Positions 1-64,000 of a stretch of DNA of 64,000 nucleotides are shown here, one piece after another. The translations under genes and the position numbers were made by a program. The stretch covers positions 3,447-67,446 of the forward strand of contig CAZLGG010000004.1 of the NCBI GenBank assembly GCA_964559135.1. The letters are read 5' to 3'. The DNA comes from an uncultured Planctomycetia bacterium (GTDB taxonomy: Bacteria; Planctomycetota; GCA-002687715; DRQF01). Under the pieces are notes generated by a model. It was not told the DNA's origin, did not search any database, and saw nothing but the letters and a program-made list of their open reading frames with translations. Numbering within the stretch: the stretch's first letter is position 1; each line of letters opens with the position of its first letter.

Positions 1-947
1 CGGCGAAAGAGCGAGCCCGGTTCGAGCCCAACTACATCGGCACGCCGGAAAAAGCCCTCACGACCAACGGGCGGCGATTGATCGATTTCGGTTTCGCCGT
101 TCGTTTGGTGAAGATCGAAGAGCAGATCCGGGACATCATCGGGACGCCGGACGTCAAGGTCGAGGAGCGGGACGCATCGGGCTCATCAGCTCTCGGCTTC
201 CATCTCGACTGGAGCATCATCCTTCTGGTGGCCGCCTTCATTCTCCTGGCACTCGAGTTCAAGACGGCGGGCGTGGGCGTCTTCGGGGTTCTGGGAGTGC
301 TCGCGATGATCTGCTTTTTCCTCGTCCAGGCGGACTGGGAGCAGTCGGCGATGCTACCCATTGCGATCTTCCTCCTGGGGGCCTTTCTCCTCCTCGTCGA
401 GGCCATCATTCTCCCCGGCTTCACCATCCCCGGTGTACTCGGCATTCTCATGATCCTGTACGCAACCTGGGTCGGCTTGGTCCACCCGGAAGCCCACACC
501 CTTCCCCCGTGGCCCGACTTCGACGACAAAACGGAGCTGCGAGGCATTCGGGATTGGGGACTCACGATTCTCGGCAGCTTGGCGGCGGGAATGGGTGTCG
601 CCATTTCTCTGGGGAAGATTTTGCACCGCATCCCGTTCTTTTCGCGCATGGTTCTGATCCCGTCGATGGCTCTCCGGATGACGCAACAGACAGCCGAGAG
701 CGCCGAGACCGCGGGCGGGCCGATGCGAGCCGCCGATGGCACGACGGCCGACGTCACGGTCGGGGCCCTGGGCATCGCGCATACGCCCCTGCGTCCGGCG
801 GGAGTCGCCCTCATCGGGGGCCACAAGATCGACGTGGTCACGCCGGGAATGTGGGTCGAGAGGGGATCGCCGGTGAAGGTCGTCGAGGTCTCGGGGCTGC
901 GGGTCGTCGTCGAGCCGACCGATTCCGATGAGGTCCACAACGCATGA
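1..947 (+). CDS. NfeD-like membrane protein, 5'-partial (membrane-bound ClpP-class protease/NfeD long form; TM helices plus C-terminal OB-fold)
   Basis: Frame of ORF 78..947 stays open back to position 3, so the gene starts outside the window. Several hydrophobic helices (LLVAAFILLALEF, VLGVLAMICFFLV, IFLLGAFLLLVEAIILPGF) followed by a C-terminal beta-rich OB-like segment (VTPGMWVERGSPVKVVEVSGLRVVVEP), typical of NfeD. Directly upstream of a second NfeD and floA. Confidence 0.65.
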   Translation, partial: AKERARFEPNYIGTPEKALTTNGRRLIDFGFAVRLVKIEEQIRDIIGTPDVKVEERDASGSSALGFHLDWSIILLVAAFILLALEFKTAGVGVFGVLGVLAMICFFLVQADWEQSAMLPIAIFLLGAFLLLVEAIILPGFTIPGVLGILMILYATWVGLVHPEAHTLPPWPDFDDKTELRGIRDWGLTILGSLAAGMGVAISLGKILHRIPFFSRMVLIPSMALRMTQQTAESAETAGGPMRAADGTTADVTVGALGIAHTPLRPAGVALIGGHKIDVVTPGMWVERGSPVKVVEVSGLRVVVEPTDSDEVHNA

Positions 948-1435
948 CTCTGGTGATCATCCTCATCCTCGTGGGCTGCACACTCGTCGTCGCGGAGCTG
1001 ATGTTCCCCAGCTTCGGGATGCTCGGCATTCTCGCCGTCACCTCGTTTCTGGTCGCTATCTTGAAAGCCTTCGTGATCAGTCCCACCTCCGGGTACCTCG
1101 CGGTGGGTGGCGTCTGCCTGGCGGTTCCACTCGGGATATGGATCGGTCTCACGCTCTTGCAGAAGACGCGCCTTGGGAACAGGCTGCTCATGAAGGGACC
1201 GCCTCCCGAGCAGAACCCGACAGCGGGGACGCCGGATCTTCGGGAGTTGATGGGAGCAAGAGGTCGAACCGTGACGCCCATGCGGCCGGCGGGAATCGTT
1301 CAAATCGGAAATCGAAGGGTCGACGCGGTCAGTGACGGCTCGTTCTTGGAGAACAACAGCCCGGTCCGCGTCACTCACGTAGAAGGAAACCGAGTCGTCG
1401 TCACGGTGGAGACCCCACCGAGCGACGCCCCATGA
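944..1435 (+). CDS. NfeD-like short-form protein (membrane anchor plus OB-fold)
   Basis: 163 aa. N-terminal TM helices and C-terminal motif [40 protein letters not shown] resembling the NfeD OB domain. Start overlaps stop of the upstream gene (ATGA), and stop overlaps the floA start. Confidence 0.6.
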
Positions 1436-2463
1436 ATCAGGAGAATCCCATGATTCCCATCTTGGTCATCGACGTCTGGCAAATCGTTCTCATCGTTCTT
1501 GCCATCGTGTTCTTCGGCCTCTTCATCTTCGTGGTGAAGTACCTCAACCTCTATATTCGTTCCCTGTTCTCCGGAGCAGGCATCGGCATCTTCGAACTGG
1601 TCGGAATGTCCTTGAGGAAGGTCAACGCCACCACGATCGTGAACTCCCGAATTCGCGCGGTCCAAGCCGGCATCGATATCGGCAGGCAGCAACTCGAGGC
1701 GCATTACCTGGCCGGAGGAAACGTCCGCAACGTCGTCTCCGCTCTCATTGCCTCCAACCGCGCCAAGATCGACCTGCAGTTCGATCAGGCCGCGGCCATC
1801 GACCTCGCCGGTCGCGACGTGCTGGACGCTGTCAAGACCTCGGTGAACCCTAAGGTGATCGACTGCCCCGACCCTGCCAAGGGCAAGCCGAAGATCTCCG
1901 CCGTGGCTGGAGACGGCATCGAACTCTTGGCGAAGGCGCGTGTGACCGTGCGCGCCAACATTCAACGGTTGGTCGGCGGTGCAACGGAAGCCACCATCGT
2001 CGCGCGCGTGCAGGAGGGCATCCTGACCACGATCGGTTCGTCCCGAGACCACAAGGTCGTTCTGGAAAACCCCGACATGATCTCTCAGCAGGTCCTCGCC
2101 AAGGGCCTGGACGCCGGCACCGCTTTCGAAATCCTCTCCATCGACATTGCCGACATCGACGTGGGTCAGAACATTCGCTCGAAACTCCAGATCGACCAGG
2201 CCGAGGCGGACAAGAAGGTCGCCCAGGCCAAGGCCGAGGAGCGAAAGGCCATGGCGATCGCTCGCGAGCATGAGATGCGAGCGGAAACCCAGGAGAATCG
2301 GGCCAAGGTCGTCGAGGCGGAGGCGCAAATCCCTCTCGCCATCGCCGATGCCTTTCACAAGGGCAACCTCGGCGTCATGGACTTCTACATGATGAAGAAC
2401 ATCAAGGCCGATACGAGCATGCGCCAGTCGATCTCCGGCGATAACCCGGACCACGAGGACTGA
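1432..2463 (+). CDS. floA: flotillin-like protein FloA (SPFH domain, UPF0365/YqfA family)
   Basis: 343 aa. Near-colinear match in memory to Bacillus YqfA/FloA: N-terminal TM, then [76 protein letters not shown]. Classic nfeD-floA operon arrangement. Confidence 0.9.
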
Positions 2464-2466
2464 TTC

Positions 2467-3069
2467 GTGTCCGAAGAACTGAAACTCCTCTTCTACCTGT
2501 TGATCTTCGGCCTTCCTCTCCTCGCGAACCTGCTCGAGAAGGCGAGGAAAAAGAAGCTCCAGGACCAGAGGCAAACGGGCCGAGGTGTCCGAGGCCAAGC
2601 TTCCAAGGCGCCCCCTCCTAGGGGGACGACCGGGCAACGACCGACTCTCGCCGAGTGGATCGAAGAATTGCGCAGACAGTCCGCGGAAGGCAGCGATCTC
2701 GCTCCAGCGCCGACGCGGCGGCCTCTTCACGAGGACGTCGCCGTCGAGGAGGACGTCAATCCCCCGGAGACCGTGCAGGAGACCGAAACACCCGCGCCTC
2801 CCCCCTTGGCGCCCGCCGAATCCGAGTTCGAGATTCAGCCGGAGGAGTCCCCCCTCTCGGATGCCACTCAACTGCTGGAGTCAGAGGATCTGACCGACGC
2901 GACCGCGCTTGCCTCCGCGGAGACGAGCCTCGTTTCGCCTTCGTCGAGGAGGCGGGGCCTCGTTTTGGACCGAAGTCAAATCCAACGTGCCATCGTCATG
3001 CGGGAGATTCTGGGCCCCCCGCGCGCGCTCGCGATCATGGGGCGCAAGGGCTGGTCCGATAAGATCTGA
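2467..3069 (+). CDS. hypothetical membrane-anchored Pro/Glu-rich protein (possible operon partner of floA, YqfB-position gene)
   Basis: 200 aa ORF with GTG start 3 nt after the floA stop. N-terminal hydrophobic helix (LLFYLLIFGLPLLANLL), then a low-complexity acidic Pro-rich region. No recognisable domain; convergent with the histidine kinase. Confidence 0.4.
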   Translation: MSEELKLLFYLLIFGLPLLANLLEKARKKKLQDQRQTGRGVRGQASKAPPPRGTTGQRPTLAEWIEELRRQSAEGSDLAPAPTRRPLHEDVAVEEDVNPPETVQETETPAPPPLAPAESEFEIQPEESPLSDATQLLESEDLTDATALASAETSLVSPSSRRRGLVLDRSQIQRAIVMREILGPPRALAIMGRKGWSDKI

Positions 3070-3092
3070 CCTCAGACCCACGAATGACCCGA

Positions 3093-5522
3093 CTATCGGA
3101 GGGCGTCCCTGTCTTCGTCGAGCGCCCGCGCCTCTCGAAGGGTCTTGGCTTCCCGGATGAGGATGCGGAGTCGCGAGAGGAGAGTACGTCGGGAGAACGG
3201 CTTGGGGAGAATGGCCCAAGGGACGTCCGCAGGCGCCACAAGGTCACCGTCGGCGGCGGCATAGCCCGAGATGAACAGAACAGGCAAACCCGGCGAGAAC
3301 TCGGCTGCGATCCGCGCAACCTCTTGACCTCCCCCGTCGGGCATCACCACATCCGTCACCACGACGTCGATCGAGGACGACGCGCCCTCCAAGGCGCTTC
3401 GAGCCTCCCCGACCGACGCCGCCGCATGCACCGTGATCCCGGATTCACACAGACTCGAGGCCAAAGCGTTCCGGACCGAGTCGTCGTCCTCGACCAAGAG
3501 CAATGAAATCGGCTCGTCGCTGTCGCTCTCGTCCCGTTTCCGGGGCCGATCCTCGTCCCTGGAATCGTCGTCGATCGTCGTTCCGGGAAACGCGACGCTG
3601 AAGACCGCCCCTTGCCCGGGCGCACTCTCCGCCGTGACCAGTCCGCCCGCTTGAGTGACGATCCCATGCACGGTGGAAAGTCCCAGCCCCGTGCCTCCAC
3701 CCGCGCCTTTGGTGGTGAAGAACGGCTCGAAGACCTTCTCGAGCGTTTCCTCGTCCATCCCCAAGCCTTCATCCTCCACCTCGAGCACGACCCACTCACC
3801 GGCGGGAAGGGTTTCGCATCCCAGACGACCCGGTTGCCGCAACACGAGATCGCGAAGTGTCAGGGTGATGGTCCCCCCATGCGGCATGGCGTCGCATGCG
3901 TTCACGACCAGGTTGAGGATGACCTGCTCGAATTGGGCGACGTCCACCTCGACCGCGAGGCGATTCGAGGCGTGGAAAACGAGCCGCACGGTCTCGTTGA
4001 TGATTCGCAAGAGCATGGGTTCCATGTCTCGGAGGATCGTGTCGGGCCGGACCCTTTGCGGCTCCACGAATTGTCGCCGGCTGATCGCCAGGAGCTGAGA
4101 CGTCAACCTCATGGCCCGTTCGCTCGAGTCTCTGATCGTCTCCACCATGGCTCGCGAAGGGGAGTCGTGGGGCAGCTCCTCGTCGAGGATGTCGGTGGCT
4201 CCGACGATGGCCGTGAGGACATTGTTGAAGTCGTGGGCGATGCCGCCCGCGAATCTGCCCACCATCTCCATCCTCTGGGCACGATGGAGCTGCCGTTCGA
4301 GCTCTCTTCTTTGGCCCACATCGGTGACCATGAGGAGAGTGCCCCCCAACTCCTCGTTCTCTTCGGGGATGGGAGTCGCCGCAATCCGGCACCAGACTTC
4401 CTCGCCGCTCGAACGAATCAGCTTCACCTCTCCGTCCGGAGGCAGGCTTTCCACCTCGATCTCGACGTCGCCGGGCAAGAAGTCTGCGAAGCGACGGTGC
4501 GCGAGCTCGTTCCCGCTGACGCCCAGTATTTCGGCGATGCGCTCGTTGGAGAAACGGGTTTCACCCTGAGGCCCCAGAACCCAGACACCGTCCTGGGTCA
4601 TGTCGAGAATTCGCTTGGACTCGGCCCGGCGACGCCGGACCTGCTCTCCTCGTCGCGACGCGGCGAAGGCCAGCGCGCTGATCGAAAGGGCCAGGATGAC
4701 GCCGGCGACGAGCAGACTCCGTGGAGGTGTGGTCTGGAGGCCCAACTCCGAATCGCTCGGCACGGTGATCGCAAGGGTCCATGGGTGACCGGCGAACGTG
4801 TAGGTTCGTTTCTCCGCGTCGCGCCACTCCTCATCGCCGAGCATCCGCCCGACCTCGAGAATCAGTCGACCATGCTGCGAGAATCGGTAGGAGAACTCCT
4901 TTTTGCCCAAGAGCGGGGGGGCGAGGCATTCCTCGAGAATCGGGCGAAGTCGAAAGACGCCATTGATGAACCCCTCGAGGCTCCCGTCCGCTTTCGACAC
5001 AGGCCGATAGGCCGTGAATCCCCATCCTCCCTGCGCCAACTCCAGAGCATGGGTGACGGCGACGCGGCGCTCGGCCCGGGCTCGACGCATCGCGGGACCA
5101 GCCAAAGGATGCGTTTTGAGGTCCAGATCCAGGGCGGCCTCGTTGCCCTCGACCGGACAGACGGTCCGAATCACGCCGGACGCGTCCACCCAATTGATCG
5201 CCTGAAACCCGGGGAACTCCGCTTGCATGGCCAACGAGAGTCGGCAGAAACGCTCTCGGCTACGGTCGGGAACGCTCTCCCAAAGGCGCGCGAGCTGGTC
5301 CAAGATGTGCATGCGCACATCGAAGAAATCCTTCAGGCGAAGGCAGTCCCTGGAGACCGTCGTCCCCAGGATCAGGTGGCGGCGGTCGCGGCGAACTCGG
5401 CTGTCGTAGATCCACGTGCCCCAGACCATGCCCAGCAAGAGGACAAGGAGCCCCGCAGCGACCCAACCGGACCGAGAATGGCGCTCCCTCATCCGTGTTC
5501 CCCTTCCGGGACACCGTAACAC
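3093..5522 (-). CDS. hybrid sensor histidine kinase/response regulator (N-terminal TM plus periplasmic sensor, PAS, HisKA, HATPase_c, C-terminal REC)
   Basis: 809 aa. H-box AGGIAHDFNNVLTAIVG. ATPase G-boxes (GGTITLTLRD, EDEGLGMDEETLEKVFEPFFTTK, GTGLGLSTVHGIV). Receiver domain LLLVEDDDSVRNALASSLCESGITV..VVTDVVMPDGGG..PVLFISGY. True start may be the Met at residue 11 (5492). Confidence 0.85.
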   Translation of the reverse strand: MLRCPGRGTRMRERHSRSGWVAAGLLVLLLGMVWGTWIYDSRVRRDRRHLILGTTVSRDCLRLKDFFDVRMHILDQLARLWESVPDRSRERFCRLSLAMQAEFPGFQAINWVDASGVIRTVCPVEGNEAALDLDLKTHPLAGPAMRRARAERRVAVTHALELAQGGWGFTAYRPVSKADGSLEGFINGVFRLRPILEECLAPPLLGKKEFSYRFSQHGRLILEVGRMLGDEEWRDAEKRTYTFAGHPWTLAITVPSDSELGLQTTPPRSLLVAGVILALSISALAFAASRRGEQVRRRRAESKRILDMTQDGVWVLGPQGETRFSNERIAEILGVSGNELAHRRFADFLPGDVEIEVESLPPDGEVKLIRSSGEEVWCRIAATPIPEENEELGGTLLMVTDVGQRRELERQLHRAQRMEMVGRFAGGIAHDFNNVLTAIVGATDILDEELPHDSPSRAMVETIRDSSERAMRLTSQLLAISRRQFVEPQRVRPDTILRDMEPMLLRIINETVRLVFHASNRLAVEVDVAQFEQVILNLVVNACDAMPHGGTITLTLRDLVLRQPGRLGCETLPAGEWVVLEVEDEGLGMDEETLEKVFEPFFTTKGAGGGTGLGLSTVHGIVTQAGGLVTAESAPGQGAVFSVAFPGTTIDDDSRDEDRPRKRDESDSDEPISLLLVEDDDSVRNALASSLCESGITVHAAASVGEARSALEGASSSIDVVVTDVVMPDGGGQEVARIAAEFSPGLPVLFISGYAAADGDLVAPADVPWAILPKPFSRRTLLSRLRILIREAKTLREARALDEDRDALR

Positions 5523-5554
5523 CGACCGAGCCGAAGCAAGGCCGTGGTGGAGAA

Positions 5555-6259
5555 TCAGCAGACGATTCGGCCGTTTTCCATGTGCACGACACGACTGGCA
5601 TGGCGGGCCATCCCCTCATCGTGGGTCACGATGATCATGGTCTGGCCCGTGGTTGCGTTGAGGCGAGCGAAAAGCTCCTGGACATGTTCCGAGGTGCGGA
5701 CGTCCAGGTTTCCCGTGGGCTCGTCGCAGAGGAGCACCGCCGGTCGATTGAACAGGGCCCTCGCGATGGCCACACGTTGTCGTTCTCCGCCGGACAACTG
5801 CTGAGGACGATGCTTGCTGCGATCGGCGAGGCCGACGGAATCCAGCAGCTCGAGAGCTCGGGCCCGCCCTTGCTTGCGGTACCTGATCCATGAGACGACG
5901 GATCGAGAAATCGTCCCGGGAATCATCACGTTCTCGAGTGCGGTGAACTCCGGGAGAAGATAAAAGAATTGAAACACGAAGCCGATGCGGGCGGCCCGAA
6001 CCGCCGCGCGACGCCCCAGCGACGCCGCATCCACGGGCTTCCCCTCGAAGACGATCTCTCCGGAGTCGGGGCGGTCCAGGAGTCCCAGGAGATGAAGAAA
6101 CGTGCTCTTGCCGATGCCGCTGCGTCCCTGGATGACGACGAGTTCACCCTGCTCGACGTCAAAGTCGAGCCCCCGGAGAACCGGCAACGCACCACCTCCG
6201 GGCAAAGGATAGCTCTTCGTGAGCCCACGACAGGTATAGACAGTTTCAGATTCACTCAT
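5555..6259 (-). CDS. ABC transporter ATP-binding protein, LolD/MacB-type
   Basis: 234 aa. Walker A GRSGIGKST, signature LSGGERQRVAIARAL, Walker B LLCDEPTGNLD. Overall LolD-like layout; overlaps the upstream permease gene by 8 nt. Confidence 0.85.
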   Translation of the reverse strand: MSESETVYTCRGLTKSYPLPGGGALPVLRGLDFDVEQGELVVIQGRSGIGKSTFLHLLGLLDRPDSGEIVFEGKPVDAASLGRRAAVRAARIGFVFQFFYLLPEFTALENVMIPGTISRSVVSWIRYRKQGRARALELLDSVGLADRSKHRPQQLSGGERQRVAIARALFNRPAVLLCDEPTGNLDVRTSEHVQELFARLNATTGQTMIIVTHDEGMARHASRVVHMENGRIVC

Positions 6260-7634
6260 AGACGAGCGACCTCAGCGGATCCAGACGGGAAGCTCTGTAG
6301 GCAGGCAGCACACTCGCCACGAGACACCAGATGAAGGTGAACCCACCGAGTCGGACCAAATCCATCGTCTCATAGGACGTAGGCATGGTCTTGAACTGAT
6401 AGACGTCCGGAGGGAAGAGGTCGACGTCGAAGAGTCGTTCCAGGAAACGGATGATCTCATCCAGATGCCAGACGACCTCCAACCCCAAAAACACCCCCAG
6501 CAAGGTGCCGATGAGCCCGAGAAGCCCTCCGTACGCCAGGAAGATCCCCACGACGCCGCGCGAGGTCGCTCCCATGGAGAGAAGAACTCCAATGTCGCGC
6601 GTCTTTTCCAAAACGACCATGTAGAGGATTCCGGCGATGCACGCTCCTGCGACGGCGATGATGCAGGCGAGGACGATGAGCATCGCCAGCTTCTCGAACT
6701 TCAGCGCCGCGGCGAGATTCTGCATGCGGTCCTGCCATGTCCACACTCGGAGGGCCAGGAATCCTCGGCCGTGCTTCTCGAGGATCGCGGCTTTGACTTC
6801 CTCGGCCAATTTCGGGTCGGTGAGGCGCACACGGACCTCGTCGCAATCCCCTTCGTTCGGGCCTCGCAACCACTCCTTCAGATCCTGAATGTGACAGAAA
6901 GCGATGCCGGAGTCGTATTCGAATCGCCCGGATTCGAAACAACCCGTGACGTGGAAACGACGTTGCACGATCTTGACTTCACTGGGGTCCACATCGTCGG
7001 GAGGCAACTCCGCGCTCATGAGCGTGACGGTGTCACCAACACCTACGTCAAGTCGATCCGCCAACCTCGACCCCAGGACGATGCCCAACTCGGGCTCCCC
7101 CACTGCGCCCTCGGGTTTCCAGAGGAAAGGTGTCTTCAGAAGGCGATCCGGCATGCGCAGAGTGAGCATCGCCGCTCCATCGCCGACTTCGATATTTCGG
7201 ACCGACTCGAGCATCTCGGTGAAGGGGATCACGTCGTTGACGCGGTCTGGATCCACGCCGAAGACCTGGACGAACTTCTGCCGCTTGTCCCGGGTGATCC
7301 ACGGCTTCGGCGCGCGGGTCACGATACCGGCCATCCTCAAGACGATCCTGGGCTCCATCGCGACGATGGGTCCGCCTTCCTCGCGGGTCCAGGGGCGAAG
7401 CATCTCCTGCACTCTTTGGTAGTGATCCTTACCTCGGGCGAGATCATCGCGGCGAAGACGGACGCTCAAGTGTCCGTCCACCTTGTAGATGGATTGGCGA
7501 ATACGCTGTTGGAAACCGTCCATCACACTTCCGACGACGAACATGGCCATCACGCCGAAAGCGATGGCGATGATCGACACATAGGCGATGCGACGCCGGA
7601 GCAGGTATCGAAGGGCCAGAGCCAGTTTGTACAT
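6252..7634 (-). CDS. ABC transporter permease, LolC/E (FtsX/MacB-like) family with large periplasmic domain
   Basis: TM1, then about 230 aa periplasmic domain, then three C-terminal TM helices. LolC-like N-terminus MYKLALALRYLLRRR (chosen start Met at 7634; ORF is open to 7658). A single permease gene followed by the ATPase (LolF-like arrangement). Confidence 0.75.
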   Translation of the reverse strand: MYKLALALRYLLRRRIAYVSIIAIAFGVMAMFVVGSVMDGFQQRIRQSIYKVDGHLSVRLRRDDLARGKDHYQRVQEMLRPWTREEGGPIVAMEPRIVLRMAGIVTRAPKPWITRDKRQKFVQVFGVDPDRVNDVIPFTEMLESVRNIEVGDGAAMLTLRMPDRLLKTPFLWKPEGAVGEPELGIVLGSRLADRLDVGVGDTVTLMSAELPPDDVDPSEVKIVQRRFHVTGCFESGRFEYDSGIAFCHIQDLKEWLRGPNEGDCDEVRVRLTDPKLAEEVKAAILEKHGRGFLALRVWTWQDRMQNLAAALKFEKLAMLIVLACIIAVAGACIAGILYMVVLEKTRDIGVLLSMGATSRGVVGIFLAYGGLLGLIGTLLGVFLGLEVVWHLDEIIRFLERLFDVDLFPPDVYQFKTMPTSYETMDLVRLGGFTFIWCLVASVLPAYRASRLDPLRSLVYE

Positions 7635-7764
7635 CGAATCTCCGCGGAAGCTCGCCATCGCAACACCGCCGCCGGGAGGTGTCGCGGGACCGTGACGAGC
7701 GGACGACGGTAAGGAGAGACAGGGGCGAGATCAAGCGGACGAGCGAGCCCCCGCCCAAGGGCGC

Positions 7765-9321
7765 TCAGTCCTCCTCGGGGGGTCGGCGGCGGTCTTGGTA
7801 GGGGAATAGGTCGTACCAGAGCCGCATGTCCTCTTCCTCGTGGGTCCAGATCTCCGGGGGGCGACGACTGCCATCGGCCCTCGGAGCGCCGGGACCACGA
7901 TTCCCGAGACTCCTGTGGATGTCCTCGATCACGAGGAATCGGCGATGGAGTGCGGCCAGGAGGTTCCAGTCTGGAGAGCCCCCCAGATCGTCGATCTCGA
8001 CCTGCAATCTCGCTTGCAAAAGGTGCCGTGAGGTGCCCTCGTCGAGAGCCAGAACATCCAGGAGATCGCGGCAGAGCCCGAGAGTCGTCTTCTTGTCCGT
8101 CCGCTCGTCGAGGAGTTCGGCCGCCAGATCACGAAAGACTCGCGGCGCACGCAGAGCGAGGATGGTGAGAGCCGTTGCCTTCAACCGGTCGAATCGGGTC
8201 TTTCGGATCACGGCGGGCAACGCGAAGACCGTAGCCTGAGAACGCCGCGTCGAAGCCAGGAGAGCTGCCCGCGCGACATTCTCCTTTTCGACCGCCAGAA
8301 GTGTGCGAACCCCCTTCTCCGCGGCTTCGCCGCCGTGGCGTCCCAATGCGAAGGCGATCACCGCAAGCACCTCGGAACGGGGCTCTCCCCGGGGCCCCAC
8401 TCGGGCCAAGAGGGCGGCCACGGCCTCCTCTCCGGGGGCCTCGCCCAAAGCCAGCGCGGCCAGAGCGCGTCGGCGAGAACGAGAACTCCGAAGTTCCGCC
8501 CTCAGTCGCTTGATCGCACCGGGCGACGTGGGGCGAACGAGGGCAAGGCCGATCAGGGCGGCCTCGCCCACCTGTTGGTCGGAGTCGCGGAGGCGGTGGA
8601 CGAGTTCCCGTTCGGCAAGAGGGCCGCCGGCGTCGGCCAGCCCCAAGCACGCCGCCAAGCGAATGCTCTCTTTCGAACTTTTCAATCCCATGCGCAGGAT
8701 CGGCGTCGCCTCACTCCCGCCGATGCGGCCCGCGGCGAGCAGAATTGCGGCGCGCGTTCTGCGATCCTTCTCGCTTCGGTAGAAGGCCTGGAGCGCCGGC
8801 AACGCTTCCTCAGCGCGCAAACGCGCCAGGGCGTACAGGATCGCCCGGCGGGGGCGATCCCTGCGCGTTGCTCGATAAAGCCCCAGGAGCGGAATTACGT
8901 CCCGCGTGTCACCCAGCACGCCCAAGGTCATGACGAGGTGAGCGAGGGCCGGAGACGGGGACTTCAACCCCTGTTTCGAAAAAAGCCGTTTGCGAAGCAC
9001 CTGCGCCGTTCGCCCATCCCCCATCCGCTGCAGAGCGAGAGCCGCCTGGCGAGCTTCCTCGGCGTTGGGACCGACAAGCTTTCTCTCGAGGAACTCGAGG
9101 GCGGGCGAACCCATTTCGAGCAACGCCCGACGAAGCCTCAGACGATCCTCCTTCGATCCGATCTGGATCGCCCGCCACGAGCGCTTCAGCTCACTGCGTT
9201 GGCTCTCGGTCGGCGCGAGTCGAGTCGTGCCCAGGAATGCCGAGAACTCATCCTGAACGGACTGAGCGCCTCCGAGGGCCGACATCAGGCAAAGCGAGAG
9301 TATGGCGATCCATCGGTGCAT
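7765..9321 (-). CDS. secreted HEAT/PBS-lyase-repeat protein
   Basis: 518 aa from MHRWIAILSLCLMSALGGAQS (signal peptide). Repeated ..ALxxLGxxG..AxxxLxxLLxDxDxxVRxxAAxALG.. units typical of HEAT-like repeats. The longer upstream ORF extension (to 10365) is antisense to polA and rejected. Confidence 0.6.
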   Translation of the reverse strand: MHRWIAILSLCLMSALGGAQSVQDEFSAFLGTTRLAPTESQRSELKRSWRAIQIGSKEDRLRLRRALLEMGSPALEFLERKLVGPNAEEARQAALALQRMGDGRTAQVLRKRLFSKQGLKSPSPALAHLVMTLGVLGDTRDVIPLLGLYRATRRDRPRRAILYALARLRAEEALPALQAFYRSEKDRRTRAAILLAAGRIGGSEATPILRMGLKSSKESIRLAACLGLADAGGPLAERELVHRLRDSDQQVGEAALIGLALVRPTSPGAIKRLRAELRSSRSRRRALAALALGEAPGEEAVAALLARVGPRGEPRSEVLAVIAFALGRHGGEAAEKGVRTLLAVEKENVARAALLASTRRSQATVFALPAVIRKTRFDRLKATALTILALRAPRVFRDLAAELLDERTDKKTTLGLCRDLLDVLALDEGTSRHLLQARLQVEIDDLGGSPDWNLLAALHRRFLVIEDIHRSLGNRGPGAPRADGSRRPPEIWTHEEEDMRLWYDLFPYQDRRRPPEED

Positions 9322-9392
9322 GCCCCCAGTATAACGTTCCGGATGACGCGGTCGGGAATCGGCACCAGGAGACATCTCACTCAGACCCGCAG

Positions 9393-9420
9393 TTTCACGG
9401 ATCGAACCTCGGGCTATAAT
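9393..9420 (+). promoter_or_regulatory. putative sigma70-type promoter for polA (-35 TTTCAC, 16-nt spacer, -10 TATAAT)
   Basis: Consensus TATAAT at 9415..9420, 45 nt upstream of the polA ATG, in the divergent spacer between the HEAT-repeat gene and polA. TTTCAC lies 16 nt upstream of the -10. Confidence 0.35.
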
Positions 9421-9465
9421 CCCGCCGGCTGGGCTCCGCGGCGGACGAAACATGAAAGAGTGAAG

Positions 9466-12177
9466 ATGAACGAAAAGAATCGGATGCTGTTCCTCGTCGA
9501 TGGGTCGGCCCTCGCCTATCGCTCCCATTTCGGCTTCATCCGCACACCGCTCATCAACTCCAAGGGAATGAACACGGGCGCCGTCATGGGCTACGCCCGA
9601 ACTCTGCTGCGACTGATTCGGGAAGAACACCCGACGCACATGGCCGTGTCCTTCGACACTCCGGAGCCGACGTTTCGACACGAGATGTATGCCCCGTACA
9701 AAGCCACACGGGAGAAGATGCCCGAGGAGATGGTGGGGCAGCTCCCGTGGATGAAGAAGATCACCGAAGCGTTGGCGATTCCGGTTCTCGAGTTGCCGGG
9801 ATGGGAAGCCGACGACGTCATTGGAACGCTGGCCAAGAAAGCGGAGGAGGAAGGCTTCGAAGTTCGCATCGTGACGGGCGACAAGGACTTCATGCAGATC
9901 GTCTCCCCCCGCGTCGTGCTCCACGATATCCTGAAGCAGGGAAGCGATCTCATCGTCGTCGACCCCGCGAAGGTCAAGGAGAAATTCGGAGTTCCTCCCG
10001 AAAAGGTCATCGATGTTCTGGCTCTCATGGGCGACAGTTCCGACAACGTCCCCGGCGTGAAGGGCGTGGGGCCGAAGACCGCACTGAAGCTCATCAACAC
10101 CTACGGGAGCTTGGAGGGCGTCCTCGAAGCCGCGCCGTCGATTCCCCAGAAAAAACTTCGGGAGAACCTCATCCACGACGCCGACATGGCGCGCCTCAGC
10201 AAAGATCTGGTCACGATCCGCCTGAACTGCCCCATCGGCGCCGATCCGAAAGATCTTCGGCTCGGTGAACCGAACCGGGAGGCGCTCGATGAGATCTTCA
10301 AGGAGCTGGAATTCCGTTCCCTCAGACAGGAAATCAGTGCGCCCACGAAGACGGTCGAGAAGCACTATTCGATCGTCGAAAACGAGGAGGAACTCCGGGC
10401 CCTGCTTTCCAGGTTGCGCAAAGCCGGCAACTTCGTCGTGGATACGGAGACGACGTCACTCAATCCGCTCGACGCCGAGCTCGTGGGCTTTTCCTTCAGC
10501 ATCAAGGAAGGAGAAGCCTTCTACGTTCCCCTCAACGCCGAACCGCCGGTTCTCCCCGACGACGGCATGGGAACTCACCCGATCGTGAAGGCCCTTGCGC
10601 CTCTGCTCGAGGACCCCTGCCTCGGCAAGGTCGCCCAGAACATCAAGTACGACGCGTCGGTCATTGCCACCGCGGGCGTTCAGATGCGCGGCATCTGGTT
10701 TGACACGATGATCGCCAGCTATCTGCTGGACCCCATGTCCCGTTCCCATGACCTCGACAGTCTCTCTCTGCGTCATTTCGACTACACGAAAGTGAAGACT
10801 TCGGAATTGATCGGTTCGGGAAAGGACCAGATCACCATGGATCAGGTTCCCGTGGACGTCGTGGGCGACTACGCGGCCGAGGACGCCGATTTCACCTTCC
10901 GGCTCCAACAACTCTTTGCACGTCGACTCGAAGAGGAAAACCTGAGAGACCTCTTCGACCGGATCGAGATGCCGCTCGTTCCGATCCTCGTCGCGATGGA
11001 ACGGGCCGGTATCCGCTTGGACGTGGGAGCCCTGAGGGCGTTGCAGTCCGAATTGGAGTCTCAACTGAGAGGGGTGGAACAGGAGATCTACACCTTGGCG
11101 GGCGAGACGTTCAAGATCAACTCGCCGAAACAGCTCTCCGAGATCCTCTTCGTGAAGCTGGAACTGCATAAGAAACTCGGTACCCGTGTCCGCAAGACGA
11201 AGACAGGCTTCTCGACGGGACAGGAAGTGCTGGAAGCCATGACGGGCCATCCCCTGCCCGCCAAGGTGCTGGAGTATCGATCCCTTTCGAAGCTGCTCTC
11301 GACCTACGTCATCGCTCTGCCGAAACTCGTTCGTCCCGCGACAGGTCGCATCCACACGAGCTACAACCAAGCCGTCGCGGCGACGGGACGTTTATCCAGC
11401 AGCGATCCCAACCTCCAGAACATCCCCATCCGATCTGAACTGGGAAGACGAGTTCGCTCCGCGTTCGTGGCGTCCGGCCCGGACTGGAAGCTCGTCTCCG
11501 CCGACTACTCGCAGGTGGAATTGCGTATCCTGGCTCACATCTGCAAGGAAGAGGCCATGGTGGAGGCCTTCGCCCGCGGGGCCGACATCCATCGGGAAAC
11601 GGCGGCCCGGGTCTTCGGGGTCCCGGCCGAGGCGGTCGACGCCGACATGCGATCCAAAGCGAAGAGCATCAACTTCGGGATCATCTACGGAATGGGACCC
11701 CATCGTCTGGCCCGAGAGACCGAGATGTCCGTGGAGCAGGCCAAGGAGTTCATCGACCGGTACTTCGAGAACTTTCCCAAGGTCAAGGAATACATCGAGT
11801 CCATGCATGCAAAGGCGCGTGAGGAGGGTTTCGTCACCACGCTCTTCGGTCGTAAGCGGCCCATCCCGGAGATCCTCTCACCCAACGGCGCCATCCGGTC
11901 CAACGCCGAGAACGTCGCGGTGAACACACCGATCCAGGGGACGGGGGCCGACATCATCAAACTGGCCATGATCGAGGTCGACCGTTGGATGCGGTCACGA
12001 GCATGCCGAGGCCTGATGATCCTGCAAGTGCATGACGAATTGATCTTCGACGTGCCCGATGAGGAGGTCCCCATGTTTCGGGAGAAGATTCCGGCCATCA
12101 TGGGCGGGGTGGTGCAACTCGACGTCCCGCTCGTCGTTGACGTCGGCGTGGGCCGGAATTGGACCGAAGCTCACTGA
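9466..12177 (+). CDS. polA: DNA polymerase I (5'-3' exonuclease, 3'-5' exonuclease and polymerase domains)
   Basis: 903 aa from MNEKNRMLFLVDGSALAYRSHF (5' nuclease), 3'-5' exo motif FVVDTETTSL, polymerase motifs RRVRSAFVASGPDWKLVSADYSQVELRILAH, INFGIIYGM, QVHDELIFDV. The long N-terminal extension of the track ORF (8335..9465) is antisense shadow. Confidence 0.95.
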   Translation: MNEKNRMLFLVDGSALAYRSHFGFIRTPLINSKGMNTGAVMGYARTLLRLIREEHPTHMAVSFDTPEPTFRHEMYAPYKATREKMPEEMVGQLPWMKKITEALAIPVLELPGWEADDVIGTLAKKAEEEGFEVRIVTGDKDFMQIVSPRVVLHDILKQGSDLIVVDPAKVKEKFGVPPEKVIDVLALMGDSSDNVPGVKGVGPKTALKLINTYGSLEGVLEAAPSIPQKKLRENLIHDADMARLSKDLVTIRLNCPIGADPKDLRLGEPNREALDEIFKELEFRSLRQEISAPTKTVEKHYSIVENEEELRALLSRLRKAGNFVVDTETTSLNPLDAELVGFSFSIKEGEAFYVPLNAEPPVLPDDGMGTHPIVKALAPLLEDPCLGKVAQNIKYDASVIATAGVQMRGIWFDTMIASYLLDPMSRSHDLDSLSLRHFDYTKVKTSELIGSGKDQITMDQVPVDVVGDYAAEDADFTFRLQQLFARRLEEENLRDLFDRIEMPLVPILVAMERAGIRLDVGALRALQSELESQLRGVEQEIYTLAGETFKINSPKQLSEILFVKLELHKKLGTRVRKTKTGFSTGQEVLEAMTGHPLPAKVLEYRSLSKLLSTYVIALPKLVRPATGRIHTSYNQAVAATGRLSSSDPNLQNIPIRSELGRRVRSAFVASGPDWKLVSADYSQVELRILAHICKEEAMVEAFARGADIHRETAARVFGVPAEAVDADMRSKAKSINFGIIYGMGPHRLARETEMSVEQAKEFIDRYFENFPKVKEYIESMHAKAREEGFVTTLFGRKRPIPEILSPNGAIRSNAENVAVNTPIQGTGADIIKLAMIEVDRWMRSRACRGLMILQVHDELIFDVPDEEVPMFREKIPAIMGGVVQLDVPLVVDVGVGRNWTEAH

Positions 12178-13019
12178 ATCGGCGCGGCCCGTTTCTTGGT
12201 CAGGATGTAGAGCGCCGCGCCGGCCGCGAAAGCGAAGACGCCGACGAACTGGGACGTTGAGAGGGGGCCCACGTATCCACGGTCCTCGTCGCCCCGTAAA
12301 AACTCCAGAAGAAAACGCGTTGCGGCATAGAGCATGATGAAAACCGACACGACCTGTCCGTCGAATCGTCTCCGGTGCCAGAGCCACCGCAGGATGAAGA
12401 ACATCACGAGCGCGTTCAAACTCAGATAGAGCTGCGTCGGGTGGAGCCACTGCCCTGCCAACGCACACAGATTCCCGTTGTCCTTGGGGATTTCGATGCC
12501 GAAGAAATCGCCCGGCTGGGTGCGTGTCGGGAAGCGGATCGCCAGGGGGAAGCTCTCCGAAACCGGCTTGCCGTAATCGTCCCCCACGAGGAGGCAGCCG
12601 ATCCGGCCGATGGACTGGCCGATGGCTGCCGCGACAGCGTAGATGTCGAGCACCTTGAGAATGGGAAGGCCGGCCCGACGGCTGTACCAGGGCACGGCGA
12701 TGAACGCCCCGATGAAGGACCCGTAGAACACCATTCCCCCCCGCTGGAGGGCGAAGGCCCTGAGAGGATGATCGGCGAATTCACCCCAATTCGTCATGAC
12801 GTAGAAGGCACGGGCGCCTACGACCATCGCCAGAGTAAACACGACGAAGAGGTTGCCCATCTTTTCCTCGTCCAGGGCCGACTTGCGGGCCAGGCGCAGA
12901 GCGATCCAATTGCCCGCAAGAAGAGCGAGGACGACCATGAGGCCGAAGCCTCGAATGGGAATCTCGTGGGCGCCGAAGATCTCGAAGGGCAAGGGGATGC
13001 GAAAGATGACGGGAAGCAT
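12171..13019 (-). CDS. lgt: prolipoprotein diacylglyceryl transferase
   Basis: 282 aa from MLPVIFRIPLPFEIFGAHEIPIRGFGLMVVLALLAG. Lgt-like motifs GARAFYVMTNW, GGMVFYGSFIGA, GRIGCLLVGDDYG (Lgt signature), and a C-terminal TM helix. Convergent with polA; ends overlap by 7 nt. The rest of ORF 12171..14276 is antisense to prs. Confidence 0.85.
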   Translation of the reverse strand: MLPVIFRIPLPFEIFGAHEIPIRGFGLMVVLALLAGNWIALRLARKSALDEEKMGNLFVVFTLAMVVGARAFYVMTNWGEFADHPLRAFALQRGGMVFYGSFIGAFIAVPWYSRRAGLPILKVLDIYAVAAAIGQSIGRIGCLLVGDDYGKPVSESFPLAIRFPTRTQPGDFFGIEIPKDNGNLCALAGQWLHPTQLYLSLNALVMFFILRWLWHRRRFDGQVVSVFIMLYAATRFLLEFLRGDEDRGYVGPLSTSQFVGVFAFAAGAALYILTKKRAAPIQ

Positions 13020-13175
13020 GGGGGCGGAGTGTAGCACTCCGGGGTTACGTCTCAACGGCGGAGGTCCGGCGGCGCCAGCCGGTTGCCGGTGTCCGGGTCC
13101 ATCCCTATAGTGACCGAGGAGGGGACGCGACGCCCCTCGCCACTTTCCGAATCCACGAAACACGACGGGACGGCC

Positions 13176-14222
13176 ATGGGCAATTCGAACCCCAATGCGG
13201 CCGGAAATCGCGGGCGACTGAGCCTCCTCACATGCGATTCCGGGCGAGCGTTCGCGAAGTTGGTGCGTGAGCACCTCTCCCGGGTTCTTTCCGCCGAAAC
13301 ACATCAAACGACGAACGGGCTCCTCCGCCAGTCGGAAGAGATCAAGTTCTCGAATGGCGAAATCAAGACCATCATCGGCGACAACATCCGGGGGGACGAC
13401 GTCTACGTCATCCAATGCATGGATGACCCGTTTTCCGAACGCTCCGTCAACGACAATCTCATGGCGCTGGTGACGACCCTTCACGCCGCCCGCCAGTCGG
13501 ATGCGGAACGCATCACCGCCGTCATCCCCCAATTCCCCTATGCGAGACAAGAACGCAAGAAAACCCGCGAGGCCATCACGGCCAGTGTCGTCTGCCGGCT
13601 TCTCGAGGACGCGGGCGCCGACCGGGTCATCACCCTCGACATCCACGCCGAAGCCATCATGGGCTTCTTTAGGTTCTGCACGATGGAGAACCTCCACGCG
13701 TCCACGGTCATCCTCGACTACTTTCGAGACAACTTCCCCGTCGACAACCTGGTCGTGGTCTCTCCCGACGTGGGGGGAGCCGATCGCGCGCGGCACTACA
13801 CGAATCGGTTGGGCTGCCCTTTGGCCATCGTTCACAAGGCCAGGGACTACTCGAAGATCAGCGTGATCGAGAGCATGCGACTCGTTGGCGACGTCCGTGG
13901 GAAAGATGTGCTGATGCCGGACGACATGATCGCCACGGGGGGCACGCTGCTTCGCGCTGCGGCCCTCCTGAAGGAGGAAGGCGCCGAAAGGGTCTTCTTG
14001 GCGTGTTCTCTCCCCTTCTTCAACGGAGGAGCCGTGGAACTCTTCGATCAGGGCCACGAAAACGGTACATTCGACGCCCTCATCGGAACCGACGCGGTCA
14101 CTCGGGGATCGGAATTCTCGGCGGAACACGGTTGGTACCACGAGGTTTCGGTGGCGCCGCTCTTCGCCAACGTGATCTTCAACATCAATCGTAAACGGTC
14201 GGTGAGCGCCCTTCTGAAGTGA
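13176..14222 (+). CDS. prs: ribose-phosphate pyrophosphokinase-like protein (divergent PRPP synthetase)
   Basis: Motifs VYVIQCMDDPFSERSVNDNLMALVTTLHAARQSDAERITAVIPQFPYARQERK, DIHAEAIMGFF, VVVSPDVGGADRAR, PRPP-binding loop VLMPDDMIATGGTL. Fairly divergent from canonical Prs and has a C-terminal extension. Start is uncertain; ORF is open from 13083. Confidence 0.75.
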   Translation: MGNSNPNAAGNRGRLSLLTCDSGRAFAKLVREHLSRVLSAETHQTTNGLLRQSEEIKFSNGEIKTIIGDNIRGDDVYVIQCMDDPFSERSVNDNLMALVTTLHAARQSDAERITAVIPQFPYARQERKKTREAITASVVCRLLEDAGADRVITLDIHAEAIMGFFRFCTMENLHASTVILDYFRDNFPVDNLVVVSPDVGGADRARHYTNRLGCPLAIVHKARDYSKISVIESMRLVGDVRGKDVLMPDDMIATGGTLLRAAALLKEEGAERVFLACSLPFFNGGAVELFDQGHENGTFDALIGTDAVTRGSEFSAEHGWYHEVSVAPLFANVIFNINRKRSVSALLK

Positions 14223-14387
14223 CAAAAAAGTCCCGGGATGGGGTGAGACGGCGGAAACGCTGAATCTTCCCCCCAACCCTCGTGTTATGATTTCGGGCGA
14301 TTCGGGCCGACCTGAGCCGCCCCCGATTCGTATTCATGAACAACGGACGGTTCGTCTCGTCCGATCAAGCCCGGAGAATCGACTTCC

Positions 14388-15812
14388 ATGCGCAAAGTCT
14401 TCATTCTTTTGCCCCTCGCCTTTCTCGCCGGCGCCCTTCTTTTCCCCTCCACCCTCCGAGCCCAGACCCCGGAACAGGAGCTCGAAAAGAAGCTCGAGGC
14501 CATCGACATCACGGATCCAGACGCTCTCTTCCAGGTCGCGGACTGGGCCATGAAGAATAAAAAAAGCTCTCGGGTCCGTAAGGAGGGGCGCAAACTCATG
14601 AAGGAAATCCTGGAGCTGGACGCCGACCACGAGGACGCCCGAAAGGCCCTCGGATTCGTCCAGTTCGAGGACCGCTGGGTCACCAAGAAGCAGTACAAGA
14701 AGCTCACGAAGGAAGCCCGGAAGAAGGAGATGAAGGAAAAGGGCTACGTGCCCTTCAAGGGCGGGTGGATCAAGAAGACCCAAAAGCGGAAATGGAACCG
14801 CCGCTGGAAGAAGGATGACGACGACATCTGGCGCTCCTTCGAGGAGATCCAAAAGGCCAAGGGGCTCGTGCTCTACAAGGGAGCATGGCTGAAAATCGGC
14901 AAGAAGGATCGGGAGAGGATGGACTTCCACCGGAAGATGACAGGAGAAGACATCCTCGTCGTCAGCACGCCTCATTTCCGTCTCCACATGGGCATCAAGC
15001 CCAAGATGGTCGAGCAGTACATGGAGAAGGTGGAGGAGGTCTACGACTGGTATGTGGAGAACTTCGAAGTCCCCCAGCCCCCCGAGGCCTCTCTCTGGCC
15101 GGGTCAGGTGGACATCTGGCACTTCGAGACGGTGCAGGAGTTCCAGGATTGGGTCACGACCTATTCGGAAGAGTACAAATTCGATGATGACGACAAGAAG
15201 GACTTCCGCGAGCACCCCGCGGGCTACCTCATCACGCCCAAGAAGCTGATCACGATCGTGGCCAAGCGGGCCGAGGACATCGAGAATCCGATGATTCACC
15301 AAACGAGCAGCATGTTGCTGTGGTGGCACACACGCAGCCGTGGGCCGGCTGCGGCCTGGATGTCCGAGGCCTTTGGTCACTTGGCCGAAGACCTTCTCAG
15401 CACCGACAAGGTCAGCCGCGTCAACTGCAGCACGAATAGCCGCTATGCCAATGCGGGGGACGTGGTGAAAAAGGAATTCAACACGAAGGATGGACGCCCG
15501 ACTTGCCGCAGCATCATCAAAGCGGGCGACGAACTCTCACTCCTCGAGCTGTCGAAGCTCCCCCTCAACTCCCTCAATGGTGAGAATCTCGCCCAGGGCT
15601 TCAGCGTCATCGACTGGCTCTACCAGGAGCACCGAGACAAACTCGCAAACATGCTGAAAATCATGACGCAATGGATGCCGCCCGCGCCCAACTCGACGAC
15701 CGAAACGGCCGGGCAACAGATCGTCCGCCTCGCGGTGGAGAAGGGTTTCGGCACGTCCCTCGAGGAATTTGAAAAACAGTGGCGGGCCTGGGTTCTCAAG
15801 AAGTACCGCTGA
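14388..15812 (+). CDS. secreted Lys-rich hypothetical protein (signal peptide; duplicated (F/Y)KG(G/A)W(I/L)K motif)
   Basis: 474 aa. Signal peptide MRKVFILLPLAFLAGALLFPSTLRAQT. Strongly basic, K-rich N-terminal half with repeated GYVPFKGGWIKK / LVLYKGAWLKIGKK motifs, then a Trp-rich globular C-terminal half. No confident family assignment. Codon third-position A/G usage looks different from neighbouring genes. Confidence 0.6.
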   Translation: MRKVFILLPLAFLAGALLFPSTLRAQTPEQELEKKLEAIDITDPDALFQVADWAMKNKKSSRVRKEGRKLMKEILELDADHEDARKALGFVQFEDRWVTKKQYKKLTKEARKKEMKEKGYVPFKGGWIKKTQKRKWNRRWKKDDDDIWRSFEEIQKAKGLVLYKGAWLKIGKKDRERMDFHRKMTGEDILVVSTPHFRLHMGIKPKMVEQYMEKVEEVYDWYVENFEVPQPPEASLWPGQVDIWHFETVQEFQDWVTTYSEEYKFDDDDKKDFREHPAGYLITPKKLITIVAKRAEDIENPMIHQTSSMLLWWHTRSRGPAAAWMSEAFGHLAEDLLSTDKVSRVNCSTNSRYANAGDVVKKEFNTKDGRPTCRSIIKAGDELSLLELSKLPLNSLNGENLAQGFSVIDWLYQEHRDKLANMLKIMTQWMPPAPNSTTETAGQQIVRLAVEKGFGTSLEEFEKQWRAWVLKKYR

Positions 15813-15876
15813 TCCGCAACCGCCGGGACCGGTCGAGAGACCATGGCCGGTCCGCGGCGGCGCGCTTTCCGAATCT

Positions 15877-18444
15877 TCAGCGCCTGGGCAGAAGAAGCAC
15901 GGCGTTCAAGAACATTCGACTGAGGCCGTGCCAGAAGCTCCGGAAGTTCGGATCATTGGCGAAGAGTACGATTTGCCCCTGCACGCTCGCGTAGGCCCGT
16001 CCTCGAAGCGCCCGTTCCTTTTTCTCCGGGATGTATCCCGCCAAGGGAGGCGCGTCGGCGAACCGAGCCGCGGGAATGCCGGGACCGCTCGGATCGAAGC
16101 TGAGAGTTCCGTCCAAAAACGCGGCCACTTCCCGCGGGTATCCGAAAGCGAGGGGATGCGACGGGTCCAGACGGACCCGGAAGATGGAGCCCGGCGTGGA
16201 CTCTCGCCTGCGACGCTCTTCCCTCTCCTCGATACTCAAGACGCGACCCGGCGCCGGCTTTTTCTTCTCCGCTCCGCCGGTCGTGATCGCCGTGACGCCG
16301 CTGCCCTCCTTGGAGAGACGCCGCGCCGATCTCCCCAGAGCGATGACGGCGCCCCCTTCCCGAGCGAACTCCTTGATCTTCTTCTTCTGAGCATCGTCCA
16401 AGCGGAAAAAACCCTCGGGGAAGACCAAGGCGGTGTAATCCTCGAGATCCAGGCGCCCCAGATCCTCGACGGCGAAGACCGAATAGGGCACGTCATAGAG
16501 TTCGTCCAAGAGGAAGCGCGTCGCCCCGAAGGACGTGGGTGAGATGCCCGGGCCGCCCATGAGCGCCACACGAGGACGCCTCAGACGCAAGAATCTCTGC
16601 GATCCGAGATCGATTCCTTTTTCGGTCATTCCGGTACGAGCAGGGATCACCTGCGCTCCGGTTTCCGACGCGAGCTCGCGAAGTATCGACTCCAATTCGG
16701 CGGGGTTGCCGCCGCGGGGAACGAAGAGAGTCCCCCGCTTCCATTTCTTTCCGTCAAGCGTGAACGGCTTGGTCGCCACGCGAACTTTGACGTCACGGCC
16801 AAGAAGCTTGATCGCCATCCGGACCCCGCTCATCCGCTCCCAACTCACGAGCCAACCAAACGTGCTGTCGCCGTCGGCAAGGCTGCCCCGGGGCCGAGTC
16901 CCTTCCACGACGGGTTCCGCGGGCGCGGTGATCTCCTCTCCCGTCCAATAGGCCTCCGCTCCGAATGCGAAGGGCAGACTCCAGGCGGCCACGTCGTAGA
17001 AATAGAGCTCCTTGATCGTGGTTTTCGGCTCGAGAAGGGTCTTGATGAGCCTCTTCGTCGGTTGGGCAAGGGAGATGAGATAACTGCCCTTGGGGAATCG
17101 CTTCGACTCGAAAGCGTTACCGTAGTAGTCGTGAACGTCTCGAACTTCGAAGTCCTCGGTCGCCTGACGGATCTCGACGTCCTGGGCCCGAAGGAGATCG
17201 ACCAGTTTCGCCGAATGCTCCAGGTCATCACCCGGCATGAGAATGAACTCGCGAAGCGGCCCCCCCCGCCCCTCCTCGACCGCGGAAGCGCGAAAACGCT
17301 GATAGTCGAGCAACAGATCCACGCGATGCGCGACCGCCGTCTCGATCGTCGACATGGACGCCGTGAAATGGTGGTTCATCCGATCCGCGAGAAAAAGGAG
17401 GGAGTCATCCTTCCTTCGGTAAACGATACCGGCCCGGCTGTGCCCGGCCTGCTCGTAGGTCATGCCGATGGCGCCGTGGAGAGAGGGCCAGGAATCGCCA
17501 TAGCCGGGATAGAACAGGTCGAAGGACTCCGCGGTGTAGTAGTCCCACCCCCGCCTGTCGAAGGCCGCGGCATTGCCTCGGCCGAAGATCTCTCCCCATT
17601 TCACCGTGTAGTGGGGAAAATTCTGATTGACCGGGCGGTCCGCCGGGAAGAAGAAATAGCTGCTCTCCGCGCCCATCTCGTGAAAGTCCACGTGAACCTG
17701 AGGATGCCATGCGACGAAATGAGGGATCCGGCTCCGCGTCTCGATCTGAGTCATGAACGCCCAGTCGCGGTTGAGATCGAAGAAGTAGTGATTGAACCGT
17801 CCGCCGGGCCAAGGTTCGTCGTGCTCGAAGGACTGCGGATTGGCATCGCCATGTCGGCCGACGACGCTGTTGAACCAGTTCACGTAACGATCCCGGCCGT
17901 CGGGGTTGACGCAGGGATCGATGATGACGACAGCCTGGTCGAGCAACCTGTTCGTGGCCTCGTCGTCCTTGGAGGCCAACTCCCAAAGGGTCTTCATGGC
18001 CGCCTCGGTGGACGACGCCTCATTGCCGTGCACGTTGTAGGAGAGCCACACGAAAACGGGCAGATCCTCGACGAGGGCCTCCGGCGTCTCCCCCGGCTTC
18101 AGCCGCCTGGGGTCGGCCAGCTTCGCCATGCGCTCCTTCAATTCGGCGAGGCGCTCCTGGTTCTCCTTGGAGGTGACGAAGACGAGAAGGAGGTCCCGGA
18201 GTTCGGTGGTTCGGCCATAGCGCTCCACGTGCACCCGATCCGATGAGGCGGCCAACCCGTCGATCCATCCCACGACTCGAGCGTGAGGCGTGTACCGTTC
18301 CCCCAAAGCGTAGCCGAGGTACGCTTTCGGGGATTGGAAAGCGGTGGGCATTCCGGGGACTTCGCCTTCCGTAACCTCCTGGGCACGCAACGGGGCCAAG
18401 AGGACGAGGAACATCACCGCGGCGGCACGTAGATACGAATTCAT
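15877..18444 (-). CDS. M14-family zinc carboxypeptidase, secreted, with long C-terminal extension
   Basis: 855 aa from MNSYLRAAAVMFLVLLAPLRAQE (signal peptide). M14 features: zinc ligands in the HGNEASS region, FFDLNRDWAF, HEMGAESSYFFFP, catalytic region MTYEQAGH. About 450 extra C-terminal residues of unknown function. Confidence 0.8.
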   Translation of the reverse strand: MNSYLRAAAVMFLVLLAPLRAQEVTEGEVPGMPTAFQSPKAYLGYALGERYTPHARVVGWIDGLAASSDRVHVERYGRTTELRDLLLVFVTSKENQERLAELKERMAKLADPRRLKPGETPEALVEDLPVFVWLSYNVHGNEASSTEAAMKTLWELASKDDEATNRLLDQAVVIIDPCVNPDGRDRYVNWFNSVVGRHGDANPQSFEHDEPWPGGRFNHYFFDLNRDWAFMTQIETRSRIPHFVAWHPQVHVDFHEMGAESSYFFFPADRPVNQNFPHYTVKWGEIFGRGNAAAFDRRGWDYYTAESFDLFYPGYGDSWPSLHGAIGMTYEQAGHSRAGIVYRRKDDSLLFLADRMNHHFTASMSTIETAVAHRVDLLLDYQRFRASAVEEGRGGPLREFILMPGDDLEHSAKLVDLLRAQDVEIRQATEDFEVRDVHDYYGNAFESKRFPKGSYLISLAQPTKRLIKTLLEPKTTIKELYFYDVAAWSLPFAFGAEAYWTGEEITAPAEPVVEGTRPRGSLADGDSTFGWLVSWERMSGVRMAIKLLGRDVKVRVATKPFTLDGKKWKRGTLFVPRGGNPAELESILRELASETGAQVIPARTGMTEKGIDLGSQRFLRLRRPRVALMGGPGISPTSFGATRFLLDELYDVPYSVFAVEDLGRLDLEDYTALVFPEGFFRLDDAQKKKIKEFAREGGAVIALGRSARRLSKEGSGVTAITTGGAEKKKPAPGRVLSIEEREERRRRESTPGSIFRVRLDPSHPLAFGYPREVAAFLDGTLSFDPSGPGIPAARFADAPPLAGYIPEKKERALRGRAYASVQGQIVLFANDPNFRSFWHGLSRMFLNAVLLLPRR

Positions 18445-18508
18445 ACTCGAGAGACCTCTCAGTATCGATGACGGAACGGAGTCAGGGGGGGACGAATCAT
18501 AGCCGAGT

Positions 18509-18790
18509 TCAGCGCATTCGTCTGCGACCGAGCCGGGCCTGTTGGCGGAAGAGCGCAAACAGGAGGAGACATCCGATGAACGCCATACCGACGATGAGTT
18601 CAATGCGATGAGATGAGGATTTGTCCTCATCCACGGGGCGGTCACTTTCCGGGCGGTAGTCCATGTCCTCCAGGTGACCGGATTGCTGGAAGGCGCAAAC
18701 CTTCGGGGCAGGATCGATCGCGATGGGTCGCGCGGACATGACCGGCAGACAACCCAGCCAGACCATGCAGAGGAGGGCCCATCCATTCAT
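18509..18790 (-). CDS. small membrane protein (93 aa), translationally coupled to upstream Wzy_C-TPR gene
   Basis: Start ATG overlaps the stop of the upstream gene (ATGA on minus strand). N-terminal hydrophobic segment MNGWALLCMVWLGCLPVMSA, acidic middle, C-terminal TM IELIVGMAFIGCLLLFALF followed by basic tail. GC3 is compatible with coding, and it fills an otherwise empty 340-bp gap. Hypothetical. Confidence 0.35.
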   Translation of the reverse strand: MNGWALLCMVWLGCLPVMSARPIAIDPAPKVCAFQQSGHLEDMDYRPESDRPVDEDKSSSHRIELIVGMAFIGCLLLFALFRQQARLGRRRMR

Positions 18791-21270
18791 CCGTCGTCCT
18801 CCCTCGTCGCGTTCTCGGCCATCTGCTTCTCCACGTCCCGTAACAAGCCGCGAGCTCGATCGAACAACAACTGGTCCTTGTGAATCCAGATGCATTGACG
18901 CATGCACTCGAGAAGGCTGTCGCGGGCATCCTGGAGTCGGCCGAGTCCCATCAGCGCACGGGCTCGGTGGAAGAGCAAGGAAGGGTCGAGGGGGCGGATG
19001 GCGAAGGCCTCGTCGATGAGCACGAGGGCGGATGCGGGGTCGCCGCGATCCAAGAGTCCGAGACCGACTCTCAGCCGCGCCTCCGACGACAGCGGATCGG
19101 CCTCCATGAGCTTGTTCCAAGCCTGGAAGGCCGCCGGCGAACCCGGGGAGTTTCGCTCGAGGATTTGGGCCCGGGCCTCGAGGACACGAGGCGATGTGGG
19201 ATCGATCGATGCCGCCCGCTGCAGGTGTTCGGTGGCGGATCGGAGTTTGTCGAACAGGTTGAAGATGCGCGCCAGCTCGACGTGGACATCGAGGCGATCG
19301 CCGGGATCGGGTTTCAGGTCGAGGGCCCGCCGCAACCACTCCATGGCGGGCAGGAGGAGCCCCTCTCTGGCTCGCACGCGCCCCATCAAGAGGGCGGCCC
19401 GTGCGGCGCGCGGGTTGAGCGCCACGGCGGTTTCCGCCTCCCGCCGCGCACCCGCGACATCGTCCCGGTTCAAGAGCATCTCCGCCAACACGACGTGTGC
19501 GTTGATGAGATAAGGGTGCAGCGCCAACGCGGAGCGAAAGGCCCTCTCCGCCTCGAGGGGACGTCCGGCACGTCGCAGGGCGTCCCCCACCAAAAGAGCA
19601 TAGCGGTACCGATCCGGCCGGCGGACCCAAGCCGTCTGTGCGTGGATCAGCTCGTTTCTGAGCTGGGCCTCGGCGACTCCGGGTGGGAGGGGCCCGACGC
19701 TGCGAAGCTGGAGAACGCGACGATGGTCTTCGCTCGCCTTCAGGGACGCTCTTCCGTGGGCGGCGGTGAGGACGAACAGTCCCGAGAAGACGAGAACAGG
19801 GATGAGCCGTCGGGACCACGGAACCGAACGGGGCGACCGAGGGGTTGTTTCGGCGCGAAGAACGATGGCGGCCAAGACCCAAAACCCGATGCGCGTTCCC
19901 GTCTGAAGGAAAGGAAACGAGACCATGGACGCCCCGAGAACCACGAGAAGCGAAAGCAACAGGGAACCCCGAAACCGCAGATCGTCGCCACAGGCCCGCC
20001 CAAGCCCCCGGAATCCTCCGAGAAAGACGCCTCCCACGGCAAGGAGCCAAAGGACCGCCCCGGGCAAGCCTCGCTCCGCGGCCAGATGCAACACGTCGTT
20101 ATGGGGTTTCGCGGGTTGGCGGCGCAACTTCAGACGTCCCGTCGCATGGGTGGCGCGCGACGCCGCGTACGCGGGATAAAAGACGGGAAACCCTCCCGGC
20201 CCGAAGCCCGTGACCGGCCGGTCCTCCACCATGGCCAGCGTGTTCTTCCAGAGGACGATCCGCTCCGTCACCGTGGTGTTTTCGCCGTCGAAGGCGGATC
20301 GAATCCGTCGCATCACCGTCGTCGGAGCCTGACCGTGGCGGGCACTTCCTTCGGTGAGCGAGGCCGCCGTCGCGAAGCCGCCCAAGAGCGCCAACGCCAC
20401 GAGTCCATGGAAGGTCAGATGCGCCATCCTGGAGCCGAAAAGAGGTCGATTCCGGGCGGACCGGACGACGAGATAGATCCCGGCCAGCCCGGATGCCCCG
20501 AGGAGGGAAATCATGACCGCCCGCGATCCGGTTTCAGCGATGTAGGTGGCGCAAAGGCCTGCGGCCAGAAGACAAGCCGCTCCCCGCGCGAGGTTCCATG
20601 CCCGGAGACCTCCAGTTCGGACGGCGTAGTTCCAAGCGAGCGCCAAAAGCGGGAACAAAGCCATGGCCACGAACTCCGCACCCATGTTCGGATGCCCGAA
20701 CGTGGAGGCCGGAGTGTCCGCCTGATCCAGGTCCGCGAAGAGACCTCCGGGGAAAACGCCCAGGGAACCCCGATGGGACCCATGCGCCAGCCCGTCCCCG
20801 ACGCCGCCGAGACCCGCAAGGGGGAGATTCGGGTGGGCGAGGAGAAACTGTCCGTGGCCCACGACGGCCGCGATGCACGCCGCCAAGCTCATGGCAACCA
20901 CGGCGCCTCGACGAAAGAATTCGTGAGTGGCGAGCTGCCAGGCCAGCAGAAACCACCCCAGAGTCTCCAGATCCCGCATCACGGGATCGGCGCCCTGAGA
21001 CGGGACGAGGGCCACGGCCCAGCAGACGAGCGCCCATATTGTGAAGATGACAACGAGCTTCGGAGACCAACTCCGTCCTCCGCCGTCCAGGACCTTCATG
21101 GAGCCGAAAACGGCCAGAAAAGCCCACAGACCCCAGATCATGAGCCCTGACAGAATCCGCCGAGGCAACTCGGTTTGTTCGTAGGCCTCCCTCCAATACA
21201 ACAAGGGGAAGATGAGAAGCCCTGCGCAGGCGGCGAGGGCGGCGATACGAATGACTCGCAATGGGGGCAT
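18787..21270 (-). CDS. O-antigen ligase/polymerase-like (Wzy_C) polytopic membrane protein fused to C-terminal TPR repeats
   Basis: About 827 aa from MPPLRVIRIAALAACAGLLIFPLLYW (SD GGAGG 4 nt upstream; the track ORF is open to 21339). N-terminal about 450 aa with about 10 TM helices including the Wzy_C-like stretch with ETGSRAV. The C-terminal about 350 aa are TPR-like (ALALHPYLINAHVVLAEMLL.., AVALNPRAARAALLMGRV.., ALDLKPDPGDRLDVHVELARIF..). Confidence 0.7.
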   Translation of the reverse strand: MPPLRVIRIAALAACAGLLIFPLLYWREAYEQTELPRRILSGLMIWGLWAFLAVFGSMKVLDGGGRSWSPKLVVIFTIWALVCWAVALVPSQGADPVMRDLETLGWFLLAWQLATHEFFRRGAVVAMSLAACIAAVVGHGQFLLAHPNLPLAGLGGVGDGLAHGSHRGSLGVFPGGLFADLDQADTPASTFGHPNMGAEFVAMALFPLLALAWNYAVRTGGLRAWNLARGAACLLAAGLCATYIAETGSRAVMISLLGASGLAGIYLVVRSARNRPLFGSRMAHLTFHGLVALALLGGFATAASLTEGSARHGQAPTTVMRRIRSAFDGENTTVTERIVLWKNTLAMVEDRPVTGFGPGGFPVFYPAYAASRATHATGRLKLRRQPAKPHNDVLHLAAERGLPGAVLWLLAVGGVFLGGFRGLGRACGDDLRFRGSLLLSLLVVLGASMVSFPFLQTGTRIGFWVLAAIVLRAETTPRSPRSVPWSRRLIPVLVFSGLFVLTAAHGRASLKASEDHRRVLQLRSVGPLPPGVAEAQLRNELIHAQTAWVRRPDRYRYALLVGDALRRAGRPLEAERAFRSALALHPYLINAHVVLAEMLLNRDDVAGARREAETAVALNPRAARAALLMGRVRAREGLLLPAMEWLRRALDLKPDPGDRLDVHVELARIFNLFDKLRSATEHLQRAASIDPTSPRVLEARAQILERNSPGSPAAFQAWNKLMEADPLSSEARLRVGLGLLDRGDPASALVLIDEAFAIRPLDPSLLFHRARALMGLGRLQDARDSLLECMRQCIWIHKDQLLFDRARGLLRDVEKQMAENATREDDG

Positions 21271-21428
21271 GAGTCCTCCCGAGAACCCGATTCTTCTCCC
21301 GAGAAAGTTGACCTTTCCTGTCCCGGGTTGCAAGTTCATGCAAGGTCGAGGGGCTCAAGTCTGTCCCCCCGCCCGTCGAAAGTCATTGAAGAGATCGGAC
21401 TTGCCGCAAGTCCTTTGAAAAAACCTTC

Positions 21429-21457
21429 TTGGCGAATCCGAGACGGCCGGGTAAGAT
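21429..21457 (+). promoter_or_regulatory. putative sigma70-type promoter (-35 TTGGCG, 17-nt spacer, -10 TAAGAT) for the Kelch lipoprotein gene
   Basis: Located in the 250-bp divergent spacer, about 70 nt upstream of the start codon at 21525. Confidence 0.3.
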
Positions 21458-21524
21458 CACCTCCGAGATCGGAATGATGTCAGCCGCAACTGCGCGCCAG
21501 GTTTACGGAATAGGGAAACTGCTG

Positions 21525-23534
21525 ATGATGGCGAAGAAGGTGACGAAGGGCATGGCCCTTCTCCTGATCGGCACCGCAATGATGTTGGGAATTCCGGGCT
21601 GCAGCGGTGGAGGGTTCACCCCCCCCAACGCGATCGCTGCCTTGGCTGCAACTATCAACCAGGTGCTGACCCTGACCAACCCCACGACGGGCGAAACCAT
21701 CCTGTGCATCGATTACACGGTGACCGGCGATCCAGGGCAGACTTTCGGCCTGGAATTCAAGTTCTTCGTCGACAGCAACGGCAATGGCATGCCGGATGCC
21801 GGTGAAGCCGAGTTCTCCATGACCGAGGTCAGCACGGCCCTCGAGGCCCTCTTCGGCGTGATGTCGGAGAACGGCTCCAATCTGAACCTCTCCAGCGGTT
21901 CGGCCACGGGCACGTTCTACTGGCAGGCCGGCGCGGATCTCGGATTCGTGGGATCCACGGTTTGCGTAGAAATCACTCCCACGGGAGGATTGAGCGGGCA
22001 GACCGTCCAAACCGGCATTCAATGCAATGTTGTCTACGACGGCGGTAGCCCGCCGGTCACCGTGAATGGCGGCAATATCGGTCCCGGCGGCGCCCAGCCC
22101 GGTCGTGCCCGTCACACGGCCCATGCCGTGAACACCATGCCCAACCCCAGCCTCCTGGCGGTGGGCGGCGTGGATGGCGGCGCCAATGCCGTGAACACCT
22201 TGGATCGCTTCGATCTGGATCTGGGCAACCGGATGCAGGTCTTGGCATTCAGCCAAGCCGGACAGGACACGCGGGTCGGGCACGCTTCGGCGTTCTTTTT
22301 CAACAGCGGCGGCAGCGTGAGCATCTTGGTCACGGGCGGCACCAACACGGGCGCCGTGACCCTGGGCACGACGCCCACCGCCCTCAACACCGCGGACATC
22401 TACCAGTTCAGCCCCACGGAATCCGTGACGGCGACTGCCTCCACCATGCAGATGGACCGGGAACGCCATGCGGCCTGCTGGCTTCCGAACAACACGGTGC
22501 TCATCACCGGTGGCGTCGGCACCAATGCCGGCACGTCCACGTCGGCCGAGATCTATGATCCGGTGAGCGACAGTTTCAGTTTGGTGGCGAGCCTTCCGGG
22601 CGCACGGGCTGACCACACCTGCACCCTGCTCCCCAACGGCATGGTCCTCCTCGCGGGCGGGCGGGATCCCTCGAATCCCACAACACCGCAGCCGGCCTAT
22701 CTCTACGACTTCCGCACCAACACGTGGACGAGTACGGGAACGAACATCGATCGTTACCAGCACACGGCCACTCTCTTGGTGAACGGCGTCTGCGCCCTCA
22801 TCGGCGGCCGCAAGGTCTCCGACGATTCCGTCGTCGCCACGGCCGACTTCTACCGGAGTTTCCCGGAGAACGGTGGGGGCATCCCCGCCGGCTTCACATC
22901 CACCGCGTCGGTCGCGCTGTCCTCGGGACGCACCGAGCATGCGGCGGCGCTCTTGGGGAACACCCAGATCCTGGTCTCCGGCGGCTTCGACAACGGCGCC
23001 CCGGGGAGTGCGCTCAGCAGCAGCGAACTCTTCATCCCCACGACCTTCACGAGCCTGACCATCGGCACGTTCAGCCCGGTGACCGCGCTCACGACGGCTC
23101 GTGCGCGGCACACGTCGACCACGCTGCCCGGGGGCACCAACGTCCTTCTCGGAGGCGTCACGGGCACCATGGGAATGGAATCAGCCCTCAACACCATCGA
23201 GGTCTACCAATTCAACAACTCGGCCCCGTCGGTGAGCAACATCGTCATCTCGGCGCCCAGTGGACCCGCTGCGGCCGGGATCACGTTCGACCTCGCGGAT
23301 GCCGAAGGGGACCGGGCCTTCGTGATCGTCCGCTTCTCGACGGACGGCGGCCAGACCTATCAGTTCGCAACCCTCACGGACTACGCGAAAACCGTCAATC
23401 TGGCTCCCGGCAGCCACATGTTGGACTGGAATGCCGCGGCGGATGGCCTGAGCGCGGGTCAAGCCGTTACCCTCGAGATCATCCCTGTCGGAGGGACGAT
23501 GGGAGCCCCCACCACGGTGAACTTCAATCTCTGA
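21525..23534 (+). CDS. Kelch-repeat (beta-propeller) lipoprotein with C-terminal beta-sandwich domain
   Basis: Lipoprotein signal MMAKKVTKGMALLLIGTAMMLGIPGC. Six Kelch-like blades, each ending in a hydrophobic-x-GG motif (HAACWLPNNTVLITGG, HTCTLLPNGMVLLAGG, HTATLLVNGVCALIGG, HAAALLGNTQILVSGG, HTSTTLPGGTNVLLGG). Gly/Thr/Asn-rich N-terminal domain. The ORF is open from 21429; the lipobox-proximal start was chosen. Confidence 0.7.
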   Translation: MMAKKVTKGMALLLIGTAMMLGIPGCSGGGFTPPNAIAALAATINQVLTLTNPTTGETILCIDYTVTGDPGQTFGLEFKFFVDSNGNGMPDAGEAEFSMTEVSTALEALFGVMSENGSNLNLSSGSATGTFYWQAGADLGFVGSTVCVEITPTGGLSGQTVQTGIQCNVVYDGGSPPVTVNGGNIGPGGAQPGRARHTAHAVNTMPNPSLLAVGGVDGGANAVNTLDRFDLDLGNRMQVLAFSQAGQDTRVGHASAFFFNSGGSVSILVTGGTNTGAVTLGTTPTALNTADIYQFSPTESVTATASTMQMDRERHAACWLPNNTVLITGGVGTNAGTSTSAEIYDPVSDSFSLVASLPGARADHTCTLLPNGMVLLAGGRDPSNPTTPQPAYLYDFRTNTWTSTGTNIDRYQHTATLLVNGVCALIGGRKVSDDSVVATADFYRSFPENGGGIPAGFTSTASVALSSGRTEHAAALLGNTQILVSGGFDNGAPGSALSSSELFIPTTFTSLTIGTFSPVTALTTARARHTSTTLPGGTNVLLGGVTGTMGMESALNTIEVYQFNNSAPSVSNIVISAPSGPAAAGITFDLADAEGDRAFVIVRFSTDGGQTYQFATLTDYAKTVNLAPGSHMLDWNAAADGLSAGQAVTLEIIPVGGTMGAPTTVNFNL

Positions 23535-23561
23535 CCCCGGTTGAATCCGAGACAAACGCGA

Positions 23562-23594
23562 GCCGCCGGCGCTTCAGCGTCGGCGGCTTTTTTT
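23562..23594 (+). terminator. Rho-independent terminator after the Kelch lipoprotein gene
   Basis: GCCGCCGGCGCT-TC-AGCGTCGGCGGC: 12-bp GC-rich stem with one G-U pair, followed by TTTTTTT, 28 nt after the stop codon. Confidence 0.7.
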
Positions 23595-23636
23595 CATGCT
23601 CGTCCTCAGGCGCACTATGGGAGATAAGAAGGGGGG

Positions 23637-23728
23637 CTCTCACGGAAGCGCCGAGGCGCAAAGACGCATCGGCCGGGCGACTCGCGATCGGCCCCTTCCT
23701 TCTCTGCGGCTCCGTGCCTCCGTGAGAG
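23637..23728. repeat. REP-like imperfect palindromic repeat element, copy 1
   Basis: Left arm CTCTCACGGAAGCGCCGAGGCGCAAAGACGC. Right arm TCTCTGCGGCTCCGTGCCTCCGTGAGAG is roughly its reverse complement. A second copy, 80-85% similar, lies at 54391..54567. Both are in spacers between convergent genes. Confidence 0.5.
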
Positions 23729-23890
23729 ACAAACCTGAAGGTCGATAAAGGCCCGAACCTGGACGCATCATCGCACAACAAGGGCGCTTCGAGGACGTGG
23801 AGGGAAGAGCTTGCTCTTCATGCCGGCTCGAGGGGCGTCGATCACACGACGGGAAGGCGTCGTGCTGAACAGGCTCGCCCCTTCGAGAGG

Positions 23891-25222
23891 TCAATAGCCG
23901 ATCTTACCCCGGAGGAACGAAGCGACGGCGTCGATAGCAACCCGTTCCTGTGCCATGGAATCCCGATCGCGGATCGTCACCGTGCCGTTCTCCTTGGAGT
24001 CGTGATCCACGGTGATGCAGTAGGGGGTGCCGATCTCGTCTTGTCGCCGGTAGCGGCGACCGATGGCCCCGCTTTGGTCGTAGAAGACGTTGAACTGTCT
24101 TCTTAGATCCTCTTCCAGCTTGTGGGCGATGTCGGGAAGGCCGTCTTTTTTCACCAATGGGAAGATGCCCGCCTTGATGGGGGCGAGCTTGGGATGCAGA
24201 TGGAGAACCGTTCGAGAATCGCCATCCTCCAACGCCTCCTCATCGTAGCCGTCCACGAGGAAGACGAGGACTGCGCGATCCACTCCGAGGGCGGGCTCGA
24301 TCACGTAGGGCCAATAGCGTTCCTTGGTCTGATCGTCGAAAAAGCGCAGATCCCGGCCCGTGGCCTCCTGGTGACGCTTCAGATCGAAATCGGTCCGGTT
24401 GGCGACGCCTTCCAATTCCTTCCAGCCGAAGGGAAACTGGTACTCGAGATCCGCGCAGGCCTTCGAGTAGTGGGCCAGTTCGTTCCCTTCATGCTCGCGA
24501 AAGCGCATGCGGTCGGGGTCCACGCCCAGGTCGAGAAACCATTGCAGACGTTCCTTGCACCAGTACTCATACCAGGTGTCCGCCTCTGCCGGGGGGACGA
24601 AGAATTCCATCTCCATCTGCTCGAATTCCCGGCTCCGGAAGATGAAGTTCTCCGTCACGATCTCGTTGCGGAATGACTTCCCCTGCTGCGCAATCCCGAA
24701 GGGGGGCTTGACGCGCGAGGTCTCGAGGACGTTCTTGAAGTTGACGAAAATGCCCTGAGCCGTCTCCGGACGGAGGTACACGGCGGACTCCTGGCTTTCC
24801 ACCGGCCCCATGTTCGTCTTGAACATCAGATTGAACTGCCGGGGTTCGGTCAGTTCGCCGTCGCATTCCCCCGGCCGCTTCGACGGTTTTTCGGGACAGA
24901 CCTGGGTGTCCAGCGTGTCCGCGCGGAATCGTGCCTTGCATTTCTTGCAATCCACGAGGGGATCGTTGAATCCGGAAACGTGGCCACTGGTCTCCCAGAC
25001 CTTCGGGTGCATGAGGATCGATGTGTCCAGTCCGACGACGTCGGAGCGGCCCCGCACCAGGACGTTCCACCATGCATCCTTGACGTTCCGCTTCAACTCC
25101 ACGCCCAAGGGGCCATAGTCCCAGCAGGACTTGAGACCTCCATAAATCTCGCTGGAGGGGAAGACGAATCCTCGGCGCTTGCAGAGCGACACGAGCTTTT
25201 CCATGGTATCGGCGGGTTTCAA
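23891..25222 (-). CDS. glyQS: glycine--tRNA ligase, dimeric alpha2 type
   Basis: 443 aa. MEKLVSLCKRRGFVFPSSEIYGGL.., class II motifs FRNEIVTENFIFRSREFEQMEMEFF and anticodon-binding C-terminus. True start may be the Met at residue 7 (25204). Confidence 0.9.
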   Translation of the reverse strand: MKPADTMEKLVSLCKRRGFVFPSSEIYGGLKSCWDYGPLGVELKRNVKDAWWNVLVRGRSDVVGLDTSILMHPKVWETSGHVSGFNDPLVDCKKCKARFRADTLDTQVCPEKPSKRPGECDGELTEPRQFNLMFKTNMGPVESQESAVYLRPETAQGIFVNFKNVLETSRVKPPFGIAQQGKSFRNEIVTENFIFRSREFEQMEMEFFVPPAEADTWYEYWCKERLQWFLDLGVDPDRMRFREHEGNELAHYSKACADLEYQFPFGWKELEGVANRTDFDLKRHQEATGRDLRFFDDQTKERYWPYVIEPALGVDRAVLVFLVDGYDEEALEDGDSRTVLHLHPKLAPIKAGIFPLVKKDGLPDIAHKLEEDLRRQFNVFYDQSGAIGRRYRRQDEIGTPYCITVDHDSKENGTVTIRDRDSMAQERVAIDAVASFLRGKIGY

Positions 25223-25330
25223 AATGACGGCCCTCGTTCGCGCGGAGAGACAAGCTTCTCGGAGAGCCGGATTATGCGGGGGGGGGCTGGGACTTTCAAC
25301 GCACGGGCGGATCTCGAGCGGCGATCGGGG

Positions 25331-26095
25331 TTAGCGAACTTCCTGTCCGGCACGCTGCAAGTGGAAACGGCCTGCCGCCTCGACATGGGACCGGAAGAGC
25401 GCCAGATTGAAATCCAGATTCGTGAAGGTGAGTTCCGGGTGCCATTGGACGGCCCGAGCGAAAGTGTGTTTCTCACTCGCCATCGCCTCGGCCACTCCGT
25501 CGGTCGCCTTGGCGACGATGGTGAATCCGGGCGCCGGTTCCTTCACGCACTGGTGATGGTAGCTGTTCACCCGCACCTTGGTCTCCCCCACCAGATGATG
25601 CAGCCAGCTATCGTCCATGATTTCGATGCTGTGGGAGGGATACTCCTCGGTGAGCTTTTGGAAGTGGAGCAGCGTCTCGTTCCCCATCTGGGACTCGATA
25701 TCCTGCACGAGCGTTCCTCCCGCCGCCACATTGAGGACCTGCATTCCCCGACAGATTCCGAAGGTGGGCATATCTCGGGAAAGGGCTTCCCGGGTCAGGA
25801 TCATCTCGGTGACGTCGCGGAGGGGATTGATCTGCTCGATGCGGCGGTGCGGTTCTTCCCCGTACCAAGACGGATCGACGTCGAACCCTCCGGTGAGCAG
25901 AAGGCCGTCACAGACATCCAGGAGCTGAATCAGGACCTCCGCGTTCTGGGTCAGCGGCAAGATCATAGGCACCCCGCCTGCGGCCTCGACGGCCTGAACG
26001 TAGTGCATGGAGACGCCGAAACGGGGGTAGGGACGGTCGTTGTGGGTGAAGTAGATCTTCCGGGATGACACGCCGATGACTGGCCGTCGACTCAT
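25331..26095 (-). CDS. class I glutamine amidotransferase-like / peptidase C26 family hydrolase (gamma-glutamyl hydrolase-type)
   Basis: 254 aa. Catalytic triad context GICRGMQVLNVAAGGTL (Cys nucleophile) and ..HHQCV..WHPE.. (His/Glu). PuuD/C26-like fold. Confidence 0.8.
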   Translation of the reverse strand: MSRRPVIGVSSRKIYFTHNDRPYPRFGVSMHYVQAVEAAGGVPMILPLTQNAEVLIQLLDVCDGLLLTGGFDVDPSWYGEEPHRRIEQINPLRDVTEMILTREALSRDMPTFGICRGMQVLNVAAGGTLVQDIESQMGNETLLHFQKLTEEYPSHSIEIMDDSWLHHLVGETKVRVNSYHHQCVKEPAPGFTIVAKATDGVAEAMASEKHTFARAVQWHPELTFTNLDFNLALFRSHVEAAGRFHLQRAGQEVR

Positions 26096-26157
26096 GCACT
26101 CGTTCTCCTGCGGCTGGGGTCAATCCATGATGACAGAACCAGGGGTCGGGAAAACCC

Positions 26158-27243
26158 TCATTTCGCCTTCTTGAGGAATCCCGGAGTCTTCATGGCCAAC
26201 TCGGTGACCTTGCCGAGACTGCGGCCTTCGCAGGTGATGCAGCTCTTGTAGGGGGAGCGGTGCCGCTTCATCTCCTCGCGAAGCGTCTTATAGGCCTCGC
26301 CGTTCCAGACCCGATCGAAGCCGTCCTCGAAGAGATTGCCGAAGTCGACCTTCTCGTCCATCTGGAGTGCGCAGCAAGGCGTCACCTTGCCGTCGATCGC
26401 CACGTAGATCTGAACCCATGGATAGATGCAATCCGGGCTCTTCTCCTCGGGGTTGAAGTCGTCCTTGTAGCGTTCCTCGTAGAAAGGAAGCAGGGAGATG
26501 ATCTCCTCGAGGTTCGTGGGAACACCCAGGGAGTCCCCCAACTCTCGGGTCTCGACGAGAGCTTGGCGATAGGCGTCCCTGCTGAGGCCTCCCAGCAGCT
26601 CGTCCTCTCTCTCCTCGATGCCCACCAGGTTCATGGGGCGGAAGTTCACCCGGCACACGCCCATTTCCTTGGCCAGCTCGACAACGGACTTCATCTCGTG
26701 AAGGTTGTCTCGACCGAGGACGTATTCGAAGCCGACGTCGGGTCGGGAAATACCTCGCTCCTCCTTCAGAGCCTGGATGGCGCGAATCCCCTCGAGGATG
26801 GCCTCATGGAAATCGGCGAGGCGCATCTTCCGATAGGTCTCGGCCGTGGCGGCATCGATGGAGAGGCGAAGCGCCCAAAGTCCCGAGTCCACGATCTGCT
26901 CCGCCAACTCCGGCCCAAGCGTGCCGTTGCTGGTGACGATGGCCTTCGCGTCGTGGTCGCGGACGTACGCCAGCATCTTGAAGAGGTCCGGACACAGCGT
27001 CGGCTCGCCGTCGCCCGCGAACGTGACGCGCATGGGCTTCACGTCGTCGAACACCTCCTTGAAGGTCTCGAACGTCATATGCTTGGGACGAAAGACGTTC
27101 TTCTCGCGGACGCAGAACGCGCACTTGAGATTGCAGAACGTGGTCGGCTCGATCTGGAGATGCAAAGGCGTGTTCGACACCTTTTGCGGCCGGGCCAGGA
27201 CGCTGATCCCGGCTTTCATCATGTTGGCGATTCCGCCCATCAC
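26158..27243 (-). CDS. radical SAM enzyme with C-terminal SPASM/twitch Cys-rich domain
   Basis: 361 aa. CxxxCxxC cluster motif IEPTTFCNLKCAFC, SAM-binding FAGDGEPTL, C-terminal auxiliary-cluster cysteines (DCIYPW..TPCCALQ..SCITCEG). Good SD (AGGAGA) 5 nt upstream of ATG. Confidence 0.8.
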   Translation of the reverse strand: MMGGIANMMKAGISVLARPQKVSNTPLHLQIEPTTFCNLKCAFCVREKNVFRPKHMTFETFKEVFDDVKPMRVTFAGDGEPTLCPDLFKMLAYVRDHDAKAIVTSNGTLGPELAEQIVDSGLWALRLSIDAATAETYRKMRLADFHEAILEGIRAIQALKEERGISRPDVGFEYVLGRDNLHEMKSVVELAKEMGVCRVNFRPMNLVGIEEREDELLGGLSRDAYRQALVETRELGDSLGVPTNLEEIISLLPFYEERYKDDFNPEEKSPDCIYPWVQIYVAIDGKVTPCCALQMDEKVDFGNLFEDGFDRVWNGEAYKTLREEMKRHRSPYKSCITCEGRSLGKVTELAMKTPGFLKKAK

Positions 27244-27267
27244 GTTCTCCTAAATCGTCACGGCAAA

Positions 27268-27293
27268 AGAATATGCACTTGCAAGCATATTCT
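27268..27293. promoter_or_regulatory. perfect 9-bp inverted repeat AGAATATGC-N8-GCATATTCT, 25 nt upstream of the radical SAM start codon
   Basis: AT-rich perfect palindrome in a 65% GC genome. It sits between the GT4 stop and the rSAM SD. Candidate operator for a dimeric regulator, or an RNA hairpin (weak terminator/attenuator) after the GT4 gene. Confidence 0.4.
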
Positions 27294-27352
27294 GCCCTGC
27301 CTCGTCACGCCAAGGAATTCCGCTTTACGGTCTCCCGGCACACCTGAAATTG

Positions 27353-28618
27353 TCATCCGACCGACACTTCCGGCCGATCCTCCGTGATCGCACTCCCGAG
27401 CAGGTTCTCATAGAGAGTCTTGACCGGAATGAGGGTGCGATCCCAGTTTCTGATATTTCTCACCGCCTCACGGCCGGCCCGGCCCTCCTCGCGGAGCGCC
27501 TCGTCCGTACGGTCCAGAGCCCGGTTCAAAAGGGCATGCAAGGCCTCGAAGTCCCCGGCACGGAAGGTCTCTCCCACGCCGCATTCCTCGAACAATTCTC
27601 GAATCCCGCCCACGTCGCTCCCCAAGGTGCAGCGCTCCATGGCCATCGCCTCGAGGGGCTTCAAGGGCGTGACCTTCTCGGTCAACCGTTTCGAACGGCG
27701 CGGGTAGATGAAGAGATCCCCGAGGGCGTAGTGGTCCTGCACCTCGTCGTGAGGCACCCTCCCAGTGAGATGCACGACGTCATCCAGCCCCAGCTCTCGG
27801 ACGAGAGCTTCCACGTTGGGCGTGTCCTCGCCGGAACCCACGAGTAGCAAGACGAAGTCGTCCCGCTCCCTGCGCAGTCGATCGGCGGCGCGAACCAGAT
27901 CGGTGAGCCCCTCGTAGAAGAAGAAGCTCCCGATGAATGCGATGACGCGTTTCCCCTCGAAGCCGTAGCGCTCCTCGAGCTCGGCGGGCTTCGGCCGGGG
28001 TTGAAACGTGTCCGGTTCCACACCGTTCTTGACGACCGTGATCTTCTCCGCGGACAGGCCTCGCTCGACGAGGTCCCTTCGCAGGCCCTCGCAGATGCAG
28101 ACCACGGCATCGGCGGCGCGTGTCACCTCGGACTCCAGCCTGCGCACTTGGCGGTAGACGAACCCGTCCTCGGTGATCTTGCCCTTGTCGACAGCATCGT
28201 CTTCCCAGAAGGCGCGGATCTCGTACACGACGGGAATGCCCAATCGCTTGCCGACGGCGACGGCGGCTTGGCCGTTGAAGAAGGGGGAGTGGGCGTGAAT
28301 CAGATCCGGACGGAACGAGCGCCCCACCTCCTCCAGGCGCCGCACCATCGCCCCCGTCATGATCCGCTCCTTCCAAAAGGGGATCTTGAGCTGCACCCGA
28401 GACCACATACGCTTCGGCCGCGCAGTCCGAAAATGGCGAATGCCGTCGAGGATTTCCTCCTCGCCCGCATCCGCCCCGTGGCGGGCCGAAGTGACGACGG
28501 CGACTTCCGCTCCCATGCTCTTCAGTCCGCGCAGGATATACCGGCTCCGGAAGCTGTAGCCGGAATACTGGGGCAAGGAATGGTCGAGCAGATGTAGGAC
28601 ACGCATGCGAAACTCCAA
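27353..28618 (-). CDS. glycosyltransferase family 4 (GT-B, retaining)
   Basis: 421 aa. N-terminal MRVLHLLDHSLPQYSGYSFRSR, C-terminal GT4 signature GSFFFYEGL..LLLVGSGED, EKVTPLKPLEAMAMERCTLGSDVGGIRE (E-x7-E). Resembles exopolysaccharide-locus GT4 enzymes. Confidence 0.85.
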   Translation of the reverse strand: MEFRMRVLHLLDHSLPQYSGYSFRSRYILRGLKSMGAEVAVVTSARHGADAGEEEILDGIRHFRTARPKRMWSRVQLKIPFWKERIMTGAMVRRLEEVGRSFRPDLIHAHSPFFNGQAAVAVGKRLGIPVVYEIRAFWEDDAVDKGKITEDGFVYRQVRRLESEVTRAADAVVCICEGLRRDLVERGLSAEKITVVKNGVEPDTFQPRPKPAELEERYGFEGKRVIAFIGSFFFYEGLTDLVRAADRLRRERDDFVLLLVGSGEDTPNVEALVRELGLDDVVHLTGRVPHDEVQDHYALGDLFIYPRRSKRLTEKVTPLKPLEAMAMERCTLGSDVGGIRELFEECGVGETFRAGDFEALHALLNRALDRTDEALREEGRAGREAVRNIRNWDRTLIPVKTLYENLLGSAITEDRPEVSVG

Positions 28619-28682
28619 CTCACTCTATCGAAATCCCGGGCCTGTTCTCCAAGAAGTCGATATTCTCCCACCGAGAATCTCC

Positions 28683-29480
28683 AGCATGTCGCCTCATCAT
28701 CTTCTCCTCGCCCTCTGCATGGCACTCCTGTCCGCCCTCGGTTGCACGACGGCGCCGGACCTCCCTGAAAACGCCGACCCCATCCAGGCCATGTCCGTCC
28801 TGGGTGAACATGCGGACCATTTCGAGGGCGAGGATCCACGATGCGTCCTGGTCATCATGGATCGCCATTCGGCCCGCCCTGGTTTTCGACGGGTCCGCCT
28901 GCAGTTGCGCCGCATCCAGCGGGAACACCGGCTGCTCATCGAGAATTTCCTCCGGCATGGTTACCGGGTGTTGGGCTGCGAGTACCCCTTCGGCCCTCTC
29001 GAGGAGACCGAGGACACGGCTCGGGAGTACCGCATCGTTCGCACCTGGATGTATCCGAGGGACACCCTCGATGAATACGGCGTCTTTCAGCCCCTCCGCT
29101 TCCAGCTGATGTACCCGCAACTCGAGGTCTGGGGCGTCGAGGATCCGGATCTCCACGCGAAGGACCGCGAGTCTTGGGAGACCTACGTCACGGAAACCGC
29201 TCGGGCTCGACGCAAGGATCAGTCGGAGGCGGACCGGAGGGCTCATCTCGCCCGAGCGGATCGCGCCGCCCGGGAGCTGAATCGCAACGTGCGGGCTCGA
29301 GGCCGCGCGGCGGCTCTCAATCTGTTGGAAGCCCTGGATCGGCTGGGACGAAAACGAGGCATCCTGATCCTGGGCGGCGCCCACATTCCGGCGGCCCTCG
29401 AGGTCTTTCGTCGACGCGGCGTCAGCTACGACGTCTATCGCTCACACCACTACGACGAGCACACCGACGACGCACACTGA
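28683..29480 (+). CDS. hypothetical lipoprotein
   Basis: Lipoprotein signal MSPHHLLLALCMALLSALGC (lipobox LSALGC). 265 aa with no recognisable domain. Divergent from the GT4 gene; the ORF is open from 28605. Confidence 0.5.
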   Translation, partial: SMSPHHLLLALCMALLSALGCTTAPDLPENADPIQAMSVLGEHADHFEGEDPRCVLVIMDRHSARPGFRRVRLQLRRIQREHRLLIENFLRHGYRVLGCEYPFGPLEETEDTAREYRIVRTWMYPRDTLDEYGVFQPLRFQLMYPQLEVWGVEDPDLHAKDRESWETYVTETARARRKDQSEADRRAHLARADRAARELNRNVRARGRAAALNLLEALDRLGRKRGILILGGAHIPAALEVFRRRGVSYDVYRSHHYDEHTDDAH

Positions 29481-29664
29481 TCGAGAACACACCGACCGCG
29501 GCGCATGAACCTGACTCCCGGAACAGCGACGCCCCCGCTCTCCCGGGCCTGGGGAAGCCCACGCTTCCCGTCGGGCGCCCTTCCCTTGCAGGCCTCCACG
29601 GCGTGCCGGATCGGCTTGGTCCGCTCATGAAGACACGAAGTCCATAGCCGTTCTTTTCCCATGA

Positions 29665-30756
29665 GTGGCCAGGTCTCTTGGTGAGTCTCAAAATGTCCGT
29701 CACCTTCGCCGATCCCGTGACGTCTCGATGGCAGACGTGAGGTGTTTTCTCGAGACAAGGAAGGGAGACGTCGTCGTGCACGGAACTCATGATGGGGTGA
29801 CGCGGTTCGTTCTGAGTGATGCGGCGAGGATGAGGACCCTGCTCACGCATCTGCCCGATCCACCCCTCCCCTGGGTCAGCACCCTGGACACACTGGTGCA
29901 TTGGCCGGACGGCTTCGGCGAAGAATCGCCCGGGGCCCGACGAGCGGATATCGTCTTCGCCGGCCTCCCCGCGGCAGACGGGACGCCCCGTACCTGCCTC
30001 GTCTTCGAGAACCAGAGCATTCCCCTGTTGCACATGCCGATGCGCGCCCTCTGGTGCACCGTCCAAGTCTTGCGGGATTTCCGCGAGACCTTCGGACACG
30101 AAGCCACCCTGCCTGAGATCCATATCGTCGTGTTCTACCACGGAGAAAAGCCCTGGAGAGGCCCTCTCGCGTTGTACGTCGACGACGATGACGCACGTCG
30201 CTCCTCCATCAACTGCCGCTTCCATCTCATCGATCTGAATCGCATCAGTGACGAGGACATTCAGGAGCGTCTGGGGACGGGCCTGCTCACCCTGGGGGCC
30301 CTCGTTTTGAAACATGGCCGGCGCCCCGGCATGGGGGACAAGATTCCCGCCTGGGATCGTCACTTCGCCGCCGCCCTCGACGAAAACGGAGGCATGGACG
30401 GGGTCCGTGCCTGCATCGACTATCTTTTGGACGTTTCCGACGTGGGGCTGGAGGAGATTGAAGCCCTTCCCTTCGTACGGGACTCATGGGAGGTGCATAT
30501 CATGCTGAAGACGACGGGGCGAGAGCTCAGAGAAGAAGGTCGCCTCGTAGGCCGGGCCCAAGGGCTCGAGGAGGGCCGGGCCGAGGGCCGCGCGAAAGAG
30601 AGACGGGAGATGCTCCGCCTTCTCTTGCTCCGCCTGTTCGATGGCATTCCGGAGGATCTGGAGACCCGCATCGCAAAAGCATCCCCCGCGACCCTGACGC
30701 TGCTCATCGAAGCCGCCTTCGAGGTGGACGATCCGTCCGATCTCTTGAACGTTTGA
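29665..30756 (+). CDS. Rpn-family recombination-promoting nuclease / putative transposase (YhgA-like PD-(D/E)XK nuclease with C-terminal DUF4351)
   Basis: N-terminal HGTHDGVTRFVLSD..LLTHLP block matches the Rpn PHDxxFKxxL motif region. PD-(D/E)XK-like core (DIVFAG.., LVFENQS..). C-terminal LLLLRLFDGIPEDLETRIAKASPATLTLLIEAAFEVDDPSDLLNV is a typical DUF4351 tail. The start may instead be the Met at 29728. Confidence 0.7.
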   Translation: MARSLGESQNVRHLRRSRDVSMADVRCFLETRKGDVVVHGTHDGVTRFVLSDAARMRTLLTHLPDPPLPWVSTLDTLVHWPDGFGEESPGARRADIVFAGLPAADGTPRTCLVFENQSIPLLHMPMRALWCTVQVLRDFRETFGHEATLPEIHIVVFYHGEKPWRGPLALYVDDDDARRSSINCRFHLIDLNRISDEDIQERLGTGLLTLGALVLKHGRRPGMGDKIPAWDRHFAAALDENGGMDGVRACIDYLLDVSDVGLEEIEALPFVRDSWEVHIMLKTTGRELREEGRLVGRAQGLEEGRAEGRAKERREMLRLLLLRLFDGIPEDLETRIAKASPATLTLLIEAAFEVDDPSDLLNV

Positions 30757-30884
30757 CCTTCAGATCGGTGGTCGTGGGGCATCGAAGGGTTTCCCGGCAC
30801 GCGCGCTCAGGATTGGATGCCACGCCGCCCCCCCGCGGGACGAGGACGCCCCCGCTTCAGGAAGGAGCGAACGACCCGGCGGCT

Positions 30885-32918
30885 CTACGAGGAGTCGCGG
30901 ACCTCGGCGCGGAACTCCTCCTCGAGGGCGGCGACGAGCCGAGATTGACTCCGGTCCACCTCCTCGCTGGTGAGGGTGCGATCCATGGCGCGGTAGGTGA
31001 GCGAAAACGCCAGGCTTTTTTTGCCTGGAGCGATCTGCCGACCGCGGTATTCGTCGAAAAACTCGAGGGCCTCGAGGTCGGGAAGGTCCAAAGCCCGAAT
31101 CGCCGTCTCGATGCGCCCCCAAGGAAGTGAAGCGTCGAGAATGACGGCCAGGTCGCGCTTGACCGGAGGAAACTTGGACAAGGGCTCGTAGTGGGGATCG
31201 AGACGAGCAGACCGCTCCAGGAGGTCCAGGCGGAGCTCGAGGACCATCGGTCGCACCTTCAGCTCATGTCGATCGAGCAGCGCCTGAGCCGGAAAGCCCA
31301 CGAAACCGACAACGGTGCCGTCCCCGAGGCGCACCGCGGCGGCCCCGTCGGGAGCGAGCCAGTGCGCCGCCTTGTCATTGATTGGTGTGAATGCGACGCC
31401 TTCGATGCGCAGCGCTTCGACCAGCGCTTCAACGACTCCCCTCGCCGCACGGAAATCGCCGTCCAGAATCGCGCTGACGAGCGGAAGATGCCGAGGGATC
31501 TCCCCGGGCTTCTCATTCAGATATACGACGGTGCATTCCGCAAGCCGGACGTTCTGGTTGAATCGATCCTGATTCGTCTTCCGGATGGAGAGCAGAGAAG
31601 GGACGAGACTTTGACGCAGCGCATTCTCGTCCTTCCTCATCGCGTTTCGGATGAGGATCGGCTCCGTCGCCGCGAACAGGCACATCCTGGCCTCCTCCTC
31701 GGGCAGGAATGATGTCGTCAGGGACTCCAGGAATCCCGCCGCGATGAGGGTACGCTTGACCACGTCGCGAACCCGGGTGCTGTGAGGATCAAGCACCAAG
31801 GAGACCCGCATCGAGGTTTCCAGCGGGATGTCCTCCAAACCATGGACCCGAATCACTTCCTCCACCAGGTCGATCTCTCGGGTCAGGTCCTTGCGCCAAG
31901 TGGGAGGCCTTGCCGTCACGACCTGGGGAGGTTCGCCGGCGACCTCGATCCGCAGCGCCTCGAAGATCTCGCGGCACCGAGCATGGGGAATCTCGATGCC
32001 GGTGATGCGCTTCACCTGTTCCGGACGGAAACAGATGGTGGGGCGATCGTCCTCGAGGTGATTGACGTCGATGACTCCCTTGGCCCACCTACCGCCCGCC
32101 ACCTTCGCCATCAGGTGTGCGCATCGCCGGGATGCCCACTCCGTCTGGAAGCCGTCCACACCGCGCTCGAAGCGGAAGCTCGCATCCGAATGCAGATTCA
32201 AGCGGCGGGCCGTGGCGCGCACACCCAGGGGCTCGAAACAGGCCGTCTCCAGCAGGATGTCCGTGGTCGCGTCGCCGACTTCCGTGGCCAAGCCGCCCAT
32301 GACACCGGCGATGCCGACGGGGCCGTTCTCGTCCGCGATGACCAAATCCTCGGGGTTCAATTCATAGGTCTTGGCGTTGATCGCCGTCAACGTCTCCCCA
32401 GGTCGCGCCTTGCGGGCGATGAGGTGTGCCCCGTCAATCTTCGGGCGGTCGAAGGCATGGAAGGGCTGATTGGACTCGAACATGACGTAATTCGTCACGT
32501 CGACCACGTTGTTGACGGACCGCAGACCGATGGCCTCGATCCGCCGAACGAGCCAGTCGGGAGACGGCCCCACCCGGGCGCCGCGCAGCACACGGGCCGT
32601 GAAGCGCGGACAGGCCTGCGTGTCCTCGACCGTGACCGCAGCCAGGGTGTTCACGTCGGTGTCCTCCTCATCGAAGGACACATCGGGGAGCATGATCTCG
32701 AGGCCCGCGACCGCCGCCAACTCCCGCGCCAGACCGATGACGCCGTTGCAGTCGACGCGATTGGAGGTCACGGCGAATTCGATGACCCAGTCGTCATCTC
32801 CGGCCGGTTCCCACCACTCGACCTCGGTGCCGGACATGGTGAAAGCCCGGCACATCTCGACGACGTCGCCCGTATAGTCCGGGACCAACTCTCGAATCCA
32901 CTGATAGGTGGCCTTCAT
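30885..32918 (-). CDS. pheT: phenylalanine--tRNA ligase beta subunit (lacks the N-terminal tRNA-binding domain)
   Basis: 677 aa. B3/4 and B5 domains, FDRPKIDGAHLIARKA, RFERGVD, C-terminal FDAD-like anticodon-binding region. Located directly downstream of pheS. Confidence 0.9.
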   Translation of the reverse strand: MKATYQWIRELVPDYTGDVVEMCRAFTMSGTEVEWWEPAGDDDWVIEFAVTSNRVDCNGVIGLARELAAVAGLEIMLPDVSFDEEDTDVNTLAAVTVEDTQACPRFTARVLRGARVGPSPDWLVRRIEAIGLRSVNNVVDVTNYVMFESNQPFHAFDRPKIDGAHLIARKARPGETLTAINAKTYELNPEDLVIADENGPVGIAGVMGGLATEVGDATTDILLETACFEPLGVRATARRLNLHSDASFRFERGVDGFQTEWASRRCAHLMAKVAGGRWAKGVIDVNHLEDDRPTICFRPEQVKRITGIEIPHARCREIFEALRIEVAGEPPQVVTARPPTWRKDLTREIDLVEEVIRVHGLEDIPLETSMRVSLVLDPHSTRVRDVVKRTLIAAGFLESLTTSFLPEEEARMCLFAATEPILIRNAMRKDENALRQSLVPSLLSIRKTNQDRFNQNVRLAECTVVYLNEKPGEIPRHLPLVSAILDGDFRAARGVVEALVEALRIEGVAFTPINDKAAHWLAPDGAAAVRLGDGTVVGFVGFPAQALLDRHELKVRPMVLELRLDLLERSARLDPHYEPLSKFPPVKRDLAVILDASLPWGRIETAIRALDLPDLEALEFFDEYRGRQIAPGKKSLAFSLTYRAMDRTLTSEEVDRSQSRLVAALEEEFRAEVRDSS

Positions 32919-32927
32919 GGCTTACCT

Positions 32928-33938
32928 CTATCGAAACTGCTTCAGGAAACGCACGTCGTTCTCGGTGAGCAACCGGATATCCGGAATTCCGTAACGCCGC
33001 ATGGCCAACCGCTCGATGCCCAGGCCGAAAGCGAAGCCGGTGTACTCTTCCGGATCGATCCCCACCGCCGCGAAGACGTTGGGATCGACCATGCCGCAGC
33101 CGCCCATCTCGATCCATCCCTTGTTCTGACAGGTGCTGCATCCCTCGCCCTTACAGAAGGTGCACGCCACATCGACCTCGGCGCTGGGCTCGGTGAACGG
33201 AAAAAAGTTGGGGCGCAACCGGATCTCCACGTCCTCGCCGAAAAGACCCGAGAAGAAGAGCACGAGCGTGGTCTTCAAGTCCTTCATGGTGAGACCTCGA
33301 TCCACGGCAAGTCCCTCGAGTTGATGGAACATGTAGTGGTGCGATGCGTCCACCGTGTCAGGCCGATAGACGCGACCGGGCGCGATGATCCTGAGGGGCG
33401 GCTTCCTGGTCTCCATCATTCGTATCTGGACGGTCGACGTCTGGCTCCTGAGAAGGAGGTCGTCCGAGAGATAGAAGTTGTCGGCTTCCGAGCGGGCCGG
33501 ATGGTTCGGCGGGATGTTCAAGGCGTTGAAGTTGTGGAATTCGTCCTCGATTTCCGGTCCCTCGACGACCTCGAATCCCAGAGAACGCATGCAGGTGATC
33601 ATGTGGCCCTGCATCTGCGTGATGGGATGCAACCCCCCGCGTTCCGGCTTCTCTCCGGGAAGCGTGATGTCGATCCTTCGTTTGCCCGACGTCGAGCCTC
33701 GTCCCACGTCCTTGGAGCGAACCTCGAAGGCTTCAGCCAGTGCGTTCTTGAGGACATTGACGGCCTGACCGAAAGCGGGCTTCTCGTCTCGGGGCAGCTC
33801 CTTCAGCTTCTTCATCAACCCCGTGACGAAACCCTTCTTGCCCAACCAGGCGATGCGCCAGACCTCCAGGGCCTTGGCGTCCTCCGCGGCGGCGAGCTCG
33901 TCCAGGGCCCGCGTCTTTGCACTCTCGATTTCACTCAT
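32928..33938 (-). CDS. pheS: phenylalanine--tRNA ligase alpha subunit
   Basis: 336 aa. Class II motifs HPARSEADNFYL, RSQTSTVQIRMM, FFPFTEPSAEVDV, GFAFGLGIERLAM. Confidence 0.95.
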   Translation of the reverse strand: MSEIESAKTRALDELAAAEDAKALEVWRIAWLGKKGFVTGLMKKLKELPRDEKPAFGQAVNVLKNALAEAFEVRSKDVGRGSTSGKRRIDITLPGEKPERGGLHPITQMQGHMITCMRSLGFEVVEGPEIEDEFHNFNALNIPPNHPARSEADNFYLSDDLLLRSQTSTVQIRMMETRKPPLRIIAPGRVYRPDTVDASHHYMFHQLEGLAVDRGLTMKDLKTTLVLFFSGLFGEDVEIRLRPNFFPFTEPSAEVDVACTFCKGEGCSTCQNKGWIEMGGCGMVDPNVFAAVGIDPEEYTGFAFGLGIERLAMRRYGIPDIRLLTENDVRFLKQFR

Positions 33939-34011
33939 GGTGGCTCCGGCAAAACGGGAAAACGCCGGCGGAGACTGGGCTCCAAACCGGCGTCGTCTCG
34001 GTCCAAGGCGG

Positions 34012-34362
34012 TCAGAGAGCCGCTTTGGCTGTACTGATGAGCTGTCCGAAGGCCTGAGCGTCGTGGATGGCCAACTCGGAGAGCTGCTTGCGGTCGAGTC
34101 CGATCCCGGCCTTCTTGAGCCCCGACATGAACTGGCTGTAGCTCATGCCCTCGGCCCTCGCCGCCGCGTTGATCCGCTGGATCCAAAGGCGGCGGAACTG
34201 ACGTTTGCGAACCTTGCGGTCCCGGTAGGCGTAGGCGTCCGCGCGGAGAACCGTTTCCTTGGTGATCTTGAGCAGGGTGCCTCGGGCTCCCCAGTAGCCC
34301 TTGGCGCGGCGCATGAGCCGCTTCTTCCGTCGATGCCTGGGGACGGCATTCGTTACTCTCAT
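34012..34362 (-). CDS. rplT: 50S ribosomal protein L20
   Basis: 116 aa. MRVTNAVPRHRRKKRLMRRAKGYWGAR..RQFRRLWIQRINAAAR. Confidence 0.95.
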   Translation of the reverse strand: MRVTNAVPRHRRKKRLMRRAKGYWGARGTLLKITKETVLRADAYAYRDRKVRKRQFRRLWIQRINAAARAEGMSYSQFMSGLKKAGIGLDRKQLSELAIHDAQAFGQLISTAKAAL

Positions 34363-34463
34363 GTTTCAGTCTCTCGTTTGTCGTTTCAGGACACAAACAT
34401 TCCCGGGCCCCGTGCTTCCGACGAGGAAGCGGGTCCCCGGCCCCCGACAGGGCCGAACGGCAT

Positions 34464-34661
34464 TCAGCCGTGTCCGATCATGGCCTTCGCCACCCGCGCG
34501 TCGCCCGGCGCACAGATCAGAGGCTGCCGGAGAGCGCGCTTGCGCTTGGCCGACTTCTTCTGACGAATGTGCCCCTTGAAAGCGCGATAGCGACGCACCT
34601 TTCCCGACTTGGTCAGCTTGAAACGCTTCCTCGCCGAGCGATTCGTCTTCTGCTTGGGCAT
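34464..34661 (-). CDS. rpmI: 50S ribosomal protein L35
   Basis: 65 aa from MPKQKTNRSARKRFKLTKSGKVRRYRAFKGHIRQKKSAKRKRALRQ. The track ORF extends 8 codons further upstream. Confidence 0.9.
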   Translation of the reverse strand: MPKQKTNRSARKRFKLTKSGKVRRYRAFKGHIRQKKSAKRKRALRQPLICAPGDARVAKAMIGHG

Positions 34662-34691
34662 GGTCTCTACCTTTTCGTCTGGCACCCCGAC

Positions 34692-35237
34692 TCAATTCTT
34701 CTTGATGGGCGCAACCACCATGTTCATACGACGCCCCTCGATACTGGGCGGTCGTTCGACCTTGCACACGTCGGAGAGTTCTTGAACGATGTCCTGGAGG
34801 ATAGCAAGGGGAATCTCCGGGTGAGTGATTTCACGTCCCCTGAAGATCACCATGAAGCAGACCTTGTTGCCTTCCTCGAGAAACTTCCGCGCCTTGCGCT
34901 TCTTCACCTCGATGTCGTGCGTGTCCGTCTTCGGTCTCAAGCGCACTTCCTTGACCTGCATGTTGTGCTGCTTGGCCTTGGACTGCTGGGCCTTCTTTTT
35001 TTGCTCGTACTTGTACTTTCCGTAGTCCATGATTTTGCAAACGGGCGGCTTGGCGGTGGGCGAGATCTCGACGAGATCCAACCCGTATTCCTGCGCCCGT
35101 CGCAAGGCCTCGTCCCTGGCCATCACGCCCAACATCTCTCCCTCCGGTCCGATGACCCTGAGAGGTGAAATCCGGATGTGCATGTTGAGACGCACGCGCG
35201 GCGCGTCGGGGGGGCCTGGGCGACGGAAACGTCTCAA
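34692..35237 (-). CDS. infC: translation initiation factor IF-3 (probable TTG start)
   Basis: ISPLRVIGPEGEMLGVMARDEALRRAQEYGLDLVEI..VCKIMDYGKYKYEQKK..VKEVRLRPKTDTHD. The first in-frame codon is TTG, with SD GGAGAA 6 nt upstream, consistent with the non-AUG starts usual for infC. Confidence 0.85.
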   Translation of the reverse strand: MRRFRRPGPPDAPRVRLNMHIRISPLRVIGPEGEMLGVMARDEALRRAQEYGLDLVEISPTAKPPVCKIMDYGKYKYEQKKKAQQSKAKQHNMQVKEVRLRPKTDTHDIEVKKRKARKFLEEGNKVCFMVIFRGREITHPEIPLAILQDIVQELSDVCKVERPPSIEGRRMNMVVAPIKKN

Positions 35238-35286
35238 GACTCATTCTCCAAGATCATCAAATCGTTCTTAACTCCTCTGTGCTCGT

Positions 35287-37251
35287 TCATTTCTTGTCCA
35301 TGACCTCGGACCGCATTCGGTCCATGAAATCTTCCAGGCTCATGGAGCCCAGATTCTTTCGCCCTCGGGCCCGGACCGCAACCGTGGATTCGGAAGCTTC
35401 TTTTTCCCCCACGACCAGCGTGTAGGGGATTTTCTGGGTTTCGGCGTTGCGGATCTTCCCGCCCATGCGATCCTTGCTGAAATCGGAGTCGACGCGGAAT
35501 CCGGCCGCCTGAATCGCATCCAAGACGCTTTCAGCATATGGTTTATGAGCGTCGGAGATCGTGATCACGCGCGCCTGAATCGGTGATATCCACACGGGGA
35601 AGCTTCCCCCGAAGTGTTCGATGAGGATACCCATGAAGCGCTCGATGGACCCCAGGATCGCTCGATGAATCATCACGGGCCGAGATTTTCCACCCGCCTG
35701 GTCGTCATATTCCAGGCCGAAGCGCTCCGGCATATTGAAATCGAGCTGGACCGTGCCGAGCTGCCACTCCCGCTCCAGGGCGTCCTTCACGACGAAATCG
35801 ATCTTCGGTCCGTAGAAGGCGCCGTCTCCTGCGTTGACCGTGAAGTCGATGCCGTTCGCATCCAACGCATCGCGCAGAGCTGACTCGGCCTTCTCCCAGA
35901 TTTCGTCGCTCCCGATCGACATCTCCGGTCTCGTGGAGAGAAACACCAGCAGCTCGGGAAACTGGAAGTCGTCGTACACTTCCTTCAGGAGCTTGATGAC
36001 GCCGGAGATCTCGTCGGCGATCTGGTCCTCGCGGCAGAAGATGTGCGCGTCGTCCTGACAGAACGTGCGCACGCGGGTCAGCCCCGCGGTGACTCCCGAT
36101 CGCTCGTAGCGATGCAACCGGCCGAAGTCCGCCATCCTCACCGGAAGGTCTCTATACGAATGGAGCCGTGCGGCGAAGATCAGGGTGTGACTCGGGCAGT
36201 TCATCGGCTTCACGCCGTACTCGGCCTTGTCCACCTGAGTGAAGTACATGTTGTCCTTGTACTTGTCCCAGTGGCCCGATCGCTTCCAAAGTTCCACGTC
36301 GAAGATCTGGGGCGTGATCACTTCCTGATAGCCGAATCGACGATACTTCTCCCGCATCGTGTCGACGAGCAGGTTGTAGATCGTCGCCCCCTTCGGCAAG
36401 AAGAACGGACTGGCCGGCGCCCAGGGATGGAAGATGAATAGATCCAGCTCCTTGCCGAGCTTGCGGTGGTCGCGTCGCTGCGCCTCTTCACGTCGGTGAA
36501 GCCAACCGTCCAGATCCTTCTTCTTCCAAAACGCCGTTCCATAGACGCGCTGGAGCATGGGCCGCGTCTCGTCGCCGCGCCAATAGGCCCCGGCCACGTT
36601 GAGGAGCTTGAAGGCCTTGACGTATCCGGTGCTGGGTACGTGGGGGCCGCGACAGAGATCTTCAAAAGCGCCCCCGCCGTGGCGAAAGACCGTGAGTTCC
36701 TCGTCCTCCGGAATGCCCTCGATGAGCTCGACCTTGTAGACCTCCCCATCCTTCGCGAAACGGTCCAAGCTCGGAGCCCGCTCGATGGTGCAGCGCTCGA
36801 AAGGGGTGTCCTCGGCGATGATCTTCGCCATCTCCGCCTCGATGCGACGCAGGTCCTCTTCCGTCAGACGATGTTCGAGATCGATGTCGTAGTAGAAACC
36901 TTGGTCCGTCGAGGGACCGATGGAGAGTTTCACCTCCGGCCACAGACGGCAGATGGCATCCGCCATGATATGGCTCGCCGAGTGCCGGATGACGGCGAGC
37001 CCGTCCGGCTTGTCCGCCGTCACGAGATCGATGCGGCAGTCGGACTCGAGGGGCGTCCTCAGGTCGAGGATCTGTTCTCCACCGTCCACGCGCCCCCCTA
37101 CGGTCACCTTGGCGAGACCGGGCCCGATGGATTCAGCCACGTCGATGATCCGACTCCCCCGCGGCAGCTCGCGGACCGAGCCGTCGGGAAGGGTGACCTG
37201 AATGACACCTGCCTGGGCAGGATCGGCGTTGCTGTTCGTCTGATGGGCCAT
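35287..37251 (-). CDS. thrS: threonine--tRNA ligase
   Basis: TGS domain (IQVTLPDGSVRELPRGS), editing domain HSASHIMADA, class II catalytic core (FRHGGGAFEDLCRGPHVPSTG, RVRTFCQDDAHIF, DGAFYGPKIDF) and anticodon-binding domain. Start taken at MAHQTNS; the ORF is open to 37308. Confidence 0.95.
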   Translation of the reverse strand: MAHQTNSNADPAQAGVIQVTLPDGSVRELPRGSRIIDVAESIGPGLAKVTVGGRVDGGEQILDLRTPLESDCRIDLVTADKPDGLAVIRHSASHIMADAICRLWPEVKLSIGPSTDQGFYYDIDLEHRLTEEDLRRIEAEMAKIIAEDTPFERCTIERAPSLDRFAKDGEVYKVELIEGIPEDEELTVFRHGGGAFEDLCRGPHVPSTGYVKAFKLLNVAGAYWRGDETRPMLQRVYGTAFWKKKDLDGWLHRREEAQRRDHRKLGKELDLFIFHPWAPASPFFLPKGATIYNLLVDTMREKYRRFGYQEVITPQIFDVELWKRSGHWDKYKDNMYFTQVDKAEYGVKPMNCPSHTLIFAARLHSYRDLPVRMADFGRLHRYERSGVTAGLTRVRTFCQDDAHIFCREDQIADEISGVIKLLKEVYDDFQFPELLVFLSTRPEMSIGSDEIWEKAESALRDALDANGIDFTVNAGDGAFYGPKIDFVVKDALEREWQLGTVQLDFNMPERFGLEYDDQAGGKSRPVMIHRAILGSIERFMGILIEHFGGSFPVWISPIQARVITISDAHKPYAESVLDAIQAAGFRVDSDFSKDRMGGKIRNAETQKIPYTLVVGEKEASESTVAVRARGRKNLGSMSLEDFMDRMRSEVMDKK

Positions 37252-37596
37252 GGTTTCCGGGGTCGTTCCGCTCTGACGGGAGTCTGTCGGCGCCCCTGAG
37301 GGGGGCAAGGGCGCGTTTTAGCAGAAACCCTCCGCCGCTTCAACGCGCCACGCCATCGCCTAATACGCGATCGGACAAGGGCTTAGGGGACGCCCGACTC
37401 GCTTGGATCACTCCGTCGCGTACCCGACATCCTCCCATCGCAAGAAAACCTCAAAGAGCAACATCACTCCGCAGTGAGTAGAATGTTCCCCATTCCATCA
37501 GACTCTCGAGATATCCCGGGCGCTTTGCACCACGGTTCACTGCGCGGATTCACGTTCCACGCCACGCGCGCCCACAGACCGAAAAGGATTCGCACC

Positions 37597-38742
37597 ATGA
37601 AGAGATTCACTTTGTTTCTGACGGCCTTGTATCTTGTCCTCGGCGCGGCGACGGCACAGCAACTCGAACCCAACAGCCCGGGCGGCTCGCTGCGAAGCAA
37701 CGGTGCCGACCCGACACCGACCGTCCCTTTCCTCGTCGATCCGAATAGCTCCATGGACTTCGAAGTTGGGGGCAACGCCGGTTCACCCTATGGCTTGGTG
37801 GCCGGCCAACTGGCGACTCAATCCATCACGTCCCCCCTTCTCAACGGCCAGTTCTTCGATCTCGACGTCGCGACGGCCACCCTCATCGGCGACGGCATCA
37901 GCGGCGGGAGCACCGGCCTCCCGACGAATCTCTTCGCCCTCAACGGGACCGGCGGCGCAAACTGGTCGATTCCAGCCAACGCGGGGCTTCTCGGTCAGCA
38001 GCTCGCTTTTCAAGCCGTCGTCAGCGATCCAGGACAACCACCTCTCAATCTCAACATCACCGCGGCCGTCGAATTCGATTTCCAAAGCGTCTCCATTCTC
38101 ATCGGCGACGACACCTTGACGGGCATCACGCTCCTCCAGCCGTATGCCTTCTATGGGCAGACCTACACCCAGTGCTGGATCTCCACGAACGGTTGGATCA
38201 AGTTCGGCGGCGCTCCGACCCACAGCGACCTCGCCGAGAGCACTCCCAACTTCCTGAGCGGCAACATCGGAAACTCCGGAGCCGGAACCGGCCCCATCGT
38301 GGCGGCCCTATGGGAAGACCTTGACATGGGGAACGGGAATCCCGGCCAACAGGTGATCATCGCCGAGTCCACGCCGGGCTTCCTCACCGTCACGTGGCAA
38401 AATGGCGATTATTGGCCGTCCACGCCCTTCGGCACGATCTCGGCCACGATCGACGTGACGGCCGGAGTCCCGCAGATCACTCTCAATTTCATGGGCTACA
38501 CAGCGGCGGCGCCCCCCACCGAGGGGCTCGTCGGCATTTCCGACGGCGGCACGGCGATGGCGGTCGGCAACGAGGTCGACATCGTTCAGATGGGAGCCGT
38601 CGTCCCGACAGGTGGCATCAACCCGGCGGAGACCATCTTCCAGAACTTCGGCACGGGACCATTCAGCGAGTCGGTCGATCTCGCGGGAACCGTGGTCAAC
38701 TTCATCGACGCCGGCGGCGCCGGTCAATTCACCATGTTCTGA
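37597..38742 (+). CDS. secreted protein of uncharacterised family, paralog 1 (Gly/Asn/Thr-rich, C-terminal Phe)
   Basis: 381 aa from MKRFTLFLTALYLVLGAATAQQ (signal peptide). About 70% identical to the gene immediately downstream. Conserved blocks NGQFFD, QCWISTNGWIKFGGAP, LWEDLDMGNGNPGQQVII, TVTWQNGDYWPSTPFGT, VDIVQMGAVVPTGG. Ends ..GAGQFTMF. Confidence 0.7.
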   Translation: MKRFTLFLTALYLVLGAATAQQLEPNSPGGSLRSNGADPTPTVPFLVDPNSSMDFEVGGNAGSPYGLVAGQLATQSITSPLLNGQFFDLDVATATLIGDGISGGSTGLPTNLFALNGTGGANWSIPANAGLLGQQLAFQAVVSDPGQPPLNLNITAAVEFDFQSVSILIGDDTLTGITLLQPYAFYGQTYTQCWISTNGWIKFGGAPTHSDLAESTPNFLSGNIGNSGAGTGPIVAALWEDLDMGNGNPGQQVIIAESTPGFLTVTWQNGDYWPSTPFGTISATIDVTAGVPQITLNFMGYTAAAPPTEGLVGISDGGTAMAVGNEVDIVQMGAVVPTGGINPAETIFQNFGTGPFSESVDLAGTVVNFIDAGGAGQFTMF

Positions 38743-38774
38743 CACGAAGCTGACACGCCTCATGAGCCAACTCC

Positions 38775-38808
38775 GGGGAGCCGCATCGGCGGCTCCCTTC
38801 TTCGTTCC
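38775..38808 (+). terminator. hairpin terminator after paralog 1
   Basis: GGGAGCCGC-ATCG-GCGGCTCCC followed by TTCTTCGTTCC. The stem sequence is almost identical to the stronger terminator after paralog 2. Confidence 0.35.
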
Positions 38809-38964
38809 GTCGGGAACGCGGTCCCCGCGACATCTTGGCCTGGAAAATGGGGGGAGTATATGCCCACCTCAAACGTTGAGCAGCCGGTGGCGGCACCGTC
38901 CGGCCGTCTTTCCAATGACTCCTGATGCCGTGCGGCCGCCAGAGCTCAAGAAAGGAGATGAGCC

Positions 38965-40110
38965 ATGCAGAGATTCATGCTTTTTCTGATCGCTTTGTGC
39001 CTGATCCTCGCTCCGGTGACCGCACAGCAACTGGAGCCGAACACCCCCGGAGGCTTCCTCCAGGTCAACGGCGTCGATCCCACGCCCGGAACACCCTTCC
39101 TTGTCACACCCAACGGCACGATGAACTTCGAGGTCGGCGGCAACGCGAATGCGGGGTATTCCCTCGTCGTGGGGCAATTGGCCACGACATCGATCACGGA
39201 CCCTCTGCTCAACGGCCAGTTTTTCGACATCGACCTGAACACGGCCGCACTCGTCGGTGACGGCATCGGAGGCACCAACACGGGCCTGCCGGCCAACCTG
39301 TTCTTCCTGAACTCGAACGGCGTGAGCCCATGGAGCATTCCCACCAATCCGGGACTCCTCGGCCAGAGACTCGCCTTCCAGGCTGTCGTCTTCGATCCGG
39401 CCCAGCCCCCCTTGAATCTCAACATCACGGCCGCGGCCGAATTCGACGTCCAGAACGTCACCGTTCTCACCGGCGACGACAGCTTTGTGTCTTTCAGCTT
39501 GCTTCAGCCCTACCCCCTCTATGGCCAGACCTACAACCAGTGCTTCATCTCGACGAACGGCTGGATCAAGTTCGGCGGCGCTCCGTTTTTCAGTGACTTG
39601 AGCGAAAGCTCCCAGGACTTCCTGAGTGGGAACGTCGGAGGAGCCGGCGCTGGCAGCGGTCCCGTCGTCGCGCCTCTTTGGGAAGACCTGGACATGGGGA
39701 ACGGGAATCCCGGTCAGCAGGTGATCATCAACGAATCCGTTCCCGGTCTCTTGACCGTCACCTGGCAGAACGGCGACTACTTTCCTTCGACTCCCTTCGG
39801 CACGGTCATCGCGACGGTCGATGTGACGGCGGGCATTCCGCAGATCACCCTCGACTACTTGGGCTACAACGCCATGACGCCTCCCACGGAAGGCATCGTG
39901 GGCGTCTCGGACGGCGGCGTCGCCATGGCGGTCGCCAATGAGGTCGATCTCGTTCAGATGGGAGCCGTCGTGCCGACCGGTGGCTTCAACCCGGCGGAGA
40001 CCATTTTCCAGAACTTCGGCACGGGGACCTTCCCCGAAGCCGTGGATCTGGCGGGCACGGTCCTCAATTTCGTCGACGCGGCAGGCACGGGTCAGTTCGC
40101 CCTCTTCTGA
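38965..40110 (+). CDS. secreted protein of uncharacterised family, paralog 2
   Basis: 381 aa from MQRFMLFLIALCLILAPVTAQQ, with strong SD AAAGGAG 6 nt upstream. Colinear with paralog 1 (same conserved blocks). Ends ..GTGQFALF. Confidence 0.75.
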   Translation: MQRFMLFLIALCLILAPVTAQQLEPNTPGGFLQVNGVDPTPGTPFLVTPNGTMNFEVGGNANAGYSLVVGQLATTSITDPLLNGQFFDIDLNTAALVGDGIGGTNTGLPANLFFLNSNGVSPWSIPTNPGLLGQRLAFQAVVFDPAQPPLNLNITAAAEFDVQNVTVLTGDDSFVSFSLLQPYPLYGQTYNQCFISTNGWIKFGGAPFFSDLSESSQDFLSGNVGGAGAGSGPVVAPLWEDLDMGNGNPGQQVIINESVPGLLTVTWQNGDYFPSTPFGTVIATVDVTAGIPQITLDYLGYNAMTPPTEGIVGVSDGGVAMAVANEVDLVQMGAVVPTGGFNPAETIFQNFGTGTFPEAVDLAGTVLNFVDAAGTGQFALF

Positions 40111-40139
40111 TCCCACCTGGACACCGAATGTGTTCCCTC

Positions 40140-40170
40140 GGGGAGCCGGCAGGCCGGCTCCCCTTTTTTT
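40140..40170 (+). terminator. Rho-independent terminator after paralog 2
   Basis: GGGGAGCCGG-CAGG-CCGGCTCCCC followed by TTTTTTT, 30 nt after the stop. Convergent with aspS. Confidence 0.7.
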
Positions 40171-40198
40171 GACCGGTTCAAGGCACGGCGACGGCGCG

Positions 40199-41995
40199 CT
40201 ACGGAGCGTCTCGAGGAAGTTTCTTTGGGTCGTCGGACGCATGGCCGACAAAACGGAGGCCGAGGGCGTCGAGGGCGTCGCCGAGAGGTTCGCTGGGGGA
40301 CTCGGTGAGGGGACAGACTCCGCGGGAGTTCTTGGGGAAGGCGATGACTTCCCGGAGGTTGTCGCGTCCCAGCATGACCATGACCAACCGATCGAGCCCC
40401 AGGGCGATGCCCCCGTGGGGCGGCGCGCCGTATTCCAACGCTCGCAGGAACCAGCCGAACTTGGCTTCCACGTCCTCCTCGGAAAGGTTGACCAGTTCAA
40501 AGACGCGACGCTGTACCTCCGGGCGGTGAATACGCAAGCTGCCCGAACCCATCTCCACTCCATTCACCACGAGATCGTAGAGATCCCCCAGGACTTGCGA
40601 GAGATCCCCTTCCTCCCCCTTCGCCGGGAGGGGTTTCTTGGGCATGGTGAACATGTGGTGCATGGCGGTCCAATGGCCCGCTTCCTCGTCGTATTCGAAG
40701 AGAGGAAAGTCCACGACCCACAGGCAATCCGTCCGCGAATCGTCAATGAGACCCAGAGCCCGGCCCAGATGCAGCCGGACGTGGGCAAGCGCCGCGAACA
40801 CGACGGCGTCGCGGTCCGCGACGAAGACGAGGAGATCGCCCGGTTCCGCACCCGCGCGCTCCAACATGGGATGCAGTTCCGACTCCTGCAGGAACTTACC
40901 CACCGGCCCCTGGAAACCGTCCTCGTTCCACTTCACCCAGGCCAATCCACGCGCGCCGTACTCCTTGGCCACCTTCTCCAGCTTGTCCACCTTCTTGCGC
41001 GGCATGGCGGCGCCACCCGGTACGCGGATGGCGCGGACCGAACCTCCCGAAGCGACGGCTCCGGAGAACACCTTGAACCCGGTTCTTGCCGCCAGATCGG
41101 ACAGGTCCACGAGTTCCAATCCGAATCGCGTATCCGGTTTGTCGGTGCCGAAACGCGCCATGGCTTCCGCGTAGGTCATTCGCGGGAAGGGCAGCGGGAG
41201 ATCCACGCCCTTCAGCTCCTTCCAAAGGCGGTGAAGCGTCTTCTCCACGATGGCGAAGACGTCGTCCGGGCGGACGAAACTCATTTCCATGTCCAACTGT
41301 GTGAACTCGGGCTGACGGTCGGCGCGAAGGTCTTCGTCTCGCAGGCACTTGCAGATCTGATAGTAGCGGTCGAGACCCGAGACCATGAGCACCTGCTTGA
41401 AGAGCTGGGGCGACTGGGGAAGGGCATAGACAAGACCAGGCTGCAGACGGGAGGGCACGATGAAGTCCCGGGCTCCCTCGGGGGTCGTCTTCGTCAGCAG
41501 AGGCGTCTCAATGTCCACGAAGTCTTCGTCGTGAAAGACCTCGCGGATGATCTGGGTGACGCGGCTGCGAAAGACCATCGCCTCGGACAGGGGGCGACGG
41601 CGAAGGTCCACGAAACGGTACTTGAGCCGCGTGTCCTCCTTCGCCTCGATCTCGTCCTGAACCTCGAAGGGCGGCGTCTTCGACCTGTTGAGGATTTCGA
41701 CCTCGAGGACCTTCACCTCGACCTCGCCGGTCGGGCGGTCCGCGTTGATCTGCCCATCCGGCCGGGCTTCCACCTTGCCCCTGAGGGCGATCACATATTC
41801 AGACTTCAGGCCCTCGAGGATCTCCTCTTGGCCCGGGTCGAAACGCGCCTGAGTGATGCCGTATCGATCGCAGAGGTCGACGAAGTGGACACCGCCGTGA
41901 TCCCGGCGATTGCGGACCCAACCGGCCAGAATGACCTCACGGTCGATGTCCTTCGAACGCAGTTCGCCGCAGGTGACGTTTCGATGCAATCTCAT
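40199..41995 (-). CDS. aspS: aspartate--tRNA ligase
   Basis: 598 aa. OB anticodon-binding domain (VILAGWVRNRRDHGGVHFVDLCDRYG), class II motifs FRDEDLRADRQPEFTQLDMEMSF, GGIALGLDRLVM, and a GAD insertion domain. Confidence 0.95.
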   Translation of the reverse strand: MRLHRNVTCGELRSKDIDREVILAGWVRNRRDHGGVHFVDLCDRYGITQARFDPGQEEILEGLKSEYVIALRGKVEARPDGQINADRPTGEVEVKVLEVEILNRSKTPPFEVQDEIEAKEDTRLKYRFVDLRRRPLSEAMVFRSRVTQIIREVFHDEDFVDIETPLLTKTTPEGARDFIVPSRLQPGLVYALPQSPQLFKQVLMVSGLDRYYQICKCLRDEDLRADRQPEFTQLDMEMSFVRPDDVFAIVEKTLHRLWKELKGVDLPLPFPRMTYAEAMARFGTDKPDTRFGLELVDLSDLAARTGFKVFSGAVASGGSVRAIRVPGGAAMPRKKVDKLEKVAKEYGARGLAWVKWNEDGFQGPVGKFLQESELHPMLERAGAEPGDLLVFVADRDAVVFAALAHVRLHLGRALGLIDDSRTDCLWVVDFPLFEYDEEAGHWTAMHHMFTMPKKPLPAKGEEGDLSQVLGDLYDLVVNGVEMGSGSLRIHRPEVQRRVFELVNLSEEDVEAKFGWFLRALEYGAPPHGGIALGLDRLVMVMLGRDNLREVIAFPKNSRGVCPLTESPSEPLGDALDALGLRFVGHASDDPKKLPRDAP

Positions 41996-42091
41996 GGGAA
42001 GAATCTCCTCAGCGAGGAGATACCGAAAAGTGCCCCCGAAATCACGCCGCGAGCGGCGTGATCGGGGGCGACCTTCATCTCGAGAAAGGTC

Positions 42092-42523
42092 TCAGTTGTT
42101 TCTTTGGGCGTCCCGAGCGACGTGCAGGCGTTGGAGCGCGCGGCGAAGAGCCAATTCAGCCCGGAGGAAATCGATCTCAGATCGCGCTTCTTTCCGCTTC
42201 TGGAGGCGCTCCCGCGCCCGCTGCTCGGCGCGGCGAGCCCGCTCGACATCGATGTCCTCCGCCCGCTCACCGACGTCCGCCAGGATGCGACAGAGATTGT
42301 CCGAAACCTCCAGGAATCCGTCGGAGACGAAAAGGAGCGTCTCCTTCCCCGATTCCTCCACCACGCGCAGCTCACCCATTTCCACGGCGGAGAGCATGGG
42401 GGCGTGATTGGGCAACACTCCCATCAGGCCGTCGGCCGCCGGAAAGACGACGGACCGAACGGCGCCGTGGAAGACCTCCTGCTCGGGGGTCACGAACTCG
42501 AGATCGAAAACGGTGGCGGCCAT
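42092..42523 (-). CDS. atpC: F1Fo ATP synthase epsilon subunit
   Basis: 143 aa. N-terminal beta-sandwich plus C-terminal helical hairpin. Last gene of the atp operon. Confidence 0.9.
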   Translation of the reverse strand: MAATVFDLEFVTPEQEVFHGAVRSVVFPAADGLMGVLPNHAPMLSAVEMGELRVVEESGKETLLFVSDGFLEVSDNLCRILADVGERAEDIDVERARRAEQRARERLQKRKEARSEIDFLRAELALRRALQRLHVARDAQRNN

Positions 42524-42536
42524 GCTTCAGATCTCC

Positions 42537-43961
<1,425 letters not shown>

Positions 43962-43980
43962 TCAGCGTGTATGTTTTCCA

Positions 43981-44877
43981 TCAGCCCTTCAGGGCTTCCG
44001 CTCCCGCCGCGATCTCCAAGAGCTCGGCGGTGATGCCCGCTTGGCGGGCCTTGTTGTATTCGCGGGTGAGGTCGTCGATCATGTCGCCGGCCGCATCCGT
44101 TGCGTTCTTCATGGCAATGCGTCGGGCCGCGAACTCGCTGGCAAGCGACTCCAACACCGCATTGAAGAACTTCATTTCGAGTGACTTGGGGATGAGCCTC
44201 GCCAAGATCTCCTTGGGGCTGGGCTCCATGATGTACTCGGTCTCGCCCTCGGTCGCGACCGCCTCTTCGCCTTCCGCTTCACCGTCCGTGGGGAGGGCGG
44301 CGAGAGGTAAGAGGGTCTCGACGGTGGGGACGAATTTCACCACCGACTGAAACATGGTGTAGACCAAGCTGACCCGCTGGTAATTCCCCTGCACGAATGC
44401 ATCCGCCAAGGACGCCATGACCTTGGACATGGCGCGGTAGTCGGCGTATTCCAGGCGCCCCTCGTACGAGCCGGCAGAGGACTGCTTGATCTTTTCGAAG
44501 AGCAAGGTCGCGCGACGGCCCAGCGTGTAGACGTCGACCTCGATCCCTCTTTTCTCCACCTCGCGCACGTAGCCCACGGCCTTGCGAGAGAGGTTGGCGT
44601 TGAAGGGGCCGCAGAGCCCCTTCGTACCACCGATCACGATCACGCACTCCCGCTCGACCTCGGTCGGAGCCACGAGCAAAGGTGAGGTGTCCTCGGGCGC
44701 ATGGCGCGCAACCCTCGCCATCATGGCCCGAATCGCATCGGCGAAGGGACGGGTGGCTTCCGCCCGTCCCTGAAGCTTCTTCATCTTCGTGGTGGCGACG
44801 AGTTCCATGGTACTCGTCACCTTGCGGATGTTGCCGATGCTCTTGATGCGAGCTTTGAGTTCTTTGACGCCCTTCAT
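43981..44877 (-). CDS. atpG: F1Fo ATP synthase gamma subunit
   Basis: 298 aa. MKGVKELKARIKSIGNIRKVTSTMELVATTKM.. with the conserved C-terminal helix. Confidence 0.95.
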   Translation of the reverse strand: MKGVKELKARIKSIGNIRKVTSTMELVATTKMKKLQGRAEATRPFADAIRAMMARVARHAPEDTSPLLVAPTEVERECVIVIGGTKGLCGPFNANLSRKAVGYVREVEKRGIEVDVYTLGRRATLLFEKIKQSSAGSYEGRLEYADYRAMSKVMASLADAFVQGNYQRVSLVYTMFQSVVKFVPTVETLLPLAALPTDGEAEGEEAVATEGETEYIMEPSPKEILARLIPKSLEMKFFNAVLESLASEFAARRIAMKNATDAAGDMIDDLTREYNKARQAGITAELLEIAAGAEALKG

Positions 44878-44890
44878 GCTTGGGTCCCGC

Positions 44891-46429
<1,539 letters not shown>

Positions 46430-46468
46430 GTTTCCACTCCAGAGGAATCGGAAGAGACTGAGCGAGCG

Positions 46469-47008
46469 TCAGACGACGCTCTTCAGTTGCTGCTCCAACT
46501 CCTCGTATTGTCTCCTGATCGTTCCGTCGATGCGCATCGACCCCACCGTGATCCTCAATCCGCCCAAGAGATCGGGTCTGACGACGATCTCGGCCTCGAC
46601 CTTCTTGCCGGTCGCGTCCGACAGGCGCTTCAACAACGCGTCTTTGGCTTCCCCCTCGACGGGGAACGCGGACTCCACAGTCACGTGAATGATGCCGTCC
46701 GCCGCCTCCTTCAGCTCGAAGAACTCGAGAATCATCGCCCCGAGAATGGACTCGCGACCCCGATCCACGATGAGCTTCATCACGTTGCCGATGAAGGGGT
46801 GGAGCCCCTTTGCCAGCTTCTCGTCCACGAGTCTCTTCTTGGCATCCGGAGGGGCCCCCTGATCCAGGTAGAGACGTCGAGCCGCAGCGTCGGCCGTGAG
46901 GCGACGATGCAGCTCGATCAGCCCCTCCGCGACCTCACCGGAAACATCACGTTCTCGAGCGAGTTCGAAAAGAGCCTGAGCGTAGCGTTGTGCTGCAACT
47001 CGAGACAT
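46469..47008 (-). CDS. atpH: F1Fo ATP synthase delta (OSCP) subunit
   Basis: 179 aa. MSRVAAQRYAQALFELARE.. Positioned between atpF and atpA. Confidence 0.9.
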   Translation of the reverse strand: MSRVAAQRYAQALFELARERDVSGEVAEGLIELHRRLTADAAARRLYLDQGAPPDAKKRLVDEKLAKGLHPFIGNVMKLIVDRGRESILGAMILEFFELKEAADGIIHVTVESAFPVEGEAKDALLKRLSDATGKKVEAEIVVRPDLLGGLRITVGSMRIDGTIRRQYEELEQQLKSVV

Positions 47009-47535
47009 CAGTTGAGATCCCCCGCCTTCGCCAACACCTCGTTGGCCAGGCGCTGGTGTTCTTTCTCGTCGATCTTCTCCGACACCACCTTGCGAGAGAT
47101 GGTGACGGCCAGATCGACGACCTGAGCCCTAAGATCGGCAATGGCGCGGTCGCGCGCAGCAGCTATGTCCTTCTCCGCCCGGGCCTTCAGGGCATCCGCC
47201 TGCGATTCGGCTTCATCGATGATGGACTGCTTGGCCCTTTCGGCAGCCTCACGGGCGGCCTCCAGAGTCTTCTTGGCCTCGGTCGCGGCCTCGTCCAGCT
47301 TGCGCTGGTATTCGGCCATGGCGGCGTCCGCTTCCTTGCGAGCCTTTTCCGCGGCAGCAATGTCCGCGCGGATCTTCTGCTCCCGCTCCTCGATCATCTG
47401 AGTGAGCGGACCCCAACCGAGTTTCCAGAGAAGCGCCACCAACAAGGCAAAAGTGACGGCGGACCAGATCATGAAGCCGGGCTCGAAAGCGAATACGCCG
47501 CCTTCCGCCTCGGACGCGAAAGAAAGAATCAGCAT
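47008..47535 (-). CDS. atpF: F1Fo ATP synthase subunit b
   Basis: 175 aa. Single N-terminal TM, then a long charged Ala/Glu/Lys-rich helix. Overlaps the atpH start by 1 nt. Confidence 0.9.
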   Translation of the reverse strand: MLILSFASEAEGGVFAFEPGFMIWSAVTFALLVALLWKLGWGPLTQMIEEREQKIRADIAAAEKARKEADAAMAEYQRKLDEAATEAKKTLEAAREAAERAKQSIIDEAESQADALKARAEKDIAAARDRAIADLRAQVVDLAVTISRKVVSEKIDEKEHQRLANEVLAKAGDLN

Positions 47536-47586
47536 TTCATCCCCTCCCAGGTCGGATGTTCTTCAAAACCCCTGGGTCTGAACGAC

Positions 47587-47913
47587 TTACTTGAGGCCGG
47601 CCAGAGAGAAGGTGACGAAGATGGCGAAGAAGGTAAAACCTTCGATCAGAGCCGCCGCGATAATCATCGTGACGCGGATCGCTCCCGCAGCCTCGGGCTG
47701 GCGAGCGGTCCCTTCCATGGCGGCGGTGGCGAGCTTTCCGATGCCGAAACCTCCGCCGATGGTGGCGAGTCCAGCCCCGATTCCGGCAGCGAGCCAACCC
47801 CAACCGAGGGACGTGGCGCGAGCGGCTTCCGCATCCTGAGCCATCGCGGTGGCGCTGCAGACGAGCAGGGCACCTGCCATCATGAGCATCGTCTTGGCGT
47901 ACTTGGCGAGCAT
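47587..47913 (-). CDS. atpE: F1Fo ATP synthase subunit c with N-terminal extension
   Basis: c-ring hairpin GIGAGLATIGGGFGIGKLA..AAALIEGFTFFAIFVTFSLAGL, with the essential carboxylate in AAALIEG. About 30 extra N-terminal residues resemble a signal peptide (MLAKYAKTMLMMAGALLVCSATAMAQD). The start could be a later Met. Confidence 0.85.
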   Translation of the reverse strand: MLAKYAKTMLMMAGALLVCSATAMAQDAEAARATSLGWGWLAAGIGAGLATIGGGFGIGKLATAAMEGTARQPEAAGAIRVTMIIAAALIEGFTFFAIFVTFSLAGLK

Positions 47914-48021
47914 CCTGAAGACCTCCTTATAGTCAATTTTTTCTTGCGGCTTCGGCCGCGGTTCGAATCAAATCCCGGAGGCACCGAGCCCCCGTTCCCA
48001 ATCGGTCCAACACCCCGTCGA

Positions 48022-48750
48022 TCAGTGATCGGGGTGTACGGCGCCACCGACGAACAACGTCGCAAGCAGCACGAAGACGTAGGCCTGAAGGAAAGCCACG
48101 AGGGCTTCCAACAAGCTCACGAAGAGAGCCAATCCCACCCCGCCACCGACGGCGAGGGAGTTCTTGTAGATGAATATGAGCCCCAGGAAACTCCCCAGCA
48201 CCAGGTGGCCGGCAAGCATGTTGGCCATGAGACGCACGGCCAACACGGCGTGCTTGATGCAAAAGCCCAGGACTTCGATGGGAAAGAGTATGGGGAGAAC
48301 GTAGAAAGGGACGCCGGACGGGACGAAACCCTTGATGAATCCGATGGGCCCGTTGTACCAGATGCCACCCACCACCGAGACCAGGAAGGTGCAAAACGCG
48401 AGAGCACCCGTCAGATAGATGTTCGAAGTGGATGCCCCGCCGATCACGGGAATGGGCATCATTCCCACGATGTTGAGGGTGAGGATGAACGAAAAGAGGG
48501 TCACGAAGAACGGGAGGAACGTGCGGCCGTGCTTTTCGCCCATCAAGGGATAGACGATCTCGTCACGAATGAAGTGATAGATGAGTTCGATGAAGCCCCT
48601 CAGTTTCCCCTCGGGAATCGTCTTGCTCTTGTCGACCCTCCACAACATGAGGAGAAGAATGCCCGCCGCGATCCACATGTTCCATGTGTACTTGGTGATG
48701 CCAAGAGGGCCCATGGGGTGATCCAGGACGTGATGAAAAATCAACGCCAT
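48022..48750 (-). CDS. atpB: F1Fo ATP synthase subunit a
   Basis: Conserved LAVRLMANMLAGHLVL (essential Arg) and five TM helices. Start taken at MALIFHHVLDHPMGP; the ORF is open to 48885. Confidence 0.9.
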   Translation of the reverse strand: MALIFHHVLDHPMGPLGITKYTWNMWIAAGILLLMLWRVDKSKTIPEGKLRGFIELIYHFIRDEIVYPLMGEKHGRTFLPFFVTLFSFILTLNIVGMMPIPVIGGASTSNIYLTGALAFCTFLVSVVGGIWYNGPIGFIKGFVPSGVPFYVLPILFPIEVLGFCIKHAVLAVRLMANMLAGHLVLGSFLGLIFIYKNSLAVGGGVGLALFVSLLEALVAFLQAYVFVLLATLFVGGAVHPDH

Positions 48751-48838
48751 CGGATCTTCCGCTTCACCCGAAAGAAATGGGAGAAGAATCGCGTTCACCT
48801 CGCTCCTCCGCACACCCGTTTCATCGGGTGCCAACTCG

Positions 48839-49339
48839 TCACGTTTTCGATTCCATCGAGGCTGACGGCCTCGTACCCAATCCAACCGAACGGTCGTTTT
48901 CCGGGGCAGAGGAAGGGCTCTCCGAAGCCGCTTCGGGGAATCCGCCGACTCGGGCCCGAGAATCGTTGAGCCCTTTTACTGCAAGTCCGAGCTGGACAAA
49001 ACCCAAACAGAGAAACTCGGCGGCAAATGGTCCTACGACCTCCCTCAATCCCACGCCGAAACCGGCCACGCTCACCGTCAGCGCCCCCGCCAGGAGCACC
49101 ATCTTGGTCAGCATCCCAGCCCCGAACCAGACGAAAAGTCTCGACGGGTCGTCTTGGAATCCTCTCATCACGACGAGCCACCCCCCGGTGCTCACCAGGA
49201 ACCCGCCGACCGTCCCCGCCGCCAACGCTCGCGTCGTCAGCCCGAATCCCAAAGTCGGGGCGACGACAGCTATGAGGCCGGCCAGCACGGTGCCCGCGAT
49301 GACCGAAACCAGCAGAAAGAAGATGAGAGAGCGTTTCAC
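48839..49339 (-). CDS. atpI: ATP synthase protein I (AtpI-like membrane protein)
   Basis: 166 aa. Four hydrophobic helices, located immediately upstream of atpB. Confidence 0.65.
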   Translation of the reverse strand: MKRSLIFFLLVSVIAGTVLAGLIAVVAPTLGFGLTTRALAAGTVGGFLVSTGGWLVVMRGFQDDPSRLFVWFGAGMLTKMVLLAGALTVSVAGFGVGLREVVGPFAAEFLCLGFVQLGLAVKGLNDSRARVGGFPEAASESPSSAPENDRSVGLGTRPSASMESKT

Positions 49340-49536
49340 GACTCACTGTCGTCCTTCTTCGCCTCGATGCGTTCGGCGAGCCTCAGCAAGGAGGACGTCG
49401 CCACGATCAATCCCAAAACGCCGCCGACCAGAGTCAGCCAGGGCATCGTCCCGTACCGTCCATCCGCCCACCAACCCAAATACGTGAGTAGCCCCATCTG
49501 CGCGCCGAAGGAGATCCCCACGCCGACGAACTTCAT
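49336..49536 (-). CDS. AtpZ-like small membrane protein (F0F1-ATPase-associated)
   Basis: About 66 aa from MKFVGVGISFGAQMGLLTYLGWWADGRYGTMPWLTLVGGVLGLIVATSSL (two TM helices). First gene of the atp operon. The ORF is open to 49668, and its stop overlaps the atpI start. Confidence 0.55.
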   Translation of the reverse strand: MKFVGVGISFGAQMGLLTYLGWWADGRYGTMPWLTLVGGVLGLIVATSSLLRLAERIEAKKDDSES

Positions 49537-49787
49537 GGCATCGACGCCGGCTCTTTTCGGATTCGATGGCAACAGAAGGCCCTCGCATGGCTCCCGCAGA
49601 CGGGTTTCCTGGCGGGCTGAAGCTGCGGCTGGACGCAGACCCGTCAGCGGGCGATGGCGCCTCACCAACGGGTCGCGGGATGTTAGGCATCCCGGAGGGG
49701 GGGATCAAGCCGCAGGCCCCCATCCTGGATGGGAATAAATATGAAGCCCGAGGGTCCCTTCGCCCGGGTCCTCGGCCCCCTTCTGTT

Positions 49788-50462
49788 ATGCTCCGCGTGA
49801 TGAGAATGCGCTTGGCCATCGTCACTTTCTTGCTTCTTTGGACGCCCCTCGGCTGCAGAACCGAGGAGTTGGACGTCGCTACCGCCGAGACCCGCAAGGC
49901 AGAACTCAGGAACATCGAGTCCAAAGCCGAGCACTTTCGGCGCCGAACGGAGTGGGCGAAGGCCAAGGAGTCGGAGTACCGCATCTTGGTCACCGAGGCG
50001 GAGGAGAAGCTGGCGGAGATTCGAGGGCAGCTCCTCCAACTACGACAAGACAACAACCGTCGCGCCGCCGAAGTCGCCAAACTCGTGAACGAAGGCAAAG
50101 TCCTCGATGCGGACATGGCCAAGCGCCGTCAGGATATCACGGCGAAGAAGGCCCTGATCCAGAAACTCACCCAGGAAGGGAAAGATCTGGAGAAGAGCCG
50201 CCGCGAGACCGAGGCGCGGCTGGCCGAACTGAAAGCCGCATTGCTCCGCGTCACGGAAGAGAATCGGGCGGCCTTGGAAAGGACCAAGGCGTTTTTCCAG
50301 TCGATGGGCTGGGAATTCCCGAAGCTTCCCGGCCCGGCCCCGGAGAAGCCGCCGGCCAAGAACGCTCCCCCGAAAAAGGCCCCCGTGAAAGCGGGGCCCG
50401 TCAAGACTCCCCCGGCGAAGGCAAATCCGACCAAAACGACTCCGGCTTCCAAGAAGAAGTGA
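49788..50462 (+). CDS. coiled-coil lipoprotein with Pro/Lys-rich C-terminal tail
   Basis: Lipoprotein signal MLRVMRMRLAIVTFLLLWTPLGC. About 150 aa of heptad-like coiled coil. The tail has PAKNAPPKKAPVKAGPVKTPPAKANPTK repeats. Confidence 0.55.
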   Translation: MLRVMRMRLAIVTFLLLWTPLGCRTEELDVATAETRKAELRNIESKAEHFRRRTEWAKAKESEYRILVTEAEEKLAEIRGQLLQLRQDNNRRAAEVAKLVNEGKVLDADMAKRRQDITAKKALIQKLTQEGKDLEKSRRETEARLAELKAALLRVTEENRAALERTKAFFQSMGWEFPKLPGPAPEKPPAKNAPPKKAPVKAGPVKTPPAKANPTKTTPASKKK

Positions 50463-50546
50463 CCCCTCCAAGTGGGCCGCCTTGGCCCCACGCCGTGTCT
50501 GGATAGGATCCGTCCTCCAACCTCATTCGATAGGAATCACACGACC

Positions 50547-51017
50547 ATGACCATGGAAACGACTCTTCTCATCGTGAAGCCCGACGGCGTCCAACGCGGA
50601 CTGGTGGGACGCATCCTCCAACGCTTCGAAGACAAGGGTCTTCAACTTGTCGGCCTCAAGATGATGCACATCACCGAAGACCTCGCTCATCGCCATTACG
50701 CGGCTCATAAAGAAAAGCCCTTCTTCAAGGGTCTCGTTCGTTTCATGACGTCGAGTCCTGTCGTCGTGATGGCCGTCCGGGGCGTCGGCGCCATCGAGAT
50801 CTGCCGGAAGATGATGGGAGCCACGTTCGGCAGCCGCGCCGAAGCCGGCACGATCCGCGGCGACTTCGGAGTGAGCAACAGCTTCAACCTGATTCACGGC
50901 TCCGACTCCCCGGAAGCCGCTTCCCAGGAGATCGAATTGTTCTTTGCACAGGGCGAGGTCTTCGATTTTCCCCAGGGCAACCTCGAGTGGATCTACGACG
51001 CCGCCGAGGAGCTCTGA
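50547..51017 (+). CDS. ndk: nucleoside diphosphate kinase
   Basis: 156 aa from MTMETTLLIVKPDGVQRGLVGRIL.. Active-site NLIHGSDS. The ORF is open from 50472. Confidence 0.92.
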   Translation: MTMETTLLIVKPDGVQRGLVGRILQRFEDKGLQLVGLKMMHITEDLAHRHYAAHKEKPFFKGLVRFMTSSPVVVMAVRGVGAIEICRKMMGATFGSRAEAGTIRGDFGVSNSFNLIHGSDSPEAASQEIELFFAQGEVFDFPQGNLEWIYDAAEEL

Positions 51018-51038
51018 AGCGCCCCGAAAGGGTCCCCC

Positions 51039-52502
51039 ATGACCGCCGATGAACTCGCGGTGATTCTGAGAATCCTGCAGCCGCGGGTCATGGGGGGCTT
51101 CCTCCAAAAGATTCGCGAGGTCGCTCCGCACCGGATCATTCTAGGCTTTCACCGAGGGGGTGTCGGCGCCACCCAAATCCTCGTGGACGTGACGCCAACG
51201 GCCCCGCGGGTCCAGCCCACCGAACGGAGATTTCAGGCGCCCAAGTCGGCTTCTCCGTTCTCCTTGGCTCTCCGAAAACTCCTTCTCGGCGCCCGGCTGG
51301 ACGGGCTCCGCCAAGAGCCCGGCGACCGTATCGTCCACCTTCAGTTCCTGAAAAAGGAGGACGAGCGCCTCGTCCCGCGCGATCTGGTCATCGAGGTGAT
51401 CCCTCGCCGCGCGGGCCTTTTCGTCCTGGACGATGAGGCGTGCATTCTCCTCGCCTCGTCGGCGCGCGACGACCGCCGAGGTCGACTGGTGCGAGGGGGG
51501 ACTTGGTCACCGCCTCCCCCACCGCCGTCAACAGAGGACTTGCCGGCTCCTTTCTTGGAGTTCCCCGGATGGACCGAAGAAACGCTCCTCCATCGTCTCG
51601 ACGAGAAGCTGGAGGAGGCCGACTCCGAAGACGACGTCGACATGAAGGGGTTGTCGAAGAGTCTCACGAAGGCGATCAAGCGACAGTTCAAAAGGATCTC
51701 CAAGATCGAAGCCGACGTCCGCCGCCTCGACAGCGCGAAGGACGCCTACCGCGAAGGCGAAGCTCTGAAATCGGCGCTGGGAGACATCGAGAAAGGTGCG
51801 ACGACGGCACGCGTGCGCGACTGGAGCGTCGACCCTCCTGCCTGGATCGACGTCGATCTCGATCCGAAGCTCTCCCCCATCGAGAACGTGGAGCGGATCT
51901 TCAAGGAAGCCAAGAAGCGCGAGCGCGGCCTCGCCCTCGCGGAGAAACGCCTGGAAGAGCAGCGCCTGCGCCTCCAGCACCTCCAGTCGCTCGAAGAACT
52001 GCTTGGAGACGAGAGCCCGGAGGCCAAAGAGTTGCTCTTGGAGGAGACTCGAACGCTCGGCATCGAGGTGCCCCGCGCCCGAACCCCTGCCGAAAAAAAG
52101 AGTCGGCCCGAGCCCAGGCTTCCCTACAAGACCTACCACTCCGAAGACGGGACGCCGATCTGGGTCGGACGTTCCAGCCGCGACAATGACGTCCTCACCT
52201 TCCGCCACGCCAAGGGGAATCATTGGTGGCTCCATGCGGAGGACTACCCGGGTTCCCACGTCGTCGTCCCCATTGCAGATCCCCTCCCGCCGGAGGTCCT
52301 CGTCGATGCGGCAACCTTGGCCCTCGGATACTCGAAGGCGCCCAAGGGCGGCAAACAGGGAGTGTCGTATACCCGACGCAAGCACGTGACGAAATTCAAG
52401 GGGGCCAAGCCCGGACAGGTGCTGCTCCAAGAACGAAAAACCATCCTCATCCGAATCGACGCCGACCGATGGAAACGACTGACACACCGTTCCCTCCCGT
52501 GA
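51039..52502 (+). CDS. NFACT-family protein (FbpA/RqcH-like; NFACT-N, coiled coil, NFACT-R/DUF814)
   Basis: 487 aa. N-terminal NFACT-like region, central coiled coil, C-terminal DUF814-like block YHSEDGTPIWVGRSSRDNDVLTFRHAKGNHWWLHAEDYPGSHVVV. Confidence 0.65.
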   Translation: MTADELAVILRILQPRVMGGFLQKIREVAPHRIILGFHRGGVGATQILVDVTPTAPRVQPTERRFQAPKSASPFSLALRKLLLGARLDGLRQEPGDRIVHLQFLKKEDERLVPRDLVIEVIPRRAGLFVLDDEACILLASSARDDRRGRLVRGGTWSPPPPPPSTEDLPAPFLEFPGWTEETLLHRLDEKLEEADSEDDVDMKGLSKSLTKAIKRQFKRISKIEADVRRLDSAKDAYREGEALKSALGDIEKGATTARVRDWSVDPPAWIDVDLDPKLSPIENVERIFKEAKKRERGLALAEKRLEEQRLRLQHLQSLEELLGDESPEAKELLLEETRTLGIEVPRARTPAEKKSRPEPRLPYKTYHSEDGTPIWVGRSSRDNDVLTFRHAKGNHWWLHAEDYPGSHVVVPIADPLPPEVLVDAATLALGYSKAPKGGKQGVSYTRRKHVTKFKGAKPGQVLLQERKTILIRIDADRWKRLTHRSLP

Positions 52503-52641
52503 TCTCCCGTCGCGCCTCATCCCTCGCGGGAGACGAATCAAAAGGTGCGCCCTTGGCAGCGGTCGCGAGAAATGAAACCTTGAGGGGGTCGCCGGCGAAG
52601 CCCTTCATGGCACGCCCGTCGCACGAACCAGGAAATGACTC

Positions 52642-53766
52642 ATGCAGATTCCCAGCTCCCTTGGCCTCGCTCTTACCCTCCTTCTGCTTTGCGGCTGCGG
52701 TACGGGTGGGGGGACCGACAAGAACCTCCACTACTCCGATGTCGAGAATCCCCCCACGAACGAGGGATTCCAAGGAGATGCGACCCTCTTCGCAGCCAAC
52801 GCCCAGCGATTCTATGACGCGGGGGAATATCTCGCCGCTCTCCAGCAGTTCCGTAAACAGCTCGAGAAGGATCCCACCGCCGTGGACGGTCGACTCGGCG
52901 AGGCCTACAGCCTGTACAAGCTGGGCGTCAACCTGGCCGCCCGGGGGGCGTACCACGAATCCAATCGTCGCCTCGAAGAAGCCCTCGACAACTTCGAGAA
53001 GCTGAGCGCGGAGATCCCGATGGAACGGGATACGCTCGAGGGCGATGGGTACGGGTGGAAGATTCGGCTTGGACTCGCCCTTTCCGAACGCGCACTTGGA
53101 GCGCTCGCGAAGTTGCAGTGGGATCGGATTCACAGCGCAATCCTCTCGATGAAGGATCCCACCGAGGTCGCCAAGGCTGGAGCGGCCCAGAAGGTCCTCC
53201 TCAAAAGAAGAGTGGATTACAACGAACGGGCACTGGAACACTTCCGAGAACTGGCGGCCATGGGCCACCCCGCGCCGGACGTCATCCTGAACCTCGGCGA
53301 CATGGAGTTGATCGCCGGCAACGACTCCCGCGCGGAGAGAAACTACCTCGCCTACCGTGATTTGGCCCGCCGTTCGGTTCAGTCCTGGGATCGTCGACAA
53401 CGGGAAGCTCCCGACCAGATCGAATCCAAGAACGAGCTGGAACGGGTGCTTGCGACCATCGAGGCCAAACGCCGGTCGGCCGTGGAGAAATTGGTCAAGG
53501 TGTTGGAACGTCTGGCCGAGATGAAATTCAAACGCGGCGAGTATGCGGAAGCCGCGTCTCTCCTCGAGGAAGCCCTGAAGACGCAGCCCGACCTCGTACG
53601 ACTCCACGTTCCCATGGCCGAAATCCTCGAGAAGCAAGGCGAGTATCAAGCGGCTCTCGAGCACATCGATATATACCTTCGGAGTCTCGACGAATTCGAC
53701 GAGAATGCGAAGAAGGCGGCAAAGCTGCGCTCGCAGCTTGTCGACAAAATGAAGAGCACGAACTGA
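52642..53766 (+). CDS. TPR-repeat lipoprotein
   Basis: Lipoprotein signal MQIPSSLGLALTLLLLCGCG, then multiple TPR-like helical pairs (AGEYLAALQQFRKQLEKDP.., GEYAEAASLLEEALKTQPD.., GEYQAALEHIDIYL..). Confidence 0.6.
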   Translation: MQIPSSLGLALTLLLLCGCGTGGGTDKNLHYSDVENPPTNEGFQGDATLFAANAQRFYDAGEYLAALQQFRKQLEKDPTAVDGRLGEAYSLYKLGVNLAARGAYHESNRRLEEALDNFEKLSAEIPMERDTLEGDGYGWKIRLGLALSERALGALAKLQWDRIHSAILSMKDPTEVAKAGAAQKVLLKRRVDYNERALEHFRELAAMGHPAPDVILNLGDMELIAGNDSRAERNYLAYRDLARRSVQSWDRRQREAPDQIESKNELERVLATIEAKRRSAVEKLVKVLERLAEMKFKRGEYAEAASLLEEALKTQPDLVRLHVPMAEILEKQGEYQAALEHIDIYLRSLDEFDENAKKAAKLRSQLVDKMKSTN

Positions 53767-53770
53767 ATCC

Positions 53771-54121
53771 ATGGGGATCGCCAGACGGAAACGCATTCGT
53801 TCGGGACGCGACTTTCGAGAGATCTACGCAGAAGGCCGCGTCGTGCGGAACCGCCAACTGGTGATCTACTTCAGGCCGTCACCGGCGGCCCACTCCCGGG
53901 TCGGACTCTCCGTGAGCCGACGACACGGAAACGCCGTGCGACGGAACCGAATCAAGCGCATCTTGCGAGAGGTGTTTCGCAATGCGACGGATCGCATCCC
54001 GGGGCCGTTGGACGTCATCCTCATTCCGCGCCGGGGGCCGGATGCGGAGATCTACGCCGCCAACCGAGATGCGTTCATCCACCTCATGCGCAAGGTCGCC
54101 AAGACGACGGGGGTGAAATGA
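53771..54121 (+). CDS. rnpA: ribonuclease P protein component
   Basis: 116 aa. RLRSGRDF-like N-terminus (RIRSGRDFREIY), central basic RNR motif region (NAVRRNRIKRILRE). Confidence 0.85.
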   Translation: MGIARRKRIRSGRDFREIYAEGRVVRNRQLVIYFRPSPAAHSRVGLSVSRRHGNAVRRNRIKRILREVFRNATDRIPGPLDVILIPRRGPDAEIYAANRDAFIHLMRKVAKTTGVK

Positions 54122-54375
54122 AGGTGGAATCCGTCAAGGGGCACTCCCTCCTCGGGCAGTGCGTCGCGGCGACGATGCTGCTGCCTCTCGGACTCTATCG
54201 TCTGACCCTCTCCCATATCATGCCGCCCTGTTGCCGGTTCCAGCCCTCTTGCAGCGCCTATGCCTGGGAAGCCATCCGCCGTCACGGGCCTTGGAAGGGT
54301 GGCTGGCTGACAGCCAAGCGCTTGGCTCGTTGCCAGCCGTGGGGCCCCTGCGGCGACGACCCCGTCCCCGACTGA
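54118..54375 (+). CDS. yidD: membrane protein insertion efficiency factor YidD
   Basis: 85 aa. Conserved CRFQPSCSAYAWEAIRRHGPWKGGWLTAKRLARCQPWGPCGDDPVP. Overlaps the rnpA stop. Confidence 0.88.
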   Translation: MKVESVKGHSLLGQCVAATMLLPLGLYRLTLSHIMPPCCRFQPSCSAYAWEAIRRHGPWKGGWLTAKRLARCQPWGPCGDDPVPD

Positions 54376-54390
54376 CGCCGCAAGAGGAAT

Positions 54391-54567
54391 CTCACAAAGA
54401 CGCATGGGGATGGAAGGGCGCGCGACGCAGGCTCCGCGATGTCTTTCTCCGCAGCTCCGTGCCTCTGTGAGAGATCAATCGGAACGTCAAGGACGCTCCA
54501 AGGGCTCGTCGTCCCGAATCCAGGGAGAAGGACATCTCACGGAGACGCAGAGGCACGAAGACGCGTC
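54391..54567. repeat. REP-like imperfect palindromic repeat element, copy 2 (core 54391..54473 plus extra left-arm copy 54535..54567)
   Basis: TCTCCGCAGCTCCGTGCCTCTGTGAGAG (54446..54473) matches the copy 1 right arm at about 85%. TCTCACGGAGACGCAGAGGCACGAAGACGC (54535..54567) matches the copy 1 left arm at about 80%. Lies in the yidD / PpiD-like convergent spacer. Confidence 0.5.
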
Positions 54568-54615
54568 TACCGAACGGTCTAAGACCTGTCCCCTTCGTCG
54601 TTCTGGACGGCCCTA

Positions 54616-56820
54616 CTACTTCTTGACGTCCTCGGGCTTGGACTCGTCCTTGGGGTTCTCGCTGGCGCGCTTCGCCTTCTGGATGGCCTTCTGCCTCTCC
54701 TCGAGGCGCCGCTTGCGTTCAGCTTCGAGGCGCTTGCGGCTCTCTTCCGCCTTGCGTTCGTCCTCGCGCCGTTGAGCGATCTCCTTGTCGAGTTCCGCCG
54801 CGACGAGTTTGAAATCACCATTCTTCAGGTGCTCGTAGTCCCACATCGAGGGTTTGTGCTCCGCGGCCGCATTTTTGCGTTGGAGAGCGAACTCGGCCTG
54901 AGCCAAAAGCGAGGGGCGAAGGAAGATCTCCTCGTCGGAGGGGACCTTCTTGGCTTCGAGTTTGGCAATGCCTTCGAATCCTGGATAGGCGACCGACTTC
55001 ACGGACTCGGAGACCGTCCCGGGTTCGATGAATTTGTCGGCGGCGGCCTGATCGTGAAGCACGCGGAATTCGCGACGGAGGAAACTCCGAGCCATGTCTT
55101 CGGCCGTCACCTTTTCCTTGTCGAGGACCGGCTCGCGCACGGCCTCGTAGGGGAGGAAGAAACCTTCCTCGACCACCAACGCATCCGACGCCTCGGAGAG
55201 AGCCGCATCGAAGGCCTCGCCGCGATACTTCTCCTTCTCCTCGTCGATCCGGGCCTTCGCCTCCTCGTCCTTTTGCTTTTTGATCTCTTCGATCCGGGCC
55301 TTGTCCTTCTCGGGATCGAGCCCCTGGATCTCTTCCTGGGTCTCCTTCGCGATGTCGGCCTTCACGGTGGCGGCGAAGTCTTTCACCTTCTCATCCAGGA
55401 CCTGATCCATCGCCTTTTGGAAACCCTCGATGGCCGCCGTACGCAGCTTTTCGGCCTCCTTGGCTTCGAAATCCTTCGCGACATCGTCGCGGACGGCATT
55501 CAACACCGGAATAGGACTCAAATCCTTGTCCACGAGGCGCCAGATCGACCCGTGCTTTCCGACGACGTCGACCACCCCCTGATCGAAGGGATCGGTCTCA
55601 GGAGTGACCACGTTGCGCATCGTCAAGAGCGTGCCCGGCTTCAGTCCCTGAAGCTGGAACGGATAGGTTCCGGGCACGTCGGGATGGTTGGTGAGGTCCT
55701 GAAGGGTCACCTTGCTGAACTTGAAATAGGAGAGATTGTTTTTCTTGGCGACGGCCGCGAGGTCGATCGGCTTTCCGGCCGCACTCGTCTTCACGAGTTC
55801 ATCGTGGACCTTCTTGAGCAGCTCGAGGATCTTCCACTCCTCGATGAATCGCTGCTTGCGCTTCTCGAAAACCTCGTCGATGTCGGCATCTTTGTCGATT
55901 CCATACTCTTCCCGGTGGCGATCGGCGCGACCCTTCAACTTGGCCAGAACGGCGTCGTCCGGTTCGAACTCCTGGGTGAGTTCCTCCAAGGACGTCTTGC
56001 TGATGGGATTGACCTTTTTGAAATCGTCGTCGAGAACCGCGTCGTCCTTATACTTGTCCTTCCCGAAGAGAAAGCCCACGTACTCGGCCGTCAAGAGCGC
56101 GCCTCCCTTGTGGAAACGTTTTTTCTCATCGTCGGTGAGGCTTTTCCAATACTCTTCGAGCTTCGCCAAGGATTCGGCCGAGTCATCGCCATTCTCGTCC
56201 TTTTCGAGCTTGCTCTTTGCTTCGAACGTGGCGGGATCGAAGATGACACCCTTGAGTTTGATCTTCTGAAACTGTTTCTGGTACTGCTCGAAGATCTCTT
56301 GGCTCGAGAGGAGTCCGATGGCCCGATCGATCTCGCGCATGAGCTTCGCCAGGCGAGCGTCCTCACGGAGCGCCGCTTCGAAAGAAGAGGGAGTCCGGCG
56401 ATAGACTCTGTTGCAGAACTGGATGTAGGCCTGAGGATCGAACTTCCCGTCGTTGGCCTGGGCGATCGTCTCCCGCACTTCCTTGTCCAGGATCTCCTGG
56501 AATTCCTCCTCACTGAGATGGATGCCGGCCGCGTCGACCAGTCGCTCTCGGATGAGACGGGCCAGCAGATTGGCTTGGCGCTCCTCGAGGTCCTCCGTCG
56601 AGCCACCGAGAGAACCGCTCGCATAGAGGTCGCGTCGTGTGATCTCGTGCTTTTCCCCATCGACGACGAACGAGGCCACGACCTCCTTCGCCTTGATTTC
56701 GTCCTTGGAAGGGCCTTGGACCCACTGGACGACGAAAACCCAGACACCGAACCCGGCCATCGCGAACAAGACGGCGATCAGGATGGGAGTTCGGTACTTC
56801 TCCATGAATTGGAAGATCAT
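54616..56820 (-). CDS. membrane-anchored periplasmic chaperone, SurA-N/PpiD-like (low-complexity Lys/Glu-rich)
   Basis: 734 aa. N-terminal signal-anchor TPILIAVLFAMAGFGVWVFVV, then a long helical region with a chaperone-like SurA_N-type start (..ASFVVDGEKHEITRRDLY..). Extreme K/E-rich C-terminus. No parvulin catalytic motif seen. The assignment is tentative. Confidence 0.45.
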   Translation of the reverse strand: MIFQFMEKYRTPILIAVLFAMAGFGVWVFVVQWVQGPSKDEIKAKEVVASFVVDGEKHEITRRDLYASGSLGGSTEDLEERQANLLARLIRERLVDAAGIHLSEEEFQEILDKEVRETIAQANDGKFDPQAYIQFCNRVYRRTPSSFEAALREDARLAKLMREIDRAIGLLSSQEIFEQYQKQFQKIKLKGVIFDPATFEAKSKLEKDENGDDSAESLAKLEEYWKSLTDDEKKRFHKGGALLTAEYVGFLFGKDKYKDDAVLDDDFKKVNPISKTSLEELTQEFEPDDAVLAKLKGRADRHREEYGIDKDADIDEVFEKRKQRFIEEWKILELLKKVHDELVKTSAAGKPIDLAAVAKKNNLSYFKFSKVTLQDLTNHPDVPGTYPFQLQGLKPGTLLTMRNVVTPETDPFDQGVVDVVGKHGSIWRLVDKDLSPIPVLNAVRDDVAKDFEAKEAEKLRTAAIEGFQKAMDQVLDEKVKDFAATVKADIAKETQEEIQGLDPEKDKARIEEIKKQKDEEAKARIDEEKEKYRGEAFDAALSEASDALVVEEGFFLPYEAVREPVLDKEKVTAEDMARSFLRREFRVLHDQAAADKFIEPGTVSESVKSVAYPGFEGIAKLEAKKVPSDEEIFLRPSLLAQAEFALQRKNAAAEHKPSMWDYEHLKNGDFKLVAAELDKEIAQRREDERKAEESRKRLEAERKRRLEERQKAIQKAKRASENPKDESKPEDVKK

Positions 56821-57019
56821 GGACGTGCTTCCTCTTTTTCTGTGGACCGTGGGAAACGGGGTCGACGGACCCGTCCCGAAGTCCTCTTATCGGCGAAGGT
56901 TGCGGATTATAAGCGTAGGCATCGATCGGACAAGGAAAACCCCGGAGACTCCGGTGGAAGCCTGGGCACGGAAATCATTTATACACAATGGCTTATGCCC
57001 GCCTCCGCGAGGCCCGGGT

Positions 57020-57613
57020 TCAGAGATCTCGGCCGCGCGGCAAGTCCTTGAGGTTCTTGAGCCCGAAATGCTCGAGAAAACGACGGGTGGTGCCGTACTG
57101 AAACGGGCGCCCGGGGAGGTCCACTCGTCCCACCACCTTCACCATCTTGCGATCCATGAGGTTGCGAATCAGTTGACCGGACCCCACGCCGCGGATGGCG
57201 TCCACCTCGGCGCGGGTGATGGGCTGCTTGTAAGCGATGATCGCGAGAGTCTCCAACCCGGCAGCGGTGATACGTTCCTCGGTCCGGGTCCGTCCAAGCT
57301 TCTGCACCCATTCCCAAAGCTCCTCGCGAGAGACGATCTGAAAACCACCGGAGACCTCCTGAAGAAGGATGCCCGAGCCCTCGGCCTCATAGCGCTCCTG
57401 CAGCGCGGACAGGGCGGCACGGATCTCGTCGTTCGGGACGTCGTCATCCGGGAGAATCTTGCGAAGCGCTCGGAAGGTCAAGACGTCGGGGGAAGCGAAG
57501 AGCAAGGCCTCCACGACGGCGCGGACACGGGCCGCGGGCCAGGGTTGGGACTCCTCAACGTCCCGCGCTTCGTTTTCGGTGGATTCGGCTGATGCGTCAC
57601 TCATGGCGAACAT
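57020..57613 (-). CDS. scpB: segregation and condensation protein B
   Basis: 197 aa. Tandem winged-helix ScpB signature VVEALLFASPDVLTFRAL.. and GLETLAIIAYKQPITRAEVDAIRGV. Confidence 0.85.
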   Translation of the reverse strand: MFAMSDASAESTENEARDVEESQPWPAARVRAVVEALLFASPDVLTFRALRKILPDDDVPNDEIRAALSALQERYEAEGSGILLQEVSGGFQIVSREELWEWVQKLGRTRTEERITAAGLETLAIIAYKQPITRAEVDAIRGVGSGQLIRNLMDRKMVKVVGRVDLPGRPFQYGTTRRFLEHFGLKNLKDLPRGRDL

Positions 57614-57649
57614 TGTACCGGAACGGGGGTCACTGTCCGTCCCACCATC

Positions 57650-58660
57650 TCAGCGCCCCTGCACCTGGATCTTCGTCATCCGCTCCACCCGGAGCTGCCA
57701 CATGTACCATTCATCTTCGCTCATGGGGCGTGTGGTCAACCCGTGGACGATCTCATCCTCGACATCCCGGTAGGAGGTCTTCCGGCCCTTGTGGCGCTCC
57801 ACGATTCTCACGATCTGGTACCGCCGCCGACCCACCGCATCGCGCGCCTCGATGACCGAACTGACGCTGCCCACGGGGAGATCGAATGCCACCCGCTCGA
57901 GGGCTGGATTCAGTGCCAACCTCCAGACGGGGAACATCAATCCACCGTTCTCCGCCGAGGGATGGATGCTGTAGGTCCGAGCGAGCGCGGCGAAGTCAGC
58001 ACCGTCCTCGAGCATGGCTCGGATCTTTCGAGCCTGGACCGGATCGGTGAGACTGATGATGCGAAAACGGACCCGATCCTCGAGGATTTCCTGATACCGA
58101 ACGAGCCGCGAGAGCAACCGCTTCGATCGCTCGCGATTGCGGGCGACCCTTTCGTACTCCGTGAGCCCCTGACCGGTTTTCCGCAACAACCACGTTTCGA
58201 GATCGAGAGCGCGGCCGGTTTCCAGGCGAGCCCGCTCGCGCATCTGCTTCTCTTGGCCCGCCCACCAACGGTCGATCTCGTCTTCATCGACGCGGATGCC
58301 GTACTTGGCGACCTCGACGGCGAGAACCCGGTTCGACAGCATGACCGCGATGGAGGATCTCACCTTCTCGGGAAACGTCTGGAGCATGTAGTCGTAGACC
58401 TGGCTTTTCGTCAGGTCCTCGCTCCCCACGCTGGCCACGACGGCATCGCCGCCCTTGGGAAACTCCAAGAAATCAGGACCGTCGCCGCGGTGGACATCGA
58501 TGCTGCGCAGCGACGCGGCGGGGTCTTCCGAGGTCATGGACGGGGCTTCGGCCACGGGATCGCGAGGCGCCTCGGATTCCCCCTCCTCCACCTCGCCCCA
58601 GATCGGGGCACTGCGACAGGAAACCAGACACAAAAGACATGCGGCAAGAAGGTACTTCAT
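57650..58660 (-). CDS. parvulin-type peptidyl-prolyl isomerase lipoprotein (SurA/PrsA-like)
   Basis: Lipoprotein signal MKYLLAACLLCLVSC. N-terminal chaperone-like helical region. PpiC-type PPIase domain FAALARTYSIHPSAENGGLMFPVWRLALNPALERVAFDLPVGSVSSVIE. The ORF is open to 58777. Confidence 0.7.
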   Translation of the reverse strand: MKYLLAACLLCLVSCRSAPIWGEVEEGESEAPRDPVAEAPSMTSEDPAASLRSIDVHRGDGPDFLEFPKGGDAVVASVGSEDLTKSQVYDYMLQTFPEKVRSSIAVMLSNRVLAVEVAKYGIRVDEDEIDRWWAGQEKQMRERARLETGRALDLETWLLRKTGQGLTEYERVARNRERSKRLLSRLVRYQEILEDRVRFRIISLTDPVQARKIRAMLEDGADFAALARTYSIHPSAENGGLMFPVWRLALNPALERVAFDLPVGSVSSVIEARDAVGRRRYQIVRIVERHKGRKTSYRDVEDEIVHGLTTRPMSEDEWYMWQLRVERMTKIQVQGR

Positions 58661-58739
58661 GAGGAAACGGTGGCATCGGGAGACGCAACGCGCAAGGGGG
58701 ACCGGAACCCTACCGACGGGACCGGCGCCGAGGGAGGAT

Positions 58740-60206
58740 TCACCTGAAGTTGATGGTGCGATCGCCCTTGTTTCCATGGCAACGCGGGCAAGTCCGCCTC
58801 ACGATGCCCCCCTGGCTTCCCAACTCTTTGATGCTCCCGGTCGCCCCGCAGGTCGGACAGGGGCGCATGAAGGTGTTCAGCACCTCGAATTTCTTGGCGT
58901 TCTCCGCGAAATAGGCCCTGAGGAAAAAACTCCGTTGGATCATGCTGGCCCGCACCCACCACTGCTCCTTCGTCACGAGCTTCTTCTTCTGAGGCTGCGC
59001 CTGGGGCTGGTTTCTCCCACCCCGGCGGTTCCGCCGCAAGCGATTGATGAGTTCTTGGACCTGGCGATTCCCGCCGCCGCTACCGTCGCCAACCTTCTTC
59101 TCTCCCATGACGACGAAAGTCCCGGAACCGTAGCTGGCCGTCCGGCGGGCTCCCTTGGGGCGATCCTCCCACATTTTCTCGACCTCCTTCTTCGGGTCGA
59201 GGGAGAACTTCTTCGCGATGGCCTCGACGACGTCCTTGTGCAACTGGGAGCGCACATAGCTCATCGCCTTGTCGATCGAGACGCGCTTTTCCTTGTCGCC
59301 ACTGCCGATGTTCTTGTCGGAAGCCACCTTCCGAATGAGACGATCGACCTGCCGCCGATACTCTCGAGCCACCTGTTGGCGAAAATACCCCCACCGCTTC
59401 TGGAGAACGCGTTCCTTTTTCTTCTCGATCTCCTTCCGAGTGACGGCGTCGAGATCCCCCAGAGACAGCAATTCGTCGAGCAAACTGACCGCCACGTCGA
59501 AGTGACGCCTGGCCGCTTCCAGATCCGCCTCCCGAACACCGTTGCGAATCTCCTTGCGGCGATCCAAGACCTCGAGTCGTTTCAGTTGATTCGCGACGTA
59601 GTCGGGCCGGAACTCGGAATCGATGCTCTGCACTTGCCGATAGTGCTCGACGGCCTTCGCGTACATGCCGACCTTCGCCGCCCAGCGAGCCATGGCGAAT
59701 TGGGCTTGTAGGTCGTCATCGGTGGGCCGGCGCCTCTCCAATTCCTGCTGATAGAGCTCTTCCGGCGAGTAGACGTCGAACTTGCTGACGAGGCGATCCT
59801 CGATACGACGGATGGCGGACCGAAGGAACGCCGTCTCCCCTTTCACCGTGCGAAGGTAGACACGTTCCTGATCCTCGGGGTGCGGAACGACGACACCGTC
59901 GTAATCGTCACCCTTGATCGTGTAGATCCGCTGTCCGGGCATCTGGAGGTCCGCGCCCGACAGGTCGTCGTCGAGCCCGAATTCGACGCGCAGACGTTGG
60001 CGGTCCTCTTCGCGAAGCAACTCCCAGCGGATGAACAGATGCCCACCCGTGTCCAAACGCCGGACTTCGATCCCTTTCTCTGTTCCGGAAAGGAGTCGCA
60101 CTTGCAACAGGCGGCCGTCCTTCAGAAAGATGACCTCCGCCAGGGCGGCGACACCCATCCACAGGACGAGAACCGCGGTGAGAAACAGTCTGCTACGACT
60201 CATCAT
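58740..60206 (-). CDS. signal-anchored hypothetical protein with C-terminal CxxC..CxxC zinc-ribbon, distal gene of the pseudopilin operon
   Basis: 488 aa from MMSRSRLFLTAVLVLWMGVAALAE. The start overlaps the stop of the upstream pseudopilin gene by 1 nt (TAATG). Helical/TPR-like middle. C-terminus RPCPTCGATGSIKELGSQGGIVRRTCPRCHGNKGDRT. Confidence 0.5.
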   Translation of the reverse strand: MMSRSRLFLTAVLVLWMGVAALAEVIFLKDGRLLQVRLLSGTEKGIEVRRLDTGGHLFIRWELLREEDRQRLRVEFGLDDDLSGADLQMPGQRIYTIKGDDYDGVVVPHPEDQERVYLRTVKGETAFLRSAIRRIEDRLVSKFDVYSPEELYQQELERRRPTDDDLQAQFAMARWAAKVGMYAKAVEHYRQVQSIDSEFRPDYVANQLKRLEVLDRRKEIRNGVREADLEAARRHFDVAVSLLDELLSLGDLDAVTRKEIEKKKERVLQKRWGYFRQQVAREYRRQVDRLIRKVASDKNIGSGDKEKRVSIDKAMSYVRSQLHKDVVEAIAKKFSLDPKKEVEKMWEDRPKGARRTASYGSGTFVVMGEKKVGDGSGGGNRQVQELINRLRRNRRGGRNQPQAQPQKKKLVTKEQWWVRASMIQRSFFLRAYFAENAKKFEVLNTFMRPCPTCGATGSIKELGSQGGIVRRTCPRCHGNKGDRTINFR

Positions 60207-60691
60207 TAACGCTCCGTCTTGGCCCCACCGAGGGGCTCCAAGCGACTCGAACTCTTCCGCACGAGATCTTCGAAACTCGGTCTGAGACTCATGGGGAGAT
60301 AGCCCCAATCATAACCCTCCTCCTCGGAAACTCCCCGAGGAATCACCCGTATGCGGACCAACCACCCTCGCCCGCCCTCCTCACCCGGATACGGCAGGGC
60401 GTCGACCGTGTACTCCAAGCCCTCGCGACCGGGGACAGGCTCTCGCTCCAGGTGGATCTCTCCATCCGCCCCGTCACGCGTGAGAGCCATCAGGCGCTCA
60501 CGGACCGCACCATGAAGTTCGGCCTGAGCAGCGGCAGCGTCCAGTTCCACCTCGGCGTCCCGCGCAAGATTCAGTCCCGCGGAAAACAGTCCCACGATTC
60601 CGGTCATTCCCACGAGCAAGATGGAAAACGCCACCAGCAACTCGACGAGAGTGAAGCCCGCGCAACGCGATGAATTCCGGCTCGCATTCAT
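60206..60691 (-). CDS. prepilin-type N-terminal cleavage/methylation domain protein (minor pseudopilin, GspI/H-like)
   Basis: 161 aa. Short basic leader MNASRNSSRCA, then G-FTLVELLVAFSILLVGMTGIVGLF (class III signal with Glu at +5). The start overlaps the stop of the upstream pseudopilin (ATGA). Confidence 0.7.
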   Translation of the reverse strand: MNASRNSSRCAGFTLVELLVAFSILLVGMTGIVGLFSAGLNLARDAEVELDAAAAQAELHGAVRERLMALTRDGADGEIHLEREPVPGREGLEYTVDALPYPGEEGGRGWLVRIRVIPRGVSEEEGYDWGYLPMSLRPSFEDLVRKSSSRLEPLGGAKTER

Positions 60692-61938
60692 TTCACGCCC
60701 TCCCCGGCGCGCCGAAAGAAACTTCGCCCCGCCGGAACGATGAGATCCCGCCGGAAGGAGCGTCCAGCCAGCACCGCGCTTCCGGAGACGTGGCGCGCGG
60801 GATGAGTTCCCCGGACACCGCGGCGCACCTGGAGATCGGGACCGTCGGCGGCGACGACCTCCATCCACTCGTCCTCGATGCGCAGATGCCGGGGCCCGCG
60901 TCCCGCATCGAATTCGACGAAGAGCTCGGGATCGCTGATGCGCAGACTGCGTTCGCGCGTCCCGACGTCCCCCACGAGTGCCGCCGCCGCGGCGGCACCT
61001 TCGGGGGCGAACGTGACGACGAGCCGCAGTCGCTTGGGATAGACGTCGTCCTCGGTGTCCTGCAGGGAAGCTCCCCCGACACCCAAACCGAACGGTTCGT
61101 AGAGACCCCGGGTGCTGTCCCACCAGAGTTCGCTCCAGTCATTGGGCTTTCGTCCGAGGCCCTCACCCGAGAGAACATCCTCCTCTCGCCACTCCTTGGT
61201 GTTCTGACTCCAGCAAACGAGACCGAAATAGAGGATTCCCGTGACGACGGGGCTTGCATGGGCCTCCAACCAGTCGGCGGTCATGACTTTCGAGGGATCC
61301 GGTTGCAAGAGGGAGCCCTTCCCTCCGATCGGCGACCGAAAGACCCGATAGAGCGTATACGTGTGGGGCGCATCGGACGGTCCTCGATCCAGATACCAAG
61401 CCACTTCCATCAGGTTCTCGGGCGGCAACAGACCCGGTGCGGCCTGTCCGGATTGCTTCTTCGGGTCCGAGAGTGCGCCGCTCTCCTCGAGATCGTTCAC
61501 GCCGTCGATGTAGGCCTCTGACCCCAGACGCGTCCCGGCGAACCGTGCGACCGTGCTCTCACGCTCGCTCCCGGGATAGGTCCTTGCGAAACGCAAAAGA
61601 AAAGACCGCGGGTCCCCGGTCGCATAGGTCTTGGTGGCAACGTTGCCCGGGTCGTCGCCCTTGGGCGCCACCAGAATCGAGACGCGATCATGGCTGAGGA
61701 AAAAGGGAGCCGTGACTCCGCCGCCATCCGGGTCGCCGATCCAGGTGCAGCGCAGGTCCTCCTCCAGGAGCCGCAGCGTCTGATCCATTTTGTCGTTCAA
61801 TTCGCCCCCGCCCCTCCCGGACCGATAGATGCCCAGGCTCTGTCGCATGAGGACGAACACGAAGAGGCCGAGCACGGAGAAGATGCTCATGGCGACCATC
61901 AATTCGATGAGCGTGATGCCGGATCGTCTGCCCCTCAT
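60688..61938 (-). CDS. large prepilin-type N-terminal domain protein (GspJ/K-like minor pseudopilin, 416 aa)
   Basis: Leader MRGRRSG, then ITLIELMVAMSIFSVLGLFVFVLM, then an about 380-aa periplasmic domain. The start overlaps the stop of the upstream large gene (ATGA). Confidence 0.65.
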   Translation of the reverse strand: MRGRRSGITLIELMVAMSIFSVLGLFVFVLMRQSLGIYRSGRGGGELNDKMDQTLRLLEEDLRCTWIGDPDGGGVTAPFFLSHDRVSILVAPKGDDPGNVATKTYATGDPRSFLLRFARTYPGSERESTVARFAGTRLGSEAYIDGVNDLEESGALSDPKKQSGQAAPGLLPPENLMEVAWYLDRGPSDAPHTYTLYRVFRSPIGGKGSLLQPDPSKVMTADWLEAHASPVVTGILYFGLVCWSQNTKEWREEDVLSGEGLGRKPNDWSELWWDSTRGLYEPFGLGVGGASLQDTEDDVYPKRLRLVVTFAPEGAAAAAALVGDVGTRERSLRISDPELFVEFDAGRGPRHLRIEDEWMEVVAADGPDLQVRRGVRGTHPARHVSGSAVLAGRSFRRDLIVPAGRSFFRRAGEGVK

Positions 61939-64000
61939 CGCAACGCCTCCCTCGACCCCACGATGGGCTCGGCCAAGTAGCGCAATTCGAGGTCCAAGAG
62001 TCTCGGCGTCTCCTTCCAATCGTTGCGTGTCATGTTCACAGGGTCGATGGCGTCGGGGCGATACGTGAAGAACACACGCCCCTCGAGGCCCTTGCCGCCT
62101 CGATTGAGGAGGAATCGATCGAGTTTGTCGCGCGCTCTCCCCGATGCACTCTCCAAAAGAAGCAACTTACCGGCTGATTTCTGCGGGGGAGTATCCCAGG
62201 GGATCTCAGGATCGAAACGGAGAAGGACGTTGAGACCGATCGCCGGCTTATCGAAACGGTGATGCCAGGCGATGCCGCGGATGAAACTTCTCGCCTCCGA
62301 CATGGAAAAGCCGAAGAAGGCGAGTTCGGGATCATCGGAGTTGGGCGTGTACCGGTCCCAGTATCGAAACGGCATCTCCAGGACGATCTCCGATTGGGGA
62401 TGACTGCCGCGAAGCGTTCCATAGCGTCCCCGGAAGATGCCGACGGATCGACCTGTCTTGGGGTCGTCACCCTGGGGCATGCGGAGTTCCCCTCCCTGGG
62501 ACTGGACGTAATGCGCCATCTCTCGACCGACGAGCACCGTTCCGCCCTCGAAGGGGAAGTCCCGGCCGTCCTGGACGGCAATGCGGTAGTCGTCGGGCTG
62601 AAGCTCGCGGCTCAGTCGACTCACCACGCGCCAATCCAGGAACGTGATGTTGGAACCGAATCCGTGCTTTTCCGGCGTGGTCCCCATGAATCCTCGTTCG
62701 CAGTCGAGGAGCCGGGGCGGATCCCCCTGAGCCACGCCGCGATACGCGATGATCTCGTCATCGATGAGGACGAGACCGGCATCCGTGGGCAACGTGACGC
62801 TCCCCTGGCCCACGAGCAACTCTCGCCCGTCGCTCAGCCAGTCATTGAGTTGGTTGCTGAGATTCCCCGGCAGATCCGGAACCCACCAGGCCTGAACGAT
62901 GGGGATTTCCGTCGCGCTGTCGTCCAGTCCCAGCGGAAAGGGATCCGGAGCCCCCCCCACCGGGTTCACGAGCTGCTGGTCCCAGAGGACGAACCGTTCC
63001 TCCCTGAGTCGGGCCAGACGCACCTCGTCGAGGAGCCCTCCGCCCCGCGGACTTCCCCCCGCATCGCCGCCCACCCAGGCATCCGGGGAACGCCCCACGT
63101 TCGGCATCTCGCCGGAAGGAAACTTGACGAGGCGTGTGTATCGCCGACGATCGCGGTTGTCGAAACTCCGTCCACCCAGGGGGAGAGCGATCTGGTTGAG
63201 GCGGCCGAGAATGTTCTGCGTCAGCGCCACGAGGGGCCCGTTCGTCCACGCGACATAGAAGCGCCCCCGGAAGTCATCGACCGGCGAGATCACGGTGACG
63301 CTGTCACCGTAGCCGGCGGCGGTGGCGCCTCGAAGATTCGTGACCGTCGTCCGGAAAACGGGAATGGCGGAATTCCCCGCGGGGTGGACCGCGGCGGAAT
63401 CCGTCGGATCGAAATAGCCGAACTGGTCGGTACCGGCTTGGCTGCGGAACCGGAGTTGATTGTTCACCGTGATGGGATCCGGAGCGGGCGGCATATTCGT
63501 GGACCCACCCCCGGGATTGAAGCCCCCACCACCGTTGATTTGGTTGCGAACCGCATTGACCGCGGCCGCCAGGCGACTCCTCTCGTGGCAAAGCAACATC
63601 CCGCCCGCCCGATCCACTCCGTAGTAGGCGATCCACTCCACCCGATGCGACGCGAAGTTCTGGAACGTGGGGCGTTGCAGTGGCTGTCCCAACTGGATGT
63701 ACTCGGCTCGGGGGGTCCCGTTCGCCAGTTCCGGCTCCTTGTAGCCCTCGGCATCGGTGAGGTGGATCGAGATGGGGAAGATGGCCGCCACGCCCGGGGA
63801 ATTCGGGCCGCCTCCCGTGAGGCGTGTGACGATCTTTGCCAGGGTCGCGGTGTAGAGCGTCGTGTTGGCGTTGAGGGGCAATTGGTCCGCCAACTGGGGA
63901 TTGAAGGGATTCGTGACGGACGTCACGCCGGTCAACCGAGCGCCCTGTCGGCCTTGGAATCGAATGAGCTGGGCCACGGTCATGAGCTGAGTGTTGAGAT
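61935..64000 (-). CDS. large hypothetical secreted/periplasmic protein, first visible gene of the pseudopilin operon (5' end outside the window)
   Basis: The reading frame is open from the window edge; at least 688 aa are in the window. Gly/Pro/Asp-rich with no recognisable domain. Its stop is coupled to the next gene. Candidate pilus/pseudopilus tip or GspK-like component. Confidence 0.5.
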   Translation of the reverse strand, partial: LNTQLMTVAQLIRFQGRQGARLTGVTSVTNPFNPQLADQLPLNANTTLYTATLAKIVTRLTGGGPNSPGVAAIFPISIHLTDAEGYKEPELANGTPRAEYIQLGQPLQRPTFQNFASHRVEWIAYYGVDRAGGMLLCHERSRLAAAVNAVRNQINGGGGFNPGGGSTNMPPAPDPITVNNQLRFRSQAGTDQFGYFDPTDSAAVHPAGNSAIPVFRTTVTNLRGATAAGYGDSVTVISPVDDFRGRFYVAWTNGPLVALTQNILGRLNQIALPLGGRSFDNRDRRRYTRLVKFPSGEMPNVGRSPDAWVGGDAGGSPRGGGLLDEVRLARLREERFVLWDQQLVNPVGGAPDPFPLGLDDSATEIPIVQAWWVPDLPGNLSNQLNDWLSDGRELLVGQGSVTLPTDAGLVLIDDEIIAYRGVAQGDPPRLLDCERGFMGTTPEKHGFGSNITFLDWRVVSRLSRELQPDDYRIAVQDGRDFPFEGGTVLVGREMAHYVQSQGGELRMPQGDDPKTGRSVGIFRGRYGTLRGSHPQSEIVLEMPFRYWDRYTPNSDDPELAFFGFSMSEARSFIRGIAWHHRFDKPAIGLNVLLRFDPEIPWDTPPQKSAGKLLLLESASGRARDKLDRFLLNRGGKGLEGRVFFTYRPDAIDPVNMTRNDWKETPRLLDLELRYLAEPIVGSREALR

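Follow-up and report, generated by a model that had tools for sequence, protein, structure and literature searches.

The two palindromic loci in the 64-kb stretch of DNA analysed here (the whole of which is termed 'the window') are best read as gene-less, MITE-like members of an inverted-repeat family that is linked to genes for GxxExxY proteins. They are probably the miniature copies of a widespread selfish element which, in its full form, carries such a gene between two inverted arms; that form, and intermediates between it and the short hairpins, were found in genomes other than that of the host.

Two loci and five arms in the window

Five arms of a single repeat are present in the window, and all of them lie in two intergenic spacers. 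The initial annotation had placed two copies of a palindromic element of about 90 bp in these spacers, between convergently transcribed genes (the Kelch gene against glyQS, and yidD against a PpiD-like gene); both copies were found there, and Pfam matches confirm the identity of their neighbours. The features of the two loci are as follows.

21429-23534, + strand: gene for a Kelch-repeat protein (Pfam), converging on glyQS
23638-23667, + strand: copy 1, left arm; TCTCAC, then three 8-nt units, GGAAGCGC CGAGGCGC AAAGACGC; 22.0 bits on the weight matrix
23668-23700, no strand: copy 1, interior (loop) of 33 nt, with a small GC hairpin inside and no coding capacity
23701-23729, - strand: copy 1, right arm; TCTCTGCGGCTCCGTGCCTCCGTGAGAGA, reverse complement TCTCTCACGGAGGCACGGAGCCGCAGAGA; 36.1 bits
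23891-25222, - strand: glyQS (Pfam)
53771-54375, + strand: rnpA-yidD (Pfam), converging on the SurA_N_3/PpiD-like gene
54390-54403, + strand: copy 2, truncated left arm; TCTCAC AAAGACGC; 13.2 bits
54404-54445, no strand: copy 2, interior, alignable in part with the interior of copy 1
54446-54474, - strand: copy 2, right arm; TCTCCGCAGCTCCGTGCCTCTGTGAGAGA, with 26 of 29 bases shared with its counterpart in copy 1; 35.0 bits
about 54535-54565, + strand: solo left-type arm, complete; TCTCAC GGAGACGC AGAGGCAC GAAGACGC; 26.6 bits
54616-56820, - strand: SurA_N_3/PpiD-like gene (Pfam)

Each arm consists of the cap TCTCAC and, after it, a tandem run of two to four 8-nt units of the form NC[A/G]C[A/G][A/G]AG, an internal periodicity that is missing from the initial annotation. 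Copy 1 is an intact hairpin of 92 nt (23638-23729), and copy 2 is a decayed one (54390-54474), the left arm of which corresponds to that of copy 1 minus exactly 16 nt, or two units. What had been described as an 'extra partial left arm' of copy 2 proved to be two different things: the partial arm is the positional partner of the right arm, while a separate and complete left-type arm is found 60 nt downstream of copy 2, with its outer end towards the copy 2 right arm and with no downstream partner in a weight-matrix scan of the window. This layout, in which outer ends face one another, resembles the tandem arrays of other genomes, and in the family as a whole, back-to-back arm pairs separated by under 100 nt are frequent (33 cases).

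The two copies are related over more than their arms. A repeat search pairs 23671-23743 with 54416-54488 (73% over 73 nt), and the copies have in common the inner left-arm sequence AAAGACGCAT, interior sequence and some 16 nt on the far side of the right arm. One Logan contig from the host stops 2 nt past the right arm of copy 1, as would be expected at a branch that a repeat makes in an assembly graph.

The repeats in the window are real, and both chance and GC content are ruled out as their cause. A degenerate form of the right-arm 29-mer matches twice in the window and not at all in 100 shuffles, so that the reservation attached to the initial annotation, that the similarity between the loci might reflect GC content, does not hold. 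When the 64 kb were scanned with a 28-nt weight matrix derived solely from the arms of other genomes, exactly five sites reached 8 bits or more, and these are the five arms (22.0, 36.1, 13.2, 35.0 and 26.6 bits), whereas a shuffled window yields 0.12 sites at 16 bits or more.

The capacity to fold into a long hairpin, claimed at the outset for both copies, applies to one of them. Copy 1 folds as RNA on the + strand (-54.1 kcal/mol, z -3.0) and on the - strand (-58.0 kcal/mol, z -3.3), and as DNA it forms a long imperfect hairpin (-28.4 kcal/mol, z -3.7); the degenerate copy 2, with a z of +0.1 for its DNA fold, does no better than shuffled sequence. No Rfam family matches anywhere in the window at the gathering threshold. 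Within 23530-23895 the weak Rfam matches fall mostly on the adjacent terminator (the best at 18.3 bits, 23540-23599), and the two that reach into the element stay below 15 bits, against gathering scores of 40. A search of the window for tRNA and tmRNA genes found none, and an array of hairpins from another genome (L146) gave only miRNA matches at chance level in Rfam.

A cross-phylum family and the gene between its arms

The repeat family is cross-phylum and without lineage specificity. Among the matches listed, more than 119 stretches of GTDB genomes contain the 18-mer TCTCACRGAGGCACGGAG (the chance expectation, for uniform composition, is about 35 matches in the whole collection), and these are labelled, again among the matches listed, as Planctomycetota, Verrucomicrobiota (including Lentisphaerae and Kiritimatiellae), Spirochaetota, Gemmatimonadota, Sumerlaeota, Desulfobacterota, Bacteroidota and Pseudomonadota, with the proviso that labels of metagenome-assembled genomes (MAGs) may include binning errors. 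A looser arm pattern also matches IMG/VR contigs. The initial annotation was thus borne out in proposing a dispersed family of extragenic palindromes, and in part in supposing it to be uncatalogued for this lineage: Rfam holds no match and a literature search with exact 15-mers of the arms found no paper, but the family is not one of this lineage in particular.

Most of the matches are halves of hairpins of 60-150 nt, which consist of TCTCAC(RGAG NCAC)n, a variable interior and the reverse complement; adjacent plus-then-minus arm pairs enclose an interior of less than 200 nt in 98 of 116 cases. The third 8-nt unit, which lay outside the search pattern, still has the consensus nCACrGAG, and the 8-nt periodicity therefore truly belongs to the family. 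Long open reading frames are poor in arms (35% of arms lie inside one, against 83% of background bases), and regular tandem arrays occur in several loci (L065, L101, L104 and L146).

When the open reading frames (ORFs) of all 119 genome loci were clustered, a protein of about 127 residues was found to recur in seven loci from different phyla. Four of these (L061, L075, L084 and L121) have the order plus arm, ORF of 126-130 codons, minus arm, with 385-412 nt between the arms. The enclosed ORF matches TIGR04256 with 139 bits and PF13366 (PDDEXK_3) with 140 bits, above the curated cut-off and with its PD-(D/E)XK motif intact; by these profile matches, the arm-enclosed gene is one for a GxxExxY protein, a predicted PD-(D/E)XK nuclease of Cas4-like fold. 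PADLOC and PHROGs return only weak Cas4-like matches for it, and a comparison of the GxxExxY profile with the sequences of solved structures gave nothing significant; the nuclease domain of BpuSI and Dna2 are named alongside the GxxExxY protein. A survey of PD-(D/E)XK proteins lists PF13366 with function unknown and multiple transfers (PMC3424549), and the literature search turned up nothing tying GxxExxY, PDDEXK_3, TIGR04256 or PF13366 to repeats.

The association was also approached from the side of the protein, in a sample of 80 metagenome loci that encode relatives of the 127-residue protein and that were chosen to avoid circularity. Arms in the enclosing orientation and within 120 nt of the gene number 21 upstream and 32 downstream, where the density of arms elsewhere in the same loci predicts about 1.1 per side, and 15 of the 80 loci have both. 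Without recourse to the matrix, 54 of 73 loci have a sequence on one side of the gene that recurs inverted on the other with 14 or more of 16 bases matching, and every such sequence is a variant of the same unit (CGCAAAG, CGCAGAG, CACGGAG and CACAAAG), the variants present in the window's left arms among them. On the start-codon side the arms lie at a distance of 0-13 nt, and on the stop-codon side at 5-24 nt; because they abut both codons, the unit is only about 440 bp long and has no space for a promoter of its own.

One further and independent case of arm, gene and arm (L255, P0124) has arms of 39.8 and 37.7 bits; over 20 nt, its left arm, TCTCTCACGGAGGCACGGAG, matches the copy 1 right arm, read as its reverse complement, without a difference. 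P0124 had appeared to be multi-copy, being found on 93 contigs; this was rejected, as it is a single locus present in many samples. Genes for AAA_14/DUF4143 ATPases were likewise considered as cargo and rejected, since they lie beside arms and not between them.

Relatives of the GxxExxY protein below an E value of 1e-10 number more than 8000 among the matches listed, and many of them are encoded on contigs shorter than 2 kb, as is typical of repeats that break assemblies. In the 80 metagenome copies, residues D67, E77 and K79 (the D...ExK motif) are conserved at 95% or more and no internal stops occur; judged by this conservation, the nuclease is probably active. No GxxExxY gene is present in the 64-kb window or in about 150 kb of sequence from close relatives.

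Some of the short hairpins are, on comparison of their sequences with the full form, demonstrable internal-deletion derivatives of the gene-bearing element. The hairpin at L056, with an interior of 176 nt, still encodes GxxExxY residues 72-124 (blastx E 4e-22); that at L090, with an interior of 77 nt, encodes residues 4-22 (blastx E 4.5e-6); and a 161-nt hairpin at L222 has its interior and flanks in common with a full element at a distance of 500 nt. Matches between non-coding interiors are confined to single genomes, where they link different contigs: those of L099 and L131 are 98% identical over 194 nt, and further sets with shared interiors are L087/L115/L152, L091/L133, L048/L117 and L098/L108. 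Since such interiors are common to several contigs of one genome, the gene-less copies must themselves be copied. Elements can also be closely similar in unrelated genomic contexts, as at L061 and L255 (90% identical).

The proposal in the initial annotation that these might be miniature inverted-repeat elements is supported, as whole copies with their loops are dispersed, deletion derivatives exist and relatives of the host lack the element. In copy 1, a short non-coding interior is bounded by inverted repeats that score 22 and 36 bits; a gene-bearing parent and intermediates (L056, L090 and L222) are found outside the host; and the family is both polymorphic in its insertions and multi-copy, with empty spacers in relatives, two loci in the window and further copies elsewhere. 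No target-site duplication was detected: in 116 unique elements, 2- to 8-mers at offsets of 0-3 are repeated at the rates expected from shuffled sequence.

Probable recent gain, possible routes of copying and competing explanations

Close relatives lack the element at both positions. Genomes with a GlyRS 98% (L167-L169) and 96% (L163) identical to that of the host, a Planctomycetota MAG, retain the glyQS-Kelch gene pair around an armless spacer of 98-122 nt, compared with 356 nt in the window; in L171, with a PpiD-like protein 89% identical, the yidD-PpiD spacer measures 48 nt, compared with 240 nt. Seven 21-kb loci from relatives contain no arm anywhere, and relatives at 82-83% identity are also without the element and have other, unrelated palindromic DNA at the same spot. 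Because the element is missing from both spacers in close relatives, parsimony (applied over four lineages) favours gain over loss, and the element was most likely gained in the lineage of the window after its split from those relatives. The extra DNA at the first locus amounts to about 255 nt, of which the hairpin accounts for 92 nt; the remaining 160 nt are unique, with no degenerate arms and no second copy in any sequence compared, and the spacers of the relatives are too diverged to fix the boundaries of the insertion.

Several features of the family bear on how such copies might arise. The palindrome extends outward to (T)TC-TCTCAC...GTGAGA-GA in the 116 unique elements. Where the units vary, agreement is no more frequent between the two arms of one element than between arms of unrelated loci (0.49 versus 0.50, and 0.40 versus 0.43), and A.C and G.T mismatches are about equally frequent (151 versus 137). 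As the arms do not covary, it is therefore the sequence of the arms that is conserved and not their pairing, and there is no strand-specific RNA signal. Conservation of this kind is as expected if a protein were to read the repeated 8-bp sites on DNA.

Similarity between copies within a genome often runs 25-120 nt past the arms, in two cases for about 42-45 nt on one side only; the arms may be subterminal, or some copies may have come from segmental duplication. At one site with flanks 98% identical, L036 has a solo arm of the CTTTGCG type, whereas L041 has a full hairpin and a solo arm of the CTCTGTG type, and by this comparison the arms turn over far faster than their surroundings. The same pair, the sole polymorphic one whose flanks are conserved, was considered as a clean example of a filled and an empty site and was rejected as such, because each of the two loci carries its own arm variants, so that the comparison does not fix the ends.

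For the loci in the window, the following course of events is proposed. Both window copies would descend from one asymmetric, gene-less master, as is indicated by the shared inner left-arm sequence and the almost identical right arms, and copy 2 would have lost two units of its left arm afterwards, by slippage. Copying could have proceeded by either of two routes: through a GxxExxY nuclease that works in trans, with the repeated 8-bp units of double-stranded arms as its sites, or through recombination or gene conversion between arms. A function for the host would be unnecessary, and any effects on the 3' ends of glyQS or the PpiD-like gene would be incidental.

One competing explanation keeps the same parent but dispenses with copying of a gene-less form: a full arm-GxxExxY-arm unit would have stood at each locus and decayed there by deletion. 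Units with partial deletions are indeed known (L056 and L090), and the 160 nt of unique DNA adjoins the hairpin of the first locus. However, the two window copies have a common interior and the same asymmetric arms, as if derived from a master that was already gene-less; neither locus retains any trace of GxxExxY coding sequence (a blastx comparison of the copy 1 interior with GxxExxY proteins gave no match); and near-identical gene-less interiors are dispersed in other genomes. Decay in place fits the shared gene-less interior less well than does the copying of a gene-less master, and we consider it unlikely.

An explanation in terms of host selection, in which the element serves as a terminator, a 3' stabiliser of mRNA or an insulator between convergent transcription units, is quite improbable. 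In its favour are the position of both window copies between convergent genes, the stability of the copy 1 hairpin on either strand and the fact that copy 1 would fall in the 3' untranslated region of glyQS. Against it, a canonical terminator belonging to the Kelch gene itself (23560-23589, with a T-run after it) stands between the stop codon of that gene and the element, and this terminator is kept in relatives that are without the element, those with a GlyRS 96-98% identical among them. It is the sole terminator-like site at these loci: the elements themselves show no intrinsic terminator and no T tail, so that the role of terminator first suggested for them is not upheld. The failure of copy 2 to fold better than shuffled sequence and the lack of covariation between arms tell against host selection as well. 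Both copies in the window lie in convergent spacers, but a crude test of the whole family gave no sign of such a preference (22%, against a background of 21%); its outcome is weak, as the greedy gene caller used mis-called the PpiD-like region.

If the two loci are indeed miniature copies of a selfish element, their spacers are to be regarded as recently acquired selfish DNA and not as regulators of glyQS, the Kelch gene, yidD or the PpiD-like gene. For GxxExxY/PDDEXK_3, a very large protein family, enclosure by arms points to a testable role, as the enzyme of a selfish element. In Planctomycetota, Verrucomicrobiota and related MAGs, arm-GxxExxY units would also account for many assembly breaks and spurious 'hypothetical proteins', of which they would be a common source, and the family would provide a second, independent system, beside that of REPINs and RAYTs, for studying the persistence of short hairpin repeats in bacteria.

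Comparison with known systems

The initial annotation likened the element to REP/BIME sequences and their RAYT transposases, and its hairpins would then be doublets of REPs, with a single-copy Y1 (HUH) tyrosine transposase from elsewhere in the genome as the copying enzyme. The likeness is genuine in so far as short extragenic hairpin repeats occur in many copies without target-site duplication, their presence differs between close relatives, and a gene flanked by inverted repeats together with many gene-less doublets is formally similar to a RAYT between REPs, the enzyme gene itself standing between inverted copies of the repeat in both systems (Nunvar 2010; Bertels and Rainey 2011, PMC3116915; Di Nocera 2013, PMC3733652). 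The differences are nevertheless extensive. REPs are individually palindromic units of 20-40 nt, whereas the arms of the present family are purine-rich tandem 8-mers (of GGAG type) that have no internal complement and pair only with one another; REPs are defined by a conserved GTAG or CGTC tetranucleotide head (PMC3733652), which is absent from the 116 unique elements; and REP sequences are usually specific to a species or genus, whereas this arm sequence is conserved across phyla. The enzyme differs too, being a multi-copy PD-(D/E)XK GxxExxY nuclease, as predicted from its sequence, and not a Y1 HUH transposase. The check for a RAYT gene, made with the E. coli RayT as single query (tblastn and phmmer), detected no relative, either in the window or in 1.6 Mb of element-bearing loci, the best match being an ORF of L122 with an E value of 0.05 that Pfam shows not to be Y1_Tnp. 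An origin of the window copies in a REP-RAYT system is very unlikely.

The notion that the hairpins are integron-type attC recombination sites, with GxxExxY genes as their cassettes, is scarcely credible: like attC sites, the hairpins are imperfect palindromes, conserved at their ends and variable in the centre, and are of similar length (60-150 nt), and same-orientation arrays of hairpins with a small gene between some of them do occur (L146), but the ends TCTCAC/GTGAGA differ from RYYYAAC/GTTRRRY by two mismatches per core and by want of the GTT crossover triplet, the gene lies mostly inside one inverted pair and not between complete hairpins, and no integrase-like family recurs among the ORFs of the 119 loci.

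The family may also be compared with the bacterial MITEs that derive from insertion sequences, among them Correia/NEMIS, RUP and Nezha. These resemble the present family in having terminal inverted repeats around a short non-coding interior, in arising by internal deletion from a longer element that bears a gene and has the same ends, in their intergenic location and in their insertion polymorphism. They differ from it in that the present family is without target-site duplication and its copied unit often exceeds the arms; moreover, the parents of MITEs encode a DDE transposase, whereas the parent here is a unit of about 440 bp, the sole gene of which is that for a predicted nuclease of 126-130 residues.

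A further parallel is offered by the ORF-bearing intervening sequences of 23S rRNA and the 'four helix bundle / S23p' insertions, which carry an ORF of about 120 codons within long inverted repeats. Their small ORFs, too, are enclosed by repeats capable of forming a stem, and occur in many scattered copies in the same phyla. The protein family is a different one, however, and the family described here has no rRNA context.

Cas4 and other minimal PD-(D/E)XK nucleases, and the homing endonucleases of the same fold, which include I-Ssp6803I, are comparable in that a free-standing gene for a small nuclease seems to spread with its own flanking recognition DNA (in the present case, predicted). Cas4 is marked by a four-cysteine motif for an Fe-S cluster; this motif is not apparent by eye in the sequence of the GxxExxY protein (about 127 residues). 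The GxxExxY gene, moreover, is found neither beside CRISPR-Cas genes nor inside an intron.

It may tentatively be proposed that the arm-GxxExxY-arm unit is an undescribed class of minimal autonomous mobile element, of about 440 bp, whose only protein, a Cas4-like PD-(D/E)XK nuclease of 127 residues, could recognise the tandem 8-bp units of its own arms and drive copying without target-site duplication, and whose non-autonomous progeny would be the hairpins in the window and in at least seven phyla. Such an element would be a functional analogue of the REPIN-RAYT partnership, built upon a different enzyme fold.

Replacement of arms and insertion within them

The composition of the hairpin repeat, in which two inverted arms (each TCTCAC plus tandem 8-nt units) surround a short interior, can change at a single site while the surrounding DNA is nearly constant. 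At positions 457-474 of locus L036 a solo CTTTGCG-type arm is found, whereas the matching site of L041 (457-610), whose flanks are 98% identical, carries a 113-nt hairpin together with a solo arm of the CTCTGTG type. Arm replacement is much faster than divergence of the neighboring DNA.

In some hairpins of L008, L015, L029 and related IMG/VR contigs, a second, GC-rich palindrome (CCTGCCCGC...GGCAGGCGGG) is nested in one of the arms; it is a distinct small palindromic element, inserted into the arm-hairpin element:

L008, 450-562: hairpin with nested GC-rich palindrome
L015, 196-308: hairpin with nested GC-rich palindrome
L029, 4637-4749: hairpin with nested GC-rich palindrome

The glyQS-Kelch region and its assembly break points

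The host sequence was assembled independently from short reads three times (L001, L002 and L003), and all three assemblies start at one common point, approximately 636 nt upstream of glyQS, which suggests strain heterogeneity or a repeat at that position:

Window ~25858: shared assembly start, inside the Peptidase_C26/GATase gene (25331-26095)

One of these, the host Logan contig L003, ends at its position 2159 (window ~23700), having passed the inner end of the right arm of copy 1 (23701-23729, minus strand) by 2 nt. Such a stop is typical of a branch in the assembly graph caused by a sequence with further copies elsewhere in the sample.

In relatives, the glyQS-Kelch spacer orthologous to window 23535-23890 has accumulated different, unrelated palindromic DNA in each lineage. 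In L164 and L165 (11336-11487; GlyRS 82% identical) it contains TACGGAGTCAGACTTAATTCTCCCGTTTTTTTAGGCC / T / reverse complement, a perfect 37-bp inverted repeat, and in the 83% relative (L166, 11336-12169) it is 834 nt long and made up of GC-rich modules, each about 300 nt, arranged in tandem.

Elsewhere in the window, two further repeated stretches (families D1 and D2; 71-74% identity, 1368-nt period) are probably adjacent paralogous genes:

37583-38268: first repeated stretch
38951-39636: second repeated stretch

Genes beside and between hairpins

Genes encoding AAA_14 + DUF4143 ATPases are located directly downstream of arms or hairpins, beside the arms and not between them:

L087, 3034-4305: AAA_14 + DUF4143 ATPase gene
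L095, 5695-7056: AAA_14 + DUF4143 ATPase gene
L154, 3281-4531: AAA_14 + DUF4143 ATPase gene

At L146 (1532-3287), at least six hairpins form a dense array with a spacing of approximately 200-235 nt, and one GxxExxY (Cas4-like nuclease) gene is flanked by two complete hairpins instead of being held within a hairpin, a placement that differs from the usual enclosure of GxxExxY by a single inverted arm pair.

Follow-up and report, generated by a model that had tools for sequence, protein, structure and literature searches.

The reading that we favour for this locus, at a probability of roughly 0.55, is that its three genes, encoding a GT4 glycosyltransferase (GT4), a radical SAM enzyme (rSAM) and a C26 hydrolase (C26), form a small module for glycan or glycoconjugate biosynthesis, and not a peptide-maturation cluster. 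It is based on the match of the glycosyltransferase to TIGR04063, the retention of the trio in all related loci, the glycan contexts and glycosyltransferase fusions of distant rSAM homologues, the twitch-type cysteines and BlsE/DesII-like fold of the rSAM, the action of BtrN on an aminocyclitol, and the fact that no conserved small ORF is present. Of the interpretation offered in the initial annotation, the exopolysaccharide link and the co-conservation of the genes held, whereas the RiPP or anSME-like reading, the conserved operator and the terminator did not.

In the favoured scheme, the GT4 would move a sugar onto a lipid-linked or other glycan acceptor, and the rSAM would remove a hydrogen atom at a carbon of the sugar, either in the donor or in what the GT4 makes, with an outcome in the style of BtrN, DesII or BlsE, i.e. 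keto-sugar oxidation, epimerisation, deamination/dehydration or decarboxylation. The C26 enzyme, going by its family membership only, would most likely act on an intermediate to cleave off a gamma-glutamyl-type amide, or else supply ammonia. While the pairing of GT4 and rSAM is directly observed, we infer the substrate class and reaction of the rSAM from context and distant similarity (TM about 0.6, 15-20% identity), since its family has no characterised member.

Organisation and conservation of the locus

The three genes lie on the minus strand of the window, i.e. the whole 64-kb stretch that was analysed, and are transcribed in the order GT4, rSAM, C26. Their positions, shared strand and order are as first annotated, and so are the lengths of the spacers, 109 bp between GT4 and rSAM and 62 bp between rSAM and C26. 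The features are as follows.

28686..29480, plus strand: lipoprotein, family unassigned, divergent from GT4; possible member of the unit
27353..28606, minus strand: GT4, GT-B fold glycosyltransferase of the TIGR04063 'PEP-CTERM/XrtA system' type, 417 aa
27244..27352, minus strand: GT4-rSAM spacer, 109 bp, with the palindrome, the promoter-like motif and a non-conserved 32-codon ORF
27284..27313, minus strand: promoter-like motif TTGGCG-N18-TATGCT, read from the sequence and from relatives
27268..27293, no strand assigned: perfect 9-bp inverted repeat AGAATATGC-N8-GCATATTCT, an exact match in the sequence
26158..27243, minus strand: rSAM, radical SAM enzyme with a predicted twitch-type C-terminal domain, 360-361 aa
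25331..26095, minus strand: C26, Peptidase C26 / class-I glutamine-amidotransferase-like hydrolase (gamma-glutamyl amide hydrolase type), 254 aa

The longest ORF for GT4 extends to 28618, and its likely start is the ATG giving MRVLHLL; the rSAM probably starts, as its relatives do, from the ATG at 27240, for a protein of 360 aa. The divergent lipoprotein has a signal peptide with the lipobox LSALGC and returned no match in Pfam and NCBIfam searches; a homologue (26-84% identity), likewise divergent and upstream of GT4, is encoded at nearly every related Planctomycetota locus. Apart from the three-gene unit the window is a housekeeping region, in which profile searches found no exosortase, EpsI, PrsK/R/T, PEP-CTERM protein, flippase or priming transferase, and a scan of the 64 kb for the PEP-CTERM C-terminal motif returned one spurious ORF only.

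The GT4 carries the Pfam domains Glyco_trans_4_4 and Glycos_transf_1, and belongs to TIGR04063 by a narrow margin of 2 bits (444 bits against a cut-off of 442.05, profile positions 1-396 of 397); its orthologue in locus L001 scores 468 bits. This score, along with the distant rSAM homologues found in exosortase/EpsI and Wzx/Wzy loci, bears out the suggestion, made initially as an alternative, of an exopolysaccharide or PEP-CTERM-type locus. Orthologues of the GT4 (47-90% identity) immediately precede the rSAM in 13 Planctomycetota loci. The proposed check on co-conservation was likewise positive, as the GT4-rSAM-C26 trio is kept in 13 of 13 related Planctomycetota loci (rSAM identity 63-97%), despite the inversion of glyQS in eight of them (L001, L016-L020, L022, L023) and its absence from another (L021).

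The C26 protein matches Peptidase_C26 (PF07722) with 238 bits and has the catalytic triad C115/H219/E221, which places it in the C26 family. At 117 bits against the PuuD equivalog cut-off of 266, it is probably not PuuD itself, and it reaches 37 bits against the 250 of NF045546. By structure it comes closest to Lin1909, a 'probable glutamine amidotransferase' (7d4r) and PuuD.

The radical SAM enzyme and its relatives

Membership of the radical SAM superfamily is clear from the Pfam match (Radical_SAM, PF04055, 73 bits), from the CX3CX2C motif, C37/C41/C44, kept in 112-115 of 115 family representatives, and from the GGE-type SAM motif, AGDGEP, in which G79 and E80 are conserved. The SPASM call of the initial annotation stands in so far as the Pfam SPASM domain is matched (59 bits), but the cysteines provide for one auxiliary cluster only, of the twitch type. 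SPASM proper (TIGR04085 type) has the seven-Cys pattern CX9-15GX4C ... CX2CX5CX3C ... C with two auxiliary [4Fe-4S] clusters, while twitch is a shortened SPASM with a single auxiliary cluster and Cys ligands C...C...CX2C. The rSAM has C272-X12-G285-X4-C290(C291) followed by C335-X2-C338, where the four auxiliary cysteines C272, C290, C335 and C338 are kept in 114-115 of 115 representatives, the extra Cys291 is largely conserved (98/115), and 109/115 have no Cys beyond the CxxC. A full SPASM domain was thus rejected, the second-cluster motif being absent, and a twitch domain is indicated by the cysteine conservation and the alignment with the BtrN ligand cysteines. The model NF033640, 'twitch domain-containing rSAM', matches residues 272-339 with 73 bits, against a whole-protein cut-off of 170. 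On its cysteines, the rSAM is predicted to carry the SAM-cleaving [4Fe-4S] cluster and one twitch-type auxiliary cluster.

None of the NCBIfam subfamilies is reached by the rSAM. The best, TIGR04317, gives 132 bits against 380, with PqqE (63 against 381), MftC (72 against 265) and StsB (46 against 625) lower still, and no anSME model is among the NCBIfam matches listed, the PDB match to anSME being marginal (E = 0.005). The subfamilies named as candidates at the outset, anSME, PqqE and MftC, therefore do not accommodate the enzyme, and neither do the sactisynthases. In fold searches with its AF2 model (pLDDT 84), the top Foldseek matches are BlsE and DesII, and the peptide-modifying enzymes SuiB, SkfB and CteB score nearly as high.

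The contexts of distant homologues are those of polysaccharide synthesis. At 32-46% identity, these proteins are encoded in polysaccharide loci of the Wzx/Wzy type and of the exosortase/EpsI type, mostly with glycosyltransferases next to them, and their neighbours include GT2 enzymes, GT4 enzymes (some TIGR03087-like), Wzx, Wzy_C, polysaccharide deacetylase, sulfotransferase, EpsI, FemAB (TIGR03019, 288 bits against a cut-off of 260) and XrtA-like exosortases (177-190 bits against 208). At a Latescibacterota locus, 3 nt separate an rSAM homologue of 39% identity from the TIGR04063-like GT4 upstream of it (378 bits, under the cut-off), in the order Wza-Wzz-Wzx-GT4-GT4-rSAM-GT4-EPS-type polyprenyl glycosylphosphotransferase (TIGR03025). 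Fusion proteins were also found: GT4::rSAM in P0079 (aligned with the window rSAM over 349 aa at 33% identity, on a single 4.9-kb contig), GT2::rSAM in P0150, and methyltransferase::rSAM in P0102 and P0183. The rSAM is thus a member of a widespread, unstudied family that is linked to exopolysaccharide and exosortase clusters rather than to peptide maturation.

The palindrome and the promoter-like motif

The inverted repeat AGAATATGC-N8-GCATATTCT lies exactly where it had been annotated. The distance from its end to the AGGAGA Shine-Dalgarno sequence is 16 nt, instead of the 12 nt given at first, and to the rSAM GTG it is 24 nt. When perfect inverted repeats (stem of at least 9 bp, loop of 3-12 nt) were counted over the whole window and compared with first-order Markov simulations, 8 were observed against 4.1 +/- 2.0 simulated, and 1 AT-rich one against 0.2 expected, so the palindrome is real but only modestly unlikely.

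The palindrome overlaps TTGGCG-N18-TATGCT, whose -35 box is at 27313..27308 and whose -10 box, at 27289..27284, falls within the 5' arm on the gene strand. The nearest relative, L011 (97%), carries the same motif; in 12 of 13 other related loci examined, a TAGAMT/TAAACT box precedes the rSAM start by 17-58 nt, and a TTG-type hexamer (one CTG) was seen 17-18 nt before the box in the eight loci inspected upstream. A generic sigma-70 scan did not call the motif, which we infer from these letters to be a promoter-like element; it would drive rSAM and C26 separately from GT4.

It is quite unlikely that the palindrome itself controls rSAM and C26, as the operator of a dimeric repressor or as a hairpin or terminator separating the transcripts. 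The perfect 9+9 bp dyad, rare in its AT-rich form, and its overlap with the -10-like box would fit such a role, as would the RNA of the gene strand, which folds into a longer hairpin of 15 pairs (-18.8 kcal/mol, z = -4.2) and retains a weaker one of -12 kcal/mol in L011. However, 2 of the 9 pairs are changed in L011 (arms CGAATATGC / GTATATTCT) by two non-compensatory substitutions, one leaving a mismatch and the other a G.U pair, and the dyad is missing from the 13 more distant related loci that were compared. The 64 kb contain no further copy, even with 3 mismatches allowed; among 48 metagenomic matches the single related one is this very locus in this organism; and no regulator gene adjoins. 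An intrinsic terminator, which would show a GC-rich stem and then a free U-tract, or a known RNA element was rejected, as a scan of 25000..29000 found no terminator-like site, the U-run near the palindrome is paired within the extended stem, and Rfam gave no match at E <= 1. The proposals of a conserved operator marking a regulon and of a terminating hairpin accordingly find no support: the dyad is strain-specific, is no conserved regulatory signal and would at most serve locally as an operator or hairpin; it may be a locus-specific operator overlapping the putative promoter.

Alternative explanations and the closest known systems

It is quite unlikely, in our view, that the rSAM is a RiPP-type or anSME-like maturase whose peptide or protein substrate, such as an exosortase-sorted protein or the lipoprotein next to GT4, is encoded elsewhere and glycosylated by the GT4. 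The Pfam SPASM match, SuiB, SkfB, CteB and anSME among the fold-search matches, the nearest curated families (TIGR04317 and TIGR04311, both putative metalloenzyme 'maturases') and the conserved lipoprotein gene beside GT4 are all consistent with it; exosortase loci are linked to protein sorting, and SkfB, a peptide-modifying enzyme, is also twitch-type, which counts against the glycan reading. No precursor ORF had been evident in the spacers at first, and this needs correcting: a 32-codon ORF with the product MTISGVPGDRKAEFLGVTRQGRICLQVHILLP occupies 27258..27356 on the minus strand in the GT4-rSAM spacer, its ATG overlapping the GT4 stop codon. It is not conserved: a frameshift in L011 turns the corresponding ORF into 35 aa of unrelated sequence, and nothing equivalent occurs in the 13 more distant related loci that were compared. 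The ORF is treated here as non-coding. Pfam and NCBIfam searches found no RRE domain, protease or ABC exporter in the three-gene unit, and the rSAM, with about 25 residues ahead of its core, has no RRE/PqqD-like N-terminal domain, so that a RiPP cluster was rejected. The single predicted auxiliary cluster, the scores far under the PqqE and MftC cut-offs, the marginal anSME match and the fusions, whose partners are glycosyltransferases and methyltransferases with no peptidase or transporter among them, argue in the same direction, and the RiPP or anSME-like reading first proposed is not upheld.

A different objection, unlikely as we judge it, is that the three genes are not one unit, GT4 and rSAM being paired while C26, and perhaps the whole arrangement, is kept by synteny alone. 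C26 is absent from every rSAM context examined outside the Planctomycetota clade, and this confinement to one syntenic clade means that shared ancestry could explain the linkage. Moreover, its family is very large and generic (5637 matches at E <= 1e-30), a 46% homologue sits in an unrelated context, several housekeeping neighbours are equally syntenic (glyQS, a Kelch lipoprotein and Wzy_C-TPR accompany the trio), and the rSAM-C26 spacers are mostly 40-150 nt, without overlap. Against this, C26 lies immediately 3' of rSAM on the same strand in 13/13 loci irrespective of the glyQS rearrangements, the gap between them shrinks to 1 nt in L001, and all the placeable C26 orthologues of at least 49% identity that were sampled belong to the trio. 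In the favoured reading, C26 is a lineage-specific third partner of the GT4/rSAM module. Very unlikely, finally, is an operon for a small glycoside metabolite, e.g. a low-molecular-weight thiol or similar, in which the GT4 would act like MshA or BshA, the rSAM would form or rearrange a bond anaerobically and C26 would remove a gamma-glutamyl carrier. The unit is indeed minimal, set in a housekeeping region without flippase or polymerase; C26 enzymes cleave small-molecule gamma-glutamyl amides, to go by the PuuD and NF045546 family names; and the GT4 resembles BshA (72 bits) and MshA (62 bits), with such matches in the PDB as well. Those NCBIfam scores are, however, far under their cut-offs and typical of any GT4, the model actually reached is TIGR04063, the distant rSAM homologues are in polymer-export loci, and no ligase or deacetylase is present.

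Among known systems, PuuD, 7d4r and the Cj1417-type gamma-glutamyl-CDP-amidate hydrolase (NF045546), whose family works in capsular polysaccharide modification, share the fold and Cys-His-Glu triad of C26, which differs in falling under every equivalog cut-off and in having no glutamine-synthetase-like gamma-glutamyl ligase nearby. TIGR04317, 'tungsten cofactor oxidoreductase radical SAM maturase', is the best curated family for the rSAM and all tested distant homologues (107-145 bits), but all scores are far under the 380-bit cut-off and no aldehyde:ferredoxin oxidoreductase-type neighbour was seen; none of the family members tested scored above the curated cut-off of any radical SAM model. 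XrtA/PEP-CTERM loci comprise TIGR04063/03087/03088 glycosyltransferases, FemAB TIGR03019, EpsI and exosortase A, and no radical SAM enzyme is known to belong to the described XrtA system, which has exosortase A, EpsI and PEP-CTERM substrate proteins within one genome and mostly at one locus. The GT4 and the neighbours of the distant rSAM homologues (XrtA-like exosortases, EpsI, TIGR03019 FemAB) connect the module to these loci, from which it differs as three genes in a housekeeping region without exosortase, EpsI, PrsK/R/T or PEP-CTERM protein.

The nearest enzymes in fold, BlsE (cytosylglucuronate decarboxylase) and DesII (TDP-4-amino-4,6-dideoxyglucose deaminase/dehydrogenase), are radical SAM enzymes whose substrates are nucleoside- or nucleotide-linked sugars. 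They match the rSAM model with E = 4e-15 to 1e-13 and TM 0.6-0.68 and were also found by sequence profile, although they are only 19-20% identical to the rSAM and come from antibiotic-biosynthesis contexts. The archetypal twitch-domain radical SAM enzyme is BtrN, the butirosin 2-deoxy-scyllo-inosamine dehydrogenase. The window rSAM differs from it in overall similarity (about 15% identity, TM about 0.45), in being about 110 residues longer with the extra Cys291, and in its setting, beside a GT4 in a polysaccharide-type context where BtrN belongs to an aminoglycoside cluster. BtrN is a four-Cys twitch dehydrogenase that acts on an aminocyclitol, a carbohydrate-like small molecule (PMC9012708). 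It is also the best PDB sequence match of the rSAM (E = 2.4e-12), and the two have in common the CX3CX2C core and one auxiliary [4Fe-4S] site, predicted in the rSAM from the alignment of C272/C290/C335/C338 with the BtrN cluster cysteines.

Layout and conservation of the trio

Three genes on the minus strand, encoding a GT4 glycosyltransferase, a radical SAM enzyme (rSAM) and a peptidase-C26-type hydrolase (C26), together the trio, lie in a housekeeping region of this Planctomycete. Their order on a shared strand, with spacers of 109 bp (GT4-rSAM) and 62 bp (rSAM-C26), is as the initial annotation had it, and Pfam and NCBIfam upheld all three domain calls. The trio and the neighboring genes discussed here are the following.

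Genes of the trio and its surroundings
18787..21339, minus: Wzy_C (O-antigen-ligase-like) protein fused to TPR repeats
21429..23534, plus: Kelch-repeat lipoprotein
23891..25222: glyQS, downstream of the trio
25331..26095, minus: C26, last of the trio
26158..27243, minus: rSAM, second in the trio; probable start at the ATG at 27240
27353..28606, minus: GT4, first gene of the trio in transcription order
28686..29480, plus: lipoprotein gene, upstream of GT4 and divergent from it
29665..30756, plus: Rpn/YhgA-like gene (Pfam Transposase_31), next after the lipoprotein gene

Close homologs of the rSAM (63–97% identity) were found only in Planctomycetota MAGs, with Isosphaeraceae/Singulisphaera-type genomes among those hit and the nearest being that of isolate HyVt-576 (locus L011, 97% identical), while the metagenome contig L035 represents the same organism and locus at 99.96% identity. 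The order GT4–rSAM–C26 on one strand, with a lipoprotein gene divergent upstream, was seen directly in 13 of 13 related Planctomycetota loci, although glyQS was inverted in eight of them and absent in one. Since the three genes are retained together in every one of these loci, the lack of co-conservation that had been named as counter-evidence to a functional grouping was not encountered.

With its Cys115/His219/Glu221 triad, the C26 protein has the usual features of a class-I amidotransferase-like hydrolase of the C26 family; among known structures it most resembles Lin1909, a 'probable glutamine amidotransferase' (7d4r) and PuuD, and it scored under every equivalog cut-off. All sampled orthologs of at least 49% identity that could be placed belong to a trio, and a 46% homolog sits in an unrelated neighborhood, so that support for a link between C26 and the rSAM comes only from one syntenic lineage; a functional link is likely but unproven. 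Judging from family membership, C26 would either strip a gamma-glutamyl-type amide or supply ammonia.

Several flanking genes deserve mention in their own right. The lipoprotein encoded at 28686..29480 has a lipobox (LSALGC) and matches no Pfam or NCBIfam family; its gene is divergently paired with GT4 in nearly all 13 related loci, at 26-84% identity, and the protein may form one functional unit with the trio, either as its substrate or as a periplasmic partner. The Rpn/YhgA-like gene occurs in L035, from the same organism, and is missing in L011, where the gap between pheT and the lipoprotein gene is only ~35 bp. It has the look of a recent ~1.4-kb insertion between these two genes. The genes for the Wzy_C-TPR protein and the Kelch-repeat lipoprotein are syntenic with the trio in most relatives, with glyQS in between, and a link of these two to protein or lipid glycosylation is possible. 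In one relative (SXUL01000086.1, locus L085), a PMT_2/GT-C-type glycosyltransferase gene (703 aa; 613..2724, minus strand), which is absent from the window, lies just past the divergent lipoprotein gene as a further envelope-glycosylation gene near the trio.

The rSAM family and its glycosyltransferase neighbors

The best curated model for the rSAM was TIGR04317, at 132 bits against a cut-off of 380, and no curated subfamily was reached: anSME, PqqE, MftC, AhbD/NirJ, MoaA, Tes, viperin and others all scored far under their cut-offs, with PqqE, MftC, AhbD/NirJ, MoaA and others also much below the TIGR04317 score. The cofactor-binding architecture can be read directly from the cysteines. In an alignment of 17 homologs, the invariant residues were the CX3CX2C motif (C37, C41, C44) and, downstream of it, only C272, C290, C291, C335 and C338. 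An exhaustive profile search supplied 115 representatives, of which all have C272, C290 and C335, 114 have C338 and 98 have C291. Because 109 of the 115 lack a cysteine beyond the CxxC, the seven-cysteine SPASM signature is without its CX5CX3C part. The radical SAM and SPASM Pfam domains of the earlier assignment stand, but not a full SPASM domain; the C-terminal domain is of the twitch type, with cysteines for one auxiliary cluster (as defined in PMC9012708).

By sequence profile, the solved structure that matched best was BtrN, followed by DesII, BlsE and GDGT-MAS; the four cysteines of the auxiliary cluster in BtrN line up with the four that are conserved in the rSAM. A fold search of the AlphaFold2 model (mean pLDDT 84, pTM 0.86) against the PDB ranked BlsE and DesII first, then the peptide-modifying SuiB, SkfB and CteB, and then BtrN. 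The nearest characterized relatives are therefore mostly sugar-modifying enzymes, which at 15–20% identity is a lead and not proof.

The suggestion of an exopolysaccharide or PEP-CTERM association now has direct profile support, since GT4 scored 444 bits on TIGR04063, the NCBIfam model for the PEP-CTERM/XrtA-system glycosyltransferase, narrowly over the cut-off of 442.05, and the ortholog of a 55%-identical relative scored 468 bits. All remaining GT4 models were far under threshold. No exosortase or PEP-CTERM protein was found within the 64-kb window.

Beyond the Planctomycetota clade C26 is no longer seen, while glycosyltransferases and polysaccharide genes are still found beside the rSAM. 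In Latescibacterota, a homolog of 39% identity lies in the order Wza, Wzz, Wzx, GT4, TIGR04063-like GT4 (378 bits), rSAM, TIGR03087-like GT4 and EPS-type polyprenyl glycosylphosphotransferase (TIGR03025). The surroundings of homologs with 43–46% identity include XrtA-like exosortases (177–190 bits vs 208), EpsI, a FemAB protein that exceeds the cut-off of TIGR03019, GT2s, a sulfotransferase, Wzy_C, Wzx and a polysaccharide deacetylase. A 32% homolog has an LPG_synthase_TM protein on one side and a GT4 on the other, with EpsI nearby. In this sample, the contigs of P0041 and P0045 were too short to inform, and loci L026, L030 and L031 were uninformative or unrelated. Two loci of distant homologs, L010 and L024, share an identical string downstream of the rSAM gene (GT2, FemAB-like, PRK-family kinase, unknown gene, trypsin-like protease, unknown gene, XrtA-like exosortase), which looks like a distinct, recurrent variant of the exosortase system.

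The exhaustive profile search also showed the family to be far larger than a word-indexed search had suggested, with 2716 matches at E ≤ 1e-30 and more than 150 clusters or representatives at 50% identity matching at E < 1e-55, from Planctomycetota, Latescibacterota, one Aenigmatarchaeota archaeon and unclassified metagenomic lineages. Members include a GT4::rSAM fusion (P0079), the rSAM half of which shares 33% identity with the window protein across 349 residues, a GT2::rSAM fusion (P0150), two methyltransferase::rSAM fusions (P0102, P0183) and tandem proteins with 2–4 rSAM units. Among these tandem proteins are P0057, P0062, P0068, P0116, P0129, P0134 and P0140, which are 800-1900 aa long and are built of two to four rSAM-twitch copies. 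The tie to polysaccharide and exosortase loci and to glycosyltransferase fusions is a direct observation, and the case for the rSAM working with a glycosyltransferase is made most strongly by the adjacency kept across phyla together with the fusions.

The GT4-rSAM spacer

A SPASM-like domain on a radical SAM enzyme is routinely taken to mark a peptide natural-product cluster, and RiPP maturation had been offered as one reading of this locus. The initial annotation saw no precursor ORF in the spacer; one of 32 codons does in fact fill it (27258..27356, minus strand), its ATG overlapping the stop codon of GT4 as ATGA, but it is not conserved. A 1-nt indel in L011 shifts its frame, giving an unrelated product of 35 aa, and the more distant relatives have no equivalent, so the ORF is not under coding constraint and was rejected as a precursor peptide. 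Nor does the GT4-rSAM-C26 unit encode an RRE-like N-terminal domain, a protease or an exporter. A RiPP reading is not supported here, and the peptide-cluster interpretation is probably wrong for a sizeable family, in which the partner is a glycosyltransferase.

The same spacer holds an AT-rich palindrome, AGAATATGC-N8-GCATATTCT, whose sequence and position (27268..27293) were exactly as first described, but which is 16 nt, and not 12, from the AGGAGA ribosome-binding site. Perfect inverted repeats with stems of 9 bp or more occur 8 times in the window, where first-order Markov simulations gave 4.1 ± 2.0, and 1 of the 8 is AT-rich against 0.2 expected, so that its occurrence by chance is only moderately unlikely. 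The proposal that it marks a regulon was not supported: even when 3 mismatches are allowed, the window has no second copy, the half-site is found there at chance frequency, and an exact-pattern scan of metagenome contigs gave 48 matches, of which the sole related one is L035, which is this locus in this organism. Conservation in relatives, a check that had been named, also failed; the arms in L011 (CGAATATGC / GTATATTCT) have lost one pair and turned another into G·T, with no compensation, and no dyad is present at this position in 13 more distant related loci. The gene-strand RNA could form a hairpin of 15 pairs (−18.8 kcal/mol, z = −4.2), which is not terminator-like because its U-run belongs to the stem; no terminator or Rfam family was called at the palindrome, and both explanations were rejected.

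The local AT-richness is best explained by a putative internal promoter for rSAM–C26, because a −10-like box is positionally conserved and in the window and L011 falls within the palindrome's 5' arm. Of 13 other related loci, 12 have such a box (TAGAAT, TAGACT, TAGTAT or TAAACT) 17–58 nt ahead of the rSAM start, and in all eight loci inspected upstream of it a TTG-type hexamer (one CTG) precedes it by 17–18 nt; the window and L011 have TTGGCG/TTGGCC-N18-TATGCT. Since a generic sigma-70 scan did not call TTGGCG-N18-TATGCT, the promoter reading draws solely on the positional conservation of the −10-like boxes. The dyad itself may be a strain-specific operator or fortuitous, and its significance is local. 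Six GC-rich metagenome contigs (L033, L037, L060, L075, L078 and L079), unrelated to the window organism, also carry AGAATATGC-N8-GCATATTCT, flanked by additional TATGCC/GGCATA or TATTCC/GGAATA half-sites and TTGAC-like boxes, an arrangement that resembles the operator arrays of some regulator family.

A putative glycan-modification module

The best interpretation of the locus is a minimal module for glycan modification, consisting of a TIGR04063-type GT4, an uncharacterized twitch rSAM and a lineage-specific C26 hydrolase; for the rSAM we infer a sugar substrate and the type of radical reaction. More broadly, we tentatively propose, at a probability of about 0.4, that the rSAM represents a large single-auxiliary-cluster family performing radical chemistry directly on the sugars of exopolysaccharides or glycoconjugates, in physical partnership with glycosyltransferases. 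In this Planctomycete lineage, the system would have been cut down to a core-genome module of three genes with a gamma-glutamyl hydrolase. Its product may be a modified sugar of an unusual kind, destined for the cell envelope or used by the syntenic Wzy_C-TPR protein to glycosylate lipoproteins. As a conserved core-genome unit, the trio may bear on the poorly understood cell envelope of this Planctomycete.

If the family does modify polysaccharide sugars, it would provide an oxygen-independent route to unusual sugars in the exopolysaccharides and exosortase-associated matrices of environmental bacteria, and a function for a gene left unnamed by current curated models. In the searchable literature, full-text searches on TIGR04063 and on radical SAM enzymes in connection with exosortases, PEP-CTERM or capsular polysaccharide found no paper on the family, and we know of no description of radical chemistry on sugars by such enzymes in exosortase-type EPS pathways. 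Sugar-active twitch rSAM enzymes as such are already known, and it is among enzymes of that kind that the uncharacterized family described here would be placed.

Follow-up and report, generated by a model that had tools for sequence, protein, structure and literature searches.

The closest described counterparts of the gene studied here are the Rpn (YhgA-like) genes of Escherichia coli, including RpnA, RpnB, RpnC and the plasmid-encoded RpnP2, in which a full-length nuclease (RpnL) and a small C-terminal antitoxin (RpnS) share one reading frame. The internal start of RpnA (M244) has been experimentally verified, four-residue repeats are found 8-20 residues after the RpnS initiator methionine and set the specificity between RpnL and RpnS, and rpn genes are known to be gained and lost as single genes (Zhong 2023, PMC10400941). 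The functional residues of RpnA include D11, D63 and E82, which are required by mutagenesis, as well as Q84 and R94 (Kingston 2017, PMC5350276). RpnP2 protects against T-even phages, and a phage-related role for the gene described below is proposed only by analogy.

The gene analysed here is a divergent, environmental Rpn toxin and candidate intragenic-antitoxin gene, which shares only about 19-20% overall identity with E. coli RpnA. It differs from RpnC and RpnP2 in that it is located neither on a plasmid nor in a defence island, and in that its host is uncultured, with related sequences coming from hydrothermal-vent metagenomes. While the internal start of RpnA has been verified, the protein described here is known from sequence alone. 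The locus is considered likely to represent a chromosomal rpnLS module, in which one gene would give rise to two in-frame products. Our understanding of how Rpn systems work is unchanged by this locus.

The rpn reading frame and its nuclease domain

An open frame was identified on the + strand at positions 29665..30756 of the window (the whole 64-kb stretch of DNA that was analysed); counted from the first GTG it comprises 363 codons and represents the maximal ORF. The features of the gene and of its nuclease domain are as follows.

29776..30756, + strand: rpnL, full-length Rpn (YhgA-like) PD-(D/E)XK nuclease, 326 aa, probable GTG start
29763..29767, + strand: rpnL Shine-Dalgarno (SD) site GGGAG, 8 nt upstream of GTG 29776
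29791..30015, + strand: catalytic core codons, by column mapping onto E. coli RpnA (alignment A1)
29791-29793, + strand: Asp codon, equivalent to RpnA D11
29947-29949, + strand: Asp codon, equivalent to RpnA D63
30007-30015, + strand: Glu-Asn-Gln codons, equivalent to RpnA E82-H83-Q84, with Asn in place of His

The first-pass annotation had described a 363-aa protein; the frame is indeed open over this length, but the start at 29665 was not retained. The start of rpnL is probably GTG 29776 (326 aa) rather than 29665, as judged from the SD score, the gene call and the alignment with homologues. The SD of GTG 29776 has a dG of -8.4 kcal/mol against the anti-SD and is the second best among the in-frame NTG codons, compared to a score of +0.7 at 29665. 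An independent gene call (P0001) uses the same GTG, which also lines up with the homologue starts MVD(E/A)PHD, where the ATG start codon of the homologues is replaced here by GTC, leaving the GTG as the start.

The ORF is real and is a member of the Rpn/YhgA family (PF04754, COG5464), of which it is an ordinary example. A match to PF04754 (Transposase_31/YhgA-like) was obtained at 47.7-48 bits (cutoff 21) over profile positions 3-170 of 203, and the same profile was matched by all 88 aligned relatives. The N-terminal domain adopts a PD-(D/E)XK-like fold in the AF2 model, which is confident, and the residues equivalent to RpnA D11, D63, E82, Q84 and R94 are all five identical here (alignment A1). 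The earlier identification of the protein as an Rpn/YhgA PD-(D/E)XK nuclease is thus borne out by the profile match, the fold model and the catalytic residues. A sequence search of the PDB with the full protein and the family profile gave no meaningful match, and a scan of a genome collection returned only distant relatives (25-30% identity).

It had also been asked whether the catalytic residues might be degenerate; the five equivalents are intact, while the residue next to the catalytic Glu, His83 in RpnA, is Asn in the protein described here. At this position, residue 79 of the 326-aa protein, 141 of 144 relatives have His, the closest ones included, and Cys94 is found here at a column occupied by Tyr in 131 of 148 relatives. 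The toxin activity of RpnL is uncertain because of this replacement of a near-invariant His beside the catalytic Glu. The His-to-Asn change represents a natural variant that may help in exploring what the near-invariant residue does.

The probable internal start and the repeat helix

The features of the C-terminal part of the gene are as follows.

30488..30495, + strand: internal SD site GGGAGGTG, within Trp-Glu-Val codons
30502..30756, + strand: rpnS, candidate intragenic antitoxin, 84 aa, predicted start M280, in the rpnL frame
30532..30609, + strand: four-residue repeat tract, EEGR LVGR AQGL EEGR AEGR AKER RE
30610..30612, + strand: earlier-proposed internal ATG (M316), rejected as RpnS start

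The concept of an intragenic antitoxin of the RpnS type, as originally put forward, stood up well with regard to a start at the domain junction, its SD and its conservation, but the start itself had to be moved: it is most likely ATG 30502, with a predicted product of 84 aa, and not ATG 30610. The GGAGG core of GGGAGGTG ends 8 nt upstream of ATG 30502. With a dG of -13.8 kcal/mol, this SD outscores those of all other in-frame NTG codons in the ORF (24 in total), and among the 1,801 ATGs in the window it ranks second (top 0.1%). The verified internal starts of E. coli rpnA and rpnC came out top in the same SD scan, and the location of the gene's strongest SD at the internal start is a feature shared with RpnC and RpnP2.

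In alignment A1, M280 was found 2 residues from the column of RpnA M244 and, as in RpnA, the in-frame internal ATG and its embedded SD are located at the junction with the C-terminal helical domain. The motif following the start is M-T-I-A-E-R-L-R-Q-E-G in RpnA and M-L-K-T-T-G-R-E-L-R-E-E-G here, while the RpnS of RpnA has 49 aa compared to the 84 aa predicted here. The M244 column contains Met in 56 of 90 relatives and a further 21 have Met within -3..+1 of it, giving 77/90 relatives, compared to 1.9% for Met in the background; among the relatives without a nearby Met (n=11), 9 have Val in the M244 column. Four homologues of about 60% amino-acid identity (L004, L005, L006 and L013) carry TCATGGGAGGT in identical form, with both SD and ATG kept. 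In distant relatives the SD of the junction start ranks 1-2 (L007, L009, L015, L016 and L019, with L008, L011, L017 and L018 left out of this ranking). The RNA around the internal start was predicted to form a fold less stable than that of shuffled sequences (z +1.48).

It could be argued that only the full-length nuclease is produced and that GGGAGG-ATG simply follows from a conserved Trp-Glu-Val-x-Ile-Met, as the amino-acid sequence largely fixes the SD bases. Synonymous-site identity around the internal SD (5/6 codons compared to a background of 42%) pointed towards constraint without reaching significance, and conservation of this SD at the DNA level may reflect protein constraint because Trp-Glu-Val is also conserved in the close clade. 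In addition, scanning 29400-30950 revealed no sigma-70-like promoter, although the host may use promoters of another type. A single product is nonetheless unlikely, given that the junction start codon is present family-wide across very different flanking residues (the 77/90 relatives above), that the top-ranked SD is found there in E. coli rpnA and rpnC, for which translation has been verified, as well as at rank 1-2 in the distant relatives, and that just two of the 1,801 window ATGs have an SD with a dG as low as -13.8.

The four-residue repeat tract is common to the RpnL and RpnS frames and falls within the long helix that opens the C-terminal domain. This helix comprises 50 residues in the AF2 model (residues 238-287) and has M280 at its N-cap, upstream of the repeats. 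In the AF2 model of the 84-mer (pLDDT 93) the long helix spans residues 3-46 and is followed by three short helices. The repeats begin at residue 11 of the 84-mer (M280 = 1), within this helix and within the 8-20 range of Zhong 2023, whereas a start at 30610 would lie downstream of them. The first RpnS helix differs from that of E. coli RpnA, having 44 residues with about 6.5 four-residue repeats. In RpnC and RpnP2 the repeats are likewise rich in Glu, Gly, Lys and Arg (KGIE-like in RpnC, EEGR-like here), follow the internal Met at a distance of about 10 residues and vary in number between close alleles.

Lengths of the repeat tract in the protein described here and five relatives were 26, 26, 38, 42, 46 and 50 aa, all of which equal 2 mod 4, and in 71 of 78 family members the spacing between G255 and F288 is 1 mod 4. 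Two homologues that are 94% identical (P0003 and L013) differ solely by 8-aa and 4-aa indels in the tract. Tandem Repeats Finder detected no DNA-level tandem repeat in the tract of the window; homologues L004 and L013 have 12/24-nt periodic repeats in their DNA. A junction start with a strong embedded SD, four-residue quantisation and single-gene presence/absence are therefore Rpn diagnostics that can be read from the sequence alone, and together they serve to pinpoint the correct internal start.

The first-pass annotation had placed the antitoxin start at ATG 30610, which would yield a 48-aa peptide consisting of DUF4351 only. The in-frame ATG (codon 316) is present as described, following AAAGAGAGACGGGAG, and the predicted peptide has the length given; M316 is kept in the four closest homologues, the equivalent ATG in L004 has a reasonable SD (dG -9.0) and a sub-threshold DUF4351 match covers ORF residues 307-361. 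The purine-rich stretch preceding the codon does not, however, rise above chance as an SD: it has a dG of -4.9 and takes rank 7 among the 24 in-frame NTG codons, a score equalled or beaten by 31% of the 1,801 ATGs in the window, and its purine richness is accounted for by the Glu/Gly/Arg/Lys-rich repeat codons. The SD is also not conserved at the equivalent ATGs of the homologues (dG -3.5 to -9.0). Conservation of the Met itself does not extend outside the close clade; the M316 column is of hydrophobic character (L 29, M 14 and A 10 of 90), and P0006, a relative of 39% identity, has Leu there. On alignment with RpnAS, M316 corresponds to helix 2 and not to the initiator Met. Furthermore, the codon lies past the repeats and inside the continuous helix 238-287, and a start there would lose the repeat helix, which forms the RpnS dimer interface and the determinant of RpnL specificity (Zhong 2023, PMC10400941). 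The 48-aa peptide is thus a very improbable antitoxin, and ATG 30610 was rejected as the RpnS start. For annotation purposes, the antitoxin should begin upstream of the repeat helix and not at the DUF4351 boundary.

The C-terminal tail had been called a typical DUF4351 domain. On sequence the match to DUF4351 (PF14261) is sub-threshold here (16.4-16.6 bits against a cutoff of 25), whereas 60 of 88 relatives match clearly (E<=0.01), and precomputed PF14261 matches exist for the three closest homologues. Pairwise BLASTP of the 84-mer against RpnAS gave a weak alignment (E 0.19), the register of which agrees with the multiple alignment. The crystal structure of RpnAS (7TH0) was not recovered by Foldseek with the 84-aa model, and was retrieved in the PDB only when the E. 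coli peptide was used as the query. Stand-alone DUF4351 genes (RpnSs, e.g. E. coli YpaA) resemble the present locus in their DUF4351-like C-terminal part, but here the small protein would be available only via the internal start; no separate DUF4351 gene was found within the 64-kb window.

Predicted action of the module and the leader upstream of rpnL

In the rpnLS module considered likely above, RpnL would consist of an N-terminal PD-(D/E)XK DNA endonuclease domain, the 50-residue repeat helix and a small helical C-terminal domain. RpnS (30502-30756), composed of the repeat helix and the small helical domain, would be initiated independently at ATG 30502 by means of the embedded GGGAGGTG. By analogy with E. 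coli RpnA, RpnB, RpnC and RpnP2, the repeat helix of RpnS may pair with the identical helix of RpnL, and an RpnL-RpnS heterotetramer would then hold the nuclease inactive. If RpnS were released, a non-specific nuclease would be set free to damage DNA, possibly as part of an anti-phage response of the abortive-infection type. Translation at 30502, binding and inhibition of RpnL by RpnS, toxicity of RpnL and a role in phage defence are all inferred.

A module in decay or attenuated, in which RpnL is weakened or inactive and the locus serves mainly as an RpnS-type antitoxin or persists as a remnant, was also considered. Such a reading would be consistent with the Asn and Cys substitutions described above, with the replacement of the homologues' ATG by GTC, which leaves a GTG start, and with a repeat tract that is the shortest among close relatives (tied with P0006). 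The ORF is, however, intact and of normal length, its AF2 model is confident, and the equivalents of D11, D63 and E82, required in RpnA, are present along with those of Q84 and R94. The X position of PD-(D/E)XK superfamily motifs, which is where the Asn is found, is usually non-catalytic. Moreover, no mutational test of the near-invariant His is reported in the Rpn papers cited here. Attenuation is accordingly rated as possible but on the unlikely side. It would modify the rpnLS explanation, and the two are compatible.

A further feature was identified upstream of rpnL.

29683..29775, + strand: conserved non-coding leader, about 95 nt, from an alignment across four loci

The four loci in this alignment are found in different genomic contexts. 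The leader contains an inverted repeat (TGACG-N13-CGTGA) at about 29718-29740 and an anti-SD-like motif CCGTCACCTTC, CCGTC(A/T)CCTTC, which is predicted to pair with the SD of rpnL. Such pairing stays speculation because the leader fold is no more stable than that of shuffled sequences (z 0.06). It is doubtful that the module is tuned in such a way that the toxin start is nearly silent and the antitoxin start highly active, an idea based on the GTG start of rpnL, the pairing of the leader motif and the Asn-for-His substitution in RpnL. Were it true, the locus would represent either a layer of cis-RNA control over an Rpn toxin or a naturally attenuated Rpn retained for its RpnS, neither of which is described in the cited Rpn papers.

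Genomic context and insertion of rpn

The features of the insertion are as follows.

29481..30884, no strand assigned: rpn insertion segment, absent from syntenic relatives, between the lipoprotein-like gene and pheT
28686..29480, same strand as rpn: lipoprotein-like gene, 264 aa

Gene order is the same in the relatives L020, L021 and L022-L024, where only 66 nt or 7 nt separate the flanking genes. Homology to L020 ends at 29460 and returns at 30889; between these points the intergenic sequences could not be aligned to the empty sites, so that exact insertion breakpoints cannot be given. The rpn gene is therefore a single-gene presence/absence polymorphism with respect to syntenic genomes and, in common with E. 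coli RpnA, it is a chromosomal single gene between housekeeping genes.

Two statements made earlier about the surroundings had to be corrected. The rpn gene had been said to lie on the strand opposite to its neighbours, but the adjacent lipoprotein-like gene is on the same strand. This gene had in turn been regarded as an orphan within a small accessory patch; it is conserved in syntenic relatives without rpn, and thus only rpn is accessory. The reported lack of a nearby integrase was confirmed: a scan of the large ORFs up to about 15 kb away revealed neither an integrase nor a defence gene, and PADLOC v2.0.0 gave no match. Neighbours with an annotation in this range of about 15 kb have housekeeping functions (Lgt, Wzy_C, HisRS-like, radical SAM, GT4, PheST, IF3, ThrRS and ATP synthase). 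A defence-island setting is not Rpn-defining, since the rpn genes of E. coli K-12 occupy similar places. GC composition showed no anomaly across the insert, and no Rfam matches were obtained in the window.

Given the name Transposase_31 and the NCBIfam entry 'ISNCY family transposase', the possibility that the gene encodes an insertion-sequence transposase was assessed. The gene varies in presence/absence as a single unit and is flanked by a 21-nt imperfect direct repeat, the meaning of which is uncertain. The NCBIfam ISNCY match is weak, however, its score of 33.5 bits being far under the cutoff of 583; the ends of the insert lack terminal inverted repeats, and rpn is present in one copy in the 64-kb window. 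Zhong 2023 (PMC10400941) obtained no evidence for autonomous transposition of rpn genes, and no autonomous transposase with an Rpn fold is known. A transposase is consequently considered extremely improbable. One syntenic relative which lacks rpn at this position has an rpn homologue at another locus.

Reading frame and family of the rpn gene

The open reading frame at 29665-30756 (+) was confirmed, with 363 codons counted from the first GTG; this figure from the first-pass annotation stands as the maximal frame but not as the protein length, since the gene (rpnL) probably starts at GTG 29776, judging from its sequence, to give 326 amino acids. A GGGAG site lies 8 nt 5' of this codon, with a duplex energy against the anti-Shine-Dalgarno sequence (dG) of -8.4 kcal/mol, while alternative starts score worse (29665, dG +0.7; ATG 29728, dG -2.4), and an independent metagenome gene call (P0001) begins at the same GTG. 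Positions 29773-29778 read GTC-GTG in the window, whereas three homologous loci in a four-locus DNA alignment read ATG-GTG (Met-Val), and the toxin frame therefore probably starts at GTG. The features referred to below are as follows.

Features of the rpn locus (window coordinates unless a locus is named)
28686-29480, +, lipoprotein-like gene, 264 amino acids, with signal peptide and lipobox-like LSALGC
29683-29775, leader; copies in other loci at L004 339-434, L013 1846-1938 and L006 5-97
30010-30012, +, Asn79 codon, replacing a near-invariant His
30055-30057, +, Cys94 codon, replacing Tyr
30488-30495, +, internal Shine-Dalgarno GGGAGGTG, its GGAGG core ending 8 nt before ATG 30502
30532-30609, +, repeat tract EEGR LVGR AQGL EEGR AEGR AKER RE, between M280 and M316 (363-codon numbering)

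The protein matched Pfam PF04754 (Transposase_31, YhgA-like) with a score of 47.7 bits (cutoff 21), in line with the proposed Rpn nuclease, but the DUF4351 tail proposed with it reached only 16.4 bits (cutoff 25). The sole NCBIfam match, 'ISNCY transposase', was far below threshold, and PADLOC gave no match for the rpn gene. An exhaustive HMMER search returned 1,442 relatives at E<=1e-3; the closest 50%-identity cluster representative was just 39% identical to the window protein, and three homologues of approximately 60% identity came from hydrothermal-vent metagenomes and one NCBI assembly. In an alignment of 87 relatives with E. coli RpnA and RpnC (sequences from NC_000913.3), the residues of functional importance in RpnA, D11, D63, E82, Q84 and R94 (Kingston et al. 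2017, PMC5350276), were all identical in the window protein. Membership of the Rpn family is thus practically certain, and the known RpnL/RpnS toxin-intragenic antitoxin family gains a new, divergent member here. By homology, RpnS would be translated and would inhibit RpnL, which would be toxic, and the module would take part in phage defence.

Asn79 (326-residue numbering) takes the place of RpnA H83, flanked by the catalytic Glu and Gln, where 141 of 144 relatives, the closest among them, have His; Cys94 replaces the Tyr that 131 of 148 relatives have at the position of RpnA Y98. Taken with the loss of the homologues' ATG, which reads GTC here, these substitutions could reflect an attenuated toxin or nuclease.

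Probable internal start and four-residue repeats

Genes of the rpn family use an internal translation start to yield a small protein, RpnS, that binds the toxic full-length RpnL and inhibits it; in RpnA this start is M244, and the combined changes K240R, E241D and M244L abolish its translation (Zhong et al. 2023, PMC10400941). The M244 column held Met in 56 of 90 aligned sequences, and a further 21 had Met within -3 to +1 (background frequency in the same alignment, 1.9%); Val occupied the column in 9 of the 11 sequences without a nearby Met. The window protein has the minority 'M-x-K-T' form, and its Met precedes the column by two residues; this is M280 of the 363-codon frame (M243 of the 326-residue protein), encoded by ATG 30502.

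With a dG of -13.8 kcal/mol, ATG 30502 ranked top of the 24 in-frame NTG codons, stronger than the main start, and its Shine-Dalgarno came second among the 1,801 ATGs of the 64-kb window, both strands included. The same scan placed the verified E. coli internal starts first in rpnC and tied first in rpnA, and in each of five distant relatives (L007, L009, L015, L016 and L019) the junction start came first or second. The string TCATGGGAGGT...ATC ATG CTG AA was identical in four distinct homologous loci (L004, L005, L006 and L013); conservation at the Shine-Dalgarno is partly due to the Ser-Trp-Glu-Val residues, which dictate the bases, and a synonymous-site test around it was not significant (5/6 codons identical vs a 42% background). 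RNA folding around ATG 30502 was weaker than in shuffled sequences (z +1.48). In the predicted model, residues 238-287 form one unbroken helix with M243 at its N-terminal end, and an AF2 model of the isolated 84-residue product (pLDDT 93) has a helix at 3-46 followed by three short helices. Production of an 84-amino-acid RpnS from 30502 is therefore considered likely.

RpnL-RpnS specificity is set by four-residue repeats, which begin 8-20 residues beyond the initiator Met of RpnS, within its long first helix (Zhong et al. 2023, PMC10400941). The 84-residue product has the same arrangement, with repeats starting at residue 11. Tract lengths were 26 amino acids in the window and in P0006, 38 in P0003, 42 in P0002, 46 in P0004 and 50 in L013, all six equal to 2 modulo 4, and the G255-F288 anchor spacing was 1 modulo 4 in 71 of 78 family sequences. 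P0003 and the L013 protein were 94% identical, differing solely by 8- and 4-residue indels in the tract. Periodic DNA repeats of 12/24 nt were seen in longer homologue tracts (L013 2689-2832; L004 1230-1292); Tandem Repeats Finder detected none in the window tract, which is shorter and more degenerate as DNA.

The first-pass annotation was right in proposing an intragenic antitoxin but misplaced its start by 108 nt, at ATG 30610 (M316). This in-frame ATG is preceded by AAAGAGAGACGGGAG as described; its dG of -4.9, however, ranked 7th of 24 and was equalled or beaten by 31% of window ATGs. The purine-rich stretch, which arises because the repeats use Glu, Gly, Arg and Lys codons, was not conserved in homologues, and neither was M316 itself, whose column is simply hydrophobic (L 29, M 14, A 10 of 90; Leu in P0006). 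In the predicted model M316 falls within the long helix, downstream of the repeats, and a 48-amino-acid product would be without the dimerisation and specificity helix. It is very improbable that 30610 is the functional start.

Upstream leader

A non-coding leader of approximately 95 nt 5' of rpnL was conserved across loci whose genomic surroundings are unrelated. Within it are an inverted repeat, TGACG-N13-CGTCA (right arm CGTGA in the window), and a motif invariant across the aligned loci, CCGTC(A/T)CCTTC, which RNAalifold predicted to pair with the rpnL Shine-Dalgarno region. Folded as a single sequence, the leader did not exceed shuffled sequences in stability (z 0.06), and it may therefore represent a promoter element or an operator, or nothing at all. 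Leader elements are known around the thrS-infC-rpmI-rplT-pheST cluster in some bacteria; no Rfam family reached its gathering score in the whole window (1-64000), including around this cluster.

Genomic context and insertion

The genes annotated on both sides of rpn are housekeeping genes: Lgt, M14 peptidase, Wzy_C/TPR, Kelch, HisRS-like, C26 peptidase, radical SAM/SPASM and GT4 glycosyltransferase on one side, and pheT, pheS, IF3, thrS and ATP synthase on the other. Homologues of the lipoprotein-like gene lie on contigs L020 (GCA_054013915.1; common order from Kelch to thrS), L021 and L022-L024, which preserve the local gene order without rpn; there, 66 nt or 7 nt separate this gene from pheT, vs 1,404 nt in the window; window-L020 homology stops at 29460 and restarts at 30889. 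The accessory element is therefore rpn alone. The accessory patch suggested earlier thus holds for rpn itself but not for the neighbouring lipoprotein-like gene, which lies on the same strand, not the opposite one, and is conserved where rpn is absent. Its protein had homologues at 79-84% identity and no match in Pfam, NCBIfam or PADLOC, and just four clusters of homologues were found in a 5.8-billion-protein collection; its retention in synteny marks it as a lineage-restricted core gene.

The L020 assembly carries an rpn homologue (P0004) elsewhere, adjoining leuS. Its contig JBPMHW010000069.1 (L020) has the site empty at 8793-8858, between the lipoprotein-like gene and pheT; the rpn homologue beside leuS, which has 11 repeat units, lies at the end of another contig (L005, JBPMHW010000043.1, 30-812).

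No GC anomaly was seen across the insert, no terminal inverted repeats were found at it, and no second Rpn or DUF4351 gene was found in the window. Published rpn genes are single-gene, non-autonomous insertions (Zhong et al. 2023, PMC10400941), and the same pattern of a single gene lacking terminal inverted repeats was observed here; E. coli rpnA (feoC/bioH) and rpnC (panD/panC) are similarly placed between two genes. An imperfect 21-nt direct repeat (29519-29539/30836-30856; 81% identity, 12-nt exact core GACGCCCCCGCT) flanks rpn in the window, and one of 23 nt (296-318/1492-1514; 91% identity) in L004 contains the GC-rich palindrome CGGCACGCGCGTGCCG. A portion of the downstream flank (30786-30870) is common to the window, L004 and L013, and this and the direct repeats may be traces of how rpn moves.

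What the first reader, a model, noticed from the sequence alone, without database searches (positions are those of the whole stretch)
58740..64000. Translationally coupled pseudopilin operon with atypical partners (large upstream protein, two prepilin-like genes, zinc-ribbon protein)
Four consecutive minus-strand genes are chained by overlapping stop/start codons (ATGA, ATGA, TAATG). They are a protein of more than 682 aa that runs off the window, a 416-aa and a 161-aa protein that both begin with short basic leaders followed by G-(F/I)TL(V/I)EL and a hydrophobic helix (prepilin peptidase substrates), and a 488-aa signal-anchored protein ending in a CxxC-x18-CxxC zinc ribbon. Classical T2SS or type IV pilus minor-pilin operons (gspGHIJK, fimU-pilVWXY1E) do not include a membrane-anchored zinc-ribbon protein. 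No GspG-like major pseudopilin, ATPase, platform protein or secretin is visible. This may be a streamlined or novel pseudopilus-type module, with the zinc-ribbon protein as a new accessory or regulatory component. The next genes downstream are a SurA-like PPIase lipoprotein and scpB.
Basis: partly seen in the sequence, partly recalled or inferred. Interest (0 to 1): 0.6.

Follow-up and report, generated by a model that had tools for sequence, protein, structure and literature searches.

The report
Planctomycete pilus operon, giant tip subunit
The four overlapping genes are the tail end of a roughly ten-gene operon for a pilus or secretion-type filament machine found only in uncultured Planctomycetota, with a 1660-residue tip subunit and a conserved, uncharacterised periplasmic zinc-finger protein.

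Summary
Four minus-strand genes are joined by ATGA, ATGA and TAATG overlaps, and two of them carry true prepilin (N_methyl) leaders.

A 99.98%-identical contig continues past the window edge. There the ">682 aa" protein is the last 687 residues of a 1660-aa GspK-like giant minor pseudopilin. It is preceded by a GspG-like gene, a GspH-like gene with a Laminin-G module and a 977-aa TPR protein, all overlapping or 3 nt apart.

In orthologous loci the operon starts further upstream with a 2xFHA membrane protein, a PilM-PilN fusion and a PilO-like protein. A sigma-54 activator and a TPR-lipoprotein secretin lie nearby. No ATPase, platform protein or prepilin peptidase was found in about 80 kb.

- The zinc-ribbon protein has a Sec signal peptide, two small beta-barrels, a TPR/helical region and a DnaJ-type CxxCxGxG zinc finger.
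- Its family has 720 cluster representatives; every named member sampled is from Planctomycetota MAGs.
- In all 10 loci examined it follows the GspI-like gene.

I read this as a new variant of the type IV filament superfamily. The zinc-finger protein's function is inferred (assembly chaperone or scaffold), not shown.

The parts
61935..64000 (-). The 3' end (687 codons, residues 974-1660) of a 1660-aa GspK-like giant minor pseudopilin. This part holds two copies of a phage-tail-fibre-like (Rcc01698_C-type) 'RGxxGTxxxxH' module.
   Evidence: The ORF is open to the window edge. The full-length gene is on L001, 99.98% identical over 13.3 kb. The N-terminus ARGDEG|IALIIVLSVL has no Glu5 and hits GspK NF037980 at 2.6e-6. 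Orthologues hit Pfam T2SSK at 24.8 bits (above the 24.2 cut-off), Laminin_G_3 and Rcc01698_C. Module copies are shown.
60688..61938 (-). A 416-aa GspJ/PilW-like minor pseudopilin with a C-terminal phage-tail-fibre-like beta module.
60206..60691 (-). A 161-aa small minor pseudopilin. I assign it as GspI/PilV-like from its size, position and N-terminus only.
   Evidence: N_methyl 31.5 bits. Weak N-terminal hits to PilV, XpsI and ComGE. No PDB sequence match. Its fold was not predicted.
58740..60206 (-). A 488-aa exported protein. It has a Sec signal peptide, two small SH3/Tudor-like beta-barrels (about 24-141), a TPR and long-helix region (about 148-347), a disordered basic Gln-rich linker, and a DnaJ-type CxxCxGxG...CxxCxG zinc ribbon (442-487).
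57650..58660 (-). A 336-aa parvulin-type PPIase lipoprotein. It is the conserved next gene, 79 nt downstream here and overlapping the zinc-finger gene by 4 nt in two distant loci. It is a possible operon member.
   Evidence: Pfam Rotamase 4e-8. Lipobox LVSC. Present after the zinc-finger gene in every locus. The overlaps are in L020 and L024.
54616..57613 (-). ScpB (57020-57613) and a 734-aa PpiD-like membrane-anchored protein (54616-56820). They are conserved neighbours of the block; whether they are functionally linked is unknown.
   Evidence: SMC_ScpB 1.8e-52 and SurA_N_3 9.6e-5. N-terminal TM at 13-31. They remain adjacent in L023 and L024, where synteny further downstream is lost.

Best explanation
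The four genes are the distal part of one long operon. It is at least 13 kb in this strain and about 18 kb with ten genes in orthologues, running from the 2xFHA gene to the zinc-finger gene. The operon encodes a type-IV-filament (T2SS/T4P-like) machine specific to an uncultured Planctomycetota lineage.

Shown:
- The operon encodes a full G-H-K-J-I set of prepilin-type subunits.
- The K subunit is a 1660-aa giant with a ConA/Laminin-G-like domain and several phage-tail-fibre-like modules.
- H carries a Laminin-G module.
- J carries one tail-fibre-like module.

Inferred from the established behaviour of GspHIJK and FimU-PilVWX complexes:
- K-J-I, joined by H, form the priming complex at the filament tip.
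- The Glu5-less K sits at the apex, so the grafted lectin-like and tail-fibre-like modules would be displayed at the tip of a G-type fibre.
- The fibre would be assembled on a PilM-N/PilO platform and pass through the TPR-lipoprotein secretin.
- The likely function is glycan or surface binding, by analogy with modular lectin pilins.

Inferred for the zinc-finger protein:
- It is exported to the periplasm.
- It most likely acts as a dedicated assembly factor for this bulky tip complex, either a holdase/redox chaperone or a TPR scaffold. It may work together with the adjacent parvulin PPIase lipoprotein.

The ATPase, platform protein and prepilin peptidase must be encoded elsewhere in the genome.
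For: Gene chain and overlaps.

Identity of L001 with the window.

Prepilin motifs in five consecutive proteins.

Subunit assignments:
- GspG-like N-terminal half: TIGR01710 8.8e-16 and Pfam T2SSG 5.7e-6.
- H-like with Laminin_G_3 at 4.5e-9.
- K-like: NF037980 2.6e-6, no Glu5, and the T2SSK domain above Pfam's cut-off in orthologue L024.

The J C-terminal module HMM hits all 7 giant orthologues at E 2e-7 to 3e-10, while controls score 0.5 or worse.

Machine parts in orthologous loci:
- PilM_2 at 71 bits (cut-off 27) with a TM segment at 373-391, a bitopic 273-aa protein, and a 2xFHA protein with one TM segment.
- Secretin, Pfam 91-103 bits.
- Sigma-54 activator, and a conserved TGGTAC-N5-TTGCT element upstream of the FHA gene.

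Zinc-finger protein:
- Confident model.
- Conserved Cys and Gly motif.
- 720 family representatives; every named member among 20 clusters sampled is from Planctomycetota.
- Invariable position after the I-like gene, with gaps of -4 to +77 nt, across orthologues down to 31-33% identity of the J-like protein.
- The arrangement holds in loci where outer synteny is lost.

Precedent for tip-located modular lectin pilins: PMC9934059, PMC8179133.
Against: - No assembly ATPase, PilC/GspF or prepilin peptidase was found near the locus. A working machine is therefore assumed, not shown.
- The G-, H-, I- and K-like proteins match the Gsp models mainly in the N-terminal helix and all fall below the curated cut-offs.
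- The I-like assignment has no structural support.
- The zinc-finger protein has no homologue of known function. A Cys4 zinc site in an oxidising periplasm is unusual, and the fourth Cys is Ser in 7 sequences.
- PPIase, ScpB and the PpiD-like gene are also always adjacent. The zinc-finger protein could therefore belong functionally to that group rather than to the pseudopilins.
- All organisms are uncultured, and there are no expression or localisation data.
Confidence: 0.6

Rival explanations
1. It is a true type II secretion system. The G-H-I-J-K set would form a short periplasmic pseudopilus that pushes exoproteins through the secretin. The giant K and the lectin-like modules would recognise cargo or cap the piston rather than form a surface adhesin.
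For: The pilin set is of the Gsp type (GspG, GspH/XpsH, GspK and GspJ are the best family or fold matches). The secretin matches GspD at 4.4e-25. No retraction ATPase was seen.
Against: The platform is PilM-type (Amuc_1101 family 3.7e-42, PilM 6.8e-25), not GspL. No GspC, GspE or GspF was found. The secretin matches MshL better, at 5.8e-31. A 1660-aa cap carrying ConA-like and tail-fibre-like modules fits an exposed adhesin better (inference; precedent in PMC9934059).
Confidence: 0.2
2. The zinc-finger protein is a structural part of the envelope-spanning machine. It could be a periplasmic connector or pilotin-like TPR scaffold between the inner-membrane platform and the secretin, functionally like GspC, PilP or TsaP. 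It would not be a chaperone.
For: The operon lacks any recognisable GspC or PilP. The protein has protein-protein interaction modules, namely two small beta-barrels and TPRs. It is translationally coupled to structural genes.
Against: It has no detectable similarity to the GspC HR, PilP or pilotin folds. Two other large TPR proteins and a TPR-bearing secretin are already present. The DnaJ-type CxxCxGxG motif is typical of chaperone or redox modules (background knowledge, not tested here).
Confidence: 0.2
3. The zinc-finger protein is unrelated to the pseudopilus. It belongs with the next genes (PPIase lipoprotein, PpiD-like) as a general envelope protein-folding set, and it sits beside the pseudopilin operon only through inherited synteny.
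For: PPIase, ScpB and the PpiD-like gene follow it in every locus. In L020 and L024 its stop codon overlaps the PPIase start.
Against: It is more tightly joined to the upstream I-like gene than to the PPIase gene. The upstream gaps are -4 to +77 nt, median about 14. The downstream gaps are -4 to +506 nt, median about 50. In this window it shares a base with the I-like stop codon but lies 79 nt from the PPIase gene. Every named member among the clusters sampled is from Planctomycetota, the only phylum in which this operon was seen.
Confidence: 0.15

Closest known systems
T2SS pseudopilus tip complex GspH-I-J-K with major pseudopilin GspG (for example ETEC GspK-I-J, PDB 3CI0; P. aeruginosa XcpW)
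   Same: - Five consecutive prepilin-type genes.
- The K-like protein lacks Glu5, and its orthologues carry the T2SSK domain.
- The G-like N-terminal half matches GspG.
   Different: - The gene order is G-H-K-J-I.
- K is 1660 aa, against about 330 aa, and has ConA-like and tail-fibre-like inserts.
- H and J carry extra modules.
- All members score below NCBIfam's Gsp cut-offs.
- There is no GspC, E, F or L; the platform is PilM-type.
Modular minor pilins of Streptococcus sanguinis T4P (PilB with a vWA module, PilC with a ConA-like lectin module)
   Different: That is a monoderm system with no secretin. The proteins are much smaller. There are no tail-fibre-like modules and no zinc-finger partner.
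PVC-superphylum pilus cluster of Akkermansia (MUL2: Amuc_1098 secretin, Amuc_1101 PilM-like, Amuc_1102 pilin)
   Same: The best NCBIfam match of the PilM-N fusion is the Amuc_1101 family (3.7e-42, covering model positions 40-478 of 608). The secretin also matches the Amuc_1098 family (1.8e-21). Both systems are in PVC bacteria. MUL2 is linked to glycan attachment and uptake (PMC13174399).
   Different: The scores are far below the family cut-offs (145 against 650, and 76 against 750). MUL2 has an archaeal-type pilin and no G-H-K-J-I set, no giant subunit and no zinc-finger protein (PMC13174399).
Verru_Chthon cassette (TIGR02600 protein A of about 1300 aa, plus prepilin-type proteins B, C and D)
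   Same: A very large protein with a GspK-like N-terminus is encoded among small prepilin-type genes in PVC-related bacteria. There are weak N-terminal hits to A (5.7e-5), C and D.
   Different: The hits cover only the N-terminal helix (21 bits against a cut-off of 332). I found no literature on the cassette. I do not know of a zinc-finger partner in it (from memory, not tested).
LapB (YciM) and DnaJ-like cysteine-rich zinc-finger assembly factors
   Same: The architecture is an N-terminal hydrophobic segment, TPRs and a C-terminal Cys4 ribbon. There is a weak LapB hit (0.014) and a weak DnaJ_CXXCXGXG hit (0.021). One NCBI record names a family member as a DnaJ-like cysteine-rich domain-containing protein.
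   Different: LapB faces the cytoplasm, whereas this protein has a Sec-type signal peptide. There are two beta-barrels and long helices that LapB lacks. All scores are below cut-offs, and no J domain is present.

Membership tests
Type IV filament superfamily pilin or pseudopilin (class III signal peptide) | A short basic leader ending in Gly, then a hydrophobic alpha1-N helix with Glu at +5 (PF07963 / TIGR02532). | tested here: met
   The 416-aa and 161-aa proteins score 29.8 and 31.5 bits against a cut-off of 21.2. The G-like and H-like proteins score 34.5 and 32.3 bits.
Type IV filament superfamily pilin or pseudopilin (class III signal peptide) | Processing by a prepilin peptidase encoded in the genome. 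| not testable with these tools
   None was found in the window or in the fetched loci. The rest of the genome could not be searched.
GspJ / PilW minor pseudopilin (416-aa protein) | The GspJ-type pilin fold. | tested here: met
GspJ / PilW minor pseudopilin (416-aa protein) | Sequence membership (TIGR01711 gspJ curated cut-off). | tested here: not met
   There is no gspJ hit at E<=0.1 for this protein.
GspK / PilX minor pseudopilin (giant protein) | A prepilin-like N-terminus without Glu5. | tested here: met
   The N-terminus is ARGDEG|IALIIVL, with Ile at +5. NF037980 hits residues 13-74 at 2.6e-6.
GspK / PilX minor pseudopilin (giant protein) | The T2SSK domain (PF03934). | tested here: inconclusive
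   Orthologue L024 scores 24.8 bits, above the 24.2 cut-off. L020 scores 18.9 bits. There is no hit for the window-lineage protein.
GspK / PilX minor pseudopilin (giant protein) | NCBIfam equivalog cut-off (NF037980, 130 bits). | tested here: not met
   27.2 bits.
GspI / PilV minor pseudopilin (161-aa protein) | Sequence or fold membership. | tested here: not met
   PilV reaches 21 bits against a cut-off of 52, and XpsI 18.6 against 150. There is no PDB sequence match. The fold was not predicted.
Canonical T2SS (Gsp) operon | GspE ATPase, GspF platform protein and GspC, L and M encoded with the pseudopilins. | tested here: not met
   No G..GSGK[ST] Walker A motif occurs in any frame of the window or the 19 loci then fetched (L001-L019). 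The platform is PilM_2. No GspC or GspL hit was found.
Canonical T2SS (Gsp) operon | A GspD secretin. | tested here: inconclusive
   A secretin domain is present in orthologous loci about 9 kb upstream of the operon (Pfam 91-103 bits). It scores 88 bits against the GspD cut-off of 351, and MshL scores higher.
T4aP / MSHA-type pilus machine | A PilM actin-like protein with PilN/PilO partners and a secretin. | tested here: met
   PilM_2 scores 71 bits against a cut-off of 27, with a TM segment at 373-391. There is a bitopic 273-aa protein and a secretin.
T4aP / MSHA-type pilus machine | PilB/PilT ATPases and PilC. | tested here: not met
   None was found within the window or the fetched loci.
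Verru_Chthon cassette (TIGR02596-02600) | Curated subfamily cut-offs. | tested here: not met
   Protein A scores 21 against 332, C scores 15.5 against 256, and D scores 21 against 70.
DnaJ-type cysteine-rich zinc finger (PF00684) | Paired CxxCxGxG motifs. | tested here: met
   The motifs are C450-P-T-C-G-A-T-G and C473-P-R-C-H-G. The Cys are conserved in 170-177 of 179 sequences, with G455 in 153 and G457 in 173.
DnaJ-type cysteine-rich zinc finger (PF00684) | Pfam gathering score; zinc binding. | tested here: not met
   15.5 bits against a cut-off of 32.7. Metal binding cannot be tested with these tools.

The most novel reading that the evidence does not exclude
This operon may build the glycan-binding surface fibres of a large uncultured Planctomycetota lineage. 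These would be filaments whose tip is a 1660-aa GspK-derived adhesin assembled from lectin and phage-tail-fibre modules, used to capture polysaccharides or particles. That would be in line with the dextran-binding fibres of cultured planctomycetes and the MUL2 pilus of Akkermansia. In this reading the 488-aa protein founds a new class of periplasmic pilus-tip assembly chaperone built on a DnaJ-type zinc (or redox) finger.
Probability: 0.15. Interest if true: 0.75.

Novelty: new variant of a known kind. Interest (0 to 1): 0.5.

Why it matters
Type IV filament machines are among the most widespread bacterial nanomachines, and new functions usually arise from changes in the minor-pilin tip complex. 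This locus takes that principle to an extreme.
- It has a GspK homologue five times the usual size.
- It has lectin-type and phage-tail-fibre-type modules on three of the four tip subunits.
- It has a phylum-restricted exported zinc-finger/TPR protein with no characterised relative.

The block is conserved across deeply diverged, uncultured Planctomycetota: 720 family representatives at 50% identity. It is therefore probably part of the core biology of that lineage.

If the fibre binds glycans, it would give a genetic handle on how PVC bacteria capture macromolecules. That question is open for planctomycete fibres (PMC5394234) and is only starting to be addressed in Akkermansia (PMC13174399).

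If the zinc-finger protein is a tip-complex chaperone, it would be a new kind of accessory factor for these machines.

Tried and rejected
- PDB sequence searches gave nothing beyond TPR repeats for the zinc-finger family profile, the giant protein and the 161-aa protein.
- The afdb50 library was unavailable. I therefore could not list annotated AlphaFold relatives or cultured hosts.
- BLASTP of the H-like protein against the giant protein showed no significant similarity. The ConA-like domains are not recent duplicates of each other; the giant's domain was detected only by Pfam on the excised region and in orthologues.
- Motif scans for GspE/PilB/PilT Walker A found nothing in the window or the 19 loci then fetched, L001-L019. 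Pfam scans of 20 other window genes found only housekeeping functions.
- A full-text search for the Verru_Chthon cassette returned nothing. A search for a planctomycete T2SS or pseudopilin system returned only a generic review.
- The word-index homologue search suggested a tiny family of 25 proteins. The exhaustive profile search corrected this to 720 representatives.
- I considered a cytoplasmic LapB-like orientation for the zinc-finger protein. I rejected it because the N-terminus has the positive-inside, AxA-cleavage form of a Sec signal peptide. This is sequence reading only; no predictor was run.
- The sigma-70 and terminator scans did not exceed shuffled expectation.

Full report
**1. 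Observation**

The minus strand of 58740-64000 carries four ORFs at the reported coordinates.
- The first, 61935 upward, has no in-frame stop before base 64000, so it runs off the window with 687 codons visible.
- The junctions read cgATGAgg, aaATGAat and gtTAATGatg. These are 4-, 4- and 1-base overlaps between stop and start codons.
- The 416-aa and 161-aa proteins pass Pfam's gathering score for the N-terminal methylation motif: 29.8 and 31.5 bits against a cut-off of 21.2.
- Its N-terminus (MMSRSR, a hydrophobic core, then ALA|E) reads as a cleavable Sec signal peptide rather than an anchor. This is my reading; no predictor was run.
- Downstream lie a parvulin PPIase with a lipobox, ScpB, and a PpiD-like membrane-anchored protein.
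- Consensus promoter and terminator scans inside the chain do not exceed shuffled expectation.

**2. Beyond the window edge**

An exact-protein look-up of the 416-aa product found an ENA metagenome contig, L001. It is 99.98% identical to the window over the 13,313 bases they share.

On L001 the ">682 aa" protein is a 1660-aa protein. Four further genes precede it, overlapping or 3 nt apart:
- the end of a 272-aa protein;
- a 977-aa TPR protein with an N-terminal anchor;
- a 216-aa prepilin-type protein whose N-terminal half matches GspG (TIGR01710 8.8e-16; Pfam T2SSG 5.7e-6);
- a 323-aa prepilin-type protein with GspH/XpsH-like N-terminal hits and a Laminin_G_3 domain at 4.5e-9.

**3. The large protein is the GspK-like subunit**

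- Its N-terminus is ARGDEG|IALIIVLSVLTMLLVIA. This is a prepilin-like segment with Ile in place of Glu5, and it hits GspK (NF037980, 2.6e-6) and Verru_Chthon protein A (5.7e-5).
- Orthologues hit Pfam T2SSK at about residue 406-470. L024 scores 24.8 bits, just above the gathering score of 24.2. L020 scores 18.9 bits.
- Orthologues also hit Laminin_G_3 or Laminin_G_2 at about residues 630-830. The excised window-lineage segment scores 7.5e-4.
- They also hit Rcc01698_C, a gene-transfer-agent/phage tail module. L020 scores 29.4 bits against a cut-off of 27.

**4. The 416-aa protein is GspJ-like and carries a phage-like module**

That C-terminal module has the motif 'IxIDDEWxEV...RGxRGTxxxxH'. 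It recurs in the giant protein. An HMM built from the J-like C-termini hits all seven giant orthologues at E 2e-7 to 3e-10, while the H, I, TPR and zinc-finger controls score 0.5 or worse.

I call the 161-aa protein I-like only from its size, position and N-terminus.

**5. The wider locus**

I used orthologous loci from metagenomes and GTDB genomes. In these the chain starts further upstream with three genes:
- a protein of about 810 aa with two cytoplasmic FHA domains, one TM segment and a large periplasmic part;
- a 560-aa PilM_2 protein (71 bits against a cut-off of 27; best NCBIfam match the Amuc_1101 family at 3.7e-42) with a TM segment at 373-391, which makes it a PilM-PilN fusion;
- a bitopic 273-aa protein.

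Directly upstream lies a sigma-54 activator (FHA-GAF-AAA-HTH). Further upstream are another TPR protein of about 1000 aa, asparagine synthase, a HAD hydrolase and a secretin of 857-920 aa. The secretin has TPRs and a lipobox, and its best NCBIfam match is MshL at 5.8e-31.

A TGGTAC-N5-TTGCT element lies 87-132 nt upstream of the FHA gene in seven of ten loci. This suggests a sigma-54 promoter for the whole operon.

No GspE/PilB-type Walker A motif occurs in any frame of the window or of the 19 loci then fetched, L001-L019. Twenty other window genes are housekeeping. The ATPase, platform protein and prepilin peptidase were therefore not found.

**6. The zinc-ribbon protein**

The word-indexed search found only 25 relatives. 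An exhaustive profile search of 1.84 billion representatives found 720 at E<=1e-3 and 229 at E<=1e-30. Among the best 150 listed, most matches span the full length and the proteins are 328-619 aa, most of them 440-562 aa. Every named member among 20 clusters sampled is an uncultured Planctomycetota MAG protein.

The four Cys and the CxxCxGxG glycines are conserved in 170-177 of 179 sequences. The fourth Cys is Ser in seven sequences.

The AlphaFold model has pLDDT 85.7. It shows:
- a signal helix;
- two small beta-barrels (24-141);
- a TPR and long-helix region (148-347);
- a disordered basic linker;
- a helix followed by a beta zinc ribbon (413-487).

**7. Conservation of the arrangement**

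In ten distinct loci the order is always:
- TPR;
- G-like;
- H-like (not called in L023);
- giant K-like (1556-1775 aa);
- J-like (351-449 aa);
- I-like (148-183 aa);
- zinc-finger protein (470-619 aa);
- PPIase;
- ScpB;
- PpiD-like protein.

The ten loci are L001, L003, L005, L006, L008, L020, L021, L022, L023 and L024, limited in some by contig ends. L004 and L007 duplicate L003, and L002 is a fragment of L001.

Gaps between the I-like gene and the zinc-finger gene run from -4 to +77 nt. The order holds where the J-like protein is only 31-33% identical, and in L023 and L024, where synteny beyond the PpiD-like gene is lost.

The PPIase, ScpB and PpiD-like genes are equally constant. In two loci the PPIase start overlaps the zinc-finger stop. 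The zinc-finger protein's allegiance, to the pseudopilus or to a folding module, therefore remains open.

**8. Mechanism**

Shown:
- a complete G-H-K-J-I pseudopilin set, embedded in a PilM-N/PilO-type operon, with a secretin nearby;
- extra ConA-like and tail-fibre-like modules on H, K and J.

Inferred from established knowledge of the GspHIJK and FimU-PilVWX priming complexes and of modular pilins (PMC9934059, PMC8179133):
- K, J and I, joined by H, nucleate the filament and remain at its tip;
- the grafted modules are displayed there, most plausibly for glycan or surface binding.

Inferred more weakly:
- the exported TPR/DnaJ-type zinc-finger protein helps fold, hold or dock the very large tip subunits, possibly together with the adjacent PPIase lipoprotein.

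Rivals:
- a true secretion pseudopilus;
- a structural connector role for the zinc-finger protein;
- mere synteny.

**9. Comparison with known systems, and novelty**

The system belongs to the type IV filament superfamily but fits no described class.
- The pilins are Gsp-like but fall below every curated Gsp cut-off.
- The platform is PilM-type and closest to the Akkermansia Amuc_1101 family, far below that family's cut-off.
- The secretin is nearest to MshL.
- The Verru_Chthon cassette resembles it in having a giant protein among pseudopilins, but only the N-terminal helices match.

I found no paper describing this locus. I rate it a new variant of a known kind, with moderate interest (0.5).

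The organisms are uncultured, and the zinc-finger protein's function is inference. The scale of the K subunit, the phage-derived modules and the conserved orphan accessory protein are unusual nonetheless.

Noticed in passing
L007 about 85 (111 nt before the FHA gene start at 196); L008/L009 at -132; L010 at -130; L012 at -111; L013 at -123; L014 at -87: A conserved sigma-54-type -24/-12 element (TGGTAC-N5-TTGCT and close variants) lies upstream of the first operon gene. It sits next to a gene for an FHA-GAF sigma-54 activator. No chance expectation was computed.
   Followed up: partly
Alignment A1, column of window-protein residue C476 (window about 58779-58781): The fourth zinc-ribbon cysteine is replaced by Ser (CPRSHG / CPRSQG) in seven related sequences (P0003-P0007, P0010, P0011). 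The other three Cys are nearly invariant in 179 sequences. This is odd for a strict Cys4 zinc site.
   Followed up: partly
window 57020-57613: A scpB gene with no adjacent scpA sits between the PPIase gene and the PpiD-like gene. It stays there in every orthologous locus, even very distant ones. A chromosome-segregation gene inside an envelope-protein block is unexplained.
   Followed up: partly
L011 1565-4097; L009 1506-4084: A HAD-family hydrolase and a glutamine-dependent asparagine synthase are conserved between the secretin and the upstream TPR gene. They may play a modification role, or they may be unrelated.
   Followed up: no
window 18787-21339 (-): An 850-aa protein with a Wzy_C (O-antigen ligase-like) domain followed by TPRs. 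From memory, enzymes of this family include pilin O-glycosylases. No link to the pseudopilins was tested.
   Followed up: no
window 51039-52502 (+): A 487-aa NFACT_N/NFACT-R protein (RqcH/FbpA-like, ribosome quality control) lies near rnpA-yidD. It is conserved in L001, L003/L004 (one locus), L007 (the same locus again, cut at the locus end) and L020.
   Followed up: no
window 12171-14276 (-): In this 701-aa ORF the prolipoprotein diacylglyceryl transferase (LGT) domain occupies only residues 435-691. This is either a long N-terminal extension or an over-extended ORF call.
   Followed up: no
window 8335-12177 (+): A DNA polymerase I ORF of 1280 aa in which the 5'-3' exonuclease domain starts only at residue 385. 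The start codon is probably over-called, or there is an N-terminal extension.
   Followed up: no
window 29665-30756 (+): A YhgA-like (Transposase_31) protein at 1.9e-12 sits among housekeeping genes.
   Followed up: no
window 3-2463 (+): An NfeD-type membrane protein and a FloA flotillin-like protein (1.4e-148) lie in the same orientation, with a 163-aa gene between them that was not scanned.
   Followed up: no
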